The notes under the pieces were generated by a model, which was given only the letters and a program-made list of their open reading frames with translations, was not told where the DNA came from and did not search any database. Source: a virus. Taken from it: a stretch of DNA of 64,000 bases. The stretch covers positions 6,306 to 70,305 of the IMG/VR virus record IMGVR_UViG_3300027608_000028; one strand, given 5' to 3'. Shown piece after piece: positions 1 to 64,000 of this stretch (positions within the stretch are counted from its first letter, which is position 1; every line of letters begins with the position of its first letter). The translations under genes and the position numbers were made by a program.

Positions 1-1098
1 TGTAAATAGGTAATAACTGCTATAAGAATATAATCCAATAAAAACTACAATAATAGGTACTGTTAGTAACACACTGGCACGTGGCACAAAATAAATTATT
101 GCAATACCAATGGCAACAATACATAATAATTCTATAAAAGTAGACCATGCATAACGTTGAATATTATTTTTATCAACAATTGTTTGAATCATCGAGGCCT
201 GCATATCATGTGACCACGCACTGCCAGTTGGTGTGGCAATAACTCCGCCAACACCTTCTAATGAAACACCCAAGATAACAACTTTATCTTTTACTCGTTT
301 CTTAAAATCATCAGTTACACTAATTCTGTCAAACTCATAATTCCAGTTCATCCATACACTACCAGTGGGGTCAGTAGTTACTGCTCCATATTGTGGCACA
401 CGCACGGCTTCTATTCCTGCTTCGCTGGCCTTTACTTGATAACTGGGATCACCTGTGCTTACACGTAATGCTTCCATTGTTAAGCTAGGATAGATATTAT
501 CTTGGATGCGAACCAGCATTGGCATTCTACGGACAACACCGTCTGGCTCAGGGGCACTGGCAATAACTCCAACCCCGTCTGCATTATTTGCAAGTATGTT
601 AATTGGTTTCAATGCGCCAGGCCAAGCATATAAAAACGGAGCAGGATCTTCTCCGACTTTAGCAACTCCCCTACGTTGTGCATCTGGCTTTTTAGTTTGT
701 GTAGTAACTGTTTGTGCAATTACTACACCATTCTCTTTAATTTTTTTAGCTAATACATCATCGCCCTTAGCCCTATCAGGTTCACTAAACACCGCTGGTA
801 TCACGATAATACCAGCCCCGCCGGCACGTAGTTTATCGATTATATCTGCAATGTCTTTTCTATCCCACGGCCATTGTCCGTATTTAGGCACTGACTTTTC
901 GTCAATCTCTACTATTACTACATCGTTACTATGTACTTTTGGTAAAGTAGTTTGGAGGAAGTCCCAACTCTTTAATCGTAGTACTTGTACAGGCCATGGG
1001 TCATATACTCTTAATGATATTAACCCTAATAGGATCAATATTACGATACCGTTTCCAGTAAAGAAACGTTTCAAAATTTTAATAATTTTTTCAGTCAT
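1..1098 (-). CDS. CHASE2-domain membrane sensor, probably an adenylate/guanylate cyclase (3' end outside window)
   Basis: Not in the ORF track. Hand translation from ATG 1098: N-terminal TM, 'VVIVEIDEKSVPKYGQWPWDRKDIA', 'FSEPDR', 'PEPDGVVRRMP', then TM helices. The output domain is not visible, so cyclase is an inference. Confidence 0.85.
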   Translation of the reverse strand, partial: MTEKIIKILKRFFTGNGIVILILLGLISLRVYDPWPVQVLRLKSWDFLQTTLPKVHSNDVVIVEIDEKSVPKYGQWPWDRKDIADIIDKLRAGGAGIIVIPAVFSEPDRAKGDDVLAKKIKENGVVIAQTVTTQTKKPDAQRRGVAKVGEDPAPFLYAWPGALKPINILANNADGVGVIASAPEPDGVVRRMPMLVRIQDNIYPSLTMEALRVSTGDPSYQVKASEAGIEAVRVPQYGAVTTDPTGSVWMNWNYEFDRISVTDDFKKRVKDKVVILGVSLEGVGGVIATPTGSAWSHDMQASMIQTIVDKNNIQRYAWSTFIELLCIVAIGIAIIYFVPRASVLLTVPIIVVFIGLYSYSSYYLFT

Positions 1099-1136
1099 AG
1101 AGTAATTCTAACATAATTGTTTAAAAAAAGCAATCT

Positions 1137-2291
1137 TTAATTTTGTCGAATAATAACTGTTCCACATCCAGCTAGATTGGTACAGGTTTGTAATAAATTA
1201 ATGCTAAGTGGATTGGTAGTTGAACTTTGTATTAGATCCAAATTGTTTGGACCTCCAAGTCCTCTAGTCATGTCGATTGTTGCTTTGTTTGGCTGAGTAC
1301 CTTCTTGTACTATTACTGCATTATTTTGCGCCCCGTTCATTTTAAGATCTAAATAGTGCTGGCCAGTGCCTTTTTGCACAATGTCAGCAACATTACTATT
1401 TCCACTAACATCGATGAACATTATTTTATTTCCGTTATCATTTTGCTTGGCTACTATAGAATTTTGGTTACCGTAAATAGAAGTTGACATAAAATGGCCG
1501 CCCACACCGCCAGTGTTATTCTGCTGTAATGTCATTGAGTTGTTAGTACCCACCATATCTGTTTCTAAATAATGTCCATTTGAACCCTCAGGTGTACCAT
1601 TGACAGTTCTTCCTTGATTTACGTTAATAGTATTAGTATCTCCTAGTGTATTCATTTTAATTTGATTCTGGCCTATACCGATACCTCCTTGATTTATATT
1701 AGTAGTATTGGTATTTCCTTGCATAGTTAAATTAATTTCTCCATGTCCTTTTTGATCAATTGTAATAACGTTATTGTCACCAATTTGATCTATATAAATT
1801 AATTTATTAGGCGCCGTGTAATTTTGATGCAATGTTATTTTTGCTTGTTGTCCTTGTGTAATAACACTAGTGCCAGGCCCAGTTGTCATTGACAGTGAAG
1901 AGCCCTGAGAATTTGTTGTAGTTGTGACTGGCGGGCTACTAAAACTATAGTACCTGCCAGAATCTGGCCATGCTATGTTGCCATTGCCGTCGCTGGTATA
2001 AAGATACAAAAAGTCGCCGTTTAGTGTAGCATGGTCTACAATATAAGTTGTTCCTGAACATTCCGGACTTGTACAAGACGCTAGCCAGCCACTTAAATTA
2101 TTAATTCCTATTGTGGCTAGTGCATCAAACTCTGCTGGGTTGTTACCTCGGTACACAAATATATAGTCACTACCCTGTCCACTGACATTCATTGCCGGGC
2201 CAATAGTTGTTGCGTCTGCTCTTAATGAAAATAAAACCGCTATTACAAAAATTACTATTGCAATAATATAATCGTTAATATAATCTTTCAT
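1137..2291 (-). CDS. Secreted curlin-repeat (CsgA/CsgB-like) protein with an extra N-terminal domain
   Basis: Signal peptide. C-terminal half has recurring Q-x-G-x-x-N motifs ('IYIDQIGDNN', 'IVQKGTGQH', 'IVQEG'). Confidence 0.75.
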   Translation of the reverse strand: MKDYINDYIIAIVIFVIAVLFSLRADATTIGPAMNVSGQGSDYIFVYRGNNPAEFDALATIGINNLSGWLASCTSPECSGTTYIVDHATLNGDFLYLYTSDGNGNIAWPDSGRYYSFSSPPVTTTTNSQGSSLSMTTGPGTSVITQGQQAKITLHQNYTAPNKLIYIDQIGDNNVITIDQKGHGEINLTMQGNTNTTNINQGGIGIGQNQIKMNTLGDTNTINVNQGRTVNGTPEGSNGHYLETDMVGTNNSMTLQQNNTGGVGGHFMSTSIYGNQNSIVAKQNDNGNKIMFIDVSGNSNVADIVQKGTGQHYLDLKMNGAQNNAVIVQEGTQPNKATIDMTRGLGGPNNLDLIQSSTTNPLSINLLQTCTNLAGCGTVIIRQN

Positions 2292-2299
2292 AGTACTAC

Positions 2300-3418
2300 T
2301 TATTTTTGTGTCAACGTAATAATAGTGTTATTCCCAGAGTTAACACGATTCTTAAATTCTAAACTTCCCTGCGTCTGATATATTATCGCACTTTGTGTTA
2401 ATGGTATAGTTACACTTTGAATGTCACTGCCGTTATCTCTGTAAAGGGTTAATCCTAGTTCATCTTTAAATACTTGTATGCCGCTACTTCTTTTCCAATC
2501 TGGTAACTGACTATCTACGTCTTTTAGTAAGTCTTCGTTTAAGGCTCCGCCTACCATATCAAATATATTTTCTAAGAACGATGTTGTTGTTAGATAATCC
2601 TGACTTAGCCTATTACCGAAAAACTCTTTCTGTGAAGCATCTAGCGCATTTTCCAAACCTTTTTCTTTAAGGAAGTCTATATCCAGTGCGCTCTTAAAGC
2701 CTCGGCTTTCTCGGGCGGCGGCTTGTAATTCTTTTGGTGCTGTAAATAACATCATGTTGTTCATTTGATCTTCACTAAAATTTAATATAACTGGTCTTGT
2801 GGGAGCATTCATTCTACTAGATATTCGTGTAGCTTGAAATGCTTTATTTAAAATTACTGTACCCATATCGCTGGTAACTATAATTTCTCCTACTACACAT
2901 TCATATTCAATATCTTTTACAGTCCTTCCCGTTCTTGGCGCTGGACAACTGGGTAGCAATACAACTGTACTTGCTCCTACTTCGTCAACTGTTGTTGTAA
3001 AATCTGTACCCCTAACACCAATAGTAGCTGTGGGTGTAGTTATTGCAACATTTTGCGGATTATTTTTAGCTACCTGGCCTGATGCATATCTTACTGTACC
3101 TAATGCTATCTTAACTGCCAGCTTACCACCCGATTTACTTTTAGGATCATATACAAAATCATCTATTACTAATTTACTGTTTTCAGTTATCTGTACCTTA
3201 GTGTCATCTTCAAACGTAATACCAACTTTTCCTGATCCTGTTTTAATCGAATCATTCATTTCTATACCGGCTCCTTTGGTTCCTTCTACGGTGGACTTTG
3301 CTCGCTGAATCTGAGACACGGCGGCAATTTGTTCCGTGACTTTTCCAACAAATGCGCCTGCGTCCAATGATATACTGGCCAATAGTATTATGGCTCCAAA
3401 TAGTTTGTGCAATTTCAT
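2300..3418 (-). CDS. FecR-domain periplasmic protein
   Basis: Signal peptide; 'DSIKTGSGKVGITFEDDT', 'ITTPTATIGVRGTDF'. Confidence 0.85.
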   Translation of the reverse strand: MKLHKLFGAIILLASISLDAGAFVGKVTEQIAAVSQIQRAKSTVEGTKGAGIEMNDSIKTGSGKVGITFEDDTKVQITENSKLVIDDFVYDPKSKSGGKLAVKIALGTVRYASGQVAKNNPQNVAITTPTATIGVRGTDFTTTVDEVGASTVVLLPSCPAPRTGRTVKDIEYECVVGEIIVTSDMGTVILNKAFQATRISSRMNAPTRPVILNFSEDQMNNMMLFTAPKELQAAARESRGFKSALDIDFLKEKGLENALDASQKEFFGNRLSQDYLTTTSFLENIFDMVGGALNEDLLKDVDSQLPDWKRSSGIQVFKDELGLTLYRDNGSDIQSVTIPLTQSAIIYQTQGSLEFKNRVNSGNNTIITLTQK

Positions 3419-3427
3419 TTGCGTTCT

Positions 3428-4207
3428 TTAATTTCTGCTAGTCAGTGTAGTAACGTTTCCGTTACCAACGCTTTTTAAATTAATAGTAGAATCAACAGTT
3501 CCAGACTGGTTAATTACCGTAGTATTACTAGATCCGGCAATATCAACTTTAGCATAATGTCCTAAAGTACTGCCACCACTTTGTGTTATTGTAGTACTAT
3601 TGCTGGCTCCTACTGTAACAATATCAACCTGGCCTTTGTCTCCGGTCATATTTAAAATTGTTGCGTTGGCTCCGCCTCCAGTTTGATTAATTGTTGCTAT
3701 TACATCACTTGCATTTATATCTGCACTTAATGAATTATTGGCTCCGCCTGCTTGTATTGCGGTTAACGAATTATTAGTTCCTAGCATATTAATTGTTGCC
3801 AGTGAGTCATTACCATCTTGATCTATACTCAATGTTTGACTTGCGGCAAGTCCCAAGCCATCGCCATTAATGTTTATAGTAGCTATAGCATTATTGCCTT
3901 GTACTTTGTAAAATACATTAGTTGCATTGGATCCATTGGCCGTAGTAGTATCTACTCCCATGTTTAATATATTACCAGATCCTATTTGCTGGATACTTAA
4001 AAGAAGGCCATCGCCTCGAAGTCTGCTGGGCGTTGTATTACCTGTGCCTACGCCCTGTACAGCTCGTACTCTGTTTGAGGCTCCGTCCTGGAGCATCGTA
4101 ATTGTTGCGTTATCTCCTGCTTGGTCAATAAAAATACTGTTGTCTGCCGCTTGTGACGCTTGACTCAGTAATATTAACCCTAACAAAAATATTTGTTTTG
4201 TTGTCAT
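3428..4207 (-). CDS. Secreted curlin-repeat protein
   Basis: Signal peptide 'SQA-ADNSIFIDQAGDN'; ~23-aa QxGxxN repeats along the whole length. Confidence 0.8.
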   Translation of the reverse strand: MTTKQIFLLGLILLSQASQAADNSIFIDQAGDNATITMLQDGASNRVRAVQGVGTGNTTPSRLRGDGLLLSIQQIGSGNILNMGVDTTTANGSNATNVFYKVQGNNAIATININGDGLGLAASQTLSIDQDGNDSLATINMLGTNNSLTAIQAGGANNSLSADINASDVIATINQTGGGANATILNMTGDKGQVDIVTVGASNSTTITQSGGSTLGHYAKVDIAGSSNTTVINQSGTVDSTINLKSVGNGNVTTLTSRN

Positions 4208-4303
4208 ATGTTATATATGATGTGATAGTTTAACACACCATACCCTTTTGGTACTTCCCTACCTTATCTCTGAATTCACAAATATTCTAATTTGTGTTTC
4301 TGT

Positions 4304-5662
4304 TCATTCCAACAGATCTATGTGTATCCATCCGCCTTTATATTCGCTGTCTGTAACTTTTAGCCAACCGTCAAAGCCCAGTTGTCTAATTGATAATGTG
4401 GTTCCTTTAACGAACCACAACTTAGTTGCACTCTGTAAATTTGGTTCAGAATAGATGTGTCCTGATTCTTTAAGTTTCATTTTTCGGAATAATGTTATTC
4501 CTGCTAAACTAGTATTAGGTTTAACTCCAGTCGATATATCCACCGCTACGGGTTTGTTTTCTTTCTCGACTGGGGTTTCTTTAATGGGGGTACTTGCAGG
4601 CTCGGTAACTCCTCCAGCTGGCTTTGGTTCTTTGGGCCCGTCAATTTTGCTTCCTGCAGGTGCTTCTCTGCCATTGGACTCGAGTGATATGGGTGATGGT
4701 GCGGTTTGGGTGCCGGGGGATTCTTCCTTGCCGCTCTTTTGAACCAACTCATTTTTCACCTCTGGAGGCACTACTACAACTGTCTTCGGTGCAGGTGTTT
4801 CCACTACTACGGGTGGTATTATTTTTTCTTCTTTTAGTATCACTGGAGGTGTTACTGATGTTATAGTTTTTCTGTATTCCCATACGCCTTTCCTTTCGCC
4901 TTCTTTAATCAATTCTACTACTGCCATTTCAATAGCTGATTTAACTGCGTATGTGCCAGGCTCATTTATAGTTAAACCTAATTCAGCTTCGAATGCTTGT
5001 GTGCCAGCATCAAAAAATTTCAGTGCTGTAGCGGAATCTGCTGTACTTAAAATAGTTTTTTGTACATTTACTGTCATTAAAACTTTTCCTGTGTTAACTG
5101 ATATTGCACGTAAACTGACTGTTACTGTATCTGTGCTCCATTGAGTTTGTCTTCCAATTCCAAATATACGCATACCGGCGCCGCCGCTGGTAGTACTAGA
5201 GTCATATCCAATGATTCCACCCTCGACTATCATTCCTGCAAATTGTAATGGCATTAACGGTTTAGCATTTGAACCTTCATAGGCTTCGCGCATCTGTCTA
5301 ATTATTAAACGTTCCTTAGTAAGGTTATCTACGCCCACACGTTCTACTACTTCAAACCAATTACCAGCGCCAACGTCTTGTAATGCTTTAATTAAAAATG
5401 CTTCGGCGCCCTGTGTAACTGCCGAACTTAAACTGGCCACGTTAGCTTGTGGTCTACGTTGTCCAGTTTTATCTGCAAAACTGTATACTGCCACACTTAG
5501 CGGTTTCGTACTTGCTGGCAACGGAATATTAGCAAATTCTTTTTTAACTGCTTCGCGTTGCGTAGTTACCGTTGGATCCGATTCTGTAATGCCGGCAAAC
5601 TGCGACACCGCGCATCCGTTTAATATCACTAAGGTTGTAATATATAATAATCTTTTTATCAT
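4304..5662 (-). CDS. csgG: CsgG/HfaB curli secretion lipoprotein with a long Pro-rich linker and SH3-like C-terminal domain
   Basis: Lipobox 'ILNGC'; 'VAVYSFADKTGQRR', 'SSAVTQGA', 'WFEVVER', 'EGGIIGYD'. Start moved to ATG 5662, just after the csgF stop. Confidence 0.92.
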   Translation of the reverse strand: MIKRLLYITTLVILNGCAVSQFAGITESDPTVTTQREAVKKEFANIPLPASTKPLSVAVYSFADKTGQRRPQANVASLSSAVTQGAEAFLIKALQDVGAGNWFEVVERVGVDNLTKERLIIRQMREAYEGSNAKPLMPLQFAGMIVEGGIIGYDSSTTSGGAGMRIFGIGRQTQWSTDTVTVSLRAISVNTGKVLMTVNVQKTILSTADSATALKFFDAGTQAFEAELGLTINEPGTYAVKSAIEMAVVELIKEGERKGVWEYRKTITSVTPPVILKEEKIIPPVVVETPAPKTVVVVPPEVKNELVQKSGKEESPGTQTAPSPISLESNGREAPAGSKIDGPKEPKPAGGVTEPASTPIKETPVEKENKPVAVDISTGVKPNTSLAGITLFRKMKLKESGHIYSEPNLQSATKLWFVKGTTLSIRQLGFDGWLKVTDSEYKGGWIHIDLLE

Positions 5663-5663
5663 C

Positions 5664-6116
5664 TTAAAACTGGAACTGCCCCAATGGTATGACAATCGTT
5701 GTCTGATTTCCTACTGTATCTGTTACGACCAATGTTACACTAGTTGTTCCGTCCTTAGTCCAAAAAATAGTATTACCTTCAAAATTTAAAGTACCACTAG
5801 TAGCGCCACCATCTTTAAACATTGCTGTTGCAAGATTTTGTGATATTTGTGCGTAAATTCTAGATTCTAAATTGTTTAGAAACTTTTGTAGATTGGTATT
5901 CTTTTTGTCTGCCGCGGCCTTTTCTATTGCGGCTTGTATAGCATCACGGACAGACTTCTGACGAGTAAATTCTTGATTTTCTATCGTTAATACGTGACTA
6001 CTGTAGCCAATGCCATTAAATGCAGGGCTTTTAAAGGAAAAATCCGATATCGGTGCGGCCACTAAGTTTAGTGGCATAGCTATTGCGATTAAAAAGTATT
6101 TTTGTAGTTTTGTCAT
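5664..6116 (-). CDS. csgF: CsgF-like curli assembly protein
   Basis: 'FSFKSPAFNG', 'FLNNLESRIYAQISQNL', C-terminal 'TTIVIP'; adjacent to csgG. Confidence 0.85.
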   Translation of the reverse strand: MTKLQKYFLIAIAMPLNLVAAPISDFSFKSPAFNGIGYSSHVLTIENQEFTRQKSVRDAIQAAIEKAAADKKNTNLQKFLNNLESRIYAQISQNLATAMFKDGGATSGTLNFEGNTIFWTKDGTTSVTLVVTDTVGNQTTIVIPLGQFQF

Positions 6117-6196
6117 ATTTCATGTTATAAGCCACAATCAGAGCTCTAATGTATTTACAGTAAATCTGGCTAGAGTTAAAGTGTATGTTATCAGTC

Positions 6197-6226
6197 AAAA
6201 AAATACCCGTATAAAACGGGTATTTT
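6197..6226 (-). terminator. Rho-independent terminator after the tRNA
   Basis: AAAATACCCGT-loop-ACGGGTATTTT followed by a T-run on the minus strand. Confidence 0.8.
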
Positions 6227-6230
6227 AATG

Positions 6231-6305
6231 TGGTGGGCCAAGTAAGAATTGAACTTACACTCAATCGATTATGAGTCGACTGCTTTACCATTAAGCTATT
6301 GGCCC
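6231..6305 (-). tRNA. tRNA with CAT anticodon, most likely tRNA-Ile2 (lysidine type)
   Basis: GGGCCAA/TTGGCCC acceptor, encoded ACCA end, anticodon arm GTCGA-CTCATAA-TCGAT resembling E. coli ileX. Confidence 0.9.
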
Positions 6306-6311
6306 TTAACT

Positions 6312-6749
6312 TTATTGTCCTTTACGTAAACGTTCTTCTTTATGTCTAGTAAAAGCTTCTTCAAGAGCAGTATCCACTCTGACATTGCCAAATACTCTTT
6401 CAATCATATCGGTTATCATAAAACTAAACTTATCTCCTATTTGGCCTGGATCAGAATGCTCAAACCAAGTATAGTCAATGTTATACTTGGTTCCAGTGAA
6501 AGTTTCTTTCATCTTTATGTCTTTTAAAGTAATATCGTTGCGCCAGCATCTAAGTAAGTAATCTCTGTTATTTTTCCAGAATTTATATTTCCATGTCTTG
6601 CGTTCTTTACGTGTACATAACTTAACTACGGCAGTTGCGTGGTCCAATCGATTGCCCAATTGTTCTAGTTGTGTATCACTATCTGCCCTATTACGCATAG
6701 TAGTGCTACTTAGAACAATTGCATTTAAATTATCTTTAAATAAATTCAT
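6312..6749 (-). CDS. Hypothetical protein
   Basis: 145-aa ORF with an ATGA overlap to the upstream gene. Confidence 0.7.
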   Translation of the reverse strand: MNLFKDNLNAIVLSSTTMRNRADSDTQLEQLGNRLDHATAVVKLCTRKERKTWKYKFWKNNRDYLLRCWRNDITLKDIKMKETFTGTKYNIDYTWFEHSDPGQIGDKFSFMITDMIERVFGNVRVDTALEEAFTRHKEERLRKGQ

Positions 6750-6946
6750 TTGATGATTCCTAAACGATCTAAAATATATTTTTCTAGACTGGGCTCTGTA
6801 CGTGTCTCACCAAATGCCCAGATACATTCTCGCACAATCAACTTGGCAAACTTTTCTTTATCAAAGTCCCAACACACCCCATCATGGGCCGAAGGATCGA
6901 TGTAGGTAGTAGCCTGTTCAGCAAGTTGTTTAATTCGTTCATTCAT
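6746..6946 (-). CDS. 'MNERI...KFAxLIVxEC' family mini-protein
   Basis: MNERIKQLAEQA...EKFAKLIVREC; start corrected to 6946. Confidence 0.8.
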   Translation of the reverse strand: MNERIKQLAEQATTYIDPSAHDGVCWDFDKEKFAKLIVRECIWAFGETRTEPSLEKYILDRLGIIK

Positions 6947-7226
6947 CTTCAACTCCGAAATGATTTCTAAATCTAACAACCGCATCTACGATACCTTGAT
7001 TATTGCCTGTCAGGTATTCCCTAATTAATGGATCTTTTTCCTGAGCAATTTCTTCATCGGCAACAATCTCATCCATAGATTCTTTCAAACATTCTTTCAC
7101 AATTAACTCGGCGAACTTTGTCATAACAGTTGAGTCCAAGGTATTACCTGGATGATACATATACACAGCATCACCCCACACAGCAATACCAGCCTGTTCA
7201 GCCAGTTCTCTAATTCGTTCGTTCAT
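6939..7226 (-). CDS. 'MNERI...HFGVE' family mini-protein
   Basis: MNERIRELAEQA...KFAELIVKEC...HFGVEDE. Confidence 0.85.
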   Translation of the reverse strand: MNERIRELAEQAGIAVWGDAVYMYHPGNTLDSTVMTKFAELIVKECLKESMDEIVADEEIAQEKDPLIREYLTGNNQGIVDAVVRFRNHFGVEDE

Positions 7227-7438
7227 TTTCCAACTCCAAAATGTTGTTTAATCTTATCCGCATAGGTGCTTGCGGGTTCACAGTGATCTACTGCATCCGT
7301 AACAATCTTAGCACATTCCCTAACAATCAACTCGGCGAACTTTTCCTGGTCTAATGCTTTGATTTCTGTATATCCACCATCAGTATATCCAACAACTTTT
7401 TGAGCCTGTAGAGCAAGTTCTCGAATTCGTTCGTTCAT
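7223..7438 (-). CDS. 'MNERI...HFGV' family mini-protein
   Basis: MNERIRELALQA...KFAELIVREC...IKQHFGVGK. Confidence 0.85.
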   Translation of the reverse strand: MNERIRELALQAQKVVGYTDGGYTEIKALDQEKFAELIVRECAKIVTDAVDHCEPASTYADKIKQHFGVGK

Positions 7439-7596
7439 TTTCCAACTCCGAAATGTATTTTAATCCACCGGTTAATCTCCGCTAATACCTCTTCGGTAAC
7501 ATCTTTGACCTCACCTGTTGGAACACAAGGTTCTTGTTCCCAAGTGCAGATTGTTTTACTTTTTCCATCTTGCTCGACCACAACCGATAGTTTCAT
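7435..7596 (-). CDS. 53-aa hypothetical protein ending in HFGVGK
   Basis: Below the ORF-track cutoff: MKLSVVVEQDGKSKTICTWEQEPC...IKIHFGVGK. Coupled to neighbours at both ends. Confidence 0.7.
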   Translation of the reverse strand: MKLSVVVEQDGKSKTICTWEQEPCVPTGEVKDVTEEVLAEINRWIKIHFGVGK

Positions 7597-7814
7597 TACT
7601 TACGCTCCTCAACTGCCCATGCCCAATGAACGGTGCACCAATCTTCTATGCATCGTTCACGACTAATTTCTGCTTTATGATTATTTTCAAGCATTTTAGT
7701 TGACCAATATGTGTAATATGATTTGATGATTTGATCTTCTGTCCATGTCTCTACAACATCTTGGCCGAATTCGCCAGGAAATGCTATAGACCAATGTTTC
7801 ATTTGTTCGTTCAT
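7596..7814 (-). CDS. Hypothetical Trp-rich protein
   Basis: 72 aa, ends 'CIEDWCTVHWAW'; starts at a junction repeat. Confidence 0.75.
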   Translation of the reverse strand: MNEQMKHWSIAFPGEFGQDVVETWTEDQIIKSYYTYWSTKMLENNHKAEISRERCIEDWCTVHWAWAVEERK

Positions 7815-8014
7815 TCTTCAACTCCGAAATGTTTCTGTGGGTAATAGTAATAACAATACGGCCTGTTGGTGTTCCAATCTCCCGCCATGCCAGCCAAATC
7901 CTGTAGGCTATCCACAGCGCGAGCTGTCATGCTGTCATGCACAATCCATGGTGTGTCACGCCTTGCCCGCAGGTATTGCCTAAGATAGATCCGGCTTTGT
8001 TCCAGTTGGTTCAT
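7811..8014 (-). CDS. Hypothetical protein ending in KHFGVEE
   Basis: Start re-assigned to the ATGA overlap at 8014 (MNQLEQSR). Confidence 0.7.
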   Translation of the reverse strand: MNQLEQSRIYLRQYLRARRDTPWIVHDSMTARAVDSLQDLAGMAGDWNTNRPYCYYYYPQKHFGVEE

Positions 8015-8112
8015 TCTGTAGTTGTCCTGGAATCTATATTTGAACGGTATGCCATGTATAGCACACCCACTATGTATCCTGCCAAGAATCCCCAAAATAA
8101 ATCCCAAGTCAT
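8011..8112 (-). CDS. 33-aa single-TM peptide
   Basis: MTWDLFWGFLAGYIVGVLYMAYRSNIDSRTTTE; ATGA overlaps at both ends, GGAG SD. Confidence 0.7.
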   Translation of the reverse strand: MTWDLFWGFLAGYIVGVLYMAYRSNIDSRTTTE

Positions 8113-8339
8113 TCTTCAACTCCGAAATGTTCTTTAATCGCTACATAACTATCAACCCCGCACTGGACATAACCATCCCGATGCGTGTCCTTCATCATAA
8201 GTTCATCTTCTAGCACGGGCAGATATTGTTCTCTTACTTGATTCATGCATTCCTTGACAATCAACTCGGCAAACTTTTTTGTCTCAATTGTAAGTTCTAA
8301 TTCAGCCTCTGAGGCAAGTTGTTGAATTCGTTTGTTCAT
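8109..8339 (-). CDS. 'MNxRI...HFGVEE' family mini-protein
   Basis: MNKRIQQLASEA...KFAELIVKEC...IKEHFGVEE. Confidence 0.85.
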   Translation of the reverse strand: MNKRIQQLASEAELELTIETKKFAELIVKECMNQVREQYLPVLEDELMMKDTHRDGYVQCGVDSYVAIKEHFGVEE

Positions 8340-8344
8340 GATAC

Positions 8345-8554
8345 TTACTTCTTTGGTTTAGTGGGCATAACGGGGAATGTGCCCCACGGTTGATTGTAGT
8401 ATTGATCTAGGTCCTGGGGACCACCTTGGTCTACCCATAGCTTGGCGATAGTGATTACAGGATTACCGTCCACTATGCAATATCTAACCAAGTGGTCAGC
8501 ATGTTCATAAGTACCATCTGGTACCCAGCCAAACATTCTAAACCGTTCGTTCAT
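8345..8554 (-). CDS. Hypothetical protein
   Basis: Start at the ATGA overlap (MNERFRMFGW). Confidence 0.7.
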   Translation of the reverse strand: MNERFRMFGWVPDGTYEHADHLVRYCIVDGNPVITIAKLWVDQGGPQDLDQYYNQPWGTFPVMPTKPKK

Positions 8555-8787
8555 AACTTTTCTCCACAATGTGGACACAGTTTGATATTAGCATTACGCA
8601 TTTCTTTTAGTGTCTTGTTTAGTTTCTTTGCATCAGCAGTAATCCTGCGTATGGCTTTACGGTCTCGTTCACCTTTGGCTTTGCTTAATTCTTCTTTAAG
8701 GTGTAGCTTCATTTTGTTAAGTCTACCCTCAAAGATTTCAATGAAGCCCGTTATTCCCGTACCACTGCTTGTGGGTGTACCGTTCAT
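8551..8787 (-). CDS. Coiled-coil protein with C-terminal CPHCG knuckle
   Basis: Start at the junction ATG 8787; ends LCPHCGEKL. Confidence 0.75.
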   Translation of the reverse strand: MNGTPTSSGTGITGFIEIFEGRLNKMKLHLKEELSKAKGERDRKAIRRITADAKKLNKTLKEMRNANIKLCPHCGEKL

Positions 8788-9137
8788 TCTTCGACTCCAA
8801 AATGTTTTGCAATTGCATAGCCGACCCAAGATATACCTAGTTTTTCTGCATCATCCTCGCACACTTCATCTACTTTATCAACCTGTGCTAGACATTCTTG
8901 CACAATCAACTTGGCGAATTCTCTATAATCAAAATCACGCAACCCTTCATGATCACTACCGTAAGGAGCAATCAGGCCAGCTTGTATCGCAAGTTCTTTA
9001 ATTCGCATTTGACCCAACGATTGATTGCGGCCTTTAACAAATTCGTCATACTTTTCTTTAGTGCCTATACTATAGCCGCCGTCGCCAGCGTGGATGTCTG
9101 CACCTGCTTTAATAGTTGCTTTAATAGTTTCGTTCAT
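8784..9137 (-). CDS. Fusion of an unrelated N-terminal module to an 'RIKELA...HFGVEE' family domain
   Basis: MNETIKA...QMRIKELAIQAG...EFAKLIVQEC...IAKHFGVEE. Confidence 0.8.
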   Translation of the reverse strand: MNETIKATIKAGADIHAGDGGYSIGTKEKYDEFVKGRNQSLGQMRIKELAIQAGLIAPYGSDHEGLRDFDYREFAKLIVQECLAQVDKVDEVCEDDAEKLGISWVGYAIAKHFGVEE

Positions 9138-9529
9138 CTGGATAATTCTCTGAGCACTCGATAAGTATTCCATGCTTCTTTAACTGCAACATTAGTTACA
9201 GAATCGCCGTCTGATGGAATTACGTCAAGCCAGACTTCGCGACTACGATGAGCACCGGCGCCAAATTTACGTGGTTGATGCAATTTGCCGTCATCCCATA
9301 GCATAATACTTACACTACGGAACTTAGATTCATCTTCTTCGGGGTAGTCATACCACTCGGGGTTACTGAGGCCATGGCGCCCACGATAGCCTTGCCAAAT
9401 GCCACTCCACTGCTCGTCGTCGTGCGGATCGAAATCCGTGCGACTAATAACTACAAGGACATCGTCAATGCTTACTGTGCCGTCAACGATGTCCCTGACA
9501 CATCGACTATAGCTTTGGCCGACCTTCAT
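9134..9529 (-). CDS. Hypothetical phage protein
   Basis: 131-aa ORF, coupled to neighbours. Confidence 0.75.
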   Translation of the reverse strand: MKVGQSYSRCVRDIVDGTVSIDDVLVVISRTDFDPHDDEQWSGIWQGYRGRHGLSNPEWYDYPEEDESKFRSVSIMLWDDGKLHQPRKFGAGAHRSREVWLDVIPSDGDSVTNVAVKEAWNTYRVLRELSR

Positions 9530-9530
9530 G

Positions 9531-9746
9531 TTAGGCCGCTTTGCTAGTCAGCTCTACTACTCGGTACACGGCCGAGCTACTACGGTACAACCAACTTGCG
9601 TCGATCTCCGCGTCTTTGCGGTCCTCATAAACACAACCGGGTTCAGCACCTGCATACGCACATGCAGGACCTTTATAGGCATCTTCTGCCACATAAACCG
9701 CATTGTGCGGTTGCTTTGTTTCTTTATAAATGATAAACATTATCAT
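9531..9746 (-). CDS. Hypothetical protein
   Basis: AAGGAAC SD upstream. Confidence 0.7.
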   Translation of the reverse strand: MIMFIIYKETKQPHNAVYVAEDAYKGPACAYAGAEPGCVYEDRKDAEIDASWLYRSSSAVYRVVELTSKAA

Positions 9747-9810
9747 GTTCCTTTTCTTAAATTAAAATAAAACTGTACTATTTCGAAAACCTTATTGTTT
9801 TTCTAATACT

Positions 9811-10491
9811 TCATTGCGCCTCCGAGAGTAGTTTAACATAATTTAAGTAAGTAGTTTTAAATCCATCTCTACTAACTTTTCGATCTTTAACACGGCACCG
9901 AATTTTTACATTTTTGCCGATATATGTAATTGGATCTGTTTTCATATAAAATCCAACTAAATTATTTTCCACAGTTTTTGCTGTCACCGTCCAACAATTA
10001 TACAACGGAAGCAAGGTACTTGTCAATATGTTGATGTCCAAAAGAAAGGTTGCTTTAGTCAAAGCCGTTGTAGAAATGTATTCGCTTCGGTTTCCCACAC
10101 TTGAGATATTGTCGCGATCTTTTTCTCTTTTTATATCTGTGTTATACACTTTGCCGAGACTTGCAACGATACCGAATTCAAATCTAGACAATTCATCTTT
10201 AACAATAAGTTGTGATATTGCTGTTTCAAAATTGTTAAGCCGATTTGTTATACCTTTAAACAAGATACCTTTAAAATGTTCATACATTTCATTTCCAATA
10301 GAAATGTCATCGGCATTAAATTCAATGTCGGACTGCAATGCAGTTTGCATTATGTCTTTATTGAGAATTTTTGATTTTTGTGTAGCCGGATCTTGTTCGT
10401 ATCCGTTAACATAACCATTATTAATCCTATATGCCATAGCACTGGCAATGAATACGTTAACGGTCGGGTACTTGGGTTTCTTTGTGGCCAT
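9811..10491 (-). CDS. Hypothetical protein, possible C-terminal OB-fold-like region
   Basis: Ends 'VKIRCRVKD...TTYLNYVK'; the fold is inferred. Confidence 0.7.
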   Translation of the reverse strand: MATKKPKYPTVNVFIASAMAYRINNGYVNGYEQDPATQKSKILNKDIMQTALQSDIEFNADDISIGNEMYEHFKGILFKGITNRLNNFETAISQLIVKDELSRFEFGIVASLGKVYNTDIKREKDRDNISSVGNRSEYISTTALTKATFLLDINILTSTLLPLYNCWTVTAKTVENNLVGFYMKTDPITYIGKNVKIRCRVKDRKVSRDGFKTTYLNYVKLLSEAQ

Positions 10492-10693
10492 CTGTTTCAA
10501 TCTCTGTTAGTAGTCTGAAAATTCTTGCGTTACTGTACCATATGCTAGTGAGATCACAAGTTAAAGTTAATGCTATTACTATCCAAAAACCTGGATGGGT
10601 TAATTGAATTCCGATTTGATGTAGAGTATACCCGATGGCTATGTAAGCAAGGCCTTTTATTGCTAGCCATAGCATTTCTTGTAATAGTGTCAT
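10457..10693 (-). CDS. Small two-TM membrane protein
   Basis: Two hydrophobic segments. Confidence 0.65.
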   Translation of the reverse strand: MTLLQEMLWLAIKGLAYIAIGYTLHQIGIQLTHPGFWIVIALTLTCDLTSIWYSNARIFRLLTEIETDGHKETQVPDR

Positions 10694-10742
10694 TCATATA
10701 TTTACCCATATTAATTAATTCTTTTATTGCGATGCAATTTAA

Positions 10743-11021
10743 TTACATGCTCCAATAAGTTTCACTAGCAGGATTGCAACACCAAGGAGTGTCTGCATCG
10801 ATTTCTACAGGCTTACCCGACATCAAATTCTTTACAGTAATTTTAGGTGCGGTGTAGGTAGCACGGTCCACAATGTTCAGTTGGTTTTCTGTCCAACCTG
10901 CTTTGTTGCACAAACGAGTTCTAGTGGCCTTTGCGGCACCAAAAGTTTTGTAAGCACGGGTCTTGTTAGGACCATCTGTTACGATAAGACCAGTACCTTT
11001 TGCAACGATTACATAACTCAT
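10743..11021 (-). CDS. Hypothetical early protein
   Basis: Own promoter and SD; ends 'DTPWCCNPASETYWSM'. Confidence 0.8.
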   Translation of the reverse strand: MSYVIVAKGTGLIVTDGPNKTRAYKTFGAAKATRTRLCNKAGWTENQLNIVDRATYTAPKITVKNLMSGKPVEIDADTPWCCNPASETYWSM

Positions 11022-11078
11022 TGTGAATTCCTTTTGTTTCTAAGTATTAATTATAACACCAAAACCAATTTATGTCAA

Positions 11079-11471
11079 TTAAATTGATTCAACGGTGTAA
11101 GGCTTATTCCACTTGCCAATATTAACGTCAACATACCAACCCACATCAAAGTAGTCAGTTTGGATATCACTGTTATCGTGATTACCGTTATTCATAGCAG
11201 GGATAACTTCGCTTAAGAAGTTTTTGGCATTGCCAACAAAATGACTTTTGTAGTGATAAGGGTTAACTTGAATGCCGAACTTTTTAGCATCAGCTCGGGA
11301 TTCCGGAGTGTCACCGTAATCAGTAATAAAGTCAATTTTGCCGGACTTGACATTTAGCACAAGAGTCATATGATTGCGAACTGCAATACTGGCCTTGACA
11401 CCATACTTTTTACAGATAGCCTTGATCTTAGGCGTCAGCTTTGACTTCAAATCCTGGGAAACGTATGCCAT
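11079..11471 (-). CDS. Hypothetical early protein (LPD29-like)
   Basis: 'NHDNSDIQTDYFDVGWYVDVNIG' motif; family assignment from memory. Confidence 0.7.
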   Translation of the reverse strand: MAYVSQDLKSKLTPKIKAICKKYGVKASIAVRNHMTLVLNVKSGKIDFITDYGDTPESRADAKKFGIQVNPYHYKSHFVGNAKNFLSEVIPAMNNGNHDNSDIQTDYFDVGWYVDVNIGKWNKPYTVESI

Positions 11472-11538
11472 CTTTAACTCCTATTTGTTGCTGTCTATGT
11501 GTATATTATACAATTAATTGGATTTATTGTCAACCAAT

Positions 11539-11865
11539 TTAATGGCTGTTCAATGCTGGATTATGCTTGCGAATCAATTCACGTTCCCTAGCATGGGCTG
11601 GCTTGCGGCCACGTAGGATTTCTACAAGACCGTAAGTATGAGCCAATGTGCCATGTTCACGAATTGACTTGCACAATTCCCAATCTTTGTTTTCTGTCAA
11701 TGCACGACGAACGTGTTTTTGAATACGTACTTTCAATGATTTCTGTACTGTGTCTGACACCACAGTAATGCCAATATACTGTTGTTTTGTTACAACATTC
11801 GTGATTACGTAGACTGCATGTTTGCGGTCCTGACGTCTTTTGCGGTATACTTTTTTACTGTCCAT
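11539..11865 (-). CDS. GIY-YIG nuclease-like protein
   Basis: 'AVYVITN...QYIGIT...RIQKH...ERELI...LN'. ATG lies 6 nt after the -10 box. Confidence 0.75.
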   Translation of the reverse strand: MDSKKVYRKRRQDRKHAVYVITNVVTKQQYIGITVVSDTVQKSLKVRIQKHVRRALTENKDWELCKSIREHGTLAHTYGLVEILRGRKPAHARERELIRKHNPALNSH

Positions 11866-11918
11866 GAGTATATTATACAATTAATCCAATTAATTGTCAA
11901 CCAAAAAAACTGTTGTTT

Positions 11919-12290
11919 TTATGCAACAGATTCAGTATGCTTGCAATTACGGCGATAAGTGTACCCGGGACAACTGCATGATAAAGTACTACCTTTTAAA
12001 GTTACTGTATAAGTATTACCTTTTGACCCTGCAATAGTCCATACTTTTGATGGGTTATCGGCTAGTACTTCAGTATTAGTTATTTCGGGCTCTAAATTGT
12101 AGTTAAAAGTATTAGCTACTTCTTCAAATTTTCTTCCCCTTGTCCCAAACCCAAAGGGCTTTGAAAACGTAAAAACAAAGTCGGTCCCATGCCTTACGTA
12201 CCCGTATGCTTTGCTTTTATCGTCCGACAGCAAGTATACGTGATTGGGAACAGAATCGGCCCACTTAGTTGTCTCTAGGTAAAATTTCAT
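11919..12290 (-). CDS. SWIM zinc-finger protein
   Basis: 'GSKGNTYTV...CSCPGYTYRRNCKH'. Confidence 0.85.
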   Translation of the reverse strand: MKFYLETTKWADSVPNHVYLLSDDKSKAYGYVRHGTDFVFTFSKPFGFGTRGRKFEEVANTFNYNLEPEITNTEVLADNPSKVWTIAGSKGNTYTVTLKGSTLSCSCPGYTYRRNCKHTESVA

Positions 12291-12329
12291 AGTATCCACA
12301 TTATACAATTAATTGGATTTACTGTCAAC

Positions 12330-12932
12330 CTACATAGTGGGGCCGTTTCCGTTCTTGAATCCTACACTTCCGCCTTCTGCTTCAATACGTGCTATAACGT
12401 CTTCAAACAAAATAGGTGCAAAGTCAGTTTGTTCAACACAAACGCAATGGTAACGTGGATCAATTTCATCACTGTACAAAATTTCTCCTGTACGTGCATC
12501 TACACCACGAGCTTTACGCACACGATTTGCGTGAGTATGTCCGTGAATGTTAGTACCAAAACGACCCATGCTATCACTGTGTAACGGAATATGACTTAAT
12601 ATCATTCCATTCATCACGTGGTATGCACGTAATTCACGGAAGTACATTCGGTACTCATCATCACGAAAGATGTCATGGTTACCACGAATCAAAACTTTGT
12701 CGCCGTTTAAGCGGCCTAATGTCTTTAAGGACTTGCGGTTAATAACTGCATCGCCTAAATGGTACACTTTATCTGTGGGCTTGACCTTGGCGTTCCATTT
12801 TGCAATCATATCTTCGTCCATTTCTTCGGGCGTGTCGTATGGTCGTAATTTGGTTACCCCGTCGTTACGGGTAAACTTACAGACACCCATGTGTCCAAAG
12901 TGTGTGTCACTGACTAAAAATACTGAGGGCAT
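12330..12932 (-). CDS. Calcineurin-like metallophosphoesterase
   Basis: DTHFGH, HLGD, GNHD, SHIP and HGHTH motifs. Confidence 0.92.
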   Translation of the reverse strand: MPSVFLVSDTHFGHMGVCKFTRNDGVTKLRPYDTPEEMDEDMIAKWNAKVKPTDKVYHLGDAVINRKSLKTLGRLNGDKVLIRGNHDIFRDDEYRMYFRELRAYHVMNGMILSHIPLHSDSMGRFGTNIHGHTHANRVRKARGVDARTGEILYSDEIDPRYHCVCVEQTDFAPILFEDVIARIEAEGGSVGFKNGNGPTM

Positions 12933-12933
12933 A

Positions 12934-13122
12934 TTATTTCCTTCCAATTCTTTCTGCAATTTTCAGTTTGACCCACTCAAGATGTTCGTTAAACATCTTA
13001 GGGCCATTCGGGTAATTAATTACTGCTAACTCAAACTGAGTACGGATAGCAATCAATTCTGTCATAGACTTTTTAGCATATTCTGCTTCTTGGTCATACT
13101 GATTTCCATTGTTGTAAGCCAT
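12934..13122 (-). CDS. Hypothetical protein
   Basis: AAGGAG SD; 62 aa. Confidence 0.7.
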   Translation of the reverse strand: MAYNNGNQYDQEAEYAKKSMTELIAIRTQFELAVINYPNGPKMFNEHLEWVKLKIAERIGRK

Positions 13123-13137
13123 ACCATACTCCTTTCT

Positions 13138-13311
13138 TTAATAAGTTTCTTTTACAATATTATACTCTTCGACTGGCCACGTGGCCTTGAACTCGTCCGA
13201 CTTAACATATTCATTATATGCTTTGGCATCAAAAAACATCCTGTGAAACTCTGTTTTCATTGAACCAATTTTGGTTACTGTTAAGTAAATTGATTTTGCT
13301 TTGCCAGCCAT
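13138..13311 (-). CDS. 57-aa hypothetical protein
   Basis: MAGKAKSIYLTVTK...NIVKETY, downstream of promoter 13339-13367 with an AAGG SD. Confidence 0.7.
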   Translation of the reverse strand: MAGKAKSIYLTVTKIGSMKTEFHRMFFDAKAYNEYVKSDEFKATWPVEEYNIVKETY

Positions 13312-13363
13312 ATGATACCTTTTATTGTTTAATGTGATATTATAACATCACTTTGCCATAATG

Positions 13364-13846
13364 TCAAACGTACCAAATTTCTTTAAAGCCTTCTAATAGA
13401 GTTGGTTCTTCCCAATTTGCAATCATATCGTCAATGACTATTTTTGGAATATGCTTGCCGGGACGGCTAGCCAAACGCACATCCAACTCGCTACGTTCCG
13501 GAGTCCGGAATACAACGGCGATATGCTCGTAGTTCAATGACTCTGGTAATGCGTTAAACTTTCGAGCACGACTTTTAACAGTAGTGCTAGTCTGATCCCA
13601 AACAATATCCAATTGCAAGGCCGCGGCCATGTTAACATTAACCATCATTTGTTTGACCGCGGTGGGCATGTATTCTTCAAAGACTTCACTGTAGGTTTTG
13701 CCCTGATCCTCAGCATATCCTTCAACATGCTGGTCAGTACTAACATACTTGTGATCCTTTTTATCCTCGCCCAGCCAGCCCTGATTTTTATACCAAGTAC
13801 TTTTGCCAGCGGCAGGAACTCCAATTAGTTGATAACACTTTGGCAC
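13364..13846 (-). CDS. P-loop kinase (AAA_33 / polynucleotide-kinase-like)
   Basis: Walker A 'GVPAAGKST', 'VSTD', 'VWDQT...R'. Confidence 0.85.
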   Translation of the reverse strand: MPKCYQLIGVPAAGKSTWYKNQGWLGEDKKDHKYVSTDQHVEGYAEDQGKTYSEVFEEYMPTAVKQMMVNVNMAAALQLDIVWDQTSTTVKSRARKFNALPESLNYEHIAVVFRTPERSELDVRLASRPGKHIPKIVIDDMIANWEEPTLLEGFKEIWYV

Positions 13847-13902
13847 AACAATCCTTTAAATGAATTGCTATTATATAATTAAATGAATTAATTGTCAACC
13901 AA

Positions 13903-16179
13903 TTATTTTTTGCCCAATATACGGCGTGGGTATATGGCTCCTGACGCAGTAACCTGCGGCCAATATGCAGTATTGGCATCCGGCTGTCTAGTCACTCTCA
14001 ATGAAATATTTCTAGTAGAATTTGGCCAAAGAACTCCGGTAGTATTACGCTCGTACTTGTATGTTTGATAAAATTTCTGACTACCCCATAATGCATTTCT
14101 GTAATTTGCAGAAGTAACCGGTGTAGTGTCTTCCATTGCTATGGTGGCAGTGGTTTGTAGATACTTCTTCAATTCATAATTAGTCCAATGTGGATACTGT
14201 TCTAAGATACAGGCCGACATACCGCAGACCATTGGACCTGCCATACTCGTTCCGCTTAACTTGTTAAGATAGAAAGCCGAGTTCCTTGGATCTGGAACCG
14301 CCGGTGTCACATAAGATGCATTTAAAAACGCACCCATTATCATACTGCCTGGACCCCATATATCTACGCCTGGACCAGTATCACTATAGTATGCTTTCTT
14401 TTCCAATGATCCGTGATCAATTGCGCCGATACAAACTCTAGTAGAATCAGTGCCAGCCGAATTAGGACTAGATCCTTGTTCATAATATATGTCTTGTCCG
14501 CCAATTGTAACAGTATTATTATAATCAGGGCCCGACACTAAATCGTGTCTCCACCCATTATTACCGGCACTGCCCATTGTTATTATGCCTTCTGCCATGG
14601 CATCTTCATAGTCGACATCAACGCTTATTACTTTGGCAGGAAAATTCTGACCTGTTATAAAATGCCAATTAAACAATTCAGCGGAAGTAAATCCAGAAGT
14701 ATTTGATTGTACCTTGGCATTGATTCCTACCTTTAAATCTATTCGTGTGGGGAAATTTTTATAAAAAGTATATTCGTATATTTGATTCGGTGATCCAGTT
14801 GTCCCGGACCAACTACTAGTACCCTCGATATATATTCTATATGTTCTATCATTACTAGAACCTTCTTGTCCGTAATATATTCTTTGAACACTATTATCGC
14901 CTGCGGTTAACATTATCTTCGGACCAGCTGGATTTGACGGAGAAAGATTAGTATATACCGTACTACCACTGCCAAAAGTAAGATACCCATTTGTTCCTAC
15001 ATATACTGATGTTTGGCCTGCGCCTAGAAAACTTATAATAAATGGTAAATCTATTCTCCAGTAACCATCATCATTATTGCCTACCGTAGGAGCAGTAGAA
15101 AAATATTGTAATCCTGCAGGACTACTTGGTAGATTATTATCAGTAAGAGCTTGCACTTGTATGCTGGCTCCGTCGCTGGTAATTGTTTGGCCGCTGTTAA
15201 TAAACGATACTAATTCTGCAGACGGAGTACCGGTATTTCCGTATACTCCACTAACGCCAGTCGGTGCTGGAGGACCTGTAACAGGAGTATATGTTGTTCC
15301 CCTGTATATAACTCTACTGATCTGTGATGCACTACCACCGCCGCTATAATATCCCCAACTGTTATTAACAATAGTAGGATTTTTTCTTCCTGTTTCTGGA
15401 TTAATAGGTTTATACTTATGAAACATCCTGACATAATCCATTGGTTCGTCAACTGTTGTGAAATCTAAATTGTATATATTTGCATCGCGGGCCCAGCCCA
15501 TTGTATTGCCTGCTACTGTCGACGATGTATGCGTTGAATGTCCAGAACCCTGATATGCATAATTATATGTTGAATTGGCGCCGCGGCCAATTTCTGCATT
15601 ATGTTGAAACCAATTATACCTAACTATTCTGGTGCCGCCTGTGCCGTCGGGATTCTTAGCAAATTCGGGGTGAGCTGAGTCAGGGTGACCTTCGTCGATT
15701 ATAATCACATCAACATTTCTTCCTGAACTAGTAGTGTTCACAGTAGCAGTGACATTAGGATAATTAGCACTACCCCAAGCCGAAAGGCCTTGTGCTCCGT
15801 AATTTGTTCCATTAATTACTCTGAGCAAGCCCCATGGTTTCATATCATTGGTTGTTGTATCGCTTTTATTCCATTTAGTAGATGTCTGCGATGCAAGCCA
15901 ATTTAATTTTTTTATTAGTCCACGCAAGTTAGGAGCCAAATCAATATTCATTACTCTCGGATCCAACGCAAGTTTGGCCACTTCTACACTATTAAGCATA
16001 TAGTTCGTTGTCTTGCTGATTGATCGGCGGTTAACACATTCAACTATTCTATTAGGGCATACTCTATGCAACCCAGTTGTTAGTTGTTCCATGTCCTTAT
16101 AAAACTGATCAAGGTCAGTTTTATCGTTGAGGGTAACTTCGTATTCTTCTAATATTTCGTGTGGTTGTAATTCAGACAT
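13903..16179 (-). CDS. Subtilisin-family (S8) serine protease with an inserted domain
   Basis: Catalytic motifs 'VDVIIIDEG', 'HSTHTSSTVAG', 'SAGN' and 'SGTSMAGP'; N-terminal propeptide. Confidence 0.92.
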   Translation of the reverse strand: MSELQPHEILEEYEVTLNDKTDLDQFYKDMEQLTTGLHRVCPNRIVECVNRRSISKTTNYMLNSVEVAKLALDPRVMNIDLAPNLRGLIKKLNWLASQTSTKWNKSDTTTNDMKPWGLLRVINGTNYGAQGLSAWGSANYPNVTATVNTTSSGRNVDVIIIDEGHPDSAHPEFAKNPDGTGGTRIVRYNWFQHNAEIGRGANSTYNYAYQGSGHSTHTSSTVAGNTMGWARDANIYNLDFTTVDEPMDYVRMFHKYKPINPETGRKNPTIVNNSWGYYSGGGSASQISRVIYRGTTYTPVTGPPAPTGVSGVYGNTGTPSAELVSFINSGQTITSDGASIQVQALTDNNLPSSPAGLQYFSTAPTVGNNDDGYWRIDLPFIISFLGAGQTSVYVGTNGYLTFGSGSTVYTNLSPSNPAGPKIMLTAGDNSVQRIYYGQEGSSNDRTYRIYIEGTSSWSGTTGSPNQIYEYTFYKNFPTRIDLKVGINAKVQSNTSGFTSAELFNWHFITGQNFPAKVISVDVDYEDAMAEGIITMGSAGNNGWRHDLVSGPDYNNTVTIGGQDIYYEQGSSPNSAGTDSTRVCIGAIDHGSLEKKAYYSDTGPGVDIWGPGSMIMGAFLNASYVTPAVPDPRNSAFYLNKLSGTSMAGPMVCGMSACILEQYPHWTNYELKKYLQTTATIAMEDTTPVTSANYRNALWGSQKFYQTYKYERNTTGVLWPNSTRNISLRVTRQPDANTAYWPQVTASGAIYPRRILGKK

Positions 16180-16180
16180 G

Positions 16181-17593
16181 TTATGCTTCAGTTTGTAGTA
16201 AAGTTAAAGTAACGGTAAAGGCCTGTGAGCCGTTTGTGTTTGTTAAATTTTGAACTGTAATATATGTATTACTAGATACCACAAGATCGTTATTATAACA
16301 GATAACTGCTGGACTAAAAGAAACAGTTTCGTTTATTGTAGTAGTAACTACTTCTGCTAATACGCCTGCGCTGGGACTTGGATCAGTTGATATCGATCTG
16401 CCTAGTAAATTCCATCCAAGTCTAGTTTGGTCAGCAGTAGTATCTATTGCCTGTGCCACGGCACTAGAATACATTCTTACCCATGCAGGATTACTAACTG
16501 TAATTTTATATAGATTAAATCCTTTAAATGCAGGTATGGTTATATTTGTCATGCCACCATTGGTAATGGCCGCTGATGTTCCGGAAACAGTGGTTCTTGA
16601 CGCCATTGATCCGCCGCCCCCACCACCTCCTGTTGCATCACTGCCATTGACCCATTGTGCTCCGTTGAATTTAATTACTTGTCCTACTACTGGCACAGAT
16701 ATAGTAACATCTGTTAATTGCTGTAATGTTGTTGATGTCTGCGGAGCAGTTGAAAAGGTTAGATTGCCAGTACCGTCTGTAACTATCATTTGGCCTGGGG
16801 TTCCACCTGTGACTTTTACTTTGGAAATTGCTCCCAATATTACATTACCACTAGGGCTTAGTGTAATATTGCCGCTAGGACTAACGGCCACAGCCGTTCC
16901 ACTTATAGTAACAGTACCGCTAGGATTAATCAATGTAGTGCCGTTTACTGCTATTGAAATGCCGCCGGGTGCGGCAGATCCGGACTTTAATGTCAATGCG
17001 CCATTGGGGATAATTGACATGGCGCCGCCACTGGCCAACGACATTGTTGTAGCTGAATTAACTGCTACAATACCCGTCGATGAAATATTTAAAACTGTGC
17101 CGCTATAATTTGTAAGAGTATTAACACCAAATTGTCCTAGTTTGTTTAACTGTGCCGCTACAATCGAGCTGTTACCACTTCTGACACCGAATTGCAATCC
17201 TCCGGATATATTACCGGTAGCAACGGAGCCATCGACTACTGCTTGGATAAAACTAACTGGTTGTGCAGTGATCCCATCATATCCTGCAAAGAGTATTTTT
17301 CCTAAGACATCACCTGACAAAACTGCGCCCGGGGCGGCGGCGGTACCACGAGTTCTAACTGCTGTTAATGTGTTTCCTGAAAGCTGATTAGTATGCGACT
17401 GTTGATAATAATAACCGTTACTTAATGTAGTATCGTATGTAGTTCTTATAATTTCTACTTTACCTGCTACTAATTTTAATGTAGATGTTATATTGCTCCA
17501 TGCCAATGCCGCATTAGATGCTACTATATCTGTACCTTGTACATTATAAAAAGGTATTCTGCCCGCCGCGCCTGCGCCAATAATATTTGCCAC
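16181..17593 (-). CDS. Putative virion fibre/structural protein
   Basis: G/S/T-rich beta repeats, 'GQMIVTDGTGNLTF', 'LQQLTDV...GQVIKFNGAQWVN', poly-Gly; TAAATA upstream (17614-17619). Confidence 0.7.
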   Translation of the reverse strand: MANIIGAGAAGRIPFYNVQGTDIVASNAALAWSNITSTLKLVAGKVEIIRTTYDTTLSNGYYYQQSHTNQLSGNTLTAVRTRGTAAAPGAVLSGDVLGKILFAGYDGITAQPVSFIQAVVDGSVATGNISGGLQFGVRSGNSSIVAAQLNKLGQFGVNTLTNYSGTVLNISSTGIVAVNSATTMSLASGGAMSIIPNGALTLKSGSAAPGGISIAVNGTTLINPSGTVTISGTAVAVSPSGNITLSPSGNVILGAISKVKVTGGTPGQMIVTDGTGNLTFSTAPQTSTTLQQLTDVTISVPVVGQVIKFNGAQWVNGSDATGGGGGGGSMASRTTVSGTSAAITNGGMTNITIPAFKGFNLYKITVSNPAWVRMYSSAVAQAIDTTADQTRLGWNLLGRSISTDPSPSAGVLAEVVTTTINETVSFSPAVICYNNDLVVSSNTYITVQNLTNTNGSQAFTVTLTLLQTEA

Positions 17594-17637
17594 TATAATT
17601 CTCCCGTATCCATTATTTATTGGATTTTGGGAGTAAA

Positions 17638-18435
17638 CTAAGTTAGGCTTCCTACCGAATGGCTAAAGCCGCCATCAACATAAGTTATCTCAGCAGTAAT
17701 ACCTGCCGCTAAATCACTCATTAAAAATGCCGCTACATTGCCCACGTCTTCAATTGTCACGTTGCGGCCAATTGGTGAGTTTTCTGCTACGACATTAAGA
17801 ATTTTACTAAAATCTTTAATTCCGCTAGCGGCCAGTGTTTTTATAGGACCAGAGCTAATACCATTGGCTCTGTACCCTTTTCCACGCGATCCCAATGATT
17901 TTGCCAGGTAACGTACTGACGACTCGAGGCTCGCTTTAGCTAATCCCATTGTATTATAATTGGGTATTGCTCGAACGGAGCCGATATAAGTCAATGTAAG
18001 AAATGAGGCATTATCGTTTAAGTATGGTAAACTAGCTTTAGCCAATGCTGGAAAGCTATATGCACTAATATCATGCGCTATACTAAATGAATCTCTAGAG
18101 AGTCCGTCTAAGAAATCTCCGGCAATTGATTCTCTTGTAGCAAATCCTATAGCATGTACTAGTCCATCAAAAGAAGTCCAGTGATGACTTAGATCTGTCA
18201 TTAACTTGGCAATTTGCTCATCACTAGACACATCACATTCAAATACTAGGTTAGATCCAAAGTCAGATGCAAATTCTGTAATGCGATCCTTAAACCTTTC
18301 GCCTACGTAACTAAATGCTAGTTCGGCGCCCTGAGCATGGCATGCCTTTGCAATGCCGTAGGCAATTGACCTAGTAGAAAGTACACCTGTAATTAGAAAT
18401 TTCTTACCGGTTAAAAATCCGGTTTGGTCAATCAC
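17638..18435 (-). CDS. fabI: Enoyl-ACP reductase FabI
   Basis: 'SIAYGIA', 'HDISAYSF', 'PNYNTMGLAKASLE', 'GPIKTLAASGI'. Confidence 0.97.
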   Translation of the reverse strand: MIDQTGFLTGKKFLITGVLSTRSIAYGIAKACHAQGAELAFSYVGERFKDRITEFASDFGSNLVFECDVSSDEQIAKLMTDLSHHWTSFDGLVHAIGFATRESIAGDFLDGLSRDSFSIAHDISAYSFPALAKASLPYLNDNASFLTLTYIGSVRAIPNYNTMGLAKASLESSVRYLAKSLGSRGKGYRANGISSGPIKTLAASGIKDFSKILNVVAENSPIGRNVTIEDVGNVAAFLMSDLAAGITAEITYVDGGFSHSVGSLT

Positions 18436-18719
18436 TGAATTTTACTCTTAGAACTTTTACGGGCATCCATAGTACTATTATCTACAATAACGGGTTCAAT
18501 TTTTTCCGAAGCCGCCAGTTTGTCTTGATATTCTTTATATTCTTCTAGAGTTACGTATCTTGGAGTTGATGCCCAACTATCTGCTGTAAATATTCTAACG
18601 GGCTTCCAGTATTTTGAAACTACGTTATTAATAGCAACAATAGTAGCCGCCACAATTATCATTCCCAAACCGGTAAGTATGCTTCCGGCTAAAAAAACTG
18701 CCGCTTGATCCATATCCAT
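18432..18719 (-). CDS. Small membrane protein
   Basis: N-terminal TM. Confidence 0.7.
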   Translation of the reverse strand: MDMDQAAVFLAGSILTGLGMIIVAATIVAINNVVSKYWKPVRIFTADSWASTPRYVTLEEYKEYQDKLAASEKIEPVIVDNSTMDARKSSKSKIQ

Positions 18720-18728
18720 AATATTTCC

Positions 18729-19751
18729 TTACTTTAAAAATACGTCATTAATTTGACGATTGACTTTGACAAATGTAGTACACTTGCTCAACTGTTTAAG
18801 CGTAGGTGCACCAATATAAGTGCAGGTGCTACGCAATCCACCTAATATTTCATTTACGGTACTGGTTACTGTACCTCGAAATGGCATTGTAATTGCGCGG
18901 CCTTCGCTTGCTCTATAATCTTTAAATCCGCCATGTATTTCTTGTGCGTCTTTGCTACTCATCCCGTAAAATGTAACGTTACCATTTTCTATTGTGCCGC
19001 CGCCTTCCATGTGTCCAGCTAACATACCGCCCAACATAACAAAGTCTGCGCCGGCGCCAACTGCTTTAGCCACATCGCCTGGACAAGTGCAACCACCATC
19101 AGCAATGATATGGGCGCCAAGACCATGTGCCGCATCAGCGCACTCAATAATCGCACTAAGTTGCGGGTAGCCAACCCCAGTTTGTATCCTAGTTGTACAT
19201 ACCGATCCCGGGCCAATTCCGACTTTGACAATGTCTGCTCCTCGTAATATTAATTCATGGGTCATATCAGCAGTAACAACATTACCTGCAATAATTGTAT
19301 GTGTGGGATACCGTGCTCTGACTTTGGCAACAAAGTCTCCAAAGTGTTCGCTGTATCCGTTAGCAATGTCAATGCAAATAAAATTCAGTTCAGGAAATGA
19401 ATTTAAAATTTGTTGTAGCTTGGACCAGTCTTTGTCACTGGTGCCCGAGCTTACTGCAACATTGTTATTGTAGTGTAGCAAGTTGCCTGATTTTTGTACA
19501 AAGTCGTCAAGGTCGTAGCTTTTTGCAAAACAAGTAAACATACCATATTCATTTAACGCTCGGGCCATACTAAATGTACCAACGCCATCCATGTTTGCGG
19601 CCATAATTGGAACGCCGGTCCATACTGTGTTACTGTGTTTGAATTTAAACGTGCGATTTAAATCTACATCTTTTCTGCTTTTTAATACGCTACGTTTAGG
19701 TACGAACAGCACGTCTTTGAAATCAAGTTTAACGTCGTCGATTATTCTCAT
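18729..19751 (-). CDS. guaC: GMP reductase
   Basis: 'KLDFKDVL', '[10 protein letters not shown]', '[13 protein letters not shown]', 'YRASEG'. Confidence 0.97.
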
Positions 19752-19781
19752 TTTGTGTCTCTCTAATAGTTAATTATACTA

Positions 19782-20639
19782 TCAAGTATTAACTTTTGCA
19801 AGTCCTACTTTTGCCAACCAATTTATAATAGAAGCATTGTGTTCTATTTTTCCTTGCTGGCTATCTGGATGAAAATTCCAACGTTGCGGAAAGCAATGAT
19901 GTGTTCCATGATACTGTTCGCCGCGGCCAAACCACCAACCAGGCAAATCTACCGCTTTATGATTCTGTAGTCCTTGACTAGGATGTATATACTTCCAAAA
20001 ATATAGTTTACTATTGGCAGGGTTATGGCCAAATGTATTAAGTACAGCGGCCGCAAAGATAGCCAACTGTGTTCCCATAACCCATATTAGGATTAACTTA
20101 TAATCAATTAGTGCAAGAACAAATGTAATTCCTAATACAAATTTCCAGTAATGTTGTGTTAACGTTTTCTGGCCGGGTCGTTTCATATGATTTATAATTA
20201 GTTTCCACTGTGGCCATTCTAGTGGACCTGACTGATGCATGAAAGGAAACAACAATGCAGTAAGTCTATTTCGTCCATGTGTATCTTCGGGAGGATGCGG
20301 ATCACCTTCTCGGTCACTGTATTTGTGATGGGTGATGTGTATCAATACGTAACCAGTGTGATATCCTTGTAAAAATAAAGGACACAATGCAACAATAGTT
20401 AGCTCTAACCAACGTGGCACACTAAAGTAACTGTGTGCATAAAATCTATGATTAACTAGTGTACCATATTGTCCTGCTATGCGTTGTATGACAAATACCA
20501 TTAACAGGAACCACCAGCTATAACCCAACCATTCCCTGAATGGTTCAACGAGTATAGCAGTCAATAACAAACCGATACCTAATAGGTAAAGAGTCTGAAG
20601 TCTAACTGCATCTACGTGATGTTCTTTTAGTTGATCCAT
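19782..20639 (-). CDS. Membrane fatty-acid desaturase family protein (paralog 3)
   Basis: His boxes HRFYAH, HITHH, HGTHH; 'GDPHPP'. Confidence 0.9.
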   Translation of the reverse strand: MDQLKEHHVDAVRLQTLYLLGIGLLLTAILVEPFREWLGYSWWFLLMVFVIQRIAGQYGTLVNHRFYAHSYFSVPRWLELTIVALCPLFLQGYHTGYVLIHITHHKYSDREGDPHPPEDTHGRNRLTALLFPFMHQSGPLEWPQWKLIINHMKRPGQKTLTQHYWKFVLGITFVLALIDYKLILIWVMGTQLAIFAAAVLNTFGHNPANSKLYFWKYIHPSQGLQNHKAVDLPGWWFGRGEQYHGTHHCFPQRWNFHPDSQQGKIEHNASIINWLAKVGLAKVNT

Positions 20640-20640
20640 G

Positions 20641-21513
20641 TTACGCTGGCGTTTTAACTTCTGCTATACCAAGTTTTACTAACTTGTCTATTATCCATGC
20701 ATTTTGATCTAGCTTGCCTTGCTCTGCTTGGGGATGAAAATTCCAACGATTAGGATATGTATGATGCACATAGTGCCAATTTTCGCCGCGGCCTGGTAAA
20801 CTCCAGCCTGGTAAATTAACTGCTTTATGTGTGCTATCAATATCACCACGATAATGTTTCCAGAAATATAATTTACTATCGGGCGGATTATGTCCGTAGG
20901 TGTTTAGCATATAACCCATAAAGATACCAAGTTGTGTACCAGCTAACCAAATAAACAATAGTTTATAATTTACAATACAGAATAACACAGTAATAAGTGC
21001 AACCATATGCCAGTAATACTTGGTAATAAATTTCTGCGCTGGCCTTCTCATGAATTTGATAATCAGTTTGAGTTCTAATTCTTTACTGTCGTGTAAAAAA
21101 GGAAACACTAGGTTAACCCAACGCTTACGGGTAGCACTAACTGGGGGATGCGGATCTCCTTCTTGGTCAGCATACTTGTGATGCATTAAGTGTACAACAA
21201 CATAACCTGCAGGATATCCTTGCAGGGCAAACGGACTCATTAATACAACTAATCGTTCAAACCAAGGTACAACTGTAAAGTGATTGTGTGCCAACATTCT
21301 GTGATAAAATAATGTAGAGTATTGGCCGCATACACGTTGTACAATGAATACTAATAATAAGAACCACCACCCAAATCCCAACCACTCTCTGAATGGTTCA
21401 ATAAAAATACTACTCAATAAAATCAGCATACCGATGTGGTAAATGACTTGCAAACGGAATCCGGCCACATGTTGATTATTGTAGATTTTTTTATAGTAGT
21501 CCAAGAATATCAT
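20641..21513 (-). CDS. Membrane fatty-acid desaturase family protein (paralog 2)
   Basis: His boxes HRMLAH, HLMHH, HYVHH. Confidence 0.9.
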   Translation of the reverse strand: MIFLDYYKKIYNNQHVAGFRLQVIYHIGMLILLSSIFIEPFREWLGFGWWFLLLVFIVQRVCGQYSTLFYHRMLAHNHFTVVPWFERLVVLMSPFALQGYPAGYVVVHLMHHKYADQEGDPHPPVSATRKRWVNLVFPFLHDSKELELKLIIKFMRRPAQKFITKYYWHMVALITVLFCIVNYKLLFIWLAGTQLGIFMGYMLNTYGHNPPDSKLYFWKHYRGDIDSTHKAVNLPGWSLPGRGENWHYVHHTYPNRWNFHPQAEQGKLDQNAWIIDKLVKLGIAEVKTPA

Positions 21514-22385
21514 ATTGGTGTTTTTACTTCTGCAATGCCAATTCTTACTAGCTTGTCAATTATCCATGCGTTCTGGTCTAGTTTGCCTTGATCAGATTCA
21601 GGATGTAAATTCCAACGTCGAGGATATGTGTGATGCATGTAATGATATTTTTCACCACTACCACCTAATAAAACTGTCCATGAGTTCTTAAGATTAACTG
21701 CTGAATGAACTTGTGGATTTTTAATATGCATATCATCCATGGCCATTTTATCATTTTGATGTGCATAAGTGTTGAACCTTGCGCCACCAAACGTAGCTAA
21801 CTGTGTACCCATTAGCCATATAAACAAAAACTTGTAACTGATTAATCCTATTAGGACAATATACAATATAGTAACAGGCCAATAGTATTTCATAATCCAT
21901 GTCTGTAATGGTCGTTTCATTAAAGGTAATACTAACTTGTATTCTACTGGGCCTGGTTCAGTTAAAAACGGAAACAGTAAATTATTCCAACGACGTCTAT
22001 TTTTACTAACGGGAGGATGCGGGTCGCCTTCTTGGTCAGCGTACTTGTGATGACGTAAATGAAGCCATGAATAACCTGCAGGATAGCTTTGTAATAGCAA
22101 GGGACTTATCAATACTAGTACACGTTCAAACCAAGGCTTGACAGTATATAAATTATGTGCAAATAATCTATGATAAACTACGGTGTCAAATTTAATTGCA
22201 AAGTATTGTATTACATAAATCCACATCAGGAACCACCAACCAAATCCCAACCATTCCCTGAATGGTGCATATAAGATTGTAAATGGAATTAATCCCAGAC
22301 CTATTAGGTATATAAATTGTAGTCTTTTTGAATCTGGATGGGCATGAGCCCATAAAGACTTTAAGTGAGAAACTGCTCTGTTCAT
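21510..22385 (-). CDS. Membrane fatty-acid desaturase family protein (paralog 1)
   Basis: His boxes HRLFAH, HLRHH, HYMHH. Confidence 0.9.
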   Translation of the reverse strand: MNRAVSHLKSLWAHAHPDSKRLQFIYLIGLGLIPFTILYAPFREWLGFGWWFLMWIYVIQYFAIKFDTVVYHRLFAHNLYTVKPWFERVLVLISPLLLQSYPAGYSWLHLRHHKYADQEGDPHPPVSKNRRRWNNLLFPFLTEPGPVEYKLVLPLMKRPLQTWIMKYYWPVTILYIVLIGLISYKFLFIWLMGTQLATFGGARFNTYAHQNDKMAMDDMHIKNPQVHSAVNLKNSWTVLLGGSGEKYHYMHHTYPRRWNLHPESDQGKLDQNAWIIDKLVRIGIAEVKTPI

Positions 22386-22687
22386 TCTGCTTCGACGGTT
22401 ACTGCCAACGGAAATCCATTCATTCTAGCAGACGTTACAGTTTCTCCTGCTTTTTGTTCTGCTATTTCATATGTATATAATCCAGCAACACCTTTGCCTT
22501 TTTCATGAATCTCTGTCATGATATGCGTTGCACTAGCCTGGTCGTGGTGATAAATTTTCATCAATACTTCCACAACAAACTCCATGGGAGTAGCATTGTC
22601 ATTCTCAAAAATAACCTTAAACATACTAGGTTTTTTAATAATAACTTTAGTTTCTTTTTTAGCTATGGTGGCGGTTTCAGTTGTCAT
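22382..22687 (-). CDS. clpS: Clp protease adaptor ClpS
   Basis: 'FKVIFENDNATPMEFVVEVL', 'IHEKGKGVAGLYTYEIAEQK', 'GFPL'. Confidence 0.95.
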   Translation of the reverse strand: MTTETATIAKKETKVIIKKPSMFKVIFENDNATPMEFVVEVLMKIYHHDQASATHIMTEIHEKGKGVAGLYTYEIAEQKAGETVTSARMNGFPLAVTVEAE

Positions 22688-22708
22688 ATATGATATTTAT
22701 AATTAAAG

Positions 22709-22732
22709 AAACACAGGGTTGCCCCTGTGTTA
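22709..22732 (-). terminator. Terminator after hsp20
   Basis: AACACAGGG-loop-CCCTGTGTT hairpin. Confidence 0.7.
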
Positions 22733-22735
22733 TTA

Positions 22736-23176
22736 TCAAATTGCCGAAATAGCAATTTTACGTGGTTTAAGTGCTTCAGGTAAAATACGTTGTAAGTTTA
22801 CAAGTAAAATACCGTCTTTGATTTGAGCATTAGTAACTTCAACGTGATCAGCTAAAGTAAATTGACGAACAAAGTCCCTAAATGCTAGGCCACGATGTAA
22901 GTATTCAACTCCCTCTTGCTCTCCACGATTATGTTTACCAGTGATAGTTAATTGGTTATTATTCAACTCAATGTCAATTTCTTCCATACTGAACCCGGCA
23001 ACGGCTACTTCGATTGCGTAGTCATCTTCTCCAGTTTTAATTACATTGTATGGGGGATAATTTCCAGGGGTTGCGCCAGCGATGCGTTCGAAGTCTGTAA
23101 ACATTCTGTCGAAGCCCACTAAAGCTCTATTCAACTGGCTAATTGCTGTTGTGTCAAAACGTGTTAATGCGTTCAT
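22736..23176 (-). CDS. ibpA: Small heat-shock protein (IbpA/Hsp20)
   Basis: 'NYPPYNVIK', 'IEVAVAGF', 'YLHRGLAFRDFVRQF', 'KPRKIAI'. Confidence 0.95.
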   Translation of the reverse strand: MNALTRFDTTAISQLNRALVGFDRMFTDFERIAGATPGNYPPYNVIKTGEDDYAIEVAVAGFSMEEIDIELNNNQLTITGKHNRGEQEGVEYLHRGLAFRDFVRQFTLADHVEVTNAQIKDGILLVNLQRILPEALKPRKIAISAI

Positions 23177-23230
23177 AGTTTTTCTCCTTATTAAGCGAGG
23201 TTAAATGTAAAACCCTAATGGCGTTTTACA
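23177..23230 (-). promoter_or_regulatory. ROSE-like RNA thermometer in the hsp20 5' UTR
   Basis: 5' hairpin TGTAAAAC...GTTTTACA, then CTCGCT-TAATA-AGGAG: the U(U/C)GCU anti-SD motif pairs with the SD. Confidence 0.8.
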
Positions 23231-23261
23231 TTTATATTTATACATGGTTCTGTTGGTAAAG

Positions 23262-23843
23262 TCAAGGCCGTTTGCTCTTAATAATAGTAGCAATCATCCT
23301 ATTTCCATTCATATCTGGGCGGCCTTCAACTTGGGCAATATCTATTAGTTCGATAATTTTATTAATAATATCGTAGCCCTTACTAGTATCGCTCATTTCT
23401 CTTCCTCTGAATCGAATAACAATTTTGCACTTATCTCCATCTTCTAAGAACTCTTTTATTTTCTTTATTTTAGTTTCAAAATCGTGTTCGTCAATGCTGG
23501 GTCTAAATTGAATTTCCTTAACATCTACTCTGCTTTCGCGTTGTTTCTTTTCTACTTCTTGTTGACGTTTTTGTTCATTATAAATGAACTTACCAAAGTC
23601 AACAATCTTGCAAACAGGGGGTACGGCATTAGGCACCGTGCATACCAAATCTAATCCTTCGTCAGAGGCCATGTCTAATGCTTGATTAACATTTACTACT
23701 CCAACAAGAGTACCATCGGAGTTATGTAATCGTACTTGGCTGTGTTTGTATTTTATCTGATCATTTGTTAAAAATGATTGTCTTAGTTCTGCTGTTGCGC
23801 TTAATCTTACAGGACGTGGTGGTCGTGATCTTTGGTTATACAT
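23262..23843 (-). CDS. infC: Translation initiation factor IF-3
   Basis: 'GLDLV...PPVCKIVDFGKF', 'KEIQFRPSIDEHDFETK', 'RFRGRE'. Confidence 0.95.
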   Translation of the reverse strand: MYNQRSRPPRPVRLSATAELRQSFLTNDQIKYKHSQVRLHNSDGTLVGVVNVNQALDMASDEGLDLVCTVPNAVPPVCKIVDFGKFIYNEQKRQQEVEKKQRESRVDVKEIQFRPSIDEHDFETKIKKIKEFLEDGDKCKIVIRFRGREMSDTSKGYDIINKIIELIDIAQVEGRPDMNGNRMIATIIKSKRP

Positions 23844-25074
23844 GGTTGGTTTGCTCGTCTCCTTTGTAGACGTATATTGGTTGGCTGTGGTTAGCTATAG
23901 TATCGTCTGTCAATACTATTTTTATAACTCCCTGCTCTCGCAAAGAAGGTAATTCAAATTGTGTTAGTAACAAGGTCCGTTCCATTATATTACGTAGCCC
24001 ACGTGCCCCTAACTTTTTATCTATGCACTCTTTAGCAATAGCACGTTTGGCACTGTCTGTGATTTCTAATTCAACTTTATCTAATAAAAATAGTTCCTGA
24101 AATTGTCGCTCTATGCTATTTTTAGGTTCAGTGATTGTTCTAATTAATTCATCTTCTGTTAATTCATCTAACGTTGCGTACACTGGTACTCTTCCGATAA
24201 ACTCTGGTATAATGCCAAATTTAATAATGTCGTCGGGTTCTACTTTATTAAGTGGTACTGTGCTGTTATTATCTATTTTAGCATTAAACCCAATGGTGTT
24301 ACCTATGTTTAATCTTTTAGCAATAATTTTATCTAAGCCAACAAATGCTCCGCCTAAGATAAACAAAATGTCTTTGGTGTTAATCATCTCAGCAGGTGCG
24401 CCCGGGTGCTTCCTGTTGCCAGTAGTGGGCACTTTACATTCCGTACCTTCTATTAATTTTAATAATGCTTGTTGCACACCTTCACCGCTAACGTCTCTAG
24501 TTATACTGCTACTTTCACTTTTACGACTCTTTTTATCTATTTCATCAATAAAGATTATGCCTTGTTCTGCTTTCTTAACATCATTACCTGCCGCGGTTAA
24601 TAATCTAAAAATAACGTGTTCTACGTCATCGCCTACATAACCGCTTTCAGTCAGACTAGTTGCATCTGCAATAGCAAACGGAACATCCAGCATACGGGCA
24701 ATAGTTTTAGCTAATAATGTTTTACCGGATCCAGTTGGTCCAATTAACAAAACATTGCTTTTGTCTATTTCACATTTGATAGTTTCTTGACTGTATATTC
24801 TTTTATAATGATTATACACTGCCACGCTTAATGTTAGTTTGGCCTGTTCTTGCCCTATTACATATTGGTCTAAAAATGCAAACATTTCTTTTGGGGTTTT
24901 AAGCCTAGTGTCGGCCATTGCATCAGTTAATGCGTGTTCGTGTACTAAGTCATGACATAGATTTATACATTCATCACATATATAAACATTGTCTCCGGCT
25001 ATTAGCTTTTTTACTTCTTCTCTGCCTTTGGTGCAAAAACTGCATTGCAAATTATCATCTTTGTCTTTGACCAT
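23836..25074 (-). CDS. clpX: ATP-dependent Clp protease ATP-binding subunit ClpX
   Basis: C4 zinc finger, 'GPTGSGKT', 'GYVG', 'RDVSGEGVQQALL', RKH loop, IGF loop. Confidence 0.97.
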   Translation of the reverse strand: MVKDKDDNLQCSFCTKGREEVKKLIAGDNVYICDECINLCHDLVHEHALTDAMADTRLKTPKEMFAFLDQYVIGQEQAKLTLSVAVYNHYKRIYSQETIKCEIDKSNVLLIGPTGSGKTLLAKTIARMLDVPFAIADATSLTESGYVGDDVEHVIFRLLTAAGNDVKKAEQGIIFIDEIDKKSRKSESSSITRDVSGEGVQQALLKLIEGTECKVPTTGNRKHPGAPAEMINTKDILFILGGAFVGLDKIIAKRLNIGNTIGFNAKIDNNSTVPLNKVEPDDIIKFGIIPEFIGRVPVYATLDELTEDELIRTITEPKNSIERQFQELFLLDKVELEITDSAKRAIAKECIDKKLGARGLRNIMERTLLLTQFELPSLREQGVIKIVLTDDTIANHSQPIYVYKGDEQTNHV

Positions 25075-25490
25075 TACATTCCTGCTCTAATTAAACCTAA
25101 GAATTCTTCGATGTCTTCTGCGGTGCTTGCACTATGTAAATTTAACATAGATAAGAGTTTGACATCGGTGTCATCATAAGTAATCCAAAATATCTTTCGT
25201 TCCCTTACCAATGGTAAAAATATTTTAATATCAAATTCGGATGCCGAATCTAAGTCAACTATAACAAAGTCGCTGATCATTCCTTGTTGATATAGCCAAC
25301 CCCAGTTGGCATCATCTGTAGATTCATACGCACTATAGAATACAACTGTTGTGCCTTTGAAATCTTCTTCAATTTGTTCTTGTGCATCCTCAAGCCAGGC
25401 TGGGTCTCGTGTTACTAGTGTGAATGAAAGGCCCGCAGGGGCAATGAATATATTTGGCGGAGTTACCAAATATGTTGAGTTATTGATCAT
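25074..25490 (-). CDS. Hypothetical protein
   Basis: 138 aa, coupled to clpX. Confidence 0.75.
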   Translation of the reverse strand: MINNSTYLVTPPNIFIAPAGLSFTLVTRDPAWLEDAQEQIEEDFKGTTVVFYSAYESTDDANWGWLYQQGMISDFVIVDLDSASEFDIKIFLPLVRERKIFWITYDDTDVKLLSMLNLHSASTAEDIEEFLGLIRAGM

Positions 25491-26971
25491 GTATTTGAGT
25501 CTGTGTTTCTTTTAACATCAGGAAAGAATCCTGGCTTACGTCTGTATTTACTTTTTTTTTCAGTTTGTAGATCTTCCACAATCTCTTGGTATTTGTTAGC
25601 GAGATCTGACTGACTGCCTTCACGTGTAACTATGCTACTAGTATCACCTGTCTTTTTAGGGGCAGGTGTACTAGTTTCAATAAACTGTGTTAATAATTCG
25701 CTTTGTTCCTGTTCACGTTGTTTATTACGTTTAGGATTAACGATTATTTTTTCTTCGGAGTTTTCTTCGGAGCCTTCTTGGGTGCTGGCTTTGACGGGCT
25801 CTTCTTTGGAGCTGGGTTCTTGTGTACTTGATTCATTTTGTACTTTCTCTTTCTTTTTACGTACTTTGCGTACAGGTTCTGTGACTGCTGGTTCAGCCAC
25901 TGGTTCTACATTATGTTCGGGATATGTAAACACAATGGGTTCTTCACCGTTTGTGTTATCCATAACATCACATTGTTTATTTGGACAGAAAAATCCAATG
26001 CCCGGAGCATCAACTAATTCAGTCCCGCACTTGTAACAGAAAAGAGGTTCTTGCCCGCCCGGCCATTTAACATATTCTTCGTCGGTGATTACTGCTTCCG
26101 GAATTACTTTAGCTACTTCTTGAGCTATGAATCCAGTCTGTTTAGTTTCTTCTTCAGGGATATATTCTTGCGGTTGAGGAACAAAATCGTTAATACTCGC
26201 CGGCGCCGGCTCTTCGCGTTTCCAACCAAATGTCATTTGTGCGGCCAGCAACATGATAACTGCCAATGGATCAAACACAATAACAATGAGTACAATGATC
26301 CATGTTACTGCTTTTTCCAACATGTTTTCATCTGCACCTTTTTCACCGTAGATGAATTTGGCAATGTATTTGATTGGTCCTACTTCGGCTTCTACTTTAC
26401 GTACTTCTGCTCGAATAGGTGCGGCCTGGTCATTAAGAGTAGCAATAAGCTTCTGGTTGGCTTCAATGTCTTTGGCCAACGCACTGCGATCACGAGACTG
26501 AGCTTTGCGTATTGAAACCGCTTTGTCGGCACCTTTTTCATCTTGACTGCGGCCCATGACTTGGTCAACCGCCTCATCCATTTGTTTAAGTTGCTTGCGG
26601 TTGGCTTCAATATTTTCTTTGGCTGTTTTAATTTTTTCATCATAGATTGCTATCTTACTTTGAACATCACCACTTACTAAATTTTGATCATTGTGTGCTT
26701 TACTTAAGAATCCGAAGATGCCCATTGAAGTAATAATCATTAATACTGTTACTGCGGTAATCATGTAATACTTCATGTACCTAGGAGCACGTTCCCAATT
26801 GGCTTTGAGCCAACTAGCACAGACTAATTTTGCAACTTCTAAACTAGTACCCATTAATATAATAGGAATAACGGCCGCACTAAAAATTGCAGTTAGGCCA
26901 ACTACTGAATAGTAAATTGCAACTGCTGATAGTATCAGACCAGTTAATAAAAGTAACCAAGCTAGGATCAT
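25487..26971 (-). CDS. Multi-TM coiled-coil membrane protein with a mosaic C-terminal tail
   Basis: 3 TMs, coiled coil, 'EVGPIKYIA', TM 'IVFDPLAV', acidic tail with a CxxC...CxxxxC ribbon. Confidence 0.8.
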   Translation of the reverse strand: MILAWLLLLTGLILSAVAIYYSVVGLTAIFSAAVIPIILMGTSLEVAKLVCASWLKANWERAPRYMKYYMITAVTVLMIITSMGIFGFLSKAHNDQNLVSGDVQSKIAIYDEKIKTAKENIEANRKQLKQMDEAVDQVMGRSQDEKGADKAVSIRKAQSRDRSALAKDIEANQKLIATLNDQAAPIRAEVRKVEAEVGPIKYIAKFIYGEKGADENMLEKAVTWIIVLIVIVFDPLAVIMLLAAQMTFGWKREEPAPASINDFVPQPQEYIPEEETKQTGFIAQEVAKVIPEAVITDEEYVKWPGGQEPLFCYKCGTELVDAPGIGFFCPNKQCDVMDNTNGEEPIVFTYPEHNVEPVAEPAVTEPVRKVRKKKEKVQNESSTQEPSSKEEPVKASTQEGSEENSEEKIIVNPKRNKQREQEQSELLTQFIETSTPAPKKTGDTSSIVTREGSQSDLANKYQEIVEDLQTEKKSKYRRKPGFFPDVKRNTDSNT

Positions 26972-27001
26972 ATAATATTTATTATAACTTAAAGAGATAT
27001 A

Positions 27002-27331
27002 TTAGTCAAGCTCATTGAACAATTTAACATAATTTTTTTCCAATAGTAAATCGTTGATATTGATGTCTTGTCTTCCGGACGAATTAATTGTCCATAATGT
27101 TCCTAAGATGCGTCCGATCTTTCCTCGTTTGGTAAATTTGGTTTGAACGATAACGCCATCTTGGACCATTTCTGTTAACATTGTTTTGGCTGTATAAGCA
27201 GAGGTATTAATTGGCATGACTCCCCACAATCTCACACGTTGTTTAGTGTAAAATTTGAACCCAAGGTCTATCTCAAGTTCAAATGTACTTGCGTCAATTA
27301 TTTCTAATACCTTTGCTTTATACAAAAACAT
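27002..27331 (-). CDS. Degenerate thermonuclease (SNase)-like protein
   Basis: 'YKAKVLEIIDAST...IDLGF...RVRLWGV...GRILG...INDLLLE'. Confidence 0.7.
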   Translation of the reverse strand: MFLYKAKVLEIIDASTFELEIDLGFKFYTKQRVRLWGVMPINTSAYTAKTMLTEMVQDGVIVQTKFTKRGKIGRILGTLWTINSSGRQDININDLLLEKNYVKLFNELD

Positions 27332-27332
27332 G

Positions 27333-27989
27333 TTACCTGTCTACATAAAAATAATGATTTTCAATCTTTGCTACCATTTTCTTTTGCTTACTCCAAAACG
27401 GACTAACTTGGTCGTTATGGTAAAACAATACGCCTTTCAGTGAATCATTAAAACTGTTATAGGCTAATAGCTGGTATGCTACACGTTTACTTTCTTCATA
27501 CTTGTCGTTGTATGTAGACTTAGCGGGACCTTCGCACGTCCAACTAAATTGACAGGCTTCGCCAAATTTCTTTGACTGGCCATTTCGTGTACTACCTTGA
27601 TAAACAACATCACAAACTGATTTAGGAAATCTAGGATCGCGCATACGATTAAGTACGACTCGTCCTACTGCGATTTTTCCAATCACACTCTGTGACGCGG
27701 CTTCATAATAGATATTATCGGTCATGCATTTCAGTTCATCTCTATTAACTGGTTTCGTACCAGGAGATTCATCTGCCATGGCAAACGCTTTGTTTGGGTC
27801 TCGTATTAAAGATACCACAGATGTCTTCACCGTAGTACCTGCTGTCTCGATCCCTGATGCTAATTTTTCTAAACCTCTTGGCATAAATGCCGAAGCAAAA
27901 ACTAACATTAAACAGGCTATTACCACCATTGGTAGACCGAGGATATTTTCTGTTTTTACCATATCGTCTCCTATTAAAAACACTACCAT
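27333..27989 (-). CDS. SleB-like cell wall hydrolase (Hydrolase_2)
   Basis: 'CMTDNIYYEA', 'VVLNR...FPKSVCDVVYQ', 'CQFSW', 'HYFY'; N-terminal TM. Confidence 0.92.
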   Translation of the reverse strand: MVVFLIGDDMVKTENILGLPMVVIACLMLVFASAFMPRGLEKLASGIETAGTTVKTSVVSLIRDPNKAFAMADESPGTKPVNRDELKCMTDNIYYEAASQSVIGKIAVGRVVLNRMRDPRFPKSVCDVVYQGSTRNGQSKKFGEACQFSWTCEGPAKSTYNDKYEESKRVAYQLLAYNSFNDSLKGVLFYHNDQVSPFWSKQKKMVAKIENHYFYVDR

Positions 27990-28077
27990 GTGAGCGCGGG
28001 TTAGCTATTTAACCCATAAGTTCAACATGGACTTTTAAAATACATTGTTTTTAGCAATTAAAATAGTAGTTAACCTA

Positions 28078-28467
28078 CTATTTTGATAATTCTAACAGTA
28101 GTTTATACTGTTGGTATGCTTCTTGGACTGTTTTATTCGATAGACGAACTTTAGATTCCACCTTCTCTCGCTGGCGAATTTCGTCTGCTTCTTTTGTCCA
28201 AGTTCTTAAAATTTCTAATTCTTGTAAACTTCTTTGTAAAATTCTTACTTCATGTTGAGGTAGGATTATTACATATGAGTCATCGTGACCAGGACACATC
28301 CTATGCCTGATCTCGAACACCGGGGGAGGAGTAAACTCCCTGCGACCATCTAAGATTGAAGAATATCTATCCATCGTCACCATGGGTTCTGCTCCGGGAA
28401 TAGACTGTAGCAGAATGCCGCCTATCTCTTTTAAAAACTCTTTGGCTTCTTCATGCCTGGTGATCAT
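28078..28467 (-). CDS. Hypothetical protein
   Basis: 129 aa, coupled. Confidence 0.7.
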   Translation of the reverse strand: MITRHEEAKEFLKEIGGILLQSIPGAEPMVTMDRYSSILDGRREFTPPPVFEIRHRMCPGHDDSYVIILPQHEVRILQRSLQELEILRTWTKEADEIRQREKVESKVRLSNKTVQEAYQQYKLLLELSK

Positions 28468-29123
28468 TTTTGCACGTATGTTCTGTTTAACATAGTATGA
28501 TTATGGTCAGTAGGACCCCAGTCTCCATCCGGGTGGAAAGCAAGAATTGTCATACTATTATCTTCTGTACGGAAGCGATGTCTTTCGTTTTCTTCTAAAC
28601 AGAAAATATTTCCTTCAATCAACGGATTAATATTAACGTGTCCGTCGTCTCCTGCATCACTAAATCCTAATCCTTTTGCTACACATCCAAATCTTAAACT
28701 AGGATGTATGTGATAAGACTGATTGATGTTTTTAGGGAAATACAGTAAATTTAAACTACTGTCGCCCAAACGTGCAGGGAACACTAGCAAACTGTCAGTG
28801 CATCCATCAATATAAGTTAGTCGGCCTTGAGACTCTATCCAACCTGTTTGATCAGAGACTTTGTAGCCTAATCTAATTACAACAAACGCTGTAGTTGTTG
28901 TTTTGATTTTTGCTGACTCGGGAACAAAGAACGCAAAATATTGTCCTGCTTCTAGTTTCCTAACCTTGTCTCCTATTTTAATAGTAGTGTCACCAAAACA
29001 ATATCCATATATGGAACTGTACATGGCATGCTTAGGCGTTGTAAATTGTTCTTCAGCTGTTACCAAATAAGCTGATGCCGGGTACATCGAATCCCACTTT
29101 TCTATCTTGTTACCAAATATCAT
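28464..29123 (-). CDS. Cupin-fold protein
   Basis: 'YIDGCTDS', 'QSYHIHPS', 'ERHRFRT', 'FHPDGDWGPTD'. Confidence 0.7.
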   Translation of the reverse strand: MIFGNKIEKWDSMYPASAYLVTAEEQFTTPKHAMYSSIYGYCFGDTTIKIGDKVRKLEAGQYFAFFVPESAKIKTTTTAFVVIRLGYKVSDQTGWIESQGRLTYIDGCTDSLLVFPARLGDSSLNLLYFPKNINQSYHIHPSLRFGCVAKGLGFSDAGDDGHVNINPLIEGNIFCLEENERHRFRTEDNSMTILAFHPDGDWGPTDHNHTMLNRTYVQK

Positions 29124-29124
29124 A

Positions 29125-29703
29125 TTAATATGTCTCTTTTATTAAATCGCAGATACCCAACTCTAGAGCCTCTTCTGCCGACAACCACATGTCTTGTGGC
29201 GGCAATAAGAATTCTCTAATTTTATCATCTGGCAAACCTGTGCAATGACGATAATGGGCCAGCATCCTATCTCTTGTTAGGTTGAACTCTTTCATAGCGG
29301 CGAACAACTCGTGTTCTTTGCCATCGCTATGCCAACTATATTGGTGACTCAATATACTTGTATTAGGAGTTAGTATTCTATTGCCGGGTTCGCCGGACAT
29401 AAAAATACAAAGGGCGGCACTAGCAACCATTCCTATACCAATAGTTCTAATTGGTATTGCACTACCTTGCATAGTATCAATAATAGCAAAGCCGGCTTGC
29501 AAGTCACCGCCCTCGCTGTGAATAATTAATGTTAGTGATTTCTTTTTCCCACGTTTTACTAGATTCTCTTCAATGATCCATTTTACAACGTCATGGGCAC
29601 TATCTGCATCAATGTCTTTCATTAATAAGAAATAACCATGATCTCTCATCACACTTATTTCAACATCCGCTTCTGTGGGTTTTTTCTCGGGGTATCGAGC
29701 CAT
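29125..29703 (-). CDS. clpP: ClpP-family protease
   Basis: 'HSEGG', 'GMVASAA' (catalytic Ser), 'LSHQ' (His), 'DMWLSAEEALELGICD'. Start set downstream of the sigma70 promoter at 29729-29757. Confidence 0.92.
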   Translation of the reverse strand: MARYPEKKPTEADVEISVMRDHGYFLLMKDIDADSAHDVVKWIIEENLVKRGKKKSLTLIIHSEGGDLQAGFAIIDTMQGSAIPIRTIGIGMVASAALCIFMSGEPGNRILTPNTSILSHQYSWHSDGKEHELFAAMKEFNLTRDRMLAHYRHCTGLPDDKIREFLLPPQDMWLSAEEALELGICDLIKETY

Positions 29704-29780
29704 GTCTAGTTCCTCTATGTACTGTGTAATTATATACTCAGTTATTGTCTGAGTCAAGTATTTATTCAATCAAGTCAAAT

Positions 29781-29806
29781 AAAAAGGCTATCTATGTAGC
29801 CTTTTT
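29781..29806 (-). terminator. Rho-independent terminator
   Basis: AAAAAGGCTA-loop-TAGCCTTTTT. Confidence 0.8.
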
Positions 29807-29807
29807 A

Positions 29808-30023
29808 TTACGTAGTGCTTGTTTTGGATCTAGCCATTTCTACCGCTTTTTCCCTGGCTTGTGCAAGCCTTGCAAGAACATAGTCGGATAAATCGTTGTT
29901 ATCATCTTCTAAGTCTTTTGAGTTACGGATTACATCAAGTTGATTTTTTCTAGCAAAGTAACCGGTTAAGATATCTTCGTCGTCGAATGGAATATCAACT
30001 GGATCGTACTCACTATAACGTAT
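29808..30023 (-). CDS. Acidic hypothetical protein (start uncertain)
   Basis: The C-terminal part of ORF 29808-30269 looks protein-like; no clear start codon. Confidence 0.45.
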   Translation of the reverse strand: MRYSEYDPVDIPFDDEDILTGYFARKNQLDVIRNSKDLEDDNNDLSDYVLARLAQAREKAVEMARSKTSTT

Positions 30024-30042
30024 TAAGGCTGATCTAGTCGGG

Positions 30043-30291
30043 TTACTTCGAAGTAGTTTCGGTTTTCTTATCCTTGGCACTTGCACCTGCTGGTGCGCCA
30101 CTTTTTTTAGGCTCAGCTTTCTGTGCGGCTTTCTTAGCCTTAGCTTCGTCTGCTTTCTTAGCCTTAGCTTCGTCTTTACATTCTTGCGTAACGCAATGCT
30201 TTTTCTTAGGTGCTGGTTCTGTTTTGGCTGGTTCTGCGGCAAAGGCAGAAAGGGCAAATACTGTTGCAATAAGTGCGATAAATTGTTTCAT
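30043..30291 (-). CDS. Small secreted Ala/Lys-rich protein
   Basis: Signal peptide 'MKQFIALIATVFALSAFA'; one Cys pair. Confidence 0.8.
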   Translation of the reverse strand: MKQFIALIATVFALSAFAAEPAKTEPAPKKKHCVTQECKDEAKAKKADEAKAKKAAQKAEPKKSGAPAGASAKDKKTETTSK

Positions 30292-30359
30292 TGTAAACTC
30301 CAATTTTAAAAATATACTGGGACGTAATGTCCCAGTATTTACCAACTAATTTAGTTAAA

Positions 30360-30575
30360 TTACTTTTTAGCAGGAGCGGCAGGAGTTGCGGCGGCAGGAG
30401 CGGCTTTGGCTTCAGCTTTGCAATTCTTGTCTTTAGCAGGATCACATTTAGCGGCAGGAGCAGTTGCGGCTGGAGCAGTTGCGGCTGGCTTGGCTTCTTC
30501 TTTCTTAGCGGCAGGTGCTTGAGCAAATGCAGTAGAAGCGGCGACAGCAATAATAAGTGCGAAAATGGATTTCAT
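30360..30575 (-). CDS. Small secreted Ala/Pro/Lys-rich protein
   Basis: Signal peptide 'MKSIFALIIAVAASTAFA'; 'CDPAKDKNC'. Confidence 0.8.
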   Translation of the reverse strand: MKSIFALIIAVAASTAFAQAPAAKKEEAKPAATAPAATAPAAKCDPAKDKNCKAEAKAAPAAATPAAPAKK

Positions 30576-30678
30576 AAAATACCTTCTTTTGGTTAATGCA
30601 GGAAGAAATTGTTCCCCTACATATATATAACGCGGTAGCCAGCAAGTCCGTTGACAAGCAGTTTATCCAAAATCAAAA

Positions 30679-31056
30679 TTAGTGTTTGGATTTGTAATCT
30701 GCTACTGCGGCTTTAATAGCATCTTCTGCCAAAATGCTACAATGTATTTTAACGGGTGGTAGAGCCAATTCTTCTGCAATTTCACTGTTCTTAATACTGC
30801 CTGCTTGGTCTAATGTCATGCCTTTGACCATTTCGGTGATAAGACTACTGCTGGCAATAGCTGATCCACATCCGTATGTTTTGAATCTGGCATCTGTGAT
30901 GATACCATTTTCACCTACTTTGATTTGCAATTTCATCACATCACCGCAAGCAGGTGCACCAACCATACCAGTGCCTATGTCTTCATCGTCCTTGGAGAAC
31001 GATCCTACATTACGAGGATTCTCGTAATGGTCAAGTACTTTTTCTGAATATGCCAT
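30679..31056 (-). CDS. iscU: Fe-S cluster scaffold IscU
   Basis: 'MAYSEKVLDHYENPRNVG', 'GAPACGDVM', 'GCGSAIASSS', 'LPPVKIHCS'. Confidence 0.98.
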   Translation of the reverse strand: MAYSEKVLDHYENPRNVGSFSKDDEDIGTGMVGAPACGDVMKLQIKVGENGIITDARFKTYGCGSAIASSSLITEMVKGMTLDQAGSIKNSEIAEELALPPVKIHCSILAEDAIKAAVADYKSKH

Positions 31057-31064
31057 AATACTAT

Positions 31065-32279
31065 TTATAGGTTAGGATTTTTTAGGACCATACTAACACA
31101 ACGGCCACTGAATCCAAAACTATTTTTAAGGATATAACGCAGTGGCTTATCCATCGGTTTATGCATAACAAAATTAACGTCATCACGCAATGGATCACGT
31201 AGATGTCCAGTATGTGGAATCATTCCGTGTTGCATTGCCATAATACTATACGCTGTTTCTAATAGGCCACTAGCGGCCATGGTATGACCAATGTGTCCTT
31301 TATTACTGCTGACTGGAGTATCGCTACCAAATACTGTGTGTATCGCTAACGCTTCCGCTTCATCACCTGCAGGTGTGCTTGTTCCGTGGGCATTAATATA
31401 ATCGATATCGCCGGCTTGAATACCTGCTCGCTTAATTGCCTGTGTCATTGTCTTAATACCGCCTACTGCATTAATATCAGGGTCTGTTGGGTGATCTGCT
31501 TCTGTATATGCTCCGAAACTAGAGATTTCTGCTAGGATTGTTGCGTTTCTTGCTATGGCGTCTTTTTTACGTTCAACTACAAAGGCACAAGCGCCATCGC
31601 CTAATATAAAACCGTTTCTTGCTTTATCAAAAGGTCTACTACAGTCATCACTGTCTTCCATACTCAATGCTCGTAGTTGTTGGAAATAGTAACGCCAAAA
31701 TGCACTATCGCCAAAGTCACTACCGCCAGCAACACTATACTCTAAATCTGGATCTGTTTGCAATAACATAGCGGCATGCCTGATGCTTAATAGTCCGCTG
31801 GCACAGGCGCCGGTTGTACTAATACTTGGTCCGTGTAATTTAAAATATGTACTGAGGAATCCGTTAGTCCAATCCTTGCCGCCGTATAAAATTTTGAACG
31901 GATTCACATTTACTTTGCCATCAAACATACTTGCGGCTTGAAATTCTAATAGTTCTTGCGGGCCAGCCAAACTACCATATGTACATGTGGCATAGGCATT
32001 ACCCGATAGGCCTGCCATATCTAATGCTAGTTGTATTGTATGAATACTTGCCTTTTGTACTATAGGCATTAAACGTTGCTCACGATCATTCAATCCCTCT
32101 ATTCGGAATCCTTCTTCGCCGGGAACTTCAAATACACGTTTTTGTATGACACTGGGCCATTTAGGTTCTTGATTTACGGGCTGTGACTTGTCGTGTATTA
32201 AACTGTCCCAACATTGCGTTGGGGTAATACCGCAGGAATCAACCATCCCTATGCCTGTAATAACTACTTCATCTAGCAT
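31065..32279 (-). CDS. fabF: Beta-ketoacyl-ACP synthase (FabF/FabB family, divergent)
   Basis: 'GACASG' (Cys), 'NAHGTST', 'KGHIGH', 'SRPFDKARNGF', 'NSFGF'. Confidence 0.9.
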   Translation of the reverse strand: MLDEVVITGIGMVDSCGITPTQCWDSLIHDKSQPVNQEPKWPSVIQKRVFEVPGEEGFRIEGLNDREQRLMPIVQKASIHTIQLALDMAGLSGNAYATCTYGSLAGPQELLEFQAASMFDGKVNVNPFKILYGGKDWTNGFLSTYFKLHGPSISTTGACASGLLSIRHAAMLLQTDPDLEYSVAGGSDFGDSAFWRYYFQQLRALSMEDSDDCSRPFDKARNGFILGDGACAFVVERKKDAIARNATILAEISSFGAYTEADHPTDPDINAVGGIKTMTQAIKRAGIQAGDIDYINAHGTSTPAGDEAEALAIHTVFGSDTPVSSNKGHIGHTMAASGLLETAYSIMAMQHGMIPHTGHLRDPLRDDVNFVMHKPMDKPLRYILKNSFGFSGRCVSMVLKNPNL

Positions 32280-32317
32280 AATTTTCCTTTACTCTGTGTA
32301 CTATTATATATGCAAAA

Positions 32318-32344
32318 AAATAGGACAGCCAAGACTGTCCTATT
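32318..32344 (-). terminator. Rho-independent terminator
   Basis: AATAGGACAG-loop-CTGTCCTATT plus a T-run. Confidence 0.8.
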
Positions 32345-32364
32345 CTGTTTATTCTAATTAAAGA

Positions 32365-32634
32365 TTAAACGATACCAAGTGCCATGGCTTTGTAACCAGC
32401 GGCAACAAGTGCGCGGCTTGGCTTACCATGACGGTATTCAGTAACAGTAACACCGTTACCAGCAGTACGCTTGTTAGCGTAAATTGCAAAGCCAGCTTGG
32501 CGAAGACGACTAACTTCTGCGCGAAGATTGCCGATGCTAAAACGCTTACGTGCCTGCGATTCGGTAAGTGATTGGCCTTCTAGGACCATTGCTTTATAAG
32601 CCTTACCAGTTTTTGTTTCAAGATTGATTGTCAT
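32365..32634 (-). CDS. Basic winged-helix-like protein
   Basis: 'LRAEVSRLRQAGFAI'; own promoter-like sequence upstream. The fold is inferred. Confidence 0.7.
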   Translation of the reverse strand: MTINLETKTGKAYKAMVLEGQSLTESQARKRFSIGNLRAEVSRLRQAGFAIYANKRTAGNGVTVTEYRHGKPSRALVAAGYKAMALGIV

Positions 32635-32732
32635 ATATTAATTCTCTTAATTTAAATTAAGTTCTGCTCGAGCAGTAACATAAGACAAGTATATAGTATT
32701 AACGTAATAATAGCAAGAACTATTTCTACCGA

Positions 32733-32936
32733 TTAATACTTTTGGTTGATAAAGTTGTTTAATTCTGTTGCTTTGGCAGTTATTTCATCCAATGTATAAA
32801 TTACGGGATGTATGTATGCCTCTTTATTGATATCAGCAAGGCTTTTAGCGGCATTGCATTTTGATTCGTATTCTTTATCTAATACGTCTTTGGCCATTTG
32901 TAATAGCTCTAGTCTTATTTCGTATCCGTTGCTCAC
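32733..32936 (-). CDS. Hypothetical phage protein
   Basis: 'YEIRLELLQMAKD'; AAGGAG SD. Confidence 0.75.
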   Translation of the reverse strand: MSNGYEIRLELLQMAKDVLDKEYESKCNAAKSLADINKEAYIHPVIYTLDEITAKATELNNFINQKY

Positions 32937-32991
32937 TGTGGACTCCTTGTTCTATCCAAATATTTAGCCAAAGTTTAATGTAGATTAAACT

Positions 32992-34263
32992 TTACGACTT
33001 TAACATTGCGGCAGTTTCGGGTAATACTGCTTCCCAGTTAGTTTTACGGCTATAATCCAAGTATGTCATGAACTTTTTAAAGCGACGTAACTCGGTCAGA
33101 TCTTCTACATCCAAATGTGAGGTTAAGAAGTTAACAATAAGGTCACTGACCATGTAGGTAGGTTTAGATGAATAATAATCGATTAATTGTTGTTTCATAT
33201 GTCGTGGTAAACTAATTGTACTGTGCCACTTTGGACTGTCGACGAATCTGATGCTAAGTGGGATTCCTAGCTCATTGCACCATTCTTCAGTTTCTATCAT
33301 ACTGTGACTTGTAGCTATTTGAAAACAACTTGTTAATCTAAATATTTTTATATGTGGATACTGTCGTTGATAACTTTTTACTAATTCAATATTAGATACC
33401 ATGTTATTCCATTTGCCACCGAAACGTATAAGTTCAAATTTATCTCCAATAGCATCTACACTTACTCGCAAGTCGATGTTTTTGAACTTTGTCCATCTAT
33501 CTAAGATACGAGGATTGATAACACTAAGGTTGCTATCGTATTCAAGTTTGATTTGGTCAGCTCTGCCCGAAGCTATGATAACATCCAGTAGTCTATCATG
33601 TTGTTTTAACAACATTGGTTCACCGCCAGTTAGGTATAAATGTTCTAATGTTGGCAATAGTTTATCAAACTTCTCCCACCATATTTCATTCTCCCACCAT
33701 TTGACTTCATTGACATCTATCCATTTATCATTTTTATTTTTTGTTAGTAGAACTTTATTTGGACCAAATCCATTTTCATGCAAGTTATTACCAAACCCAT
33801 TGATTGCCGCCCATTCGTCATACCATTGATTACTGTATTGTGGACCGCATTGTATACATTTAAAATTACAAACGTTACCAAAGTGTACATCTAAGCTGAC
33901 TGGTGACCATGGAACTTGTCCAGTCTTAGTATCATAAAATTTAATAGGAGCAGAGATTACCTTATTAACATACTGCCTTCTACTTTGATTTTGTATAGTA
34001 TCGCGTTCTGCATTTTCTCTGTTTTCGCAACAACTACATAACTCATGCCATTCTTCGCCCTGTTGTTCGCTTAACCTAACAGCTCGATGTTTGTCGGAAT
34101 TAATACCCTGCTCAAACGAATGTGTAAGTATATTCATTACATTATTTTGATCATCGAAGCCTACACTTTCATTGAACTTAGGATCGTTGCTCAAAGAACA
34201 TAATCTAAAGTCCCCGCGGGGAGTTAACGAAAGACTATTCCAAACTGTTTTGCAAACTGCCAT
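32992..34263 (-). CDS. Radical SAM protein with an N-terminal Cys-rich (SPASM/twitch-like) domain
   Basis: CNFKCIQC, 'TGGEP'; start at the TAATG overlap 34263. Confidence 0.92.
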   Translation of the reverse strand: MAVCKTVWNSLSLTPRGDFRLCSLSNDPKFNESVGFDDQNNVMNILTHSFEQGINSDKHRAVRLSEQQGEEWHELCSCCENRENAERDTIQNQSRRQYVNKVISAPIKFYDTKTGQVPWSPVSLDVHFGNVCNFKCIQCGPQYSNQWYDEWAAINGFGNNLHENGFGPNKVLLTKNKNDKWIDVNEVKWWENEIWWEKFDKLLPTLEHLYLTGGEPMLLKQHDRLLDVIIASGRADQIKLEYDSNLSVINPRILDRWTKFKNIDLRVSVDAIGDKFELIRFGGKWNNMVSNIELVKSYQRQYPHIKIFRLTSCFQIATSHSMIETEEWCNELGIPLSIRFVDSPKWHSTISLPRHMKQQLIDYYSSKPTYMVSDLIVNFLTSHLDVEDLTELRRFKKFMTYLDYSRKTNWEAVLPETAAMLKS

Positions 34264-34454
34264 TACCAATGCCTTATTGTATTTGCTATAATAAAAAAGC
34301 AAGTTATAATATGAATTATAACCCAAAATGTTTTAAAGAATAACGCCCACCGGGCTTCTTTTAATGTTAGGATAGGAACGTCCGGCCTATCCTCATCGGT
34401 GTGCCCCATTAAATGTCCAGTTGCCCTGGCCCATACTTTTTCTAAACTATTCAT
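34263..34454 (-). CDS. Small membrane protein
   Basis: C-terminal TM; TATAAATA 7 nt upstream. Confidence 0.75.
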   Translation of the reverse strand: MNSLEKVWARATGHLMGHTDEDRPDVPILTLKEARWALFFKTFWVIIHIITCFFIIANTIRHW

Positions 34455-34473
34455 ACACACCTATTTATAAAAC

Positions 34474-34499
34474 AAAAAAAGGGGCCTAAGCCCCTTTTT
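34474..34499 (-). terminator. Rho-independent terminator
   Basis: AAAAAGGGGC-TTAG-GCCCCTTTTTTT. Confidence 0.85.
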
Positions 34500-34515
34500 A
34501 ACTAACACGCACTAA

Positions 34516-35064
34516 TTAAAATGCAAAGCCTAGTCCTACACCCATAGAATTTTCTTTGATGTCTTGATAACTTCTGCTTACATTTAGATTTGCACTAATC
34601 TGTTTTGTAACAGGAATAGAGTAAGTTCCAAAAACAACAGTCTGTGCTGTTTCGGTTGCGGCAGTTGTACCAACACGAGTCTTAAGACCGGCTAATGCAA
34701 AACCTGGACCAACTGGAACGCCGGCAGTAACACCAACTAAACCATAACGGTAGTCAGCATTTTTAGCACCATTGAATCCGTTGTCAAAACCAACGCCGAT
34801 AAACGGAGTAATTGCTCCGAATTGTTTACCAACAGTAGTTTCAAGGCTGTTCAACATGCCACCGGATGTATTGTTAGTGCTTGTGCGGCTTTGTAGGCCA
34901 AACTGTAGTCCGGCAATTTGTTTGCCTGCACGAACATATTGTGCTGTGCTAACTTCGTTAGAAGTTCGATCAGTTACACGATCTACATCTACGCTGACAT
35001 AGTCAGCGGCGCTAGCGACACCTGCAACGAGTGCAATTAAACTTGCAATTGCGATTTTTTTCAT
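34516..35064 (-). CDS. Small outer-membrane beta-barrel protein
   Basis: Signal peptide, amphipathic strands, C-terminal 'GVGLGFAF'; own promoter (35109-35138) and terminator. Confidence 0.8.
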   Translation of the reverse strand: MKKIAIASLIALVAGVASAADYVSVDVDRVTDRTSNEVSTAQYVRAGKQIAGLQFGLQSRTSTNNTSGGMLNSLETTVGKQFGAITPFIGVGFDNGFNGAKNADYRYGLVGVTAGVPVGPGFALAGLKTRVGTTAATETAQTVVFGTYSIPVTKQISANLNVSRSYQDIKENSMGVGLGFAF

Positions 35065-35156
35065 ATATCATTTCCTTTTTGTTAACGTGACTTTCATCAC
35101 ATTAGACTATTATATATGCCTAGCACCATAAAAGTCAATAGCCCGGTACACCAAAC

Positions 35157-35720
35157 TTATATCCAAAGGTATAATCCGTTTAGACTTAGTAGTACCCCAA
35201 CCCCTGCTACAACAAAACTGCCCCAGAACATGGCCACACTAACTGCCAAAATACTTGCTGATAGCACAACGATTGCCAATTGGTAGGCTGTGCTTGCATA
35301 GCCAATCCATGGACTAGACTTTTTAGCTTCTTCGCGAACAGCTTCCATTTCTTTTGCCTTAACAGCAATTTCTTTCTTGTCAGCATCCATGCGCTCTTTC
35401 TCAGCCATGAACTCTGCTTTGACCTTTGGATCACTTGTTGTTTTTGCCGCTATCTCGTAGCTAACGCCACGTCCTGCTTTGGCTTGATACTGTGCCCAAG
35501 TATTGTTCGCACCTAGTGTATTGTTTAATACTGTGCTGGATAACTTGCCGCCGTACCATGCGTTAACTGCTAGTAACAAAGCAAATACAGAAATAACCAT
35601 ACCTGCTTTGTCTTTTAATTTTGCTTCACGTTCGCTACGTGATCCTACTGGAGGCTTAGGTGCGTCCAAGTCCTTTGGTTGTTTTGTAACTAAATTTAAT
35701 ACTGAATCTATTAATGACAT
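35157..35720 (-). CDS. DUF4337-like membrane protein
   Basis: TM, 'NTWAQYQAK', coiled coil, 'QLAIVVLSASIL', TM. Confidence 0.75.
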   Translation of the reverse strand: MSLIDSVLNLVTKQPKDLDAPKPPVGSRSEREAKLKDKAGMVISVFALLLAVNAWYGGKLSSTVLNNTLGANNTWAQYQAKAGRGVSYEIAAKTTSDPKVKAEFMAEKERMDADKKEIAVKAKEMEAVREEAKKSSPWIGYASTAYQLAIVVLSASILAVSVAMFWGSFVVAGVGVLLSLNGLYLWI

Positions 35721-35771
35721 ACTCTAATCCTTTATCTTAGTAATATATTTACCAAACTAATAAGTAGAATA

Positions 35772-36452
35772 TTACAGTTTAGGGTCTAATATCCATCCGA
35801 GAGCCAATGGCTGAGTAGAGCACAATCTTATTGTTTGTAACTTATAGTATTCAATGACTTGTTCTTCAGTTAAACAATTTGCAATTTTTGTTTCTATCTC
35901 TAATTCTATTAATTTTAATTTTTTTAATCTATTCATTAGCTCGTCTTTTTTAAATTGTGCTAATACACGGGCCTGTGCTCTGGGTATATTAAAAATATCA
36001 GCATATATAATTGCGGCTTCTTCTATCGTCACGTGTTCACTTACTAAGGGATTATTATGAACATCTAGCTTTTCAGTCTGGACTTTAATTAAGTTCCATA
36101 AGCCTACTAACGCATAGCACTTTGCCCTTACTAACCTAATAGGGGTTACATATTCCGTTGGTACTGGCGCCAACGATAATGTTTCGGTTCCATCTGGCTT
36201 AACTAAATTGTATTTTAAAAACTCATGGTACCAGCCTGAGGGTATTTCATGTTTAGGGCTTGGGCCGTGATACAATTTAAAATCTACATCTCCCACACAG
36301 GCAGGGACTCTCCTGATTATATTTTGTACTGGGTAAGGTTCTTGACAAACCCATACTACGTGTTGTGTTGGGTTAAACACCAGCATACGTATGTACGTGT
36401 CTGTTGTAGTGACTGGTTTTGGTATGATTGCTTTTGCTTTTGGTGTTGTCAT
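35772..36452 (-). CDS. Hypothetical protein
   Basis: 226 aa, ATGA-coupled to the PP-loop gene. Confidence 0.75.
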   Translation of the reverse strand: MTTPKAKAIIPKPVTTTDTYIRMLVFNPTQHVVWVCQEPYPVQNIIRRVPACVGDVDFKLYHGPSPKHEIPSGWYHEFLKYNLVKPDGTETLSLAPVPTEYVTPIRLVRAKCYALVGLWNLIKVQTEKLDVHNNPLVSEHVTIEEAAIIYADIFNIPRAQARVLAQFKKDELMNRLKKLKLIELEIETKIANCLTEEQVIEYYKLQTIRLCSTQPLALGWILDPKL

Positions 36453-37513
36453 GTTGCTCTTTTATCTGACTTAAATTCCCATGTCCCGTCTTCGTAGACT
36501 GTAGTCTTACATATCTCTCTCCACAGTAAACGTTGACTGAAGATTTTAATTTTATTCAGATAGGAATCATGTTTTGTATAATCAACTATATATTCCTTAG
36601 GGAATCGACGCACACTATTAAAGTCGGTATAGTACGGGTCCACACTGGCATATTCAAAACTAAATGTCATAAATGGCTGACTTAAAAAGAATCTATATAC
36701 TTTATTAAACGTAGGCACTTCGGATAAATCTTGGATATTAGACCATATAAACGGATAGTGCATTTCTCCCTGATGTACAAATGCTTGGCCTATCCACCAA
36801 TATGCTTGATTTACACTTACAATATCAAACGGAGCTTTCTTACAAATTTCTTTAAAAAAGTGTACAAACAATCCTGTTTTATTAATGTCATTTAAATATG
36901 GCCAAAGAATTTCTTTAGGTTTATTTAATATTTCCGTGGTGCCTTCATGATAAAATACTGGAGTGTCGGTGTTACCAATAACATAGTCACCACTGTCTCC
37001 TGTGACTACCAATATGTTTGGGTCACACATCAGTGCGTTATAATCAACAGGAACAATTGGAATTTCAGGAAGTATGCGTTGGTAGAAAAATTCCGGATAC
37101 TCTTGAATACTTCCTGAACTCATTGAAACTACAAAATTACCAGAGTCGAGAAATTCTTTGTATTTTAGATGTTTCATTAACGCTATTAACACTGATGTGC
37201 TGTCAATTCCGCCACTGTACATTACTGCAATCTTTTTTCCCTTTGCTTTAACATATACATCGTTTGCTACTTCGTCATACAAAGAGAAAAATCTATCGCG
37301 CCAACTGCTACTGTTGCTAGATGGGAGATTTGTTAAATTATAAATTGGTTCCGGAACAATATTATTAAATTGGATAAGTTGTGGGTCAATGTCATCTAGT
37401 AAATTAAATCTATCAACTGGACAGGGGCCTGTTCCGTATATTGATTTATAATATTGTCTAAACGAATTTTCGCTGTAACTTTGATTAAATGTATTAAAAA
37501 ATTGAAGTCTCAT
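36449..37513 (-). CDS. PP-loop (adenine nucleotide alpha-hydrolase-like) protein
   Basis: 'VMYSGGIDSTSVL', 'VVTGDSGD'. Confidence 0.8.
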   Translation of the reverse strand: MRLQFFNTFNQSYSENSFRQYYKSIYGTGPCPVDRFNLLDDIDPQLIQFNNIVPEPIYNLTNLPSSNSSSWRDRFFSLYDEVANDVYVKAKGKKIAVMYSGGIDSTSVLIALMKHLKYKEFLDSGNFVVSMSSGSIQEYPEFFYQRILPEIPIVPVDYNALMCDPNILVVTGDSGDYVIGNTDTPVFYHEGTTEILNKPKEILWPYLNDINKTGLFVHFFKEICKKAPFDIVSVNQAYWWIGQAFVHQGEMHYPFIWSNIQDLSEVPTFNKVYRFFLSQPFMTFSFEYASVDPYYTDFNSVRRFPKEYIVDYTKHDSYLNKIKIFSQRLLWREICKTTVYEDGTWEFKSDKRAT

Positions 37514-37547
37514 TATAGTAGTATTTATTATTTTATTTTTATAGGAT

Positions 37548-37697
37548 CTATCGTTTTTCTCTTTTACGCCATTCTAAACATATTACATGTCGATTATAAA
37601 CGTCTCCGGTCCATGTCCATCGCACACACTCCCACTCAGGCCATTTTTTAATATCTGGTTCCTTGGCCAAAGCAAATATTAAGATCCATTCAAACAT
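37548..37697 (-). CDS. 49-aa Trp/Cys-containing protein
   Basis: MFEWILIFALAKEPDIKKWPEWECVRWTWTGDVYNRHVICLEWRKREKR. Confidence 0.65.
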   Translation of the reverse strand: MFEWILIFALAKEPDIKKWPEWECVRWTWTGDVYNRHVICLEWRKREKR

Positions 37698-37810
37698 TAT
37701 TTTCTATCTTTTAACCAGTCTTTAAACATCACGCAGAACACAGCAACTAGCGGCATCATGCATAAGAAGAATACGAGATCGTTTGTTGTAATGATTATAT
37801 TAAAATACAT
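37697..37810 (-). CDS. 37-aa single-TM peptide
   Basis: MYFNIIITTNDLVFFLCMMPLVAVFCVMFKDWLKDRK; TAATG coupling. Confidence 0.6.
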   Translation of the reverse strand: MYFNIIITTNDLVFFLCMMPLVAVFCVMFKDWLKDRK

Positions 37811-37813
37811 AAG

Positions 37814-38428
37814 TTAGCCTCCAATTGCTTTGTCTCTTTCTGCACGTTCTTTTATGTCACGTTCTTTTTGTTGTTGTCGTATAATTAAATTTCGTTTAGC
37901 AACTTTTTCTTCATAGATTCTTTTTTCTTCCATGGCCCCATATATCCCAACACCGGCCATAACAAAACAAAATAAAAACGCACTGAATGCTATGAAATAC
38001 ATAGCAAATATGAATTGGTCTGCCATTTTCTTTTTATGCGCTAATTGGCGCTTGTCTTCTTCTAGCTCAGCTTCTGCACGTTCTTTGAATAAACGTGTGC
38101 GTTCCTTAATCATGTGTTCCCACATCTCTGGCTTGTTTAACGTCCACAGAATCATGTCTTTAAGTTCACGTTCTGCTTGTCTTAGTGCGTCACTGTGCAT
38201 AGCGATTTGAAGTGCTTCGTGGCCTAATTCTGCATCAGTTTTGCCAAGACGCATGCCTTTGGCTTTTACTTTGGTTTTTTCACGGTGAATTGCGTCAGAA
38301 GATTCGAAGAATTTACTAAACTGTCCGGCCAAACTGTTGATATCTTTGCCCAGAGCTATGGCTTGCTTTATGTGACCAACCGCTGATTGGGCGGCCGCAA
38401 ATGCAAGCCCTATAGTAATTGGGTCCAT
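37814..38428 (-). CDS. Membrane-anchored coiled-coil protein
   Basis: 'MDPITIGLAFAAA', late TM, AGGAG SD. Confidence 0.8.
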   Translation of the reverse strand: MDPITIGLAFAAAQSAVGHIKQAIALGKDINSLAGQFSKFFESSDAIHREKTKVKAKGMRLGKTDAELGHEALQIAMHSDALRQAERELKDMILWTLNKPEMWEHMIKERTRLFKERAEAELEEDKRQLAHKKKMADQFIFAMYFIAFSAFLFCFVMAGVGIYGAMEEKRIYEEKVAKRNLIIRQQQKERDIKERAERDKAIGG

Positions 38429-38556
38429 GTGTATATCTCCTGACTCTTACCAATATTTACCAAAATTTTGGATAACATTTAGGTCGTAAAAAAAGAGCTA
38501 ACAGCCCTTTAGTGCTGGTTACGAGATCCAGCGTCCACCCTATTTTGTGGCCGGTT

Positions 38557-39273
38557 TCAACTCCAATATCTAGATGAATCTAAACTGTCCCAATATGCTT
38601 TATTGTTACGATTAGCAAAATTCTTGACTAGATATTTGGCCATGCCCATATATCCCATCTTCTTAAATCTACGTGAATCTTGCCCAAAGTGGTGCCGAAC
38701 AATTTTAAACTTTTTAGGACTGTATTTCCTGGATAAAAAGAAGTCCTCACTTGTTGAGAAGTTTTCAGGAAACCCGCCATACTCTTCAAATTTATCTGTA
38801 CGTGTTAGCATGAAGGCTCCCACGGCAAATGGTGAGAAGAATTTCAATGTGTGATTAATCAGGTTAAAGGCAGTAAACCCAATCTTAGCACGTAGGTCCT
38901 TGTCATAGCACTTGATGTTTAAGCCGATAAGGTCCAAGTTCTTTAATTCCATTGCGTTGACAGTATCTTGAATAACAGTATTCTTGAAGAAGCGAACATC
39001 CGCATCGATGAATAATATATATGGTGTGGCGACTAAACGTGCTCCGTTATTCTTGGCAATACTAACAGGCCCACCATCAATGATTTCAACATTCAATCCA
39101 TGGCTGTTATCTTGTATTACTTGTCTAGTATTGTCAGTACTACAGTCAGCAATAATAACTCTGGTATTGCCGATGTTTTGTCCACGCAGTGAATCCAACA
39201 AATGATGAATGTAATTTTCTTCATTCTTGCAGGGCACTACTATAGTAATCTTATCGCTTATTGTCGTTTGCAT
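38557..39273 (-). CDS. Family 2 glycosyltransferase
   Basis: 'IVVPCKNEE', 'DCSTDNT', 'FIDAD', 'SEDF'. Confidence 0.92.
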   Translation of the reverse strand: MQTTISDKITIVVPCKNEENYIHHLLDSLRGQNIGNTRVIIADCSTDNTRQVIQDNSHGLNVEIIDGGPVSIAKNNGARLVATPYILFIDADVRFFKNTVIQDTVNAMELKNLDLIGLNIKCYDKDLRAKIGFTAFNLINHTLKFFSPFAVGAFMLTRTDKFEEYGGFPENFSTSEDFFLSRKYSPKKFKIVRHHFGQDSRRFKKMGYMGMAKYLVKNFANRNNKAYWDSLDSSRYWS

Positions 39274-39428
39274 ACGCCTTCTACCTTAAAACTATTAAAC
39301 TTTAACTGCCATTTCATTGACGTCAGAGCTACTTCGCAACTTAGTTGATCTTTGAATGTTAGTTCTATTCTTCCTGGAACGTCCTGTGGATTGTTCACGT
39401 GAACTGCTATCAGTATTAGTATCCACAT
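39258..39428 (-). CDS. 56-aa protein overlapping the 3' end of the phosphoesterase gene
   Basis: AAGGAG SD then MWILILIAVHVNNPQDVPGRIELTFKDQLSCEVALTSMKWQLKFNSFKVEGVCKRQ. Confidence 0.65.
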   Translation of the reverse strand: MWILILIAVHVNNPQDVPGRIELTFKDQLSCEVALTSMKWQLKFNSFKVEGVCKRQ

Positions 39429-40179
39429 CGTCTTTCTCCTTGGTCCAAGTTATAATTTCCCACTGTCCGCTATGATGTTCTACCAGTGCAGTACATGACT
39501 CAACCCAATCACCGTCATTCATGTATGTAACACCGTTGATTTCTTTTATCTCTGCGTGGTGTATGTGTCCACAGATCACTCCATCAAAGCCACGTTTCTT
39601 GCAATAGTTAGCCAAGTTCTCTTCAAACTTGAACACAAAGTCTACAGCTTTCTTAACTCTATGTTTAAGGTACTGACTTAAACTCCAATAACCAAAACCC
39701 ATCTTATGACGTATCCAGTTAAACTTACCATTAAGGTATAGTACTAAGTCGTAGGCTTTGTCTCCGAGAAATGCTAGCCACGGAGCAAGACGTGTAATGC
39801 CGTCAAACAAATCGCCATGTGTAACTAGATAGTGTTTACCGTCTGCACCTATATGTTCTATCTGATTGTGTATCTCTACTAGACCGAAACTAAAACCATA
39901 TGGTATCATAGGTCTTAGAAATTCATCGTGATTGCCTGCTATGAATATAACGCGGGTACCTCGCTTGGCGTGTCCTAGTACACGACGAACAACATTAGTG
40001 TGGCTTTGTTTCCATCGCCATTTGTTTTGTTGTATTTTCCAGGCGTCGATTATATCGCCTACAAGATATAGTGTGTCACAACTATTATGCTTGAGAAAAT
40101 TATTGAGCTGTTCCGCCTTGCAGTCTGTTGTACCTAAGTGGACATCGCTCACAAAAATACTTCTGTAAGTTTTCTGCAT
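39295..40179 (-). CDS. PlcP/LpxH2-family metallophosphoesterase (phospholipase C-like)
   Basis: 'SDVHLG', 'LVGDIIDAW', 'GNHDEFLR', 'HGDLFD', 'LAFLGDKAY', 'CGHIH', 'NDGDWVESCTALVE'. Confidence 0.9.
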   Translation of the reverse strand: MQKTYRSIFVSDVHLGTTDCKAEQLNNFLKHNSCDTLYLVGDIIDAWKIQQNKWRWKQSHTNVVRRVLGHAKRGTRVIFIAGNHDEFLRPMIPYGFSFGLVEIHNQIEHIGADGKHYLVTHGDLFDGITRLAPWLAFLGDKAYDLVLYLNGKFNWIRHKMGFGYWSLSQYLKHRVKKAVDFVFKFEENLANYCKKRGFDGVICGHIHHAEIKEINGVTYMNDGDWVESCTALVEHHSGQWEIITWTKEKDDVDTNTDSSSREQSTGRSRKNRTNIQRSTKLRSSSDVNEMAVKV

Positions 40180-40189
40180 TAAGTATTTA

Positions 40190-40218
40190 ATGAAAAACCG
40201 ATTACAAACAGATTACAA
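40190..40218 (-). promoter_or_regulatory. Pho-box-like 11-bp-periodic direct repeat upstream of the plcP-like gene
   Basis: TGTAAT-N5-TGTAAT-N5-TTTCAT, immediately before TAAATA (40184-40189). Confidence 0.55.
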
Positions 40219-40257
40219 AACCAATATTGAGCAATTATTTTTATCGGTAAATACACA

Positions 40258-40905
40258 GTGGCCAAGACAATCGCATTATTCTTACACGACCCTAAATGTT
40301 CTGTGCAAAGCGGTAACGGGATCATCAGGGCGCTTTCGCCACATTATAATTTTAAAATATTCGGAAAAAATACATTAGAAGATTGCTTCTTTGACGACGT
40401 CGACATGATTGCAATACCTGGAGGAGTAGGAGATGCAGATACATTTTCTTACTTGCTGACAAACAATGGACAACGAATTAGACAATTTATTAAACATGGT
40501 GGGAAATATCTAGGCATCTGCATGGGCGGTTACTGGGCAGGGAAACACTATCTTAATATCTTAGAGGGAGTAGATACTGTTCAATATATTACTCGTCCAG
40601 ATACAGATACTCGCAGACCACATGCCAAGGGTCAATCAGTGCTATGGAAAGGCCAAGAAGAGAACATGTTTTTTTATGACGGGTGTGCAGTAGTTGGCCC
40701 GAATATTGATACTTGTGATATCTGGTCGTTATACCCCAATGGCGATCCCATGGCAATTATACAAAATAACATAGGGATCATCGGCTGTCATCCTGAAAGT
40801 GAAAAATTTTGGTATGACGGCTGGACTTGGATGGCACCGCATTGGCACGAAGATAGACATCACCGCTTGCTGTTAGAGTTTACCGACACGCTGATGTCGA
40901 AGTAA
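40258..40905 (+). CDS. BPL_N / class I glutamine-amidotransferase-like protein
   Basis: 'AIPGG', 'GGKYLGICMGGY', 'GCHPE'; TAAATA 4 nt before the GTG. The only convincing + strand gene. Confidence 0.88.
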   Translation: MAKTIALFLHDPKCSVQSGNGIIRALSPHYNFKIFGKNTLEDCFFDDVDMIAIPGGVGDADTFSYLLTNNGQRIRQFIKHGGKYLGICMGGYWAGKHYLNILEGVDTVQYITRPDTDTRRPHAKGQSVLWKGQEENMFFYDGCAVVGPNIDTCDIWSLYPNGDPMAIIQNNIGIIGCHPESEKFWYDGWTWMAPHWHEDRHHRLLLEFTDTLMSK

Positions 40906-40906
40906 C

Positions 40907-41470
40907 TTATTCCCACTTTAAAAAATTAGCAAATAGCTCTTGTGCTCGTTGAAAGGTTATGCCTTCCATGTTACTTGCGTCTAACAAATCAAAACTCATA
41001 CATAGTCTAGACTTGGATCCGTTTGTTATATTGTGTGGTACACCAGTTTGGCAAACACTGGGGCTCTTAACTAGATGTGAGTATATTACTTGACATTTGT
41101 CGTCAGGAAAAGTAATATAAGGTGTATTTGCATTTGATACTCCAGCAACTGTTTGAAATGCAGGATCAAAATCAAACCAGTTCATCATACTATTATCGTC
41201 TTGCCCATATATCCAGTTCATTTTAACTTTGTCGCCCAGGCCTCTGTCAACATGAATTTCCCCTACGTGATGTGCAGGTCGAAATATTATTTCAACCATA
41301 TTAATTTTAACGCCTACTTCTTTTAGCCATTCATATAACGCAGGATTTATATATCTAAATCTATCAATTTTAGTATGTCTGTATTCTGCAGATTTAAGTA
41401 TGTTAGCAGGAAACATAGGATCCTTAAATGGCTCAACTGGGCAGTCTACGTGGAAACAATAATTGTTCAT
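40907..41470 (-). CDS. Cupin/2OG-Fe oxygenase-like protein
   Basis: 'IHVD...VPHNITN...RLCMS'. Confidence 0.65.
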   Translation of the reverse strand: MNNYCFHVDCPVEPFKDPMFPANILKSAEYRHTKIDRFRYINPALYEWLKEVGVKINMVEIIFRPAHHVGEIHVDRGLGDKVKMNWIYGQDDNSMMNWFDFDPAFQTVAGVSNANTPYITFPDDKCQVIYSHLVKSPSVCQTGVPHNITNGSKSRLCMSFDLLDASNMEGITFQRAQELFANFLKWE

Positions 41471-42171
41471 GATCTTATCTTTGCAAGTCTTACTAACCTA
41501 AATAAACTTAACCACATCCACCCTGCATCAAACTCAAACCAACGACGACTTAGTCGAGGGTTAGCAGGATCCAAATGATGGTTATTATGCAGGCATTCGC
41601 CGCCAACAATAATATCCCAAGGAACAATGTTTCTACTGTGATCTTTAGTTTCGCCATTTCGATATCCTATCCAATGTCCTACACCGTTGATGACTCCTGC
41701 GGCCCAGAAAGGAATCCAAATCATTTGGATGCCCCATATTAACAATCCCCACCAGCCAAAACAAAGTAGATTTACAAGCAATAACAAAGTAATTCCTAGT
41801 TTGCTGTGTTTGGTATATACGTTTTTCTCCATCCAGTCGTTGGGTGTGCCTTGCCCGTATGTGGCAACCATTGCAGAGTCTTTGCTGGCTGTGTGATACA
41901 AGAATGCTCCACGAAACAGCACATGCCATATGCCGTATACGTGTGGACTGTGTGGGTCGCCGTCCTGCTCGGTAAATCTATGATGTTTGCGGTGTACTGC
42001 TACCCATTGCTTAGTGATCATGCCGGTTGTAAGCCAAAGCCAGGCTCGCATAAAGTGTTCTAGTATAGGATGGAATTGGATTCCTTTGTGTGCTTGTCCT
42101 CTGTGTAAAAACAGAGTAACACATATGATAGTGATATGTGTTACTACAAGAGTGTATATAATTATGTTCAT
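41467..42171 (-). CDS. Delta-9-type (DesA-like) fatty-acid desaturase
   Basis: HRGQAH, HRKHH, HNNHH; 'GDPHSP', 'WAAGVINGVGHW', 'WFEFDAGW'. Confidence 0.95.
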   Translation of the reverse strand: MNIIIYTLVVTHITIICVTLFLHRGQAHKGIQFHPILEHFMRAWLWLTTGMITKQWVAVHRKHHRFTEQDGDPHSPHVYGIWHVLFRGAFLYHTASKDSAMVATYGQGTPNDWMEKNVYTKHSKLGITLLLLVNLLCFGWWGLLIWGIQMIWIPFWAAGVINGVGHWIGYRNGETKDHSRNIVPWDIIVGGECLHNNHHLDPANPRLSRRWFEFDAGWMWLSLFRLVRLAKIRS

Positions 42172-42178
42172 AACATAC

Positions 42179-43069
42179 TTATCTTGCAAGACATTGTCTA
42201 TAGTTACGTTTTTCCGGGTCTAAATGTAAAGGGTTACAGTCTCTCCAACTAGGTTCCATATTTTCTGCTTGGTCTTTATCTTGGGCCCACGCAGTTTCCC
42301 ATACTTGTTCATTGACTGCCCAATTTTCTTCTGGGTAATTAAAATCTCTGTATTTAAAAATATGACTAATTGTTTCTGTGTCTGACTTTGGTTCATTAAT
42401 CATTACAAAAACTGCACCAGGTTGCCATTCAAACATTGTTCCTGGATATTGTGCTAGCCATACTGCATTGTACGCTAATCCTTTACCTTTAATAAATTTA
42501 GTAAAATCTGTTTCTTCAGTCATTGACCCGACGACATATTGTGCGCTTCCACCATCCCACCGCTTCCATGTTATTTCTTCTACATTAGGTACATTAATTT
42601 TAGCATATACTCCGGGGTGAACTAACGGTATATGATCTATGTCTAAAAATAAATCCATAATTGGAACATAATTAGATTTAATTACGTCTTGTCGATATTC
42701 TACTAATTTATAGTCGCCGACGATATTTCTATCCAATGGTACAGGATCTGTGAATAAGAACCCACTCCATTCAAATACAGGCTCTGTTGTTAAAGGATGA
42801 TTATTTTTGCAAGGCATGGATCCTGTACTGTGTCCCACAGTGCCGCTACCTTTTGGTGTTCCATTCTTATCCCAACTCCAGCCATGGTATGGACAAACTG
42901 CATGTAGGTTTGTTCCTGCACCTTTTCGTATACGACTACCTTGATGCGTACAAATATTGCTTTGTAATGTAAAGTTACCTTCAACATTTAGCAATGTTTT
43001 TTTAGACTGAAATTGTTCTAGAACTTTCCAACTTCCCTGAGGGATATCATTGATGTGTGCTAAAAACAT
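42179..43069 (-). CDS. Rieske non-heme iron oxygenase alpha-subunit-like protein
   Basis: 'CTHQG...CPYHGW'; 'DIDHIPLVH'; 'QD'. Confidence 0.9.
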   Translation of the reverse strand: MFLAHINDIPQGSWKVLEQFQSKKTLLNVEGNFTLQSNICTHQGSRIRKGAGTNLHAVCPYHGWSWDKNGTPKGSGTVGHSTGSMPCKNNHPLTTEPVFEWSGFLFTDPVPLDRNIVGDYKLVEYRQDVIKSNYVPIMDLFLDIDHIPLVHPGVYAKINVPNVEEITWKRWDGGSAQYVVGSMTEETDFTKFIKGKGLAYNAVWLAQYPGTMFEWQPGAVFVMINEPKSDTETISHIFKYRDFNYPEENWAVNEQVWETAWAQDKDQAENMEPSWRDCNPLHLDPEKRNYRQCLAR

Positions 43070-43088
43070 ATAGTATATTTATATATAA

Positions 43089-43110
43089 GAAACCCGCCGA
43101 AGCGGGTTTC
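43089..43110 (-). terminator. Terminator closing the tmRNA gene
   Basis: GAAACCCGC-TTCG-GCGGGTTTC. Confidence 0.85.
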
Positions 43111-43472
43111 TGGTGGTTTCTGTTACGAGGCATTTCCTGCCCTAAGTGGCTGTTAGGCCGCTAATGCGAACTGTGAGTCGTTTGCGGTTACTTTTGTTTA
43201 GTTTTTACGACTATCGCTGTCGTGCTGTCCACTCTGTTACTTGTTGCCCTGTCGAATCTAGGTCAGGCCCATCAAAAGAAAATTACACATCTTTTTTGTG
43301 ATGCGGTTTGATATTGAGACCGTATAGATAACTAACACCGCACACTGACAACACTATCATCACTGCGACAAATACTATTACCTCGATCATTTAATTTCCT
43401 TTTGGTGGACCTGGGGGGATTCGCACCCCCGTCCAGAACACTTTTCTCTTTGCTTCATACAGCAATAACTCT
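43111..43472 (-). ncRNA. ssrA: Circularly permuted (two-piece) tmRNA; tag ANDSQFALAA*
   Basis: The acceptor piece ending ...GGGGGTGCGAATCCCCC-CAGGTCC-ACCA (43403) comes first. The coding piece starts GGGCCTGACCTAGATTCGAC (43270). G3.U70 pair present; tag at 43153-43185. Outer ends are approximate. Confidence 0.92.
43283..43390 (-). CDS. 35-aa single-TM peptide inside the tmRNA intervening segment
   Basis: AAGGA SD; MIEVIVFVAVMIVLSVCGVSYLYGLNIKPHHKKDV. Confidence 0.65.
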   Translation of the reverse strand: MIEVIVFVAVMIVLSVCGVSYLYGLNIKPHHKKDV

Positions 43473-43486
43473 TACTACATATCATA

Positions 43487-43582
43487 CGGAAGAAGGTAGG
43501 GGATTCGGACCCCTGGGAGGTGTTGTTAAGAACCTTCGCTAGTTTCGGAAACTAGTACTTTAAGCCACTCAGTCAACCTTCC
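43487..43582 (-). tRNA. Atypical long-variable-arm (Ser-like) tRNA with CCG anticodon; possibly a pseudo-tRNA
   Basis: GGAAGGT...GAGTGGCTTAAAG, arm CTAGT-TTCCGAA-ACTAG, long variable arm, T arm AGGGG-TCCGAAT-CCCCT, 3' ACCTTCTTCCG. Confidence 0.7.
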
Positions 43583-43586
43583 GTCG

Positions 43587-43751
43587 TTACTCTCTAATTA
43601 CCTTCTTTACTTCAAAACTTGAAGTGTCGCTTTTATTAGGATCATGTTCATTGATCCAGTCTCTTGCTACTTGAAATGGATCGGCTGTTCCTTTAATTAC
43701 TTCTGCAACTTTTTCTTTGTTTACATATATTTCAAAAACTACTGTTGACAT
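43587..43751 (-). CDS. 54-aa hypothetical protein
   Basis: MSTVVFEIYVNKEKVAEV...KKVIRE; AAGGA SD. Confidence 0.6.
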   Translation of the reverse strand: MSTVVFEIYVNKEKVAEVIKGTADPFQVARDWINEHDPNKSDTSSFEVKKVIRE

Positions 43752-43941
43752 TTGATTTTCCTTCAATTATAAATTTTACAATGCCGGATTGTTTTTCAAA
43801 AACAATACGATTATCATGTCCTACTCTAACACTAAACACATCTCCGTTAGAAACACCTATTTGTTCTGGTGTAAGTTCCGGGTCCATTGCTATACTTCCG
43901 CTAGGGAGTAAGTTAAAATTGTAGTCGACAAACATAGTCAT
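43732..43941 (-). CDS. Small AbrB-like hypothetical protein
   Basis: 'EQIGVSNGDVFSV...RIVFEK'. Confidence 0.6.
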   Translation of the reverse strand: MTMFVDYNFNLLPSGSIAMDPELTPEQIGVSNGDVFSVRVGHDNRIVFEKQSGIVKFIIEGKSNVNSSF

Positions 43942-43951
43942 AGTACACTAT

Positions 43952-44251
43952 TTACTCACTGGCCATGTTCTGGTCTACAACTATAAACGCAATATTGGGG
44001 AAGGCTTGCTTTAATTTGAGTTTAAGCTCATCTTCTGATACTGCTTGTGCAATAAACTGAGATGTTGTTTTGTTATATAAAAACAACCCTTCGTTATGTT
44101 TCTCTAACCATGCTATTACTACGTTATTTTTTATTTCTTTCCTAACTTCTGCTCGAAGTTCGGCTCGTCGGGAAGATACCAAAATAGCACGGTATACAAA
44201 CCAGCAACAAAATACTATAATTAGATAGTCATAAAAAGAAAAGTTTTCCAT
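43952..44251 (-). CDS. Membrane-anchored hypothetical protein
   Basis: N-terminal TM. Confidence 0.7.
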   Translation of the reverse strand: MENFSFYDYLIIVFCCWFVYRAILVSSRRAELRAEVRKEIKNNVVIAWLEKHNEGLFLYNKTTSQFIAQAVSEDELKLKLKQAFPNIAFIVVDQNMASE

Positions 44252-44259
44252 ATTCTTAT

Positions 44260-44670
44260 TTAATCTTGTTTGGTGATTTCAAGTGGACCTGATAACCAGG
44301 CTTCGGTTTCGTCATTGTACCAATCATTCTCTTCCAGGAATTCATAATAGTCATCGGCTTCTTCTAACTCTGTAGTAAATGCTTGAAGTTCATCATCTTC
44401 AAACCCATCGTACTCATAATCGCCGTACCAACCATCGTCCATTGAGTCTAGTTCGATTTGTTCAATGTTGTCACCGCTGTGATCATACATGTTAATGCCG
44501 TCGTCATTTTCAGCAGTGATACCATCTGGCGGATTGTCATCGGTAGTTTCTACGTTAAATGTTCCCCAACGGAATCCATTAATGCGAGTAACTGTCTTAC
44601 CGTCTTTGGTCCAAATCTCACGCTCTTCACATGATTTCTTTTCTGTAGTTGATACTTTCCACCAAGCCAT
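44260..44670 (-). CDS. Highly acidic hypothetical protein
   Basis: Very D/E-rich, Trp-rich; AAGGA SD. Confidence 0.8.
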   Translation of the reverse strand: MAWWKVSTTEKKSCEEREIWTKDGKTVTRINGFRWGTFNVETTDDNPPDGITAENDDGINMYDHSGDNIEQIELDSMDDGWYGDYEYDGFEDDELQAFTTELEEADDYYEFLEENDWYNDETEAWLSGPLEITKQD

Positions 44671-44682
44671 GTTAGTTCCTTA

Positions 44683-44811
44683 TTAAAGTAATTCGTATTC
44701 GTCTTTGCCGCAACCGCACTCAGGACACAAGAAATCTTCAGCTAGATCTTCCCACTTGCCTTCTATTTCTTCATCATGGACATGTCCACAAACTATACAT
44801 ACGTGTTCCAT
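44683..44811 (-). CDS. Rubredoxin
   Basis: MEHVCIVCGHVHDEEIEGKWEDLAEDFLCPECGCGKDEYELL (below the ORF-track cutoff). Confidence 0.92.
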   Translation of the reverse strand: MEHVCIVCGHVHDEEIEGKWEDLAEDFLCPECGCGKDEYELL

Positions 44812-44812
44812 A

Positions 44813-45301
44813 TTACAATCCTCCTGCTTCCTGAGCCCATTGCTCTTTGTTTTTTAAATCGTTTAATTTATTTTGGTATGCTTCTGCATGACGCTTTTCA
44901 ATCTTAGACAATGCCGCAAAACGTTTACTAGCTTTTTCTAATACTGCTTTAAACTCTTGTGCATGTTGTTGACTTTCGCGCCCTTGCTCGTTGAATTCTT
45001 TCACTGCTTCAATGTTATGTTCGGCTTTTGCACGATATTCAAACTCCGGATACATTGTAGTGAACTCATATGTTTCACCTTCAATGGCCATTTCCAAACA
45101 TTTTTCAGTTGTTGGCTTACCAACAAGTAATTCCAAATGTCCCCATGCATGTAATAGTTCTTGATCTGCGGTGTGCTCAAAATGTTTTGCAACATCTTCA
45201 AAACCTTCTGCACGAGCAATCTTTGCAAAGTATCGATACTTGATGTGTGCTTGACTTTCTCCGGCCAATGCACTTGCTAAATTATCTAATGTTAATGACA
45301 T
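44813..45301 (-). CDS. Rubrerythrin
   Basis: 'ALAGESQAHIKY', 'ELLHA', 'GETYEFTTMYP', 'ESQQHA'. Confidence 0.93.
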   Translation of the reverse strand: MSLTLDNLASALAGESQAHIKYRYFAKIARAEGFEDVAKHFEHTADQELLHAWGHLELLVGKPTTEKCLEMAIEGETYEFTTMYPEFEYRAKAEHNIEAVKEFNEQGRESQQHAQEFKAVLEKASKRFAALSKIEKRHAEAYQNKLNDLKNKEQWAQEAGGL

Positions 45302-45310
45302 GTTTATCCT

Positions 45311-45523
45311 TTAGACGTCCCTGTCCATTTCGCCTGCTTCGCGCACTAGGCCTACAACTTCGTCTAAGGTGTTACACAAGATTTTGGCGTTGACATAGTC
45401 GCCTTTCTTGTTACGGCCACCTGCTTCTACCATATATCCGTTGTCGTACATGTTAACTGTAAATGATTCATTTACTTTAGTCAGCTTATCGCTGAGTTTA
45501 TTCACTGTCTTTGCTGTCGCCAT
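45311..45523 (-). CDS. Hypothetical protein
   Basis: 70 aa with SD. Confidence 0.7.
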   Translation of the reverse strand: MATAKTVNKLSDKLTKVNESFTVNMYDNGYMVEAGGRNKKGDYVNAKILCNTLDEVVGLVREAGEMDRDV

Positions 45524-45854
45524 GATCTAATTCCTTAATTGCTTTGTTAATTGTGCCTGATAAATTGTAAGCACTTTGTTTGTTTAAAATTATATGATGC
45601 TCTTGCTTCATTACTCCTTTAAACAAAATATTGTAAGCCGCTTTAAAGCGACTAAAATTGTGATCCCAAAATGGTGTCCACGTATCAATGTAAAATGATA
45701 ATTGCACAGATTGTAATTCATTATCACCTTCAACTTCTATCCACATATTAAGTTGATGTTCTGGATCCGTACATTCACAGGATACAACGTATGTTTTTGC
45801 GTCTGACCACTCGTTGGTTTGCATAATACCTTGTGCCGGAGTTTGTAATTTCAT
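45498..45854 (-). CDS. Hypothetical protein
   Basis: 118 aa, CxC...H motif. Confidence 0.7.
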   Translation of the reverse strand: MKLQTPAQGIMQTNEWSDAKTYVVSCECTDPEHQLNMWIEVEGDNELQSVQLSFYIDTWTPFWDHNFSRFKAAYNILFKGVMKQEHHIILNKQSAYNLSGTINKAIKELDHGDSKDSE

Positions 45855-46093
45855 ACTAGTAAACCTTTAATCCATTCATCAGCAGTCTTATCTGCATCAG
45901 TTGCACTTACTGCCCATACTTTTATTTCTGCAATTTGATATCCTTCTCTGCTAAAGATAAACAAATCAAATGGTACTCGTCCGTTAAGCACAAATTCTTC
46001 GGGTAAAGTTTTTGTTACTATAAATTGTTCTAGTTTTCCTGACTTAACTCTTGATATTAAATCATTCGCCATTTCAGCTGAATTTTTTTCCAT
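45851..46093 (-). CDS. Hypothetical protein
   Basis: 80 aa, coupled. Confidence 0.7.
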   Translation of the reverse strand: MEKNSAEMANDLISRVKSGKLEQFIVTKTLPEEFVLNGRVPFDLFIFSREGYQIAEIKVWAVSATDADKTADEWIKGLLV

Positions 46094-46289
46094 TGTGTGT
46101 CCTGTATTCGCTCTTTATCCACCACTTGTATGTTTTCCAGTATTGTTGCATTGTAACCGTGTCTTCTTTATAAACACGGCGCTCTTCACAGTTTTCTATC
46201 CAAAGGTTCTGTACCCACATCCTGAATGGGCTTGCAGTCTGAAGGCTTAGGAGGTCTAGTACAGCAGTATTCACATGTTGGGTCATCAC
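46074..46289 (-). CDS. Hypothetical protein (start uncertain)
   Basis: 'FRMWVQNLWIENCEER...YKWWIK'. Confidence 0.55.
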   Translation of the reverse strand: MMTQHVNTAVLDLLSLQTASPFRMWVQNLWIENCEERRVYKEDTVTMQQYWKTYKWWIKSEYRTHNGKKFS

Positions 46290-46392
46290 ATTTATCCTCT
46301 AACCATAGGTTACAATTACTACAATAAAAACAGTCATGCTCTTCTGAGTACGATTTTGTTTTTCGACAACAGAGTGAAGCAGTTACGTCCAC
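46186..46392 (-). CDS. Cys-rich putative zinc-binding protein
   Basis: 'HDCFYCSNCNLWLEDKCDDPTCEYCCTRP'. Confidence 0.6.
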   Translation of the reverse strand: MDVTASLCCRKTKSYSEEHDCFYCSNCNLWLEDKCDDPTCEYCCTRPPKPSDCKPIQDVGTEPLDRKL

Positions 46393-47228
46393 AAACTATC
46401 ACGAGCTTTGATCAATCTAATCATCATTGCTTCGTCTTCTTTTTCGTAGGCCGCTTCGATTTTTTGCAATAGCTTGTGGGCCTTAGTACTCATCTTTTTC
46501 ATTTCGGGTGTCTTGTCACCGCTGAAACTTAATTTGCCGCCATTGGCAATTCTGCTAGTTTCACAATATTCAGTCCAGCCACTGGCATCATAAGGATCAG
46601 GACGATTGCGATAAGTTACAGTCCACCAAGTGTAAAGCTCTTTGAGTTCTTTGGCACGGATAGCTTGTCCAGTAGGCTTGTCAAAGTTTTCACTACCTTC
46701 TTCCACGCCCATATCGTTGCCAAATTTAAGTGTCATTGCCCAGTCAAGATGATCAATACCTGCTTGAGGACAACGCCAAGTTCTCCAACGCCACCAGCCA
46801 CTTGCATAGAATGGAGGATTGTACTTTGCACGGTCTTCTTTACTGCCCCAGGCAATATGACTCCAAGCTGATTCTATCTCAACAAAATCAACCAGCTCAT
46901 TGAATAAGCAAGGCAAAAAGCGGTTCCCCACGTCTTGCCACTGGCCAGGCTTAATATCCCGGGGATGAGCGGTAAGACTATGAGTCCGACTAACCCAACG
47001 GTTGTTAATGTAGTACTTGATAGCATGAATTTTCCTTATAGGCCATGTTACAAAATCTTGGATGTGACCAAGTGCTTCTTCCGCAAGCCAATATCGGAAG
47101 TTATGCTTCATCTGCGCCGCAGTTGTCCAGTCGTCCCATTCTTCACTTGTGCCGGCGCTGAGCTTTTTGGTGCCGCGAAGCCAATCTGCGAAAGGAGTAC
47201 AACTCCAGTAGTTAGTATGTTGTGCCAT
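46383..47228 (-). CDS. Trp-rich hypothetical phage protein
   Basis: 281 aa; sigma70 promoter at 47281-47309. Confidence 0.8.
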   Translation of the reverse strand: MAQHTNYWSCTPFADWLRGTKKLSAGTSEEWDDWTTAAQMKHNFRYWLAEEALGHIQDFVTWPIRKIHAIKYYINNRWVSRTHSLTAHPRDIKPGQWQDVGNRFLPCLFNELVDFVEIESAWSHIAWGSKEDRAKYNPPFYASGWWRWRTWRCPQAGIDHLDWAMTLKFGNDMGVEEGSENFDKPTGQAIRAKELKELYTWWTVTYRNRPDPYDASGWTEYCETSRIANGGKLSFSGDKTPEMKKMSTKAHKLLQKIEAAYEKEDEAMMIRLIKARDSLWT

Positions 47229-47315
47229 TTATGTTCTATTATCCAATTAACGGTTTATTCATTACTGTTATTCTTTTTACATTGTACATTATAAAGGTAT
47301 CTTTGTCAACTTAAA

Positions 47316-47774
47316 TTACTGTCGTTGTTGTTTCATATTTACCAAATATTTTTCATTATGTACCCAGTTATTTTTAACCAAAAATCCCCATTCACGTTTG
47401 TGTGGGCCTGGCATAAACAATGTCCATGCAGTTACACTAGGATCTAGTTCAATACGATGGTAACTGGTAGCACTACACGTACGGAAATGACCTGGGCCGC
47501 GCCAATGTGCTATTTCTCCAAACTTTTTACCATCTTTGTCAAACTGTGGAATCCATTCCCAATATCCGCCTTTTAGAATAAGCGTGGCATAGGGCCATGG
47601 ATGATCATGTACATCGTCTGGATCTGATTTTAGAAATTTGTGTATGAATATATTGAATGGAAACCAATTGCGTTCCTTGAGGAAAATATAATAACGCTCT
47701 AGATAGGGTTCGTGATCAACCCTATCCATAATAATACGTTTACGACCCAATTTATCTAGAAGTTTTAGTAACAT
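47316..47774 (-). CDS. Cupin-like protein
   Basis: 'HDHPW...GGYWE...HRIEL...WTLF...EWGF'; promoter at 47795-47823. Confidence 0.8.
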   Translation of the reverse strand: MLLKLLDKLGRKRIIMDRVDHEPYLERYYIFLKERNWFPFNIFIHKFLKSDPDDVHDHPWPYATLILKGGYWEWIPQFDKDGKKFGEIAHWRGPGHFRTCSATSYHRIELDPSVTAWTLFMPGPHKREWGFLVKNNWVHNEKYLVNMKQQRQ

Positions 47775-47839
47775 AAAAAAATCCCTATACTATTATTTTA
47801 GCATAGAGATCAGTTTATGTCAATTATAAATTTGTCCAA

Positions 47840-48736
47840 TTATAAAGATCCAGAAAGATCGTATAAACCTGTAACACCTGGACCTTTGACATTTAAATCG
47901 TTCATAAATGTGCAAACTTGTCTGCGATTATTGGCTTTGTTAAAACTTAAATGTAACCATGCCGTTTTGCGTGGTGTATTTTTATATTCCAATAAGAACT
48001 GATCATATACTGTGTTATCTTTGACCCATTGTGCTCTTGTAAAATAGTCCGGAAGACTTGCTTTAGAGAATTGAATATCACAGGCCATGCCCAAGGGGTG
48101 CTGGCTAGTAGGACTTCCTACTCCTCGTTTCCTAAATGAACAAGTCATAAAGGCATCAGGATATTGTTTTTTAATTTTATCAAATGAATTTATAATTAAC
48201 AATCTGAGGTTGTCACATACTGCTTGAACTGTGGTGCCATTTGGTTGAGCAAGACTGGCTACATCGTAGGGATATATAACGTTTGGTTGTTTGGTAACTG
48301 TTTTGACATAATATTTAATACCAGTTAACGGGCTATCATATAATAATATGTTGTCAACGTCAGAACTAAGTTGTACTGACCCTGCGGTGTTGGCAGGTAC
48401 ATTCGACGGTCCGGTAGTATCATCTCTGCTCGAAGTAGCATTTCTGCCTGCCGCAATTGCGGCGGCATCTAACGTACCGTTTGCAATTAATTTATTTTGT
48501 TCGGCAATAACATCTGCTGGACTATCAGCATCGCCTTCTGTGTGCTCACTTGATACTGTTTCTTTAACATAAGAAGGAAGAGAAATTGCTGATAAGATTG
48601 CCGCTTCTGTTCCTTGTGGATCTTGCCACAATGCAATAGGAACGAAATTAGCACGAACGTTACCGCTATGGAAAACATCTAAAACTTCTGGTGATCCGGC
48701 ATCAGCCTGTGGCCCGCCTCCTGCTACGTATGGCAT
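47840..48736 (-). CDS. Protein with a C-terminal peptidase M15-like (Zn) domain
   Basis: 'CSFR...SQHPLGMACD...DQFLLEY...WLHLSF'; TAAATA upstream. Confidence 0.8.
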   Translation of the reverse strand: MPYVAGGGPQADAGSPEVLDVFHSGNVRANFVPIALWQDPQGTEAAILSAISLPSYVKETVSSEHTEGDADSPADVIAEQNKLIANGTLDAAAIAAGRNATSSRDDTTGPSNVPANTAGSVQLSSDVDNILLYDSPLTGIKYYVKTVTKQPNVIYPYDVASLAQPNGTTVQAVCDNLRLLIINSFDKIKKQYPDAFMTCSFRKRGVGSPTSQHPLGMACDIQFSKASLPDYFTRAQWVKDNTVYDQFLLEYKNTPRKTAWLHLSFNKANNRRQVCTFMNDLNVKGPGVTGLYDLSGSL

Positions 48737-48759
48737 ATTATATCTCCTAGTATTACTAT

Positions 48760-49050
48760 TTAACTTAATGCAATACCGGTAGTTGCTTGCAGATAATTAT
48801 CACTCATTTGTTTGGCGCTTGCGGCCATGGCAACTACGTGTGTACGTTTGTACGTAACTAGGCCAGCATCATTGGCTGTAATCATATATGGCGCAAGGCT
48901 CATTCCTTGTGGGCCTGCCGCAAGTACTAATGGGCGATGGATAGTTACACTATCAGTTCCGTCATCGTCTAGTTTTCCTACAACTTCTTCACCTGTAACT
49001 AGTTTCATACTAACTACATCTCCTGTTTTATAAGGTACATTAAGTAACAT
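48760..49050 (-). CDS. Sm-like fold protein
   Basis: 'GDVVSMKLVTGEEVVGK...Y..ATTGI'. Confidence 0.7.
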   Translation of the reverse strand: MLLNVPYKTGDVVSMKLVTGEEVVGKLDDDGTDSVTIHRPLVLAAGPQGMSLAPYMITANDAGLVTYKRTHVVAMAASAKQMSDNYLQATTGIALS

Positions 49051-49071
49051 TTTTCTCTCCGTGTATTCAGA

Positions 49072-49305
49072 TTATATCTGATTATTGTCGATCCATTCGA
49101 CTAATTTGTCATATCCACCAATATATTGATCGTTAATAAAAATTTGTGGTATAGTTCTGGCAGTGGGTACTGCTTCTAATAATTGTTCTTTAGTCCAATC
49201 CTTGCTTACATTTCTCTCTTCAAATTCAATTTCTTTCATCTTTAACAATGCTTTTGCTTGGTCGCAAAACGGACATTGATTCTTACTCCATACTACTGCT
49301 TTCAT
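49072..49305 (-). CDS. Glutaredoxin
   Basis: CPFC, 'TIPQIFI...IGGY'. Confidence 0.95.
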   Translation of the reverse strand: MKAVVWSKNQCPFCDQAKALLKMKEIEFEERNVSKDWTKEQLLEAVPTARTIPQIFINDQYIGGYDKLVEWIDNNQI

Positions 49306-49321
49306 GATTATTCCCTTATGT

Positions 49322-50425
49322 TTATAATAGCACAGGCAACTCGTTATAGTCAATGCTTTCGCTCATAATACCAATAACATAGTTTGTCGATTCGTTTTCT
49401 TGAAGTGCTGTTTGTTTTTTACTGGTGTCAACGTGTTTGTTAAACCATGGAATAGGAGTACTGCGTGGTGCGGCTTGTTGATATTTGATACCAATATCTT
49501 TAAGCGCAGACACTGCTGTGTAATCAACGAAGTCACGCAGGATGTTAGCGTTGAGTCCAATAACTGGGCCCATTTTAAACAAATAAGTTGCCCAATCTTT
49601 TTCTTCGCGAATAACATCCATATATAGTTCGTACACTTCTTGTTCACATTCTCCTTTTACTTCAGCAAAACGTGTGTCTTCCTTGACTACCTGATTAATC
49701 AAGTAAGCAGTCCAACCTTTGTGTAGTAACTCGTCTTGTAAAATTAAACTGATAATGTTTCCATTACCCATAAAGATTCGATTCTCTACCATTGCAAGAC
49801 TTGTGGCAAATGATACCATGAAGCGAAATGCTTCTAGTGCATAGCTGGCGTTTAGTGCCATCCAAATTGCTCTAATATGCGCTTCTTCATTAACTGATCC
49901 GTCTATTTCTTTCATGCAGTTAATTCTGTGCAACTCGTCATAATACTTGCCTACACTTGATGCCATATCAACAATTTCTTTAGTGTCGTGAATAGTGTTG
50001 AATACATCTTTGGGCACATTGTAAATATTGCGAATGATATGGCTGTAGCTCTTGCTGTGAATGTTAGTTTCAAAGAAAGTCCAGTTATACACTAGTGCTT
50101 CTAGTTCGGGCAAACTTATAACAGGTGTGAAGATTTGGCTTGGGCCGCGGCCTTGTAAACTATCCAATGCTGTTTGACGTAGCAAGTTACTAGTAAAGAT
50201 GTGCTTAACTGCTTCACTAGCATCCTTGAAGTCATTACTATCTTTAGTCAAACTAATCTCTTCTGGTTGCCAAAAGAAACCACGTGCTGTTTCTTCAAAC
50301 TTGGCAATCTTTGGATACTTCACTTCCTCAAAGCGTTGAATGGTAACTGGACCTGCTGGATCCAGAAACATCTTGCGATTAAGATAGTCTGTCTTGGTGT
50401 TTAAATTATATTGTTGTTTTGACAT
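49322..50425 (-). CDS. nrdB: Ribonucleotide reductase class Ia beta subunit
   Basis: 'FFWQPEE', 'DSLQGR', 'ETNIHSKSYSH', 'DELLH', 'QENE'. Confidence 0.97.
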   Translation of the reverse strand: MSKQQYNLNTKTDYLNRKMFLDPAGPVTIQRFEEVKYPKIAKFEETARGFFWQPEEISLTKDSNDFKDASEAVKHIFTSNLLRQTALDSLQGRGPSQIFTPVISLPELEALVYNWTFFETNIHSKSYSHIIRNIYNVPKDVFNTIHDTKEIVDMASSVGKYYDELHRINCMKEIDGSVNEEAHIRAIWMALNASYALEAFRFMVSFATSLAMVENRIFMGNGNIISLILQDELLHKGWTAYLINQVVKEDTRFAEVKGECEQEVYELYMDVIREEKDWATYLFKMGPVIGLNANILRDFVDYTAVSALKDIGIKYQQAAPRSTPIPWFNKHVDTSKKQTALQENESTNYVIGIMSESIDYNELPVLL

Positions 50426-50426
50426 T

Positions 50427-51077
50427 TTAATATTTTCCTGATGCAAGTACTATCTTGCAAATGTGTTCTAATCTTTCTATATGTTCGTATGCTCGCCATG
50501 GACTTGTATCAATGGCAACAACTCCGTGTCCGTTGATACCCACTATGTCAAAAGCAATGTTGCCGTCATTGTCTAGTTGTAATTGTTTATGGCATTGATC
50601 CGCAAGCTCTTGGCTAATAGGAGGCACATCACCCACATTAGGTGCTACCTTGGTATAACGGTTCAGTTCTGGAAAAGCTGTGCTTACAGTGCTTAGATCA
50701 ATACCGGCATGCATGGCCGCAATACAGTAAGTGGGATGAACGTGTACAACTACACGAACTTCACCGGTGTGCTGTCCCATTTCTCGTTGTAGGCCAAAGT
50801 GTAAAGGAAGCTCTCCACTGGGCTTTAGGTTGGCACTGATCTCAGTATACTCCAGCTCTTTGATTGCATGATACAATCGGGGAGGTTGATCATAGTAGCC
50901 TTTTTCAATGCCAATCTTCTTAAACTGATCAGGCTGTAGTGTTTGTTTACGCACACCACTTGGTGTAATGTAAAAATGGTCACGATCATGATGTCGTATG
51001 CTAACATTACCATCACGACTAGTAATCCAGTTACGCTTATAAGCGTCTACCATTATGTCACATATTGTTTCTAACAT
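50427..51077 (-). CDS. Class II aldolase/adducin-family protein
   Basis: 'DGNVS', 'ITPSG', 'PSGELPLH', 'VHVHP', 'HGVVA'. Confidence 0.93.
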   Translation of the reverse strand: MLETICDIMVDAYKRNWITSRDGNVSIRHHDRDHFYITPSGVRKQTLQPDQFKKIGIEKGYYDQPPRLYHAIKELEYTEISANLKPSGELPLHFGLQREMGQHTGEVRVVVHVHPTYCIAAMHAGIDLSTVSTAFPELNRYTKVAPNVGDVPPISQELADQCHKQLQLDNDGNIAFDIVGINGHGVVAIDTSPWRAYEHIERLEHICKIVLASGKY

Positions 51078-51274
51078 TACGCATGACCCTTGTGAATTAA
51101 TTGATTAACCATATTAAGATCAAATTCTAATTTAGAAATGTTATCTCGTGCCCGTTGATACTCTATGCTATGAACATCACCGTCATTGGTAACAATGTCC
51201 AAATACATATTTGAGGCACGGTCGTGTGCCTCTTTGAGATCGTGTTCTAATAATACTCTTCTATCTTTTAACAT
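51077..51274 (-). CDS. Hypothetical protein
   Basis: 65 aa with SD. Confidence 0.65.
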   Translation of the reverse strand: MLKDRRVLLEHDLKEAHDRASNMYLDIVTNDGDVHSIEYQRARDNISKLEFDLNMVNQLIHKGHA

Positions 51275-51283
51275 ATCGATTCC

Positions 51284-53608
51284 TTATAGTTTACAACTTT
51301 CACAGGATTCTTCGTCGTCGAAGTCGATAGGTTCTAACATTGTAGGAGCTTCTTCTGCATCTGCTTTACTACCAGCTTTGTTAATCAAACTATAGTAGAA
51401 TGTTTTCAATCCCCACATGTGCGCTTGCATCAAATTCTTGGCAATCAATGTAGTTGGTACTTTACGATCCGCCCAATGTGCTGGATTATAGAATGTGTTA
51501 GTACTAATGCTTTGGTCAACATAGGCGGCGAGAACAGATGCCGTCTTTAAATATCCATCGCAGTCCTTTTGTTCCCACATTAATTGATATTTGTTCTTCA
51601 ACTTGTGATATTCAGGAACAACTTGTACAAAAGATCCAGCTTTACTTTCTTTAGTACTGATTAGGCTCATGGGCATTTCAATGCCATTAGTACTATTGAT
51701 TACTACGCTACTAGATTCAACTGGCGCTACTGCCATTAGTGTAGCATTACGTACACCGTACTGTTTCATATTAGTACGTAGAGTTTCCCAATCGAGTTCT
51801 GGAGTAAAGTCTGCCAATTCGTTAACGCCCGTTGCACGTAGTTCCCACGGGAATGTGCCCTGGCCATAACGTGTCTTATCGCTGTGTGTGCATGGTCCAC
51901 GTTCTTTGGCCAATTCAACAGTTGCTTCTGTTAGGTAAAACGCTTGATGCTCCATCCATGCTTTAACATCTTGTAGTGCATCCTTCTCGCCGTACCTGAG
52001 TCCACGCTTGGCGTGCCAGTAGGCAAGATTTGTAATGCCAATGCCCAATGGTTGAATTTCATCGTTGCTTAGTTTGCTTTGAATACTTAAAAAGTCTTGG
52101 TAATCAAGTATGTTACATAGGCTACGTTGTAATATACGGCAAGCACGGCGCATGTCTTCGGGATTCCTGAAAGCTCCCCAGTTGATACTTCCCAGTGTAC
52201 ATAACGCTATGCGGCCATCTGCATCGTCAAGACGCTTGAACGATTTAGTTGGTAATAGAATCTCGCAACATAGATTGCTTTGATAAATTGTATGGTATTC
52301 GGGATCGAACGGTCCTTGCTTCATTACGTTGTCAATGAACACTAGATAGATGCGGCCAGTGTCAGTACGTTCTTTTAGTATTCCACTTTTAAATACTTCT
52401 TCAGCTGACATTGTCTTAGTACGTAGATCTTTACGTTTTTCGTATTCACAATATAATTGTTCAAACCGTTTTGTGTTAGTGTAGAAGGCTTCGTATAAGT
52501 CAGGCACTTCATTAGGATCAAAGAATGTTATGTTTTCTTTGTTTTTGAATCGTCTCCAGAAGAAAGCACTAAGCACAACCCCATAATCCATATGACGGAC
52601 TCGGGTTTCTTCTGTTCCTTGGTTGTTCTTAAGTACAATAAGATCATCAAACTGATGATGCCAAATAGGATAAAATACAGTAGCACTTGCATTACGAATA
52701 CCTCCTTGACTGCAACTACGCAGGTCGCCAAACCACTTCTTCAAGAAAGGTATCATACCTGTGTGCATGATCTCACCGCCTCTGATAGGAGATCCTAATG
52801 GACGCAATCGTCCAATTTCCAAACCAATGCCAGCACGTTTACTGGCATACTTGGCCATCATCTCGCCACTAGCGAAAATACTATCCAAGTCATCATCACT
52901 GCGAATAAGTACGCACGAACTGAATTGCTTAGTAGGGGTACCGAGACCAGCAAGGACGGGAGTAGCAAGGGTAAATAATCCATCACTTGCGGCATTGTAG
53001 TATTCCTTTATGTAACGCATACGGGCCGTGTTAGGTTCTTCTTTATGAAACACCGTAGCGGCCGCTATCATGTATCTAATCTGCGGTGTCTCATATGTTT
53101 GTTTTGTGCTACGATTTTTAACTAGGTATTTTTCAATCAGTTGTTCAATAGCCGCATATCCATATTGTTCATCTTTTTCATGATCCAACATGTCGTTCAT
53201 TCGATTCCAGTCTTCTTCAGTATACCATTCAAGAAGTTCTGCGGTATACAATCCAGTGGCTACGTTTGTTTTTACTATTTCATATAAGTGAGGAACAGTA
53301 TAACTGCCATATACATCTTTGCGTAGCATACTTAAACGTTGCTTACCTGCCACGTATTGATAGTTAACATGTCCAATGTCTGGGTTTGATTCAACGTCAA
53401 TCAAATCGACAATAGCACGTAAGGTGACGCCGTCAATTTCTTTAGTAGTAATGCCATCATAAAAATGCAGTTGCGCTTTGATCTCAATCATGCTTTGGCT
53501 AACATCTGCAATGCCGGCGCATACTTTTGCTACCTGTGCCTGCCATTTTTCTACTGCCAAAGGCTCAACGCTTCCGTCTCTTTTTGTTACATATATATTT
53601 TTTGTCAT
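51284..53608 (-). CDS. nrdA: Ribonucleotide reductase class Ia alpha subunit
   Basis: ATP cone 'VTKRDG', 'QFSSCVL', 'QSNLCCEI', 'KTFYY', C-terminal CESC. Confidence 0.98.
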   Translation of the reverse strand: MTKNIYVTKRDGSVEPLAVEKWQAQVAKVCAGIADVSQSMIEIKAQLHFYDGITTKEIDGVTLRAIVDLIDVESNPDIGHVNYQYVAGKQRLSMLRKDVYGSYTVPHLYEIVKTNVATGLYTAELLEWYTEEDWNRMNDMLDHEKDEQYGYAAIEQLIEKYLVKNRSTKQTYETPQIRYMIAAATVFHKEEPNTARMRYIKEYYNAASDGLFTLATPVLAGLGTPTKQFSSCVLIRSDDDLDSIFASGEMMAKYASKRAGIGLEIGRLRPLGSPIRGGEIMHTGMIPFLKKWFGDLRSCSQGGIRNASATVFYPIWHHQFDDLIVLKNNQGTEETRVRHMDYGVVLSAFFWRRFKNKENITFFDPNEVPDLYEAFYTNTKRFEQLYCEYEKRKDLRTKTMSAEEVFKSGILKERTDTGRIYLVFIDNVMKQGPFDPEYHTIYQSNLCCEILLPTKSFKRLDDADGRIALCTLGSINWGAFRNPEDMRRACRILQRSLCNILDYQDFLSIQSKLSNDEIQPLGIGITNLAYWHAKRGLRYGEKDALQDVKAWMEHQAFYLTEATVELAKERGPCTHSDKTRYGQGTFPWELRATGVNELADFTPELDWETLRTNMKQYGVRNATLMAVAPVESSSVVINSTNGIEMPMSLISTKESKAGSFVQVVPEYHKLKNKYQLMWEQKDCDGYLKTASVLAAYVDQSISTNTFYNPAHWADRKVPTTLIAKNLMQAHMWGLKTFYYSLINKAGSKADAEEAPTMLEPIDFDDEESCESCKL

Positions 53609-53680
53609 TAATTATTCCGGGTGTTATTGTTTTAGTGGTTTGATATTTAAGCCAGACTCCAACTAGTTAAAAGCTAGTAT

Positions 53681-54127
53681 TTAAAATAATTTTTCTAATT
53701 CATCGGACTCAAATATTTTTAATATTTCAATTTCCGGTGAGTCGTATGCTAGATGCTTATTATAAAGGAATACCGTTTGATTGTCAACGTTAATTGCCAA
53801 ACAATTATGCCTTTGTTCTTTATCGTTAACTATACAAAGGCTTATATTGTTTATATCAATATCAGCAAGTTTAAGTGAGTAGTAAATTCCTAATATAATA
53901 CTGTTTGGACAAAAATCAGGAGAATATAAAAGATTCCATGGGTTGGGCCAAGTATCAATTTTCCATGGGTCAAATGTCCTACGAATTGCAGGTGCTTGTG
54001 TCCACCAAGTGTATGCAGTACTAAGGTGGTTAGAAGAAAGTTCCTCTAATCCTATTCTTAATTTGCGCCACTCTCGTAGTCGGCCGGCGGCGCTTAACGA
54101 CCAAATTTGCTTTATGCTGATTTCCAC
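53681..54127 (-). CDS. Hypothetical protein
   Basis: 'RLREWRKLR...WPNPWNLL...FC'. Confidence 0.75.
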   Translation of the reverse strand: MEISIKQIWSLSAAGRLREWRKLRIGLEELSSNHLSTAYTWWTQAPAIRRTFDPWKIDTWPNPWNLLYSPDFCPNSIILGIYYSLKLADIDINNISLCIVNDKEQRHNCLAINVDNQTVFLYNKHLAYDSPEIEILKIFESDELEKLF

Positions 54128-54807
54128 ACTCTGGCTGTATAATAAAAATTAAAAGGATTGGAAGTTTCGTTTACATAATCAATACTTACATATTTTCCTT
54201 CAGTATTGGAATCTAGTAATCTTGCAGACAAGTAACAAGGTTGTAATACACCTAAACTATTAACAGTACTGTTCATTTCAACATCTACACCGTCTGTTAA
54301 GTAATTAAAAGTTCCTAACATTATTGTATTGCCGGATCGTAATGTAAAATCGAATATACCAGTGTTGGCGTGTTCCCAGTTAACTAAAATGCCTGTAGGA
54401 CGTGGGGGATTAAGAGCAGGTGCAGTGGGCTTAGGCTCTAGTCTGACTAAGTCGACATTTTGTGCTTGGCCTATCATTGATACTTCGCTGTTGTAACCTA
54501 CAATAATTTGCTGTCCTTCCAATGGAGGATCATTGAACACTAGACGTGCTCCTGATACACTATATTCTATCTGTGGTTGTTTTTGTATTTCATCAATAAA
54601 AACAAAAATAGGTGCACCTGGTCTGATAAAACGTAAATCTAATTGGAATTCGGCTGTGTCGCCTGTTCCTACATATACTGACCTAGGATTACCTAAAAAT
54701 AACCTGCCGGTATCTAATGCATAGCCGAACTCACCTTCTTGTAACATGGGTAAGTCAATATAGTCACCGCGTCTAATTTGTATTTTTGCTAAAATTGTAT
54801 CTGCCAT
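54112..54807 (-). CDS. Putative virion structural protein
   Basis: 'KIQIRRG...LQEGEFGYALDTGRLFLGN', an N-terminal motif common in phage fibre/baseplate proteins. Confidence 0.75.
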   Translation of the reverse strand: MADTILAKIQIRRGDYIDLPMLQEGEFGYALDTGRLFLGNPRSVYVGTGDTAEFQLDLRFIRPGAPIFVFIDEIQKQPQIEYSVSGARLVFNDPPLEGQQIIVGYNSEVSMIGQAQNVDLVRLEPKPTAPALNPPRPTGILVNWEHANTGIFDFTLRSGNTIMLGTFNYLTDGVDVEMNSTVNSLGVLQPCYLSARLLDSNTEGKYVSIDYVNETSNPFNFYYTARVWKSA

Positions 54808-54831
54808 TGTGGGCTCCTGATATCTTATTTA

Positions 54832-55509
54832 TCAAGCGAACTTGGCATAATACTCCTGTACACGATTAGCCCACTTCTCACTCATGGTGTCAAACTTATC
54901 TAATTCGAGCTCAAAACATTGCCATTCTAAGTCTCTAGACACCATAAAGATTACAGATTTCCTTATATCTGTGTCATATAATTTATTGTGTGCATGAGCA
55001 TAGGCACAACATTGTAAGTAATAATCTTCCACCCATTCTTCTTTTTTAGGCTTTTTTGTTGTTTTATAATCAATGATTGCAGGTACACCTTTGTATCGTC
55101 CAATTAAATCGGTTGTACCTGCATATAAATCTGGATAATATAGTCCTACTTCTTGACCCCATACTTCGGTTACATCGCATAGTCCTTTGGTTATAATAAC
55201 TTCGCTCATATCTCTAGCAAGCTGATGTACTAGGTTATTACCACTAGGTCTTTCTTTACCAATGATCCAGTTTTCTAAATGTGTATGTAGTAGTGTTCCT
55301 AGGCCGGCGGCTTCTGTACTAATACGAGTTGCTTCGGCATCGCCTACTCGTTTACGCCATTCAATTAAGAATGTTTTGTCTTTTGTTTTATCTAGGATTG
55401 TTGTTACGCTGGGCAATTTATTACCGTCAGGAGTTGCGTATAGTCTTTTGCCGTTTAGTTCAGCACGTGATAAAGGTTTATATTCTACAGGAGGATTAAT
55501 TGGTATCAT
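54832..55509 (-). CDS. PD-(D/E)XK exonuclease
   Basis: 'PSVTTIL', 'GTLLH', 'E...YAGTTD...IIDYKT', 'Q..AYA'; promoter at 55515-55543. Confidence 0.92.
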   Translation of the reverse strand: MIPINPPVEYKPLSRAELNGKRLYATPDGNKLPSVTTILDKTKDKTFLIEWRKRVGDAEATRISTEAAGLGTLLHTHLENWIIGKERPSGNNLVHQLARDMSEVIITKGLCDVTEVWGQEVGLYYPDLYAGTTDLIGRYKGVPAIIDYKTTKKPKKEEWVEDYYLQCCAYAHAHNKLYDTDIRKSVIFMVSRDLEWQCFELELDKFDTMSEKWANRVQEYYAKFA

Positions 55510-55545
55510 TGTATATTGTAGCAAACTAACTACAATATGTCAACC

Positions 55546-55857
55546 TTACCAACTTATTTGCCAAATAAACGTATTAGCTGATTGAGCAGTCAATTGCTCA
55601 ATGCTATAGTTCAAGTTTTCAAAATATTTAATAACTTGATCCATTTGGTCTTGGAACGTATAATTTGTGGAATTTCCTTGCCAAACATTCCAATAAATTT
55701 CATCGTCGGGACCAGATGTCATTACACTTGTGGTAACGGCAACTGTTAATAACCCGTTATCAACTGCAACAAGAATTGCCGATTCGATAGCCGAAATTTC
55801 ACTATGAATAGTTGTATTATCTCTGGCCCTTAGTCTTGCTTCTTTTGCTGTTAACAT
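55546..55857 (-). CDS. Hypothetical late protein
   Basis: 103 aa, coupled. Confidence 0.75.
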   Translation of the reverse strand: MLTAKEARLRARDNTTIHSEISAIESAILVAVDNGLLTVAVTTSVMTSGPDDEIYWNVWQGNSTNYTFQDQMDQVIKYFENLNYSIEQLTAQSANTFIWQISW

Positions 55858-56195
55858 TATTGAATACCTTGTTGCGCTTGTTTTTGTGCCATATCGGCTA
55901 CTGTGTCTGCCGCGGCATCCTTTTGGTCAGCACCCGATGCCATTTCATCTCCAGTATCGTTAATGCCGTCGTCGATTTCTATTTCCTTTGCATTAACAGT
56001 CTTAATACTAGGAGCGCCGTCTAGCAACTGAATTATATCGCGAGGGCTAACGTAGTAGCCATCGTTGCTTAAATCAGATACCATGTCGTGCATATCTACT
56101 GTAGTCTGCCCGTTTGCACTTGCAGTATACAATAGATTCAAGACAGCATCTTTAAGTTCATTGACATACGAGCTGTTTAACTCAAACAGTTTCAT
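55857..56195 (-). CDS. Hypothetical late protein
   Basis: Starts MKLFEL; acidic. Confidence 0.75.
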   Translation of the reverse strand: MKLFELNSSYVNELKDAVLNLLYTASANGQTTVDMHDMVSDLSNDGYYVSPRDIIQLLDGAPSIKTVNAKEIEIDDGINDTGDEMASGADQKDAAADTVADMAQKQAQQGIQ

Positions 56196-56920
56196 TACTT
56201 TAACTCGCGGCCTATTGCTTCTTCTTCTGGACCGGCCGCGGCTGGTGCGCCAGCCATTTCGTCGCCCATTGGTTGCTCAACACCCATATCGTCAGCTGGT
56301 ACTGCGCCAGCGTCAGCGGCCATATCAGGTTGTTCTTCGCCACTTAGAACTGCTACGGCATTACCTAGGCTTTCATGATTTTGTTTTAGTGTATCTAGCA
56401 CTTGTTGTAATCCACCTTCAACTGAACTGTTAAATGCTTCTGCTTCTGCTGTGCCAAATACTTCTTTAATGCGTTCAGTTAAAGCCATTAATGTTTCGGT
56501 TTGTAACTTAGCAATTTTTTCAGCCATGTCTTGTAAATCACCAACCATACTTTTAGCGGCAAGTAAAACTTCCGCTTGTTGTAGATCTTGTTCCATTAAC
56601 ATTTTTAGGCCGCGAATGCTTTCGTCTACACGCTTAGGACGTACATTTCGACTGTCGCTACGCTTAGGAGCGATTTCGCTTAACATAATCTTAATGCTTT
56701 CGCCGACCATTACACTTTTAATATAGCGTGGGTCATTCTGATAGTTTCTAATAGAACAACTAATGTCCCATTGTTGGCGCTCTACTTGCTGTAAAATGTT
56801 GCGTAGTTTAGTACTATCAACATTGCCTTGCTTTAAGCTATAGCCAAACTGCTCTTTAAGATAAGAGCTAAGTTGTTGCAGTTTAGTCTGCGGTTTTACT
56901 GAAAAATCTGTTAATTTCAT
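56195..56920 (-). CDS. Putative prohead core/scaffold-like protein
   Basis: Coiled coil 'QAEVLLAAKSMV..LQDMAE', acidic Pro/Ala tail; TAAATA upstream. Function inferred. Confidence 0.6.
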   Translation of the reverse strand: MKLTDFSVKPQTKLQQLSSYLKEQFGYSLKQGNVDSTKLRNILQQVERQQWDISCSIRNYQNDPRYIKSVMVGESIKIMLSEIAPKRSDSRNVRPKRVDESIRGLKMLMEQDLQQAEVLLAAKSMVGDLQDMAEKIAKLQTETLMALTERIKEVFGTAEAEAFNSSVEGGLQQVLDTLKQNHESLGNAVAVLSGEEQPDMAADAGAVPADDMGVEQPMGDEMAGAPAAAGPEEEAIGRELK

Positions 56921-56954
56921 GGTGTTCTTCCATATTATGAACTATTTAGCCAAG

Positions 56955-57599
56955 TTAGTAGCTCTTTAGTATTCTAGTCCTAGCATCTTTAGCTAGGCTA
57001 CGGCTTTGTGTATATCTGCTTTCGTAAATAGACCTTTTATCTAGGTCAGATGTACGTTTAATTTTGCTGGTATACACGCTTGCTTCATACAAATGATTAG
57101 CATACGTTTTATCAGCTTCGTATATTTCTTTACATTTAGATGATGAGCCAGAATTTGATATAAGTTGTTTGGTAATTGCGGCGGCACTTTCGAATAGTGC
57201 TAGATCTTGATATAATACTTCGTTGGTCTTTAAATCAACAATATCATATACATTCTTGTGCTTGCCCGGTGCCCATTCAGTTTCTTTAATTAAAACATGA
57301 TAGTCGGCTATTCTAACGCCTGTATTTGTTTTTTCTGTATTGAGTAACTGGCGGGTTCGTACATTTGTCTTGCTTTCTTCTTGCAATGTCTCTTTGGTAT
57401 CCAATGTTACTTTTTGGAATTTACTTAATATATTGGCCATTGCCTGGACACTTGGATCTGAATGTTTGCTGACTGAATTGGTTTCTAAGGCTGTAGAACT
57501 TTCCGTAATCATTTTGTTAACGGTAGTAGAACGATCCTCAACATTATTCAGTTGAGCCATTACCTTTTTCATTGCATCAATTGAGTTTCTATCTAGCAT
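56955..57599 (-). CDS. Hypothetical late protein
   Basis: 214 aa with SD. Confidence 0.75.
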   Translation of the reverse strand: MLDRNSIDAMKKVMAQLNNVEDRSTTVNKMITESSTALETNSVSKHSDPSVQAMANILSKFQKVTLDTKETLQEESKTNVRTRQLLNTEKTNTGVRIADYHVLIKETEWAPGKHKNVYDIVDLKTNEVLYQDLALFESAAAITKQLISNSGSSSKCKEIYEADKTYANHLYEASVYTSKIKRTSDLDKRSIYESRYTQSRSLAKDARTRILKSY

Positions 57600-57616
57600 T
57601 GTTTTTCCTTTGTGTA

Positions 57617-59404
57617 TTACTTAGTATTATAAATCTTACTATTCTTTTTTACAAAAGATTCTTCCAAACTGGATAGATCTGCAACTTGCTGTTTACTTTC
57701 GGTAAATCGACGTAGCCAAGTTGGGCCGCCGTCTTCTACTCTGATAGCTTGTTCCAATCTACCAATTTGTGTTCTATATTGTGCAAGTCTTGTTTTTTTA
57801 CTTTCGTCACCGGATATGGCATGCATCTTAGATACTAGGTCAGTATACTGTTGTTTTAACGAATCAAGACGTGAACTTGATTTTGTAGTGGTACTTTTTG
57901 GAGCATCAGAGTCTCCATATTCACTAGGACTTTGTTTTAATTGATATCCCTGTTTGCGTTTTTGTGCTCTTGGGTCGCCATGGCCGCCCAATTTACTATC
58001 GATGCCGTATGCATTAGCCCCAGAGCCGTCCCAGTTATAGCTCATGTCAGTTCCCATAGAAGGTTTAGCATAATCTTTATTACTGTTAAAATTATAACCA
58101 CTGTTATATCCTAATTCAACTAACTTTGATTCAAATGCTGGCTGGTCTTCCCATGGCTTCCAGTATCCCCTGCGATGATTATCAACTACATAAATTGTAT
58201 AAGAATCATGACCCTGTTTAGTATCTACTACTTTTTTTGCGCCCCAGTGATGTTCTTTATAACTGTCGGCTCCGTGTTTATTTCGGTTAGCATCCGGGCC
58301 ACTAAAAGTTACTACTGTGTTATATTTCTCTCCGTTGGGAGCGATACCATCTTCTTCTTTATGTGTTTGTTTAGGCGCAGTTTCCTGTGCTTTTCTAAAT
58401 TTTTTAAGTTGACGATCGTGTGCCATGTCTTCTTCGGACGGACCAGCATCGGGTAGTTCATAGTCGTCGTCGCCGCGATGTTTACGACTTGGCGCTTTTA
58501 GTGCATTATAGTAATCAATGTCACTGTCAAAATCATGTGGGTTCACTTCGTTTAACTTCTTTCCTGCATAGTTTCTAGATAACTTAACTTCTTCTACACC
58601 ATGGCTATGTTTTAATTTTTGTATTACAGAATTTACAGCAATGCTAACATCGCTGGTTCCAATTTCATCAACATCGCCAATCCAGTCTGCCACATCTTGG
58701 GCGGCATCAAGAACTTTTTCCGGACCATATTTTTGCAATACGTCTAAATGTGAATTCATAATACGACTAATAATTGCACGTAACATTGGAGGGTCATCGG
58801 CATTTTCTGCTATGGGCTTTACTTTGTCGACATTTTCGTAGGCATGCTTAGTCATTGTTTGTACCATACCTTTAGTAAATTTTCTAAGGTTAATACGTCT
58901 GGCTTCTAACCAATCTTGTATTTCTCGCATATTGAAATCAAATACTTTAATGTCGCTGGTTTTATATTCGTTTTTTAATTCTTCTAAATGACTAGCATCA
59001 CGTGGACGGGCATAGACTTTATCTCCGTTTGGAACCTTAGCATAAAACAACATTTCTTTTTCGCCAGATTCTTTTAATTTTTTACCACTTATTGGACTAT
59101 CTTTGTTAACGCCATGCTCTGAACTACCTGCAGGAGTTATTTGTGTTACTTTACCTTTGGCCGCGGCCTTAGTCATATCCCTTTCAGCTTTTGTATATCC
59201 GCCTACTACTGGGGCATCTTTGAACGCTCCTGACTTAGATTTTGGCGCCGTTTGTTTCTTTCCGTCATGGCCAGCAACATCTTTACTCCACTTATATGTA
59301 CCAAAGTACTGATCTGTTTTTAAACCTACCATGCCAGGAATTGCGGAATGATGGCTGTCGGACATTCCTTTTTCTTTTTCATTTAATAAATCATTAGCTT
59401 TCAT
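57617..59404 (-). CDS. Mosaic putative internal head protein
   Basis: Short modules separated by (L/I)xE sites (LNE, LKE, IAE, LNE, LVE). Confidence 0.65.
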   Translation of the reverse strand: MKANDLLNEKEKGMSDSHHSAIPGMVGLKTDQYFGTYKWSKDVAGHDGKKQTAPKSKSGAFKDAPVVGGYTKAERDMTKAAAKGKVTQITPAGSSEHGVNKDSPISGKKLKESGEKEMLFYAKVPNGDKVYARPRDASHLEELKNEYKTSDIKVFDFNMREIQDWLEARRINLRKFTKGMVQTMTKHAYENVDKVKPIAENADDPPMLRAIISRIMNSHLDVLQKYGPEKVLDAAQDVADWIGDVDEIGTSDVSIAVNSVIQKLKHSHGVEEVKLSRNYAGKKLNEVNPHDFDSDIDYYNALKAPSRKHRGDDDYELPDAGPSEEDMAHDRQLKKFRKAQETAPKQTHKEEDGIAPNGEKYNTVVTFSGPDANRNKHGADSYKEHHWGAKKVVDTKQGHDSYTIYVVDNHRRGYWKPWEDQPAFESKLVELGYNSGYNFNSNKDYAKPSMGTDMSYNWDGSGANAYGIDSKLGGHGDPRAQKRKQGYQLKQSPSEYGDSDAPKSTTTKSSSRLDSLKQQYTDLVSKMHAISGDESKKTRLAQYRTQIGRLEQAIRVEDGGPTWLRRFTESKQQVADLSSLEESFVKKNSKIYNTK

Positions 59405-59604
59405 ATAACTGCCTTGTAATAAATTTTGCTTTCATTCTTAACTTTCTTTAGCAGACCCTTCATGAATAATTGTCTACTGACTTCTCGTTCTCTTGCATCT
59501 AAATCTGTTAAGGCTACTGGAGATACACTAATTTTAGAATACAGTCCATGTTCTTCATTGTTGACTAATACTGCTGTATTATTTTCTAGTGTTATTGCTC
59601 TCAT
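59401..59604 (-). CDS. Hypothetical protein
   Basis: 67 aa, coupled. Confidence 0.7.
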   Translation of the reverse strand: MRAITLENNTAVLVNNEEHGLYSKISVSPVALTDLDAREREVSRQLFMKGLLKKVKNESKIYYKAVI

Positions 59605-59891
59605 CGGTGTGGCCTTTTATTCATCGTTTTTAATCTTCTAGATAACGGACTAAACTTTTTAGTACGCAATGCTTTACGGCGCATTGATTTTCCTCTAGCA
59701 CGAAGTAACTTACGCATTAAAAATCTTTTCTTTAGATTAATTGCTTTATTGCAACTTCTAGCATTTGCCACCGTTCTACCTTTTTTACGGCCGCTGGTAC
59801 ATCTAACTTTTCTGACAAGTTTTTTACCTTTACGAGCCCAGACCATTCTAGTCTCTACAATCATATCTTGTTCGATGTCTTCTATTAACAT
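59601..59891 (-). CDS. Highly basic (R/K-rich) putative head core protein
   Basis: Acidic leader followed by a very basic region 'RCTSGRKKGRTV'. Confidence 0.7.
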   Translation of the reverse strand: MLIEDIEQDMIVETRMVWARKGKKLVRKVRCTSGRKKGRTVANARSCNKAINLKKRFLMRKLLRARGKSMRRKALRTKKFSPLSRRLKTMNKRPHR

Positions 59892-59892
59892 T

Positions 59893-60174
59893 TTACTTTA
59901 AATTTAAAACTAAGTATCCCAGCACCGATAACAGCGCCGCAATAATGGTCCCAGTTGTACCAACAAGTACTTTAAATTTTCCACTATTACTATCACGGAT
60001 CATTTGCATAACTTCATTATGATTCGAACTCATTCTTAAAGTTAAATTCTCATTATCTTTCCTGAGGCTATTCATATTGAGATCCAAGTTCTCAAATTTT
60101 TCCTCTAATCGTTTATATCTTTCCAAGCACAAATCAACGTGCGCTTCTAGATTTGTTTTTTCCAAATCACTCAT
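59893..60174 (-). CDS. Coiled-coil protein with a C-terminal TM
   Basis: 'LEAHVDLCLERY', C-terminal hydrophobic anchor. Confidence 0.75.
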   Translation of the reverse strand: MSDLEKTNLEAHVDLCLERYKRLEEKFENLDLNMNSLRKDNENLTLRMSSNHNEVMQMIRDSNSGKFKVLVGTTGTIIAALLSVLGYLVLNLK

Positions 60175-60275
60175 TATATTCTTTCTCCAAATTGTGGGGG
60201 AAACTTATGTTAATTGAGCCGGGATAATGTTAATAAAATGTGCCAAAAAGTCAGTAATAAAACTGTAACTAATAT

Positions 60276-60743
60276 TTATAATGTTGTGTGTTGAACGAAG
60301 TAGATATTCTTATTGACTGCACTTAAACCATTGAATACTGCGGTTACAAAACTTGCAGTTTCATCTAGTCCAGTTATGATAGGAAGTCCATCTACATCTG
60401 CTTTTAATTTATTTTCGTCTGTATAGCCACTTCTTTCGGTGGCAAATTTTAATACCCATACAGTTTTATTTCCTGTATGTGCTGAACCAAATTCGTGATC
60501 TGCCATGGCCTCCGCCAGTAATATATCTGTGCTTATAAGATTAGGCTGTACACGTAAACTCACACATTGTATTAAACTGTTTAAATTCTGTGCCTGATTG
60601 TATGCTTTAGCTGGGGAAAGTCTACTGTCGCTAACTCCTGTATCAGTGATGTCTACTAAAGTCATTACTGTAAAAAAGTCAGGATCTCCCCCTAAATTTT
60701 CTGCACCGCGGGCGGTCCCATTTGGTTTTAAAATTGTTGCCAT
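60276..60743 (-). CDS. Putative virion protein
   Basis: Own TAAATA (60769-60774). Confidence 0.65.
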   Translation of the reverse strand: MATILKPNGTARGAENLGGDPDFFTVMTLVDITDTGVSDSRLSPAKAYNQAQNLNSLIQCVSLRVQPNLISTDILLAEAMADHEFGSAHTGNKTVWVLKFATERSGYTDENKLKADVDGLPIITGLDETASFVTAVFNGLSAVNKNIYFVQHTTL

Positions 60744-60777
60744 ATCTTCACCTAATTATAGTTATAGATATTTAGCA

Positions 60778-60804
60778 AAAAAATACCCTGCCGAAGCAGG
60801 GTAT
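60778..60804 (-). terminator. Rho-independent terminator
   Basis: ATACCCTGC-TTCG-GCAGGGTAT plus a T-run. Confidence 0.88.
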
Positions 60805-60833
60805 GTATTTCATGTCTAGTAGTAGTTTTACTA

Positions 60834-61130
60834 TTAGAATGCCATGTCAACAACTGTTGTGCTACCAACTGCGGCCGCCGCGGCAGTCTCTAGATCAGCT
60901 GTAGTTACAGTTTCGTTACCGCTTACGCAGATATTAACTGCGTCAGTTGTACCAAATGTGATCGGTCCGCCAACTGCTTCAATGGTTAAACCCTGTTGTG
61001 CAACTGCTTGTAGAATTGATTCTAATTGTGCGGCTGTGATATTGGTCTTACCGACTGTAAGGAAACGCATATTGCGACCCCATGATGCGAATGTACCTGC
61101 ACTACCGTTTACTCTTGTTACTGATGCCAT
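60834..61130 (-). CDS. Putative abundant small virion (decoration-like) protein
   Basis: Monocistronic: TAAATA, AGGAG SD, strong terminator; A/T/V-rich. Confidence 0.6.
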   Translation of the reverse strand: MASVTRVNGSAGTFASWGRNMRFLTVGKTNITAAQLESILQAVAQQGLTIEAVGGPITFGTTDAVNICVSGNETVTTADLETAAAAAVGSTTVVDMAF

Positions 61131-61213
61131 AATTATGACTCCTAAAATGTTGTAACCTTATAAGGTTCTACTTTTATTTATCCAGAATGGTTTCTAACCA
61201 TGATGAAATAACA

Positions 61214-61927
61214 TCAATCTATATCTTTTGCTCTTGCTAAATCATTGATTAGCGGGTATAGATCAAATTGTTTTCCGTGTAACCCAAACCATAAATTTAG
61301 TCTAGAAATAACATAAATCTTTTCACTTTTCTTTAAATTATGCCAATTTTGTACTTTTCTGCGTAAGTTTAATAAGTTAGAATCTTCTATGTACAATGCT
61401 TGGCTTACTTTAAACCAAAACCTTCCAGTCCACGCATCTTTTGTACTAAGCTGATATGTTTTCATATCAACTAGTAATCTACGCAAGTCCGGTAACAATG
61501 TTCTATTCTTAAACCTATACTTAATTGTTTCTTCTTCTGGAGTATGTTTTAACTTGCCAGCAATCATACTATGATCATAGTCTAGTATACTTTGCCATGT
61601 TATATATAAGTCAGATGCGTTAATCCTTTTGGATCTGAATTTACCCGTCATGTCCCAACGTATAGATCTGTCAGCATAATTTGATGCTGACGCACGTGAA
61701 TGTGATTCTTGATACAAGACATAAACTGCTAATAACCCAACAAATGCAAAGTTTGCCAAGTCTCTATAATCTATATTAGCTACGTTGCCTGTATACAAGT
61801 AAAATTTACTTTCGTATAAAGAATGTATAAAGTCAAAATCTGTGCCAATAGATTCTGCAGGTGTTACTAGCTCATGACTGCCTTCCATGACTGCCTTATC
61901 ATACTCACTAAAATTCATCAGTTTCAT
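61214..61927 (-). CDS. Hypothetical late protein
   Basis: 237 aa, coupled. Confidence 0.75.
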   Translation of the reverse strand: MKLMNFSEYDKAVMEGSHELVTPAESIGTDFDFIHSLYESKFYLYTGNVANIDYRDLANFAFVGLLAVYVLYQESHSRASASNYADRSIRWDMTGKFRSKRINASDLYITWQSILDYDHSMIAGKLKHTPEEETIKYRFKNRTLLPDLRRLLVDMKTYQLSTKDAWTGRFWFKVSQALYIEDSNLLNLRRKVQNWHNLKKSEKIYVISRLNLWFGLHGKQFDLYPLINDLARAKDID

Positions 61928-63252
61928 TAGGCCTTTGTGCCCCAGTTTTTAGGCATGGTAAAATTAGCTCTACTAAATTCTAGTCTGTCGACTAACTTAA
62001 CAGCATTACCCATATGGTCAATGATTACTTTGCCTTCTTCTGGAGTTACTTTATATTCGTTTGGACCTACTTCTAAGAAACTATCAAGACTCTTAATTGT
62101 TGCTAACTTCTTAACTAAAAATAGTTTAGCAGTTATAGTTCTTAAGTATAAGTTATAGAAAGATTTAAGATCGTTAACATGGCTATTTAAGAATTTTAAT
62201 CCTTCTTCCATAGCTTCTTGTTTACTTGCTTTACCTTTTTCTGATTTTAAAACTTCAATTGCCTGAAGCATTTTTGTTCTATAACGATTAATATATGCTA
62301 ATGCAAATGCACTTGGATCTTGTTCAAAATCTCCAGCGGATCTAATCATACTATTAATATGAGCTTTCAAGTCGTTTTTAAAATCGACACCGCTTAGGTC
62401 ATGATCTATCCAAGCAAACGTTTCTGGTTTGACATTTGCGGCTGACTGTTGTACTTTACTAATTGCTAGGTTAATCGCATCAGTTTCATCTTGAGTCATA
62501 GTGGCTGTACCGCTTAGGTCTTTAACTAATGCGTCATTGACCCATACGTTGGCACTATGGGAGAACGGACTAGCATCGTATCCAAACTCAGCAGTCATAT
62601 CAGCTAGTGTTGGGCCACCTACATATTCTGTATGGAACACGATTCCCATTTTAGTTTTTTTAATTTTTTGTGCTAGATTACTATTGACAGGAACTGCGTA
62701 TGTAATAGTGTTGGGTCTAAATGTAATAAATTCCTGTCCATCTATAGTAGCGGGAGTAATGTCAGCAGGGCCGGCATACAATAAGTCTCCCTGCAATACT
62801 CCTTTAATTCCAATTTGGCTTAGGTATGTTAGTGCAGTTAATAACTTTGCGGCTAACTCAGGTTGCTCGCCGTACATTGTTTTAATATCTTTTTTACTCT
62901 TAACCAACTTGGGTGTATTTTTAGCAAACACTGATTTAGTACCAACAAAGAATTGATTATCAGTTGGATCAATGCCACAAATAATTGCAGGGGCGCCATC
63001 CCATTTAGTTGAAATTTTATATTTGTGCTCGGCATGTCCGCCAAGCATATCACTTAGTCCCTGTAATGTAGCTACAACTTCTTGTACTCCATTGAAACCT
63101 TTATTAATAATTTGGTCTTCTAAATGTTCCAAGTGGGTATTCTTTCCTTCGGCGGCTTCTCTTAAAGATAATCCTTTTTGAATTTTTCTTTCTTGTCTTA
63201 GCCTGCCAGGACGCTTACGCTTACCTGCTAATATAATCTCATCTATTTTCAT
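61927..63252 (-). CDS. Conserved T4-like/jumbo phage protein (DUF6267-like)
   Basis: 'KNTHLEHLED', 'KWDGAPA', 'QGDLLY', 'EG', 'KLVDRLEFS'; resembles ligase/nucleotidyltransferase motifs. Confidence 0.75.
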   Translation of the reverse strand: MKIDEIILAGKRKRPGRLRQERKIQKGLSLREAAEGKNTHLEHLEDQIINKGFNGVQEVVATLQGLSDMLGGHAEHKYKISTKWDGAPAIICGIDPTDNQFFVGTKSVFAKNTPKLVKSKKDIKTMYGEQPELAAKLLTALTYLSQIGIKGVLQGDLLYAGPADITPATIDGQEFITFRPNTITYAVPVNSNLAQKIKKTKMGIVFHTEYVGGPTLADMTAEFGYDASPFSHSANVWVNDALVKDLSGTATMTQDETDAINLAISKVQQSAANVKPETFAWIDHDLSGVDFKNDLKAHINSMIRSAGDFEQDPSAFALAYINRYRTKMLQAIEVLKSEKGKASKQEAMEEGLKFLNSHVNDLKSFYNLYLRTITAKLFLVKKLATIKSLDSFLEVGPNEYKVTPEEGKVIIDHMGNAVKLVDRLEFSRANFTMPKNWGTKA

Positions 63253-63998
63253 TTTTTGCTCTCTGCATTTTTAATAATTGCTTTGTTCATGCGATTAAAA
63301 CTTTCGAGAATTTCGTTACGTTGTTCCATTACTGGTTCATTTGTAATTACTATACTTTCTTTTGCTCCTTGACCTTTAGCCGCCAATCGTTGTTTTAGAC
63401 TTTGACGTGGAGCCTTAACTTGCGGTTCTGCCTCTGGTGCAGTAGTTGGCTCTGCCGCAGGTGCAGTCTGATTTGGATTAGCTGGATTGGCAGTATGTAC
63501 CTGTCCAGTAGGAGTCTGCGTTGTTGTACCACCTGTACTTGATGCAGATTTATTTGCTCCGCCTAATGTATTTGTCATTTGGCCAAATGCATTTGCTCCT
63601 GCATCAGCTGGTGATTTGCCAGCCGCCTGTGCCCTAGCATCACGCTTTCGTATAGCATTAGGTGTATTACTTAGGCCGGCACCTTTTTTGCGGCCGCCGG
63701 TGCGTTTCTTCTTGCCTGGTGCTGGAGGTGTTTCTGCTCCTGGTGCTGGAGGTGTTTCTGCTCCTGGTGCTGGAGGTGTTTCTGCTCCTGGTGCTGGTGC
63801 TGGTGTAACACCTGGCTTAGGTGCTTCTGGTGCTGGTACTGGTGTAACACCTGGCTTAGGTGCTTCTGGTGCTGGTGCATTACCACCGCCATTACCACCG
63901 CCATTACCACCGCCATTACCACCGCCATTACCACCGCCATTACCACCGCCATTGCCACCGCCATTACCACCGCCATTACCGCCAAAGTTAAATCCTTG
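63249..63998 (-). CDS. Low-complexity Gly/Asn- and Pro/Ala-rich protein (5' end outside window)
   Basis: The frame of ORF 63249-63578 stays open to the window edge: QGFNFG(GNGG)n...APEAPKPGVTP x2, (GAETPPAP) x3. Confidence 0.85.
   Translation of the reverse strand, partial: QGFNFGGNGGGNGGGNGGGNGGGNGGGNGGGNGGGNGGGNAPAPEAPKPGVTPVPAPEAPKPGVTPAPAPGAETPPAPGAETPPAPGAETPPAPGKKKRTGGRKKGAGLSNTPNAIRKRDARAQAAGKSPADAGANAFGQMTNTLGGANKSASSTGGTTTQTPTGQVHTANPANPNQTAPAAEPTTAPEAEPQVKAPRQSLKQRLAAKGQGAKESIVITNEPVMEQRNEILESFNRMNKAIIKNAESKK
63717..63983. repeat. Coding tandem repeats (24-bp x3, a longer unit x2, 12-bp x~8)
   Basis: TGCTGGAGGTGTTTCTGCTCCTGG; CTGGTGTAACACCTGGCTTAGGTGCTTCTGGTGCTGG; ATTACCACCGCC. 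Confidence 0.92.
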
Positions 63999-64000
63999 TC

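Follow-up and report, generated by a model that had tools for sequence, protein, structure and literature searches.

Codon-conserved coding blocks in a mini-gene array of an uncultured freshwater phage as probable sites of exchange between phages

The window analysed here is a 64 kb stretch of a 70,305-b contig, which represents about 22% of the phage genome. Positions 6746-9137 of its minus strand contain 11 small ORFs, which belong to a translationally coupled operon of an uncultured freshwater phage with a genome of roughly 300 kb. The first-pass annotation had counted 12 small genes, a number reached only when one flanking gene is included. Of the 11 ORFs, five are paralogous and belong to a single family (MNERI..KFAELIVREC..HFGVEE), which had been overlooked before; the other six are small cargo ORFs. 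Each family gene has three constant DNA blocks (head, core and tail), between which lie two variable segments, V1 and V2. The ORFs are, in order along the minus strand:

8784..9137, minus strand: F1_117, family member, ends with HFGVEE (family profile E 6.6e-29)
8551..8787, minus strand: zn78, non-family cargo of 78 aa; the C-terminus is a zinc-ribbon-like CPHCG end, and the MNG start comes right after a motif joint
8345..8554, minus strand: h69, non-family cargo bearing the family head MNER
8109..8339, minus strand: F2_76, family member (profile E 1.3e-40)
8011..8112, minus strand: tm33, hydrophobic ORF of 33 aa, the start of which is the ATGA of a motif joint
7811..8014, minus strand: t67, non-family cargo with a captured HFGVEE tail
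7596..7814, minus strand: h72, non-family cargo with the head MNEQ
7435..7596, minus strand: t53, from a small sub-lineage that combines an N-terminal part of its own with the family C-terminal block IKxHFGV
7223..7438, minus strand: F3_71, family member, head, V1 and core common to locus L202, V2 not
6939..7226, minus strand: F4_95, family member, ends with HFGVEDE, 8-nt overlap onto the next gene
6746..6946, minus strand: F5_66, family member with the diverged tail RLGIIK (profile E 3.6e-23)

When the two outer joints are counted, the array has 12 joints, 11 of which overlap, in agreement with the earlier description of nearly all genes as translationally coupled. Nine joints are 4-nt overlaps (ATGA), one is an 8-nt overlap (6939-6946), one a 1-nt overlap (TAATG, 7596) and one a 5-nt gap (8340-8344). 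In a sample of 121 unique ORFs selected by the core peptide alone, the ATG overlaps the neighbouring gene by 4 nt in 98 cases.

The head block begins with ATG AAC GAA CGA ATT, the core block with AAG TTC GCC GAG TTG ATT GT, and the tail block reads CAT TTC GGA GTT GAA GAA TGA. Residues M1, R4, I5, L8, A9, A12, F, A, L, I, V, E, C and G are invariant in an alignment of the five paralogs. Exceptions to the common layout are the diverged tail of F5_66 and, in F1_117, an insert of 43 residues that separates a first head (MNETIK) from a second one (MRIKELA, from 9008). The internal core KFAELIVxEC (repeat family D1) is common to all five paralogs and constitutes a third repeated block, also overlooked in the first-pass annotation:

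8892..8921, minus strand: core block (EFAKLIVQEC) of F1_117, D1 copy at 8890-8932
8247..8276, minus strand: core block (KFAELIVKEC) of F2_76, from the D1 repeat and the alignment
7313..7342, minus strand: core block of F3_71, putative crossover point relative to loci L202 and L203; Logan contigs break at 7313/7345
7089..7118, minus strand: core block of F4_95, HSP ends at 7099-7101
6824..6853, minus strand: core block of F5_66, HSP end at 6834

Searched against the window ORFs, the family profile detects the five paralogs with E values of 1e-22 to 1e-40. The cargo ORFs t67 (0.023), t53 (0.099) and h69 (0.58) score weakly, and h72 and zn78 are not among the best ten matches listed. In public data clustered at 50% identity, the profile matched the representatives of 6,370 clusters with a cut-off of E ≤ 1e-3 and those of 617 clusters with E ≤ 1e-10; at the level of 90% clusters, 7,880 of 8,000 scored candidates matched. 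No Pfam domain was found in the 120 family matches listed, the family ORFs of the window match neither Pfam nor PHROG, and the look-alike clusters are all viral and all unnamed. The family is very large, unnamed and phage-only, with members of 66-117 residues. In a structure model of F3_71 (pLDDT 93.1), the head forms a helix (residues 3-11) and V1 a hairpin (13-29); a second helix (31-51) begins with the core and a third (56-67) extends into the tail.

The junction motif CATTTYGGAGTYGRAR has six exact matches in the window, all on the minus strand, compared to 0.49 expected by chance, which confirms that six gene boundaries share it. The 70,305-b contig as a whole contains no further exact match. 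When up to two mismatches are allowed, seven matches are found, a number reached in none of 100 shuffles. The exact copies are:

8789..8804, minus strand: HFGVE codons, GGAG 7 nt ahead of the next ATG, stop TGA overlapping the ATG
8114..8129, minus strand: exact match
7816..7831, minus strand: exact match
7440..7455, minus strand: exact match
7228..7243, minus strand: exact match
6947..6962, minus strand: exact match

The junction is the C-terminal block of the family, with GGAG and ATGA inside, followed by the N-terminal block. The hexamer ACGAAC, described before as the usual continuation of the motif, follows exactly at three of the six joints (7814, 7438 and 7226), but is shifted at 6946 and absent at 8787 and 8112. 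A 26-nt junction pattern was present in over 131 stretches of viral contigs.

Codon usage was evaluated in the 121 ORFs of the core-peptide sample, with tail codons taken from the 82 ORFs with a.FGV.. tail. The counts, with the background frequency of each codon, are:

Tail, Gly GGA: 82/82 (background 0.27)
Tail, Phe TTC: 60/82 (background 0.22)
Tail, Val GTT: 78/82 (background 0.42)
Tail, stop TGA: 82/82 (no background given)
Head, Asn AAC: 91/105 (background 0.33)
Head, Arg CGA: 70/79 (background 0.20)
Head, Leu CTT: 73/97 (background 0.20)
Core, Lys AAG: 112/120 (background 0.35)
Core, Ala GCC: 107/121 (background 0.22)
Core, Glu GAG: 106/119 (background 0.18)
Core, Leu TTG: 108/121 (background 0.27)

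In head, core and tail alike, the choice among synonymous codons is fixed relative to the background, and this includes the third-codon positions of the junction, for which the first-pass annotation had proposed such a comparison. The fixed codons of tail and head can partly be explained by the ribosome site and translation initiation.

Comparison with other phages locates the points at which similarity is lost. Among 9,045 pairs of junction instances, 23 show at least 80% identity on one side and less than 50% on the other, and one shows at least 80% on both sides; in the junction alignments listed, similarity switches on or off inside the junction. In an all-against-all blastn search of 69 loci, tail-type gene ends terminated alignments 86 times and were never traversed, whereas other gene ends terminated 67 and were traversed in 21 cases (Fisher p 2.5e-7; 1.1e-3 with counts halved). 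Among the 370 valid HSP ends of that search, 219 had no called gene 3' end within 30 nt. At the level of aligned sequence, these comparisons demonstrate that the blocks are where similarity between otherwise unrelated phage contigs starts and stops. The earlier proposal of a portable recombination handle is thus supported as far as exchange at the junction, with breakpoints inside it, is concerned. Its extension to any captured ORF is not, since the neighbours of 142 unique junction instances from other phages are mostly family members (120/126 upstream, 111/138 downstream).

Exchange is also apparent within genes. Pairwise comparison of 346 unique family ORFs yielded 64 pairs with a common V1, 66 with a common V2 and three with both; between different contig groups, the numbers are 59, 59 and 0. 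Sharing of one half, V1 or V2, touches 141 of the 346 ORFs. F3_71 and a gene of locus L202 are about 97% identical over head, V1 and core and unrelated beyond, the identity of region 7307-7438 to L202 being 95.5%, and V2 of the L202 gene is found again in locus L086. V2 and tail of F2_76 (8106-8287) are 92% identical to L240, as is region 7101-7254 of F4_95 to L132. Each HSP of at least 100 nt between the array and other contigs spans one variable segment or one cargo gene, and the ends not cut by a locus edge lie in a block or at most 13 nt away. Of 43 array HSP ends, 20 lie inside blocks, 16 more are within 12 nt and seven are farther off; the defined blocks cover 34.5% of the array, so that the enrichment represented by 20 of 43 is no more than modest. 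Our searches did not find a close relative of this array, and gene order is therefore not comparable between sister phages.

A variant with different gene content was found in the public run X11, in line with the earlier suggestion that cassette content shuffles. A related contig of 1,815 nt joins 8545 directly to 7804 and lacks four genes of the window:

7805..8544, minus strand: 740-nt block absent from the run X11 contig, containing h69, F2_76, tm33 and t67

The block is flanked by the 10-nt direct repeat ATGAACGAAC, located at the heads at 8554 and 7814. The read-level data are k=31 contigs (Logan), which break at the blocks, so that neither circles nor frequencies are visible in them; 'goes back' joints in these contigs have sides of 29-33 nt and may stem from other organisms.

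Homologues of the cargo genes support the earlier observation of ORFs carrying only the tail (t67) or only the head (h69, h72 and zn78) of the family, ends which such foreign genes acquired. Among 21 aligned t67 homologues, 20 have no HFGV tail and most of these end in an RTTE-like sequence; of the sequences aligned, only the window copy and P0124 carry it. Judged from this alignment, t67 has clearly captured a family tail. All 13 t53 homologues have an FG-type tail (12 FGV, one FGG). A homologue of h69 in locus L010 (58% identity) has an 11-residue N-terminus instead of MNER, and six h72 homologues in the fetched loci start with M[IRK].. without MNE, their alignments beginning at or after residue 5 of the window protein. 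The zn78 homologue in locus L060 also follows an HFGVEE joint and has an MN start, while the one in L025 has no such joint and an MS start.

We consider it probable that the locus is a coupled operon in which coding blocks act as sites of recombinational exchange between phages. In tandem family genes, tail and head fuse into the junction, the GGA-G of the tail is the ribosome-binding site of the next gene, and the stop TGA overlaps the next ATG. Ordinary homologous or short-homology recombination at the blocks of approximately 20-50 nt, with paralogs and co-infecting phages as partners, may then swap half-genes, whole genes and occasionally foreign ORFs. Every such exchange would preserve reading frame, translational coupling and, because the three blocks fall in three helices, the fold scaffold. 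A selection filter, by which only in-frame block exchanges survive, would lead to the same pattern even if the blocks were not hot spots.

Plain tandem paralogy, in which the junction is nothing but the protein-level conserved termini of neighbouring copies and has no role in DNA exchange, is disfavoured and appears unlikely. Five of the 11 ORFs are indeed paralogous, most junctions elsewhere lie between two family genes, and the GGAG/ATGA arrangement is that of ordinary translational coupling. However, synonymous codons are fixed even in the core block, where no ribosome site is involved, V1 and V2 show no linkage across contigs, tail-type ends differ from other gene ends in the blastn search, and non-family genes bear tail or head.

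Mis-joining of different phages by metagenome assemblers at shared 25-50-nt blocks is somewhat less likely still. All relatives are metagenome assemblies, in which repeats of this length are possible mis-join points in any one contig; the blocks are common to many genomes per sample, the depth of about 20 climbs to several hundred at the blocks, and the k=31 contigs break there. Nevertheless, zero-mismatch contigs from other studies span several joints of the window (X2 records 19, 20 and 23; X8 record 27), and exact window proteins were called on four, five and eight contigs (P0037, P0011 and P0026, respectively). The sequencing read is longer than the blocks, the X11 deletion joins at a 10-nt repeat, for which a k=31 graph needs real spanning words, and half-sharing extends to 141 of the 346 family ORFs.

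A site-specific cassette system, integron-like or endonuclease-driven, would make the junction the recognition site of a dedicated enzyme, which we regard as very improbable. Like integron cassette arrays, the locus has small co-oriented genes without own promoters, variable content and a repeated element between them; the motif is sharply delimited, part of the cargo has no relation to the family, and HNH/NUMOD3 endonuclease genes lie near arrays in three of the 69 loci. Yet no integrase or recombinase Pfam family was found in 95 window ORFs (16 + 79), on a contig covering about 22% of the genome, so that an enzyme could be encoded elsewhere, nor among the 36 commonest neighbour clusters of the 69 related loci. 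Windows of 80 nt at the six joints, folded as single-stranded DNA, have no common attC-type stem; with z values of -0.09, -2.29, -1.01, +0.98, +0.14 and +0.70, five of the six fold no better than shuffles. The label 'integron-like' given to the array before is not supported on these grounds: no IntI integrase or attC hairpin was found there, and most units belong to one family, with 5/11 ORFs in the window and the majority of junction neighbours elsewhere. Unlike in integrons, exchange looks homology-based, occurs inside genes too and also takes place at the core block, which has a different sequence.

Targeted, DGR-like hypermutation of the two V segments, in a family that is otherwise young, would fit blocks that are identical at synonymous sites around unalignable segments, as well as the window protein with an Mtd_N domain at 54112-54807, but is the most remote of these explanations, as the V segments are discrete alleles (85-97% identical) reused in different combinations, vary widely in length, and no reverse transcriptase was detected in the 64 kb (Pfam, E ≤ 1e-5, 95 window ORFs).

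No description of this phenomenon was found in the literature searched, and exchange at coding blocks was compared with known systems. In T4-type phages, PeSL (promoter-early stem-loop) cassettes consist of short repeats between small non-essential genes in plastic regions; the repeats are intergenic sigma-70 promoters with terminator stem-loops, and mini-circles have been shown for them (Arbiol et al. 2010 PMC2839356; Comeau et al. 2014 PMC4122927). PeSLs resemble the array in that the repeat bears the expression signal of the downstream gene and that insertions, deletions and replacements between phages arise by recombination there; breakpoints of indels and replacements in a repeated motif are likewise present here. 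Compared to PeSLs, the array motif is coding, comprising the six codons that close one gene and the opening codons of its successor, provides a ribosome site and start instead of a promoter or stem-loop, and is tied to one protein family. The motif joints overlap and leave no intergenic DNA for a PeSL-type promoter. Only one minus-strand promoter-like match (9/12, 7745-7718) lies inside the array, within a gene, and two 12/12 matches (11078-11050 and 10026-9997) are located upstream of it.

In the gp38 tail-fibre adhesins of T-even phages, glycine-rich motifs separate hypervariable segments (Trojet et al. 2011 PMC3157838). The two systems share conserved motifs as a structural core between variable segments, with exchange in or near the motifs leading to chimeric proteins. 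The family differs in having two variable segments and three blocks in a small protein of 70-95 residues, many tandem copies per genome, and terminal blocks that also couple translation and join whole genes. The adhesins were reportedly treated by Tetart et al. in 1996 and 1998, as cited within Trojet et al. 2011. The fold matches of the family did not include gp38, nor was there a Pfam match, although distant kinship could escape such matching; the likeness appears to be one of design, not of membership. The modular theory of Susskind and Botstein is said to involve short conserved boundary sequences, or linkers, in lambdoid phages. Such linkers are likewise short conserved module-boundary sequences serving as homologous exchange sites, but those found here are protein-coding, codon-conserved and repeated within one operon and across thousands of genes.

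If the blocks truly are crossover sites, the linker idea of phage modular evolution would have an unusually clean example in nature, in which codon-conserved coding linkers let thousands of mini-genes of freshwater phages trade halves and neighbours while keeping frame, fold and expression. The family, which is very large and lacks a Pfam or PHROG match, is likely of importance in early infection, and our guess is that its members form a diversified repertoire of small binding proteins produced at that stage. It is conceivable, although we lean against it, that they form a population-wide combinatorial library of small binders with a constant three-helix scaffold, in which V1 hairpins, V2 loops, genes and cargo are mixed, possibly against fast-changing host targets such as defence proteins. 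The blocks would then be identical to the codon because they are kept as built-in crossover sites. All its products would remain in frame and able to fold, and the ribosome site in the tail would ensure their translation. As a phage generator of diversity based on recombination, such a library would differ from integrons, DGRs and PeSLs. The family members may offer a ready-made library of small binders or inhibitors, and the tail block a compact natural part for translational coupling.

Two minor features of the array recur in related loci. The insert of F1_117 (8989-9114) has matches of 82-84% nucleotide identity in loci L060 and L278, and short hydrophobic ORFs resembling tm33 are also located downstream of junctions in L008, L037 and L048.

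The array of mini-genes lies on the minus strand at 9137-6746 of the window and comprises 11 small ORFs. These are either members of a family of phage mini-proteins or non-family ORFs, here called cargo.

Small ORFs of the array (window coordinates)
8784-9137, minus strand: F1_117, family gene
8551-8787, minus strand: zn78, cargo
8345-8554, minus strand: h69, cargo
8109-8339, minus strand: F2_76, family gene
8011-8112, minus strand: tm33, cargo
7811-8014, minus strand: t67, cargo
7596-7814, minus strand: h72, cargo
7435-7596, minus strand: t53, cargo
7223-7438, minus strand: F3_71, family gene
6939-7226, minus strand: F4_95, family gene
6746-6946, minus strand: F5_66, family gene

The first-pass annotation counted 12 small genes, nearly all coupled. 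The array itself holds 11, but the tight joining was confirmed, with overlaps at 11 of the 12 joints when the two outer ones are included (nine ATGA overlaps, one of 8 nt and one of 1 nt; the last joint is a 5-nt gap). The repeated stop/SD/start motif described at these joints is real, since the array contains six exact copies versus 0.49 expected by chance and the rest of the 70,305-b contig contains none. The next ATG lies 7 nt downstream of the GGAG of the motif. No promoter-like site was found at or between the joints; the sole minus-strand promoter-like match within the array (9/12) lies inside a gene (7745-7718). Upstream of the array, two perfect 12/12 matches to the sigma-70 consensus are located on the minus strand at 11078-11050 and 10026-9997. 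Because the latter lies within a 229-aa TTG-start ORF (9811-10500), this ORF may be shorter than called.

Alignment and profile comparison (E 1e-22 to 1e-40) identified F1 to F5 as paralogs with the consensus MNERIxELAxQA - variable - KFAELIVxEC - variable - IxxHFGVEE. By this consensus, the junction consists of the C-terminal block of the family (tail) followed by its N-terminal block (head). A third repeated block, the core (repeat family D1), is present inside each family gene and separates the variable segments V1 (head to core) and V2 (core to tail).

This unnamed family is very large. Of 8,000 scored candidates, 7,880 match its profile at E ≤ 1e-3; among 50%-identity cluster representatives, 6,370 match at this threshold, of which 617 reach E ≤ 1e-10. 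Pfam and PHROGs yielded no match for the family ORFs of the array, no Pfam domain was found among 120 listed family matches, and the look-alike clusters are all viral and all 'hypothetical'. Isolated phages gave one 129-nt blastn match to the array region and no protein match in tblastn with F4_95. Only 16 family loci were found in 185,579 prokaryote species genomes. These were rejected as a clue to the host, since 15 come from contigs in metagenome-assembled genomes (14 on contigs ≤20 kb; mostly aquatic taxa) and the sixteenth is a weak Streptomyces match. No paper on the family came up in literature searches, which returned as related work only the PeSL and gp38 papers discussed below.

More than 131 stretches of viral contigs contain a 26-nt junction pattern. 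For its 142 unique instances, family membership holds for 120 of 126 ORFs lying upstream and for 111 of 138 lying downstream. Pairwise comparison of 135 instances (90 nt per side, identical contexts collapsed beforehand) yielded 23 pairs with at least 80% identity on one side and less than 50% on the other, and only one pair with at least 80% on both. Identity switches on or off within the junction in these alignments, even when a non-family gene is the one shared (loci L066/L085/L122 and L064/L095). In all-against-all blastn of 69 non-overlapping loci, similarity terminated 86 times at tail-bearing gene ends and never traversed them, compared with 67 terminations and 21 traversals at other gene ends (Fisher p 2.5e-7; 1.1e-3 with halved counts, as each HSP is seen twice). 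Tail-bearing gene ends make up 2% of the sequence, and 86 of the 370 valid HSP ends lay ≤30 nt from one; 219 of the 370 were away from any called gene 3' end. The expectation that breakpoints map inside the junction is supported.

Exchange would also affect halves of genes. The 346 unique family ORFs (the collapsed duplicates came almost all from the same or near-identical contigs) were split into V1 and V2, and a segment was regarded as shared at ≥85% nucleotide identity over ≥70% of its length. V1 was common to 64 pairs, V2 to 66 and both to only 3; between different contig groups, the values were 59, 59 and 0. Half-sharing involved 141 of the 346 ORFs. For example, F3_71 and a gene of locus L202 are ~97% identical across head, V1 and core and then unrelated as far as the tail, and V2 of the L202 gene was found again in L086 behind a different V1.

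When window positions 1-14000 were compared by blastn with all fetched loci, each array HSP of at least 100 nt was confined to a single variable segment or a single cargo gene (6834-6946, 7099-7254, 7219-7346, 7307-7438, 8106-8287, 8551-8807 and 8989-9114), and ends not cut by a locus edge all fell within a block or ≤13 nt from one. Of 43 HSP ends in the array, 20 were inside blocks, 16 more ≤12 nt away and 7 further; the 20 are only a modest excess, because the generously defined blocks cover 34.5% of the array. Two head-like sequences of F1_117 enclose an insert of 43 residues (8989-9114, minus strand), which behaves as a separate module, given its matches of 82-84% nucleotide identity in L060 and L278.

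For codon analysis, ORFs were selected by the core peptide alone, leaving tail and head free to vary (79 loci, 121 unique ORFs). Their start is MNERI in 68 and their end HFGVEE in 57; a 4-nt overlap with the following ATG is present in 98.

Codon choice in the blocks (background: usage in the same genes)
Tail, Gly GGA: 82/82, background 0.27
Tail, Phe TTC: 60/82, background 0.22
Tail, Val GTT: 78/82, background 0.42
Tail, stop TGA: 82/82, no background value
Head, Asn AAC: 91/105, background 0.33
Head, Arg CGA: 70/79, background 0.20
Head, Leu CTT: 73/97, background 0.20
Core, Lys AAG: 112/120, background 0.35
Core, Phe TTC: 94/121, background 0.22
Core, Ala GCC: 107/121, background 0.22
Core, Glu GAG: 106/119, background 0.18
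Core, Leu TTG: 108/121, background 0.27

The proposed check of third codon positions therefore gave a positive result: codon choice is fixed relative to the genes' own background in all three blocks, so the conservation is one of DNA. The ribosome site and the overlap can account for GGA and TGA but leave the core codons unexplained.

Taken together, these comparisons of metagenome assemblies support the earlier idea that the junction is a recombination handle and widen it to head, core and tail, so that both junction and core would serve as handles. The main risks to this reading are its reliance on metagenome assemblies for every comparison and the chance that the blocks are a selection filter and not a recombination hot spot. 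The integron-like character initially suggested had to be given up, and a PeSL array was likewise rejected, because no integrase or recombinase, no shared hairpin and no promoter-like site at the joints were found. Specifically, Pfam detected no integrase, recombinase or reverse transcriptase family among the 95 window ORFs, and no integrase or site-specific recombinase was present in the 36 commonest neighbour clusters of the 69 loci. Common neighbours include DNA ligase (8 loci), phosphoesterase, 5'-3' exonuclease, RNA ligase and similar proteins. The commonest non-family neighbour is an unnamed 145-aa protein (L068:6420-6857 and nine other loci; 10/69) with no Pfam match at E ≤ 1e-3. Whole-gene exchange in the array works much like that of PeSL (PMC2839356, PMC4122927), and the within-gene pattern of the family resembles the design of conserved motifs and hypervariable segments in gp38 (PMC3157838).

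Capture of blocks by unrelated ORFs, also part of the first-pass annotation, was supported for t67, h69, h72 and zn78. Of 44 homologues of t67, 21 were aligned and 20 of these lack the HFGV tail, most ending in an RTTE-like tail. As HFGV occurs only in the window copy and P0124, t67 is a clear case of tail capture. The tail of t53 is present as described; since all 13 homologues carry it, t53 represents an established sub-lineage. Regarding heads, MNER of h69 corresponds to an 11-residue N-terminus in its L010 homologue, six h72 homologues lack MNE, and zn78 follows a junction and starts with MN both in the window and in L060, but starts with MS, and has no preceding junction, in L025. The tm33 stretch (8011-8119, minus strand) ends in RTTTE, followed by ATGA and MNQLEQ; together with the similar tails of the t67 homologues, this hints at a putative second junction type. 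If a TTG start is used instead, the region encodes 102 aa that match the N-terminal extension of P0127. As with tm33, junctions in L008, L037 and L048 are followed by short hydrophobic ORFs (37-41 aa, MNE head), which may be recurrent membrane mini-peptide cargo.

Parts of the stretch are present in 20 public freshwater runs from 16 studies. The k=31 contigs of these runs break at junctions and cores, where depth climbs from ~20 to several hundred; the blocks are therefore common to many genomes per sample. Zero-mismatch contigs in runs X2 and X8 span several window joints (records 19, 20, 23 and 27). A 1,815-nt contig of run X11 (depth 13.9) joins 9648-8545 directly to 7804-7586 and lacks 740 nt containing h69, F2_76, tm33 and t67; on the coding strand, ATGAACGAAC begins both ends of this piece. 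A false join through a 10-nt repeat cannot arise in a k=31 graph. Many other apparent joints were rejected as evidence for circles or copy-number variants, since their sides measure 23-33 nt and belong to family genes of other phages. An RNA run contains 0.93 of the sampled words of the stretch; RNA libraries can carry DNA.

An AlphaFold2 model of the family protein (69 sequences, pLDDT 93.1) features a helix at residues 3-11 (head), a beta-hairpin at 13-29 (V1) and helices at 31-51 (core and start of V2) and 56-67 (end of V2 and tail). In this model, the constant blocks thus form the scaffold and the variable segments are exposed, from which we infer why any V1/V2 combination can fold. The function is a guess, because neither solved nor characterised viral structures match: Foldseek against the PDB found nothing at E ≤ 1e-3, the best Z of a wide PDB search was 5.8 (under the tool's noise level), and BFVD returned only uncharacterised proteins of uncultured phages.

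The 70,305-b IMG/VR record is 22% complete according to CheckV, and we infer a phage genome of ~300 kb. Relatives of one gene neighbouring the array are found on 340-350 kb contigs. The 131-aa protein upstream of the array has 64 relatives (53-66% identity), whose neighbourhoods differ and, of 2,548 ORFs, contain just 10 of the family; no relatives of the downstream 145-aa protein were found. In a greedy non-overlapping call, 88 of 95 long window ORFs are on the minus strand.

This strand also carries an Mtd_N-domain protein (54112-54807, PF18454, E 8e-7), unaccompanied by a reverse transcriptase in the window (Pfam). Mtd_N is the N-terminal domain of the DGR tropism determinant. CsgG-like (4304-5695, PF03783, E 9e-47) and CsgF-like (5664-6116, PF10614, E 6e-12) curli-secretion proteins, an unusual cargo for a phage, adjoin a FecR-domain protein (2300-3418), all on the minus strand. 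A dense block of host-like genes (17638-32279, minus strand) includes ClpX, ClpP, ClpS, IF3, Hsp20, NifU, an IMPDH/GMP-reductase domain protein, an enoyl/FabG-type reductase, a ketoacyl synthase and three tandem fatty-acid desaturases, with a fourth at 41467-42189.

Follow-up and report, generated by a model that had tools for sequence, protein, structure and literature searches.

We found that the window (the whole 64,000-nucleotide stretch of lake-phage DNA analysed here, from a virus record of 70,305 bases that CheckV rates as 22% complete) contains a complete, circularly permuted (two-piece) tmRNA gene encoded by the phage, and that the intervening sequence (IVS) of this gene holds a short open reading frame. 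Judged by comparison with its relatives, this IVS belongs to a type of stem-closed cassette slot that is widespread in the tmRNA genes of aquatic phages. The explanation that we consider likely is that a permuted tmRNA with a stem-closed IVS serves as a slot for gene cassettes, and that the tmRNA precursor doubles as their messenger. The view of the IVS as an exchangeable slot is well supported by sequence comparison, because the closing helix covaries, ORFs in the sense direction are in excess, the cargos have low dN/dS and near-identical tmRNAs carry differing IVSs.

ARAGORN calls a permuted tmRNA with the tag ANDSQFALAA at positions 43062-43495 of the minus strand, and both Rfam models for this type of gene match the window above their cut-offs: RF04321 (tmRNA_permuted) over model positions 1-213, with 121.4 bits for a cut-off of 47, and RF01850 (beta_tmRNA) over model positions 1-331, with 133.2 bits for a cut-off of 84. 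These results confirm the earlier note on this DNA, which had proposed from the letters alone a permuted tmRNA with the acceptor-CCA piece first and the same tag. The CCA-bearing 3' acceptor strand comes before both the 5' acceptor strand and the tag frame, the order that ARAGORN reports as tmRNA*. The CCA occupies 43405-43403 and G1 of the GGGCCTG coding piece is position 43270; the spacer therefore runs from 43402 to 43271 and is 132 nt long. GGGCCUG pairs with CAGGUCC, giving the G3-U third acceptor pair of alanine identity, and the T arm aligns to the Rfam model. The tag frame ends in a hydrophobic LAA tail followed by a stop. The parts of the locus, from upstream to downstream, are the following.

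43488 to 43582, minus strand: long-arm tRNA of 95 nt, tRNA-Arg with anticodon CCG, adjoining the tmRNA upstream (ARAGORN)
43403 to 43464, minus strand: acceptor piece, made up of a 5' strand pairing with the coding piece, the T arm, the 3' acceptor-stem strand, the discriminator A and an encoded CCA (RF04321 model positions 1 to about 63, and sequence)
43271 to 43402, minus strand: IVS, 132 nt, the removal of which is needed to free the CCA end and G1
43392 to 43402, minus strand: 5' arm of the closing helix, 11 nt, containing the SD-like AAGGA (43401-43397)
43283 to 43390, minus strand: ORF of 35 codons plus TAA stop, for a single hydrophobic helix with a basic tail
43275 to 43285, minus strand: 3' arm of the closing helix, 11 nt, overlapping the TAA stop
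43271 to 43274, minus strand: unpaired TGAT linker directly 5' of G1, the expected RNase P site
43153 to 43270, minus strand: coding piece from G1 to the tag stop, with the tag frame at 43185-43153 (ARAGORN, Rfam)
43086 to 43152, minus strand: 3' part of the coding piece, with a terminator-like GC-rich terminal hairpin at about 43088-43111 (RF01850 alignment to model end 331)

The upstream tRNA-Arg and the tmRNA are probably made as one transcript, since there is no promoter-like site between them on the minus strand. Four related loci (L099, L113, L024 and L039) have a promoter of the form TTGACA-like/N17/TATAAT at the place where the window has the tRNA. A prophage att remnant was ruled out as an account of the locus: the tmRNA gene is complete, with a promoter or tRNA leader and a terminal hairpin present.

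The ORF in the IVS begins with the ATG at 43390, ends with the TAA at 43285-43283 and encodes the 35-residue product MIEVIVFVAVMIVLSVCGVSYLYGLNIKPHHKKDV. Its ATG is spacer position 13 and lies 6 nt downstream of AAGGA, and its stop ends 12 nt before the end of the IVS, as it does in seven other unique IVSs. The spacer is bounded by an inverted repeat (43403-43392 and 43285-43274) of 12 pairs, one of them G-U, which forms in the minimum-energy fold of the precursor (z -4.4, none of 100 shuffles as stable) and also in that of the spacer alone (z -3.8, none of 200 shuffles as stable). In both folds the predicted helix of 11-13 bp encloses the SD as well as the stop codon. The earlier note had described exactly such a 132-nt spacer, with an SD-led 35-codon ORF for a hydrophobic helix with a basic tail, and an inverted repeat burying SD and stop; the ORF was found where it had been placed, and the burial is reproduced in the predicted folds of both precursor and spacer. 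An SD within so stable a predicted helix means that initiation would be depressed.

To place the gene among its relatives we used an exact 32-nt T-arm/acceptor motif, which we found in at least 118 viral contigs. In 185,579 species genomes this exact motif turned up in only two contigs, both of them short contigs in MAGs. A coding piece follows downstream at 106 loci among the matches listed (the window and its duplicate L001 counted), and these loci give 78 unique IVSs of 25-491 nt among the same matches; 13 loci with no coding piece within reach were left out of the IVS set. ARAGORN called a permuted tmRNA in 14 of the 20 relatives scanned, with a tag of the window's type in all 14. The other six are three complete genes with long IVSs (284, 382 and 491 nt), which it missed, and three that were truncated or uncalled. 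The full length of RF04321 was matched at nine of ten long-IVS loci, the exception being L052. ARAGORN found no tRNA inside the IVS at the 20 loci scanned.

The closing helix is a general property of these genes. When spacer base i is paired with base L-3-i, the register that leaves 4 nt unpaired before G1, standard pairs fill 94% of cells at positions 1-9 across the 78 unique IVSs among the matches listed, as against 40-66% in seven other registers. Many pair types are found at helix positions 4, 5, 7, 9 and 11; position 5, for example, is GC in 25 IVSs, CG in 19, AT in 12, GT in 10 and TA in 9. At position 12 only 37 of 74 are still paired, which gives a helix of about 11 bp that begins directly behind the CCA and ends 4 nt short of G1. 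The linker that follows reads TGAT in 64 of the 78 unique IVSs among the matches listed and has T as its last letter in 69. Bacterial RNase P prefers U at position -1, a preference that a linker ending in T fits. The 11-bp helix and UGAU are thus kept, the helix by covariation, at all IVS lengths from 25 to 491 nt, coding or not. They are also present in a distant, cultured phage, Xanthomonas phage Rb1, where we found an unannotated permuted tmRNA (103.4 bits) with a GC-rich, non-coding IVS of 105 nt. Because the helix is kept equally well around non-coding IVSs (25-119 nt) and in Rb1, it did not evolve for the peptide. From this comparison we take the closing helix to be a feature of the tmRNA precursor and not a peptide-specific switch.

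What the helix encloses is, in most of the longer IVSs, protein-coding. Among the matches listed, 44 unique IVSs are at least 84 nt long. In 27 of them a sense ORF begins within the first 30 nt and takes up at least 80% of the IVS; the reverse strand has such an ORF in 1 of 44, and in shuffled sequences the mean count is 1.58 and the highest 6. Another eight count as coding on other grounds (the two-ORF L029, L118 and L055; L034 and L097; and three of the L008 type), which brings coding sequence to 35 of the 44, with 9 non-coding, among these matches. The ORFs typically start at about spacer positions 12-15 with the SD in the 5' arm of the helix; an SD-like word stands in the first 10 nt of 25 of the 27 coding IVSs as against 7 of the 51 others. 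The stops, too, are placed with respect to the slot: of the single-ORF cargos, 13 stop at the UGA within the UGAU linker and 10 stop 12-13 nt before the end of the IVS, at the top of the 3' arm, where the window ORF stops too. On the question of whether homologous spacers lack open frames, on which the earlier note had staked its coding reading, the answer is thus no for 35 of the 44 spacers of at least 84 nt among the matches listed and yes for the closest relatives of the window, L099 and L038.

The interior of the slot is hypervariable, and its ORFs are often under purifying selection. Four cargo pairs have dN/dS of 0.081, 0.064, 0.091 and 0.137, and the cargo families range from 0.06 to 0.16. 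Three cargos exceed Pfam cut-offs (GNAT, CxxCxxCC and Oxidored-like), and the set includes soluble proteins of unrelated families of up to 151 residues. Three of the cargo proteins (L059, L052 and L006) gave no tblastn match in 50,697 phage records. A homing element was ruled out as the nature of the insert; no endonuclease was found among the cargos scanned. Some cargos extend beyond the IVS. Four unique ones (L004/L081 and L009/L023) have no stop before G1, and the Oxidored-like cargo (L008, L043 and L046) has neither start nor stop within the IVS: the only ATG in frame belongs to the 5' portion of the acceptor piece, and the stop falls within the coding piece. Its frame is nevertheless visible in the substitutions, as codon position 3 takes 13 of 14, 11 of 15 and 14 of 19 pairwise differences. 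Seven unique cargos are, therefore, completely readable from the unprocessed precursor only.

Exchange of the slot contents was directly visible among close relatives. The window, L099/L113 and L038 have near-identical tmRNA pieces (coding piece 94-100% identical; to the window, L099 is 96% and L038 94% identical), and their IVSs are replaced exactly between the CCA and the linker, in the setting of unrelated flanking genes. L099 and L038, the closest tmRNA relatives, carry short non-coding IVSs, which indicates that a cargo is dispensable for tmRNA function. One relative of the L059 cargo occupies the IVS in L129, whose tmRNA has another T arm, and others lie behind a decayed remnant of an acceptor piece (L130 and L131), stand free (L132-L134, L137, L139 and L140) or form part of longer ORFs (L135, L136 and L138). 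Together with the replaced IVSs, this shows the cargos to be ordinary phage genes, which enter and leave the slot along with its arms. As an alternative to a function for the peptide, the earlier note had offered a neutral cargo slot; the cargo slot is strongly supported by the exchange and the coding excess, while neutrality goes further than the data.

The peptide of the window itself forms a cluster of three intact 35-residue variants, which include P0003 and P0004; the contigs bearing P0003 were located by a metagenome scan. All copies with readable DNA (those of the window, of L055 and L122, and of L123) lie inside tmRNA IVSs. The copies in L055, L122 and L123 come second, behind another ORF, and are led by an AAGGAG SD of their own. 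The window lacks the first ORF of this L123/L055-type cassette, and its junction falls at a short repeat around the two start codons. The window cargo most likely arose from a two-ORF cassette of this kind when the first ORF was lost. Searches with the peptide gave no family in PHROGs, Pfam (E up to 1) or PADLOC, only matches scoring below 0.9 in the protein atlas, and, among 1.84 billion representatives, only its own cluster and one 934-residue row without an aligned stretch.

By itself the ORF is weak evidence of a gene, since an ATG-to-stop ORF of at least 35 codons arises in 92 of 5000 dinucleotide shuffles of the window spacer, which makes it only mildly unlikely; it is the comparative data that carry weight. 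A chance open frame in an A+T-rich spacer would agree with that count and with a peptide of no known family. This explanation is, however, disfavoured, and we regard it as highly improbable, because the same frame is present in three variants and in two cassette layouts, each time with a suitable SD, and because of the 27 sense ORFs against 1 antisense in the 44 related IVSs among the matches listed. We conclude from these comparisons that the window cargo is probably a real small membrane-peptide gene.

A real gene may still be on its way out. The ORF could be a decaying or neutral passenger, the remnant of a two-ORF cassette that is no longer usefully translated or selected. The three variants differ by 5 non-synonymous changes and 1 synonymous change, numbers that are very small and give no signal of purifying selection. 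The comparison of spacers for ORF conservation and cargo swapping, which had been suggested in the earlier note, thus came out for swapping and for the conservation of other cargos (dN/dS 0.06-0.16), and without a signal for the window peptide. A passenger would also fit the predicted sequestration of the SD, the missing first ORF, the nearest tmRNA relatives, which have no ORF, and the absence of a family match. On the other hand, all three variants keep an intact frame of exactly 35 codons, with conservative changes throughout (I/L, I/V, E/K, N/K and G/C). After the loss of the first ORF the ATG stands at the family-typical spacer position 13 with AAGGA 6 nt upstream, and the family as a whole has a strong excess of ORFs and other cargos under selection. 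We therefore think it decidedly unlikely that the window ORF is such a passenger.

Cargos that are complete only in the precursor bear on how the slot might be read. Under the slot explanation, the helix would bring the halves of the acceptor stem together and would shield tmRNA folding, as well as RNase P and 3'-end processing, from whatever cargo is present, and the unprocessed precursor would be the messenger. Ribosomes would load on the SD in the nascent transcript, before the 3' arm of the helix exists; formation of the helix would then shut the SD, end translation and commit the RNA to processing. It is from the seven cargos complete only in the precursor that we infer the precursor to be the messenger in general; the nucleases involved, and the choice of precursor over excised IVS as messenger, are inferred only. 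Some coupling of translation and processing may take place on the precursor.

A stronger form of coupling follows from the earlier note, which proposed that translation of the peptide and maturation of the tmRNA are structurally coupled: the helix would be a dedicated switch between the two, and a toxin-, holin- or regulator-like peptide would report or enforce processing, in the manner of fold-back inhibition in type I toxin mRNAs. Such a switch would account for the predicted burial of SD and stop codon and for the small hydrophobic nature of the peptide, which is shared by many other short cargos. It would also suit the 13 coding IVSs that end at UGA 1 nt before G1 and the seven unique cargos readable in full from the unprocessed precursor only. 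However, we found no specific support for the inverted repeat as a coupling device: the same helix is kept equally around non-coding spacers of 25-119 nt and in phage Rb1, and, as the helix belongs to the tmRNA precursor, an SD at this place necessarily falls within the 5' arm. Moreover, the cargos include unrelated soluble proteins of up to 151 residues, and no lysis genes were seen nearby, the two neighbouring ORFs being without a PHROG match. We consider a dedicated switch very unlikely.

A more general version, to which we give a small but appreciable chance, is that the pre-tmRNA has two functions in two stages, serving first as a messenger and then as a ribosome-rescue RNA. Translating ribosomes would keep the closing helix and the acceptor stem apart, so that cargo synthesis and tmRNA maturation would be mutually exclusive on each transcript, with helix formation as the switch between them. 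As 13 cargos end at UGA 1 nt before G1, a terminating ribosome would in these cases cover the RNase P site. Processing would destroy messages of the L004, L009 and L008 type or turn them into non-stop mRNA, on which the tmRNA cut from the same precursor would then act. The slot would in this way give promoter-free, self-limiting early expression of small membrane peptides and accessory proteins.

Permuted tmRNA genes are textbook non-coding genes, and their IVS is treated as discarded. In type I toxin mRNAs of the hok type, the RNA encodes a small hydrophobic peptide, and its 5' and 3' ends pair and so close off the SD (fold-back inhibition). The window resembles these mRNAs in its small hydrophobic peptide and predicted closed SD, but a helix of the window's type differs in being present without any ORF in many relatives. 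The window gene is the same as bacterial permuted tmRNAs (RF04321, and RF01850 for the betaproteobacterial form) in gene order, in the G-U third pair and in its tag of the ANDxxFALAA type; it differs in being carried by a phage and in having a long, protein-coding IVS, as against a few tens of bases in the Rfam consensus. As contents of bacterial IVSs, the accessible part of one survey mentions one tRNA-Ala gene and one repetitive element, and does not mention protein genes (PMC11915505). Two-piece forms make up 53 of 133 unique phage tmRNAs, according to the accessible part of another report (PMC9004378). It describes, in OM43 phage Melnitz and Pelagibacter phage HTVC008M, complete permuted ssrA genes that, like the window's, lie beside tRNA genes in a large aquatic phage, and this part of the report mentions a glutamine riboswitch but not an ORF in the IVS (PMC9004378). 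The tmRNA gene of HTVC008M spans 210 nt, compared with the 213 positions of the model, and its IVS is therefore short, unlike that of the window.

Two other systems place protein genes in the removed part of a stable RNA. The IVS of Coxiella burnetii 23S rRNA, with its S23p ORF, is like the window in having an ORF in a stem-closed segment that is excised from a stable-RNA precursor, and results in the accessible part of that study suggest that the S23p protein is not made (PMC4990558). It differs from the window in that its host is an rRNA and its content is one conserved ORF family and not an exchangeable slot. The likeness is one of layout only, as the window peptide matched no Pfam family, S23p included, at E up to 1. 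Group I introns in the T-loop of tmRNA, some with LAGLIDADG genes, likewise put a protein gene in a removed part of a tmRNA; these introns are self-splicing, with a mobility enzyme in 36 of 883, as given in the accessible part of the source (PMC11915505). Unlike them, the removed part in the window is the intrinsic IVS of a permuted gene and is presumably cut by tRNA-processing enzymes. We found no paper describing protein genes in a tmRNA IVS, the search taking in the accessible parts of PMC9004378, PMC11915505 and PMC4131195.

If the IVS is a widely used, exchangeable expression slot, the precursor of a stable RNA doubles as a messenger, and many small phage proteins escape notice: the region is masked as RNA in annotation, and none of the three complete genes with long IVSs (284-491 nt) that were given to ARAGORN was called. 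The slot would also offer a natural system for competition between translation and RNA folding and processing on one transcript, including cargos that are left without a stop after processing. The conserved helix and UGAU would then provide a defined, mutable element for tests of two-piece tmRNA maturation.

To look for transcription of the locus, we used assembled contigs of four freshwater metatranscriptome runs (X3, X13, X17 and X18) over the region 43000-43650. Both tmRNA pieces are covered, the summed word depth reaching 4667 in X18 compared with some 5 in the flanks. No cover falls on the IVS of the window itself (43286-43395) in the four runs. The cover is uninformative on excision or expression of the IVS, because depth over the conserved pieces sums all relatives. 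Contigs that bridge the IVS with other letters (87 letters in X13) come from relatives with other IVSs.

The genes near the tmRNA locus are all on the minus strand, and PHROG matches in this setting include a ribonucleotide reductase and phage families of unknown function. The two flanking ORFs, at 42179-43069 and 43587-43766, have no PHROG match, and no endolysin was seen in these two positions adjoining the tmRNA. With blastn, the window DNA had no match of at least 80% coverage among 50,697 phage records. The T4-type late-promoter consensus, TATAAATA, is not enriched overall, with 6 matches against 8.7 expected; all six are on the gene strand.

Relative to the window, the entire permuted tmRNA gene, its own promoter and terminal hairpin included, is flanked by unrelated genes in different phages (related loci L099, L113, L038, L024 and L039). 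Judged from these sequences, the tmRNA gene acts as a mobile module in its own right. Immediately upstream of the window tmRNA, and abutting it, lies a further RNA gene:

43488-43582, minus strand: long-variable-arm tRNA of 95 nt, called tRNA-Arg (CCG) by ARAGORN

In the relatives L099, L113, L024 and L039 this position is occupied not by a tRNA but by a sigma-70-like promoter. The separate tRNA is absent from the Rfam listing because it overlaps a beta_tmRNA match of the same clan. Very large tRNA arrays are found on the L006 and L095 contigs, alongside tmRNAs with a coding intervening sequence (IVS); ARAGORN called 26 tRNAs on the L006 contig, which is 14 kb long.

The L059 cargo (the ORF carried in the IVS) has a homologue in L130 and L131 that is located behind an apparent decayed acceptor piece, which retains its 5′ part and has a broken T arm; the coding piece is absent downstream. 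Here, the cargo appears to have outlived the tmRNA. A complete permuted tmRNA is present in Xanthomonas phage Rb1 (PQ569993.1, 16300-16605, our L124/L126; RF04321, 103.4 bits), in a stretch without annotated feature in that record. Its IVS of 105 nt is GC-rich and non-coding; the closing helix is of the type found in the related tmRNAs, again with the unpaired UGAU linker.

The large cargos (L015, L059, L077, L114 and L129) have a common N-terminus, M-(R/Q)-I-(N/K)-E-(I/L), that recurs in the free-standing homologues L132 and L140. At the start of their IVSs, an 11-nt insert containing the word ATAAATA, similar to the T4 late-promoter consensus, separates the Shine-Dalgarno arm from the ATG. 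A T4-type late-promoter word is found directly past the terminal hairpin of the window tmRNA:

43076-43083, minus strand: TATAAATA

This copy lies 6 nt before the start codon (ATG, 43069) of an ORF of 296 residues. The window has six copies of TATAAATA, every one of them on the gene strand; no overall enrichment of the word was found there. On a reading of the sequence alone, an N-terminal motif similar to that of the large cargos was seen elsewhere in the window.

In L008, L043/L068 and L046, the 115-nt IVS encodes a different cargo, with an Oxidored-like domain (PF09791, 45.5 bits), and almost all differences fall in codon position 3. Neither a start nor a stop codon lies within this IVS; the acceptor piece supplies the sole in-frame ATG, and the coding piece supplies the stop. 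Translation of this protein would, as predicted from the sequence, cross the precursor's tRNA-like domain. The same frame is open in the window:

43387-43485, minus strand: 32-codon frame, starting in the leader, running through the acceptor piece and ending at TGA

It may have arisen by chance. Its TGA overlaps the ATG of the window's own IVS peptide (ATGA).
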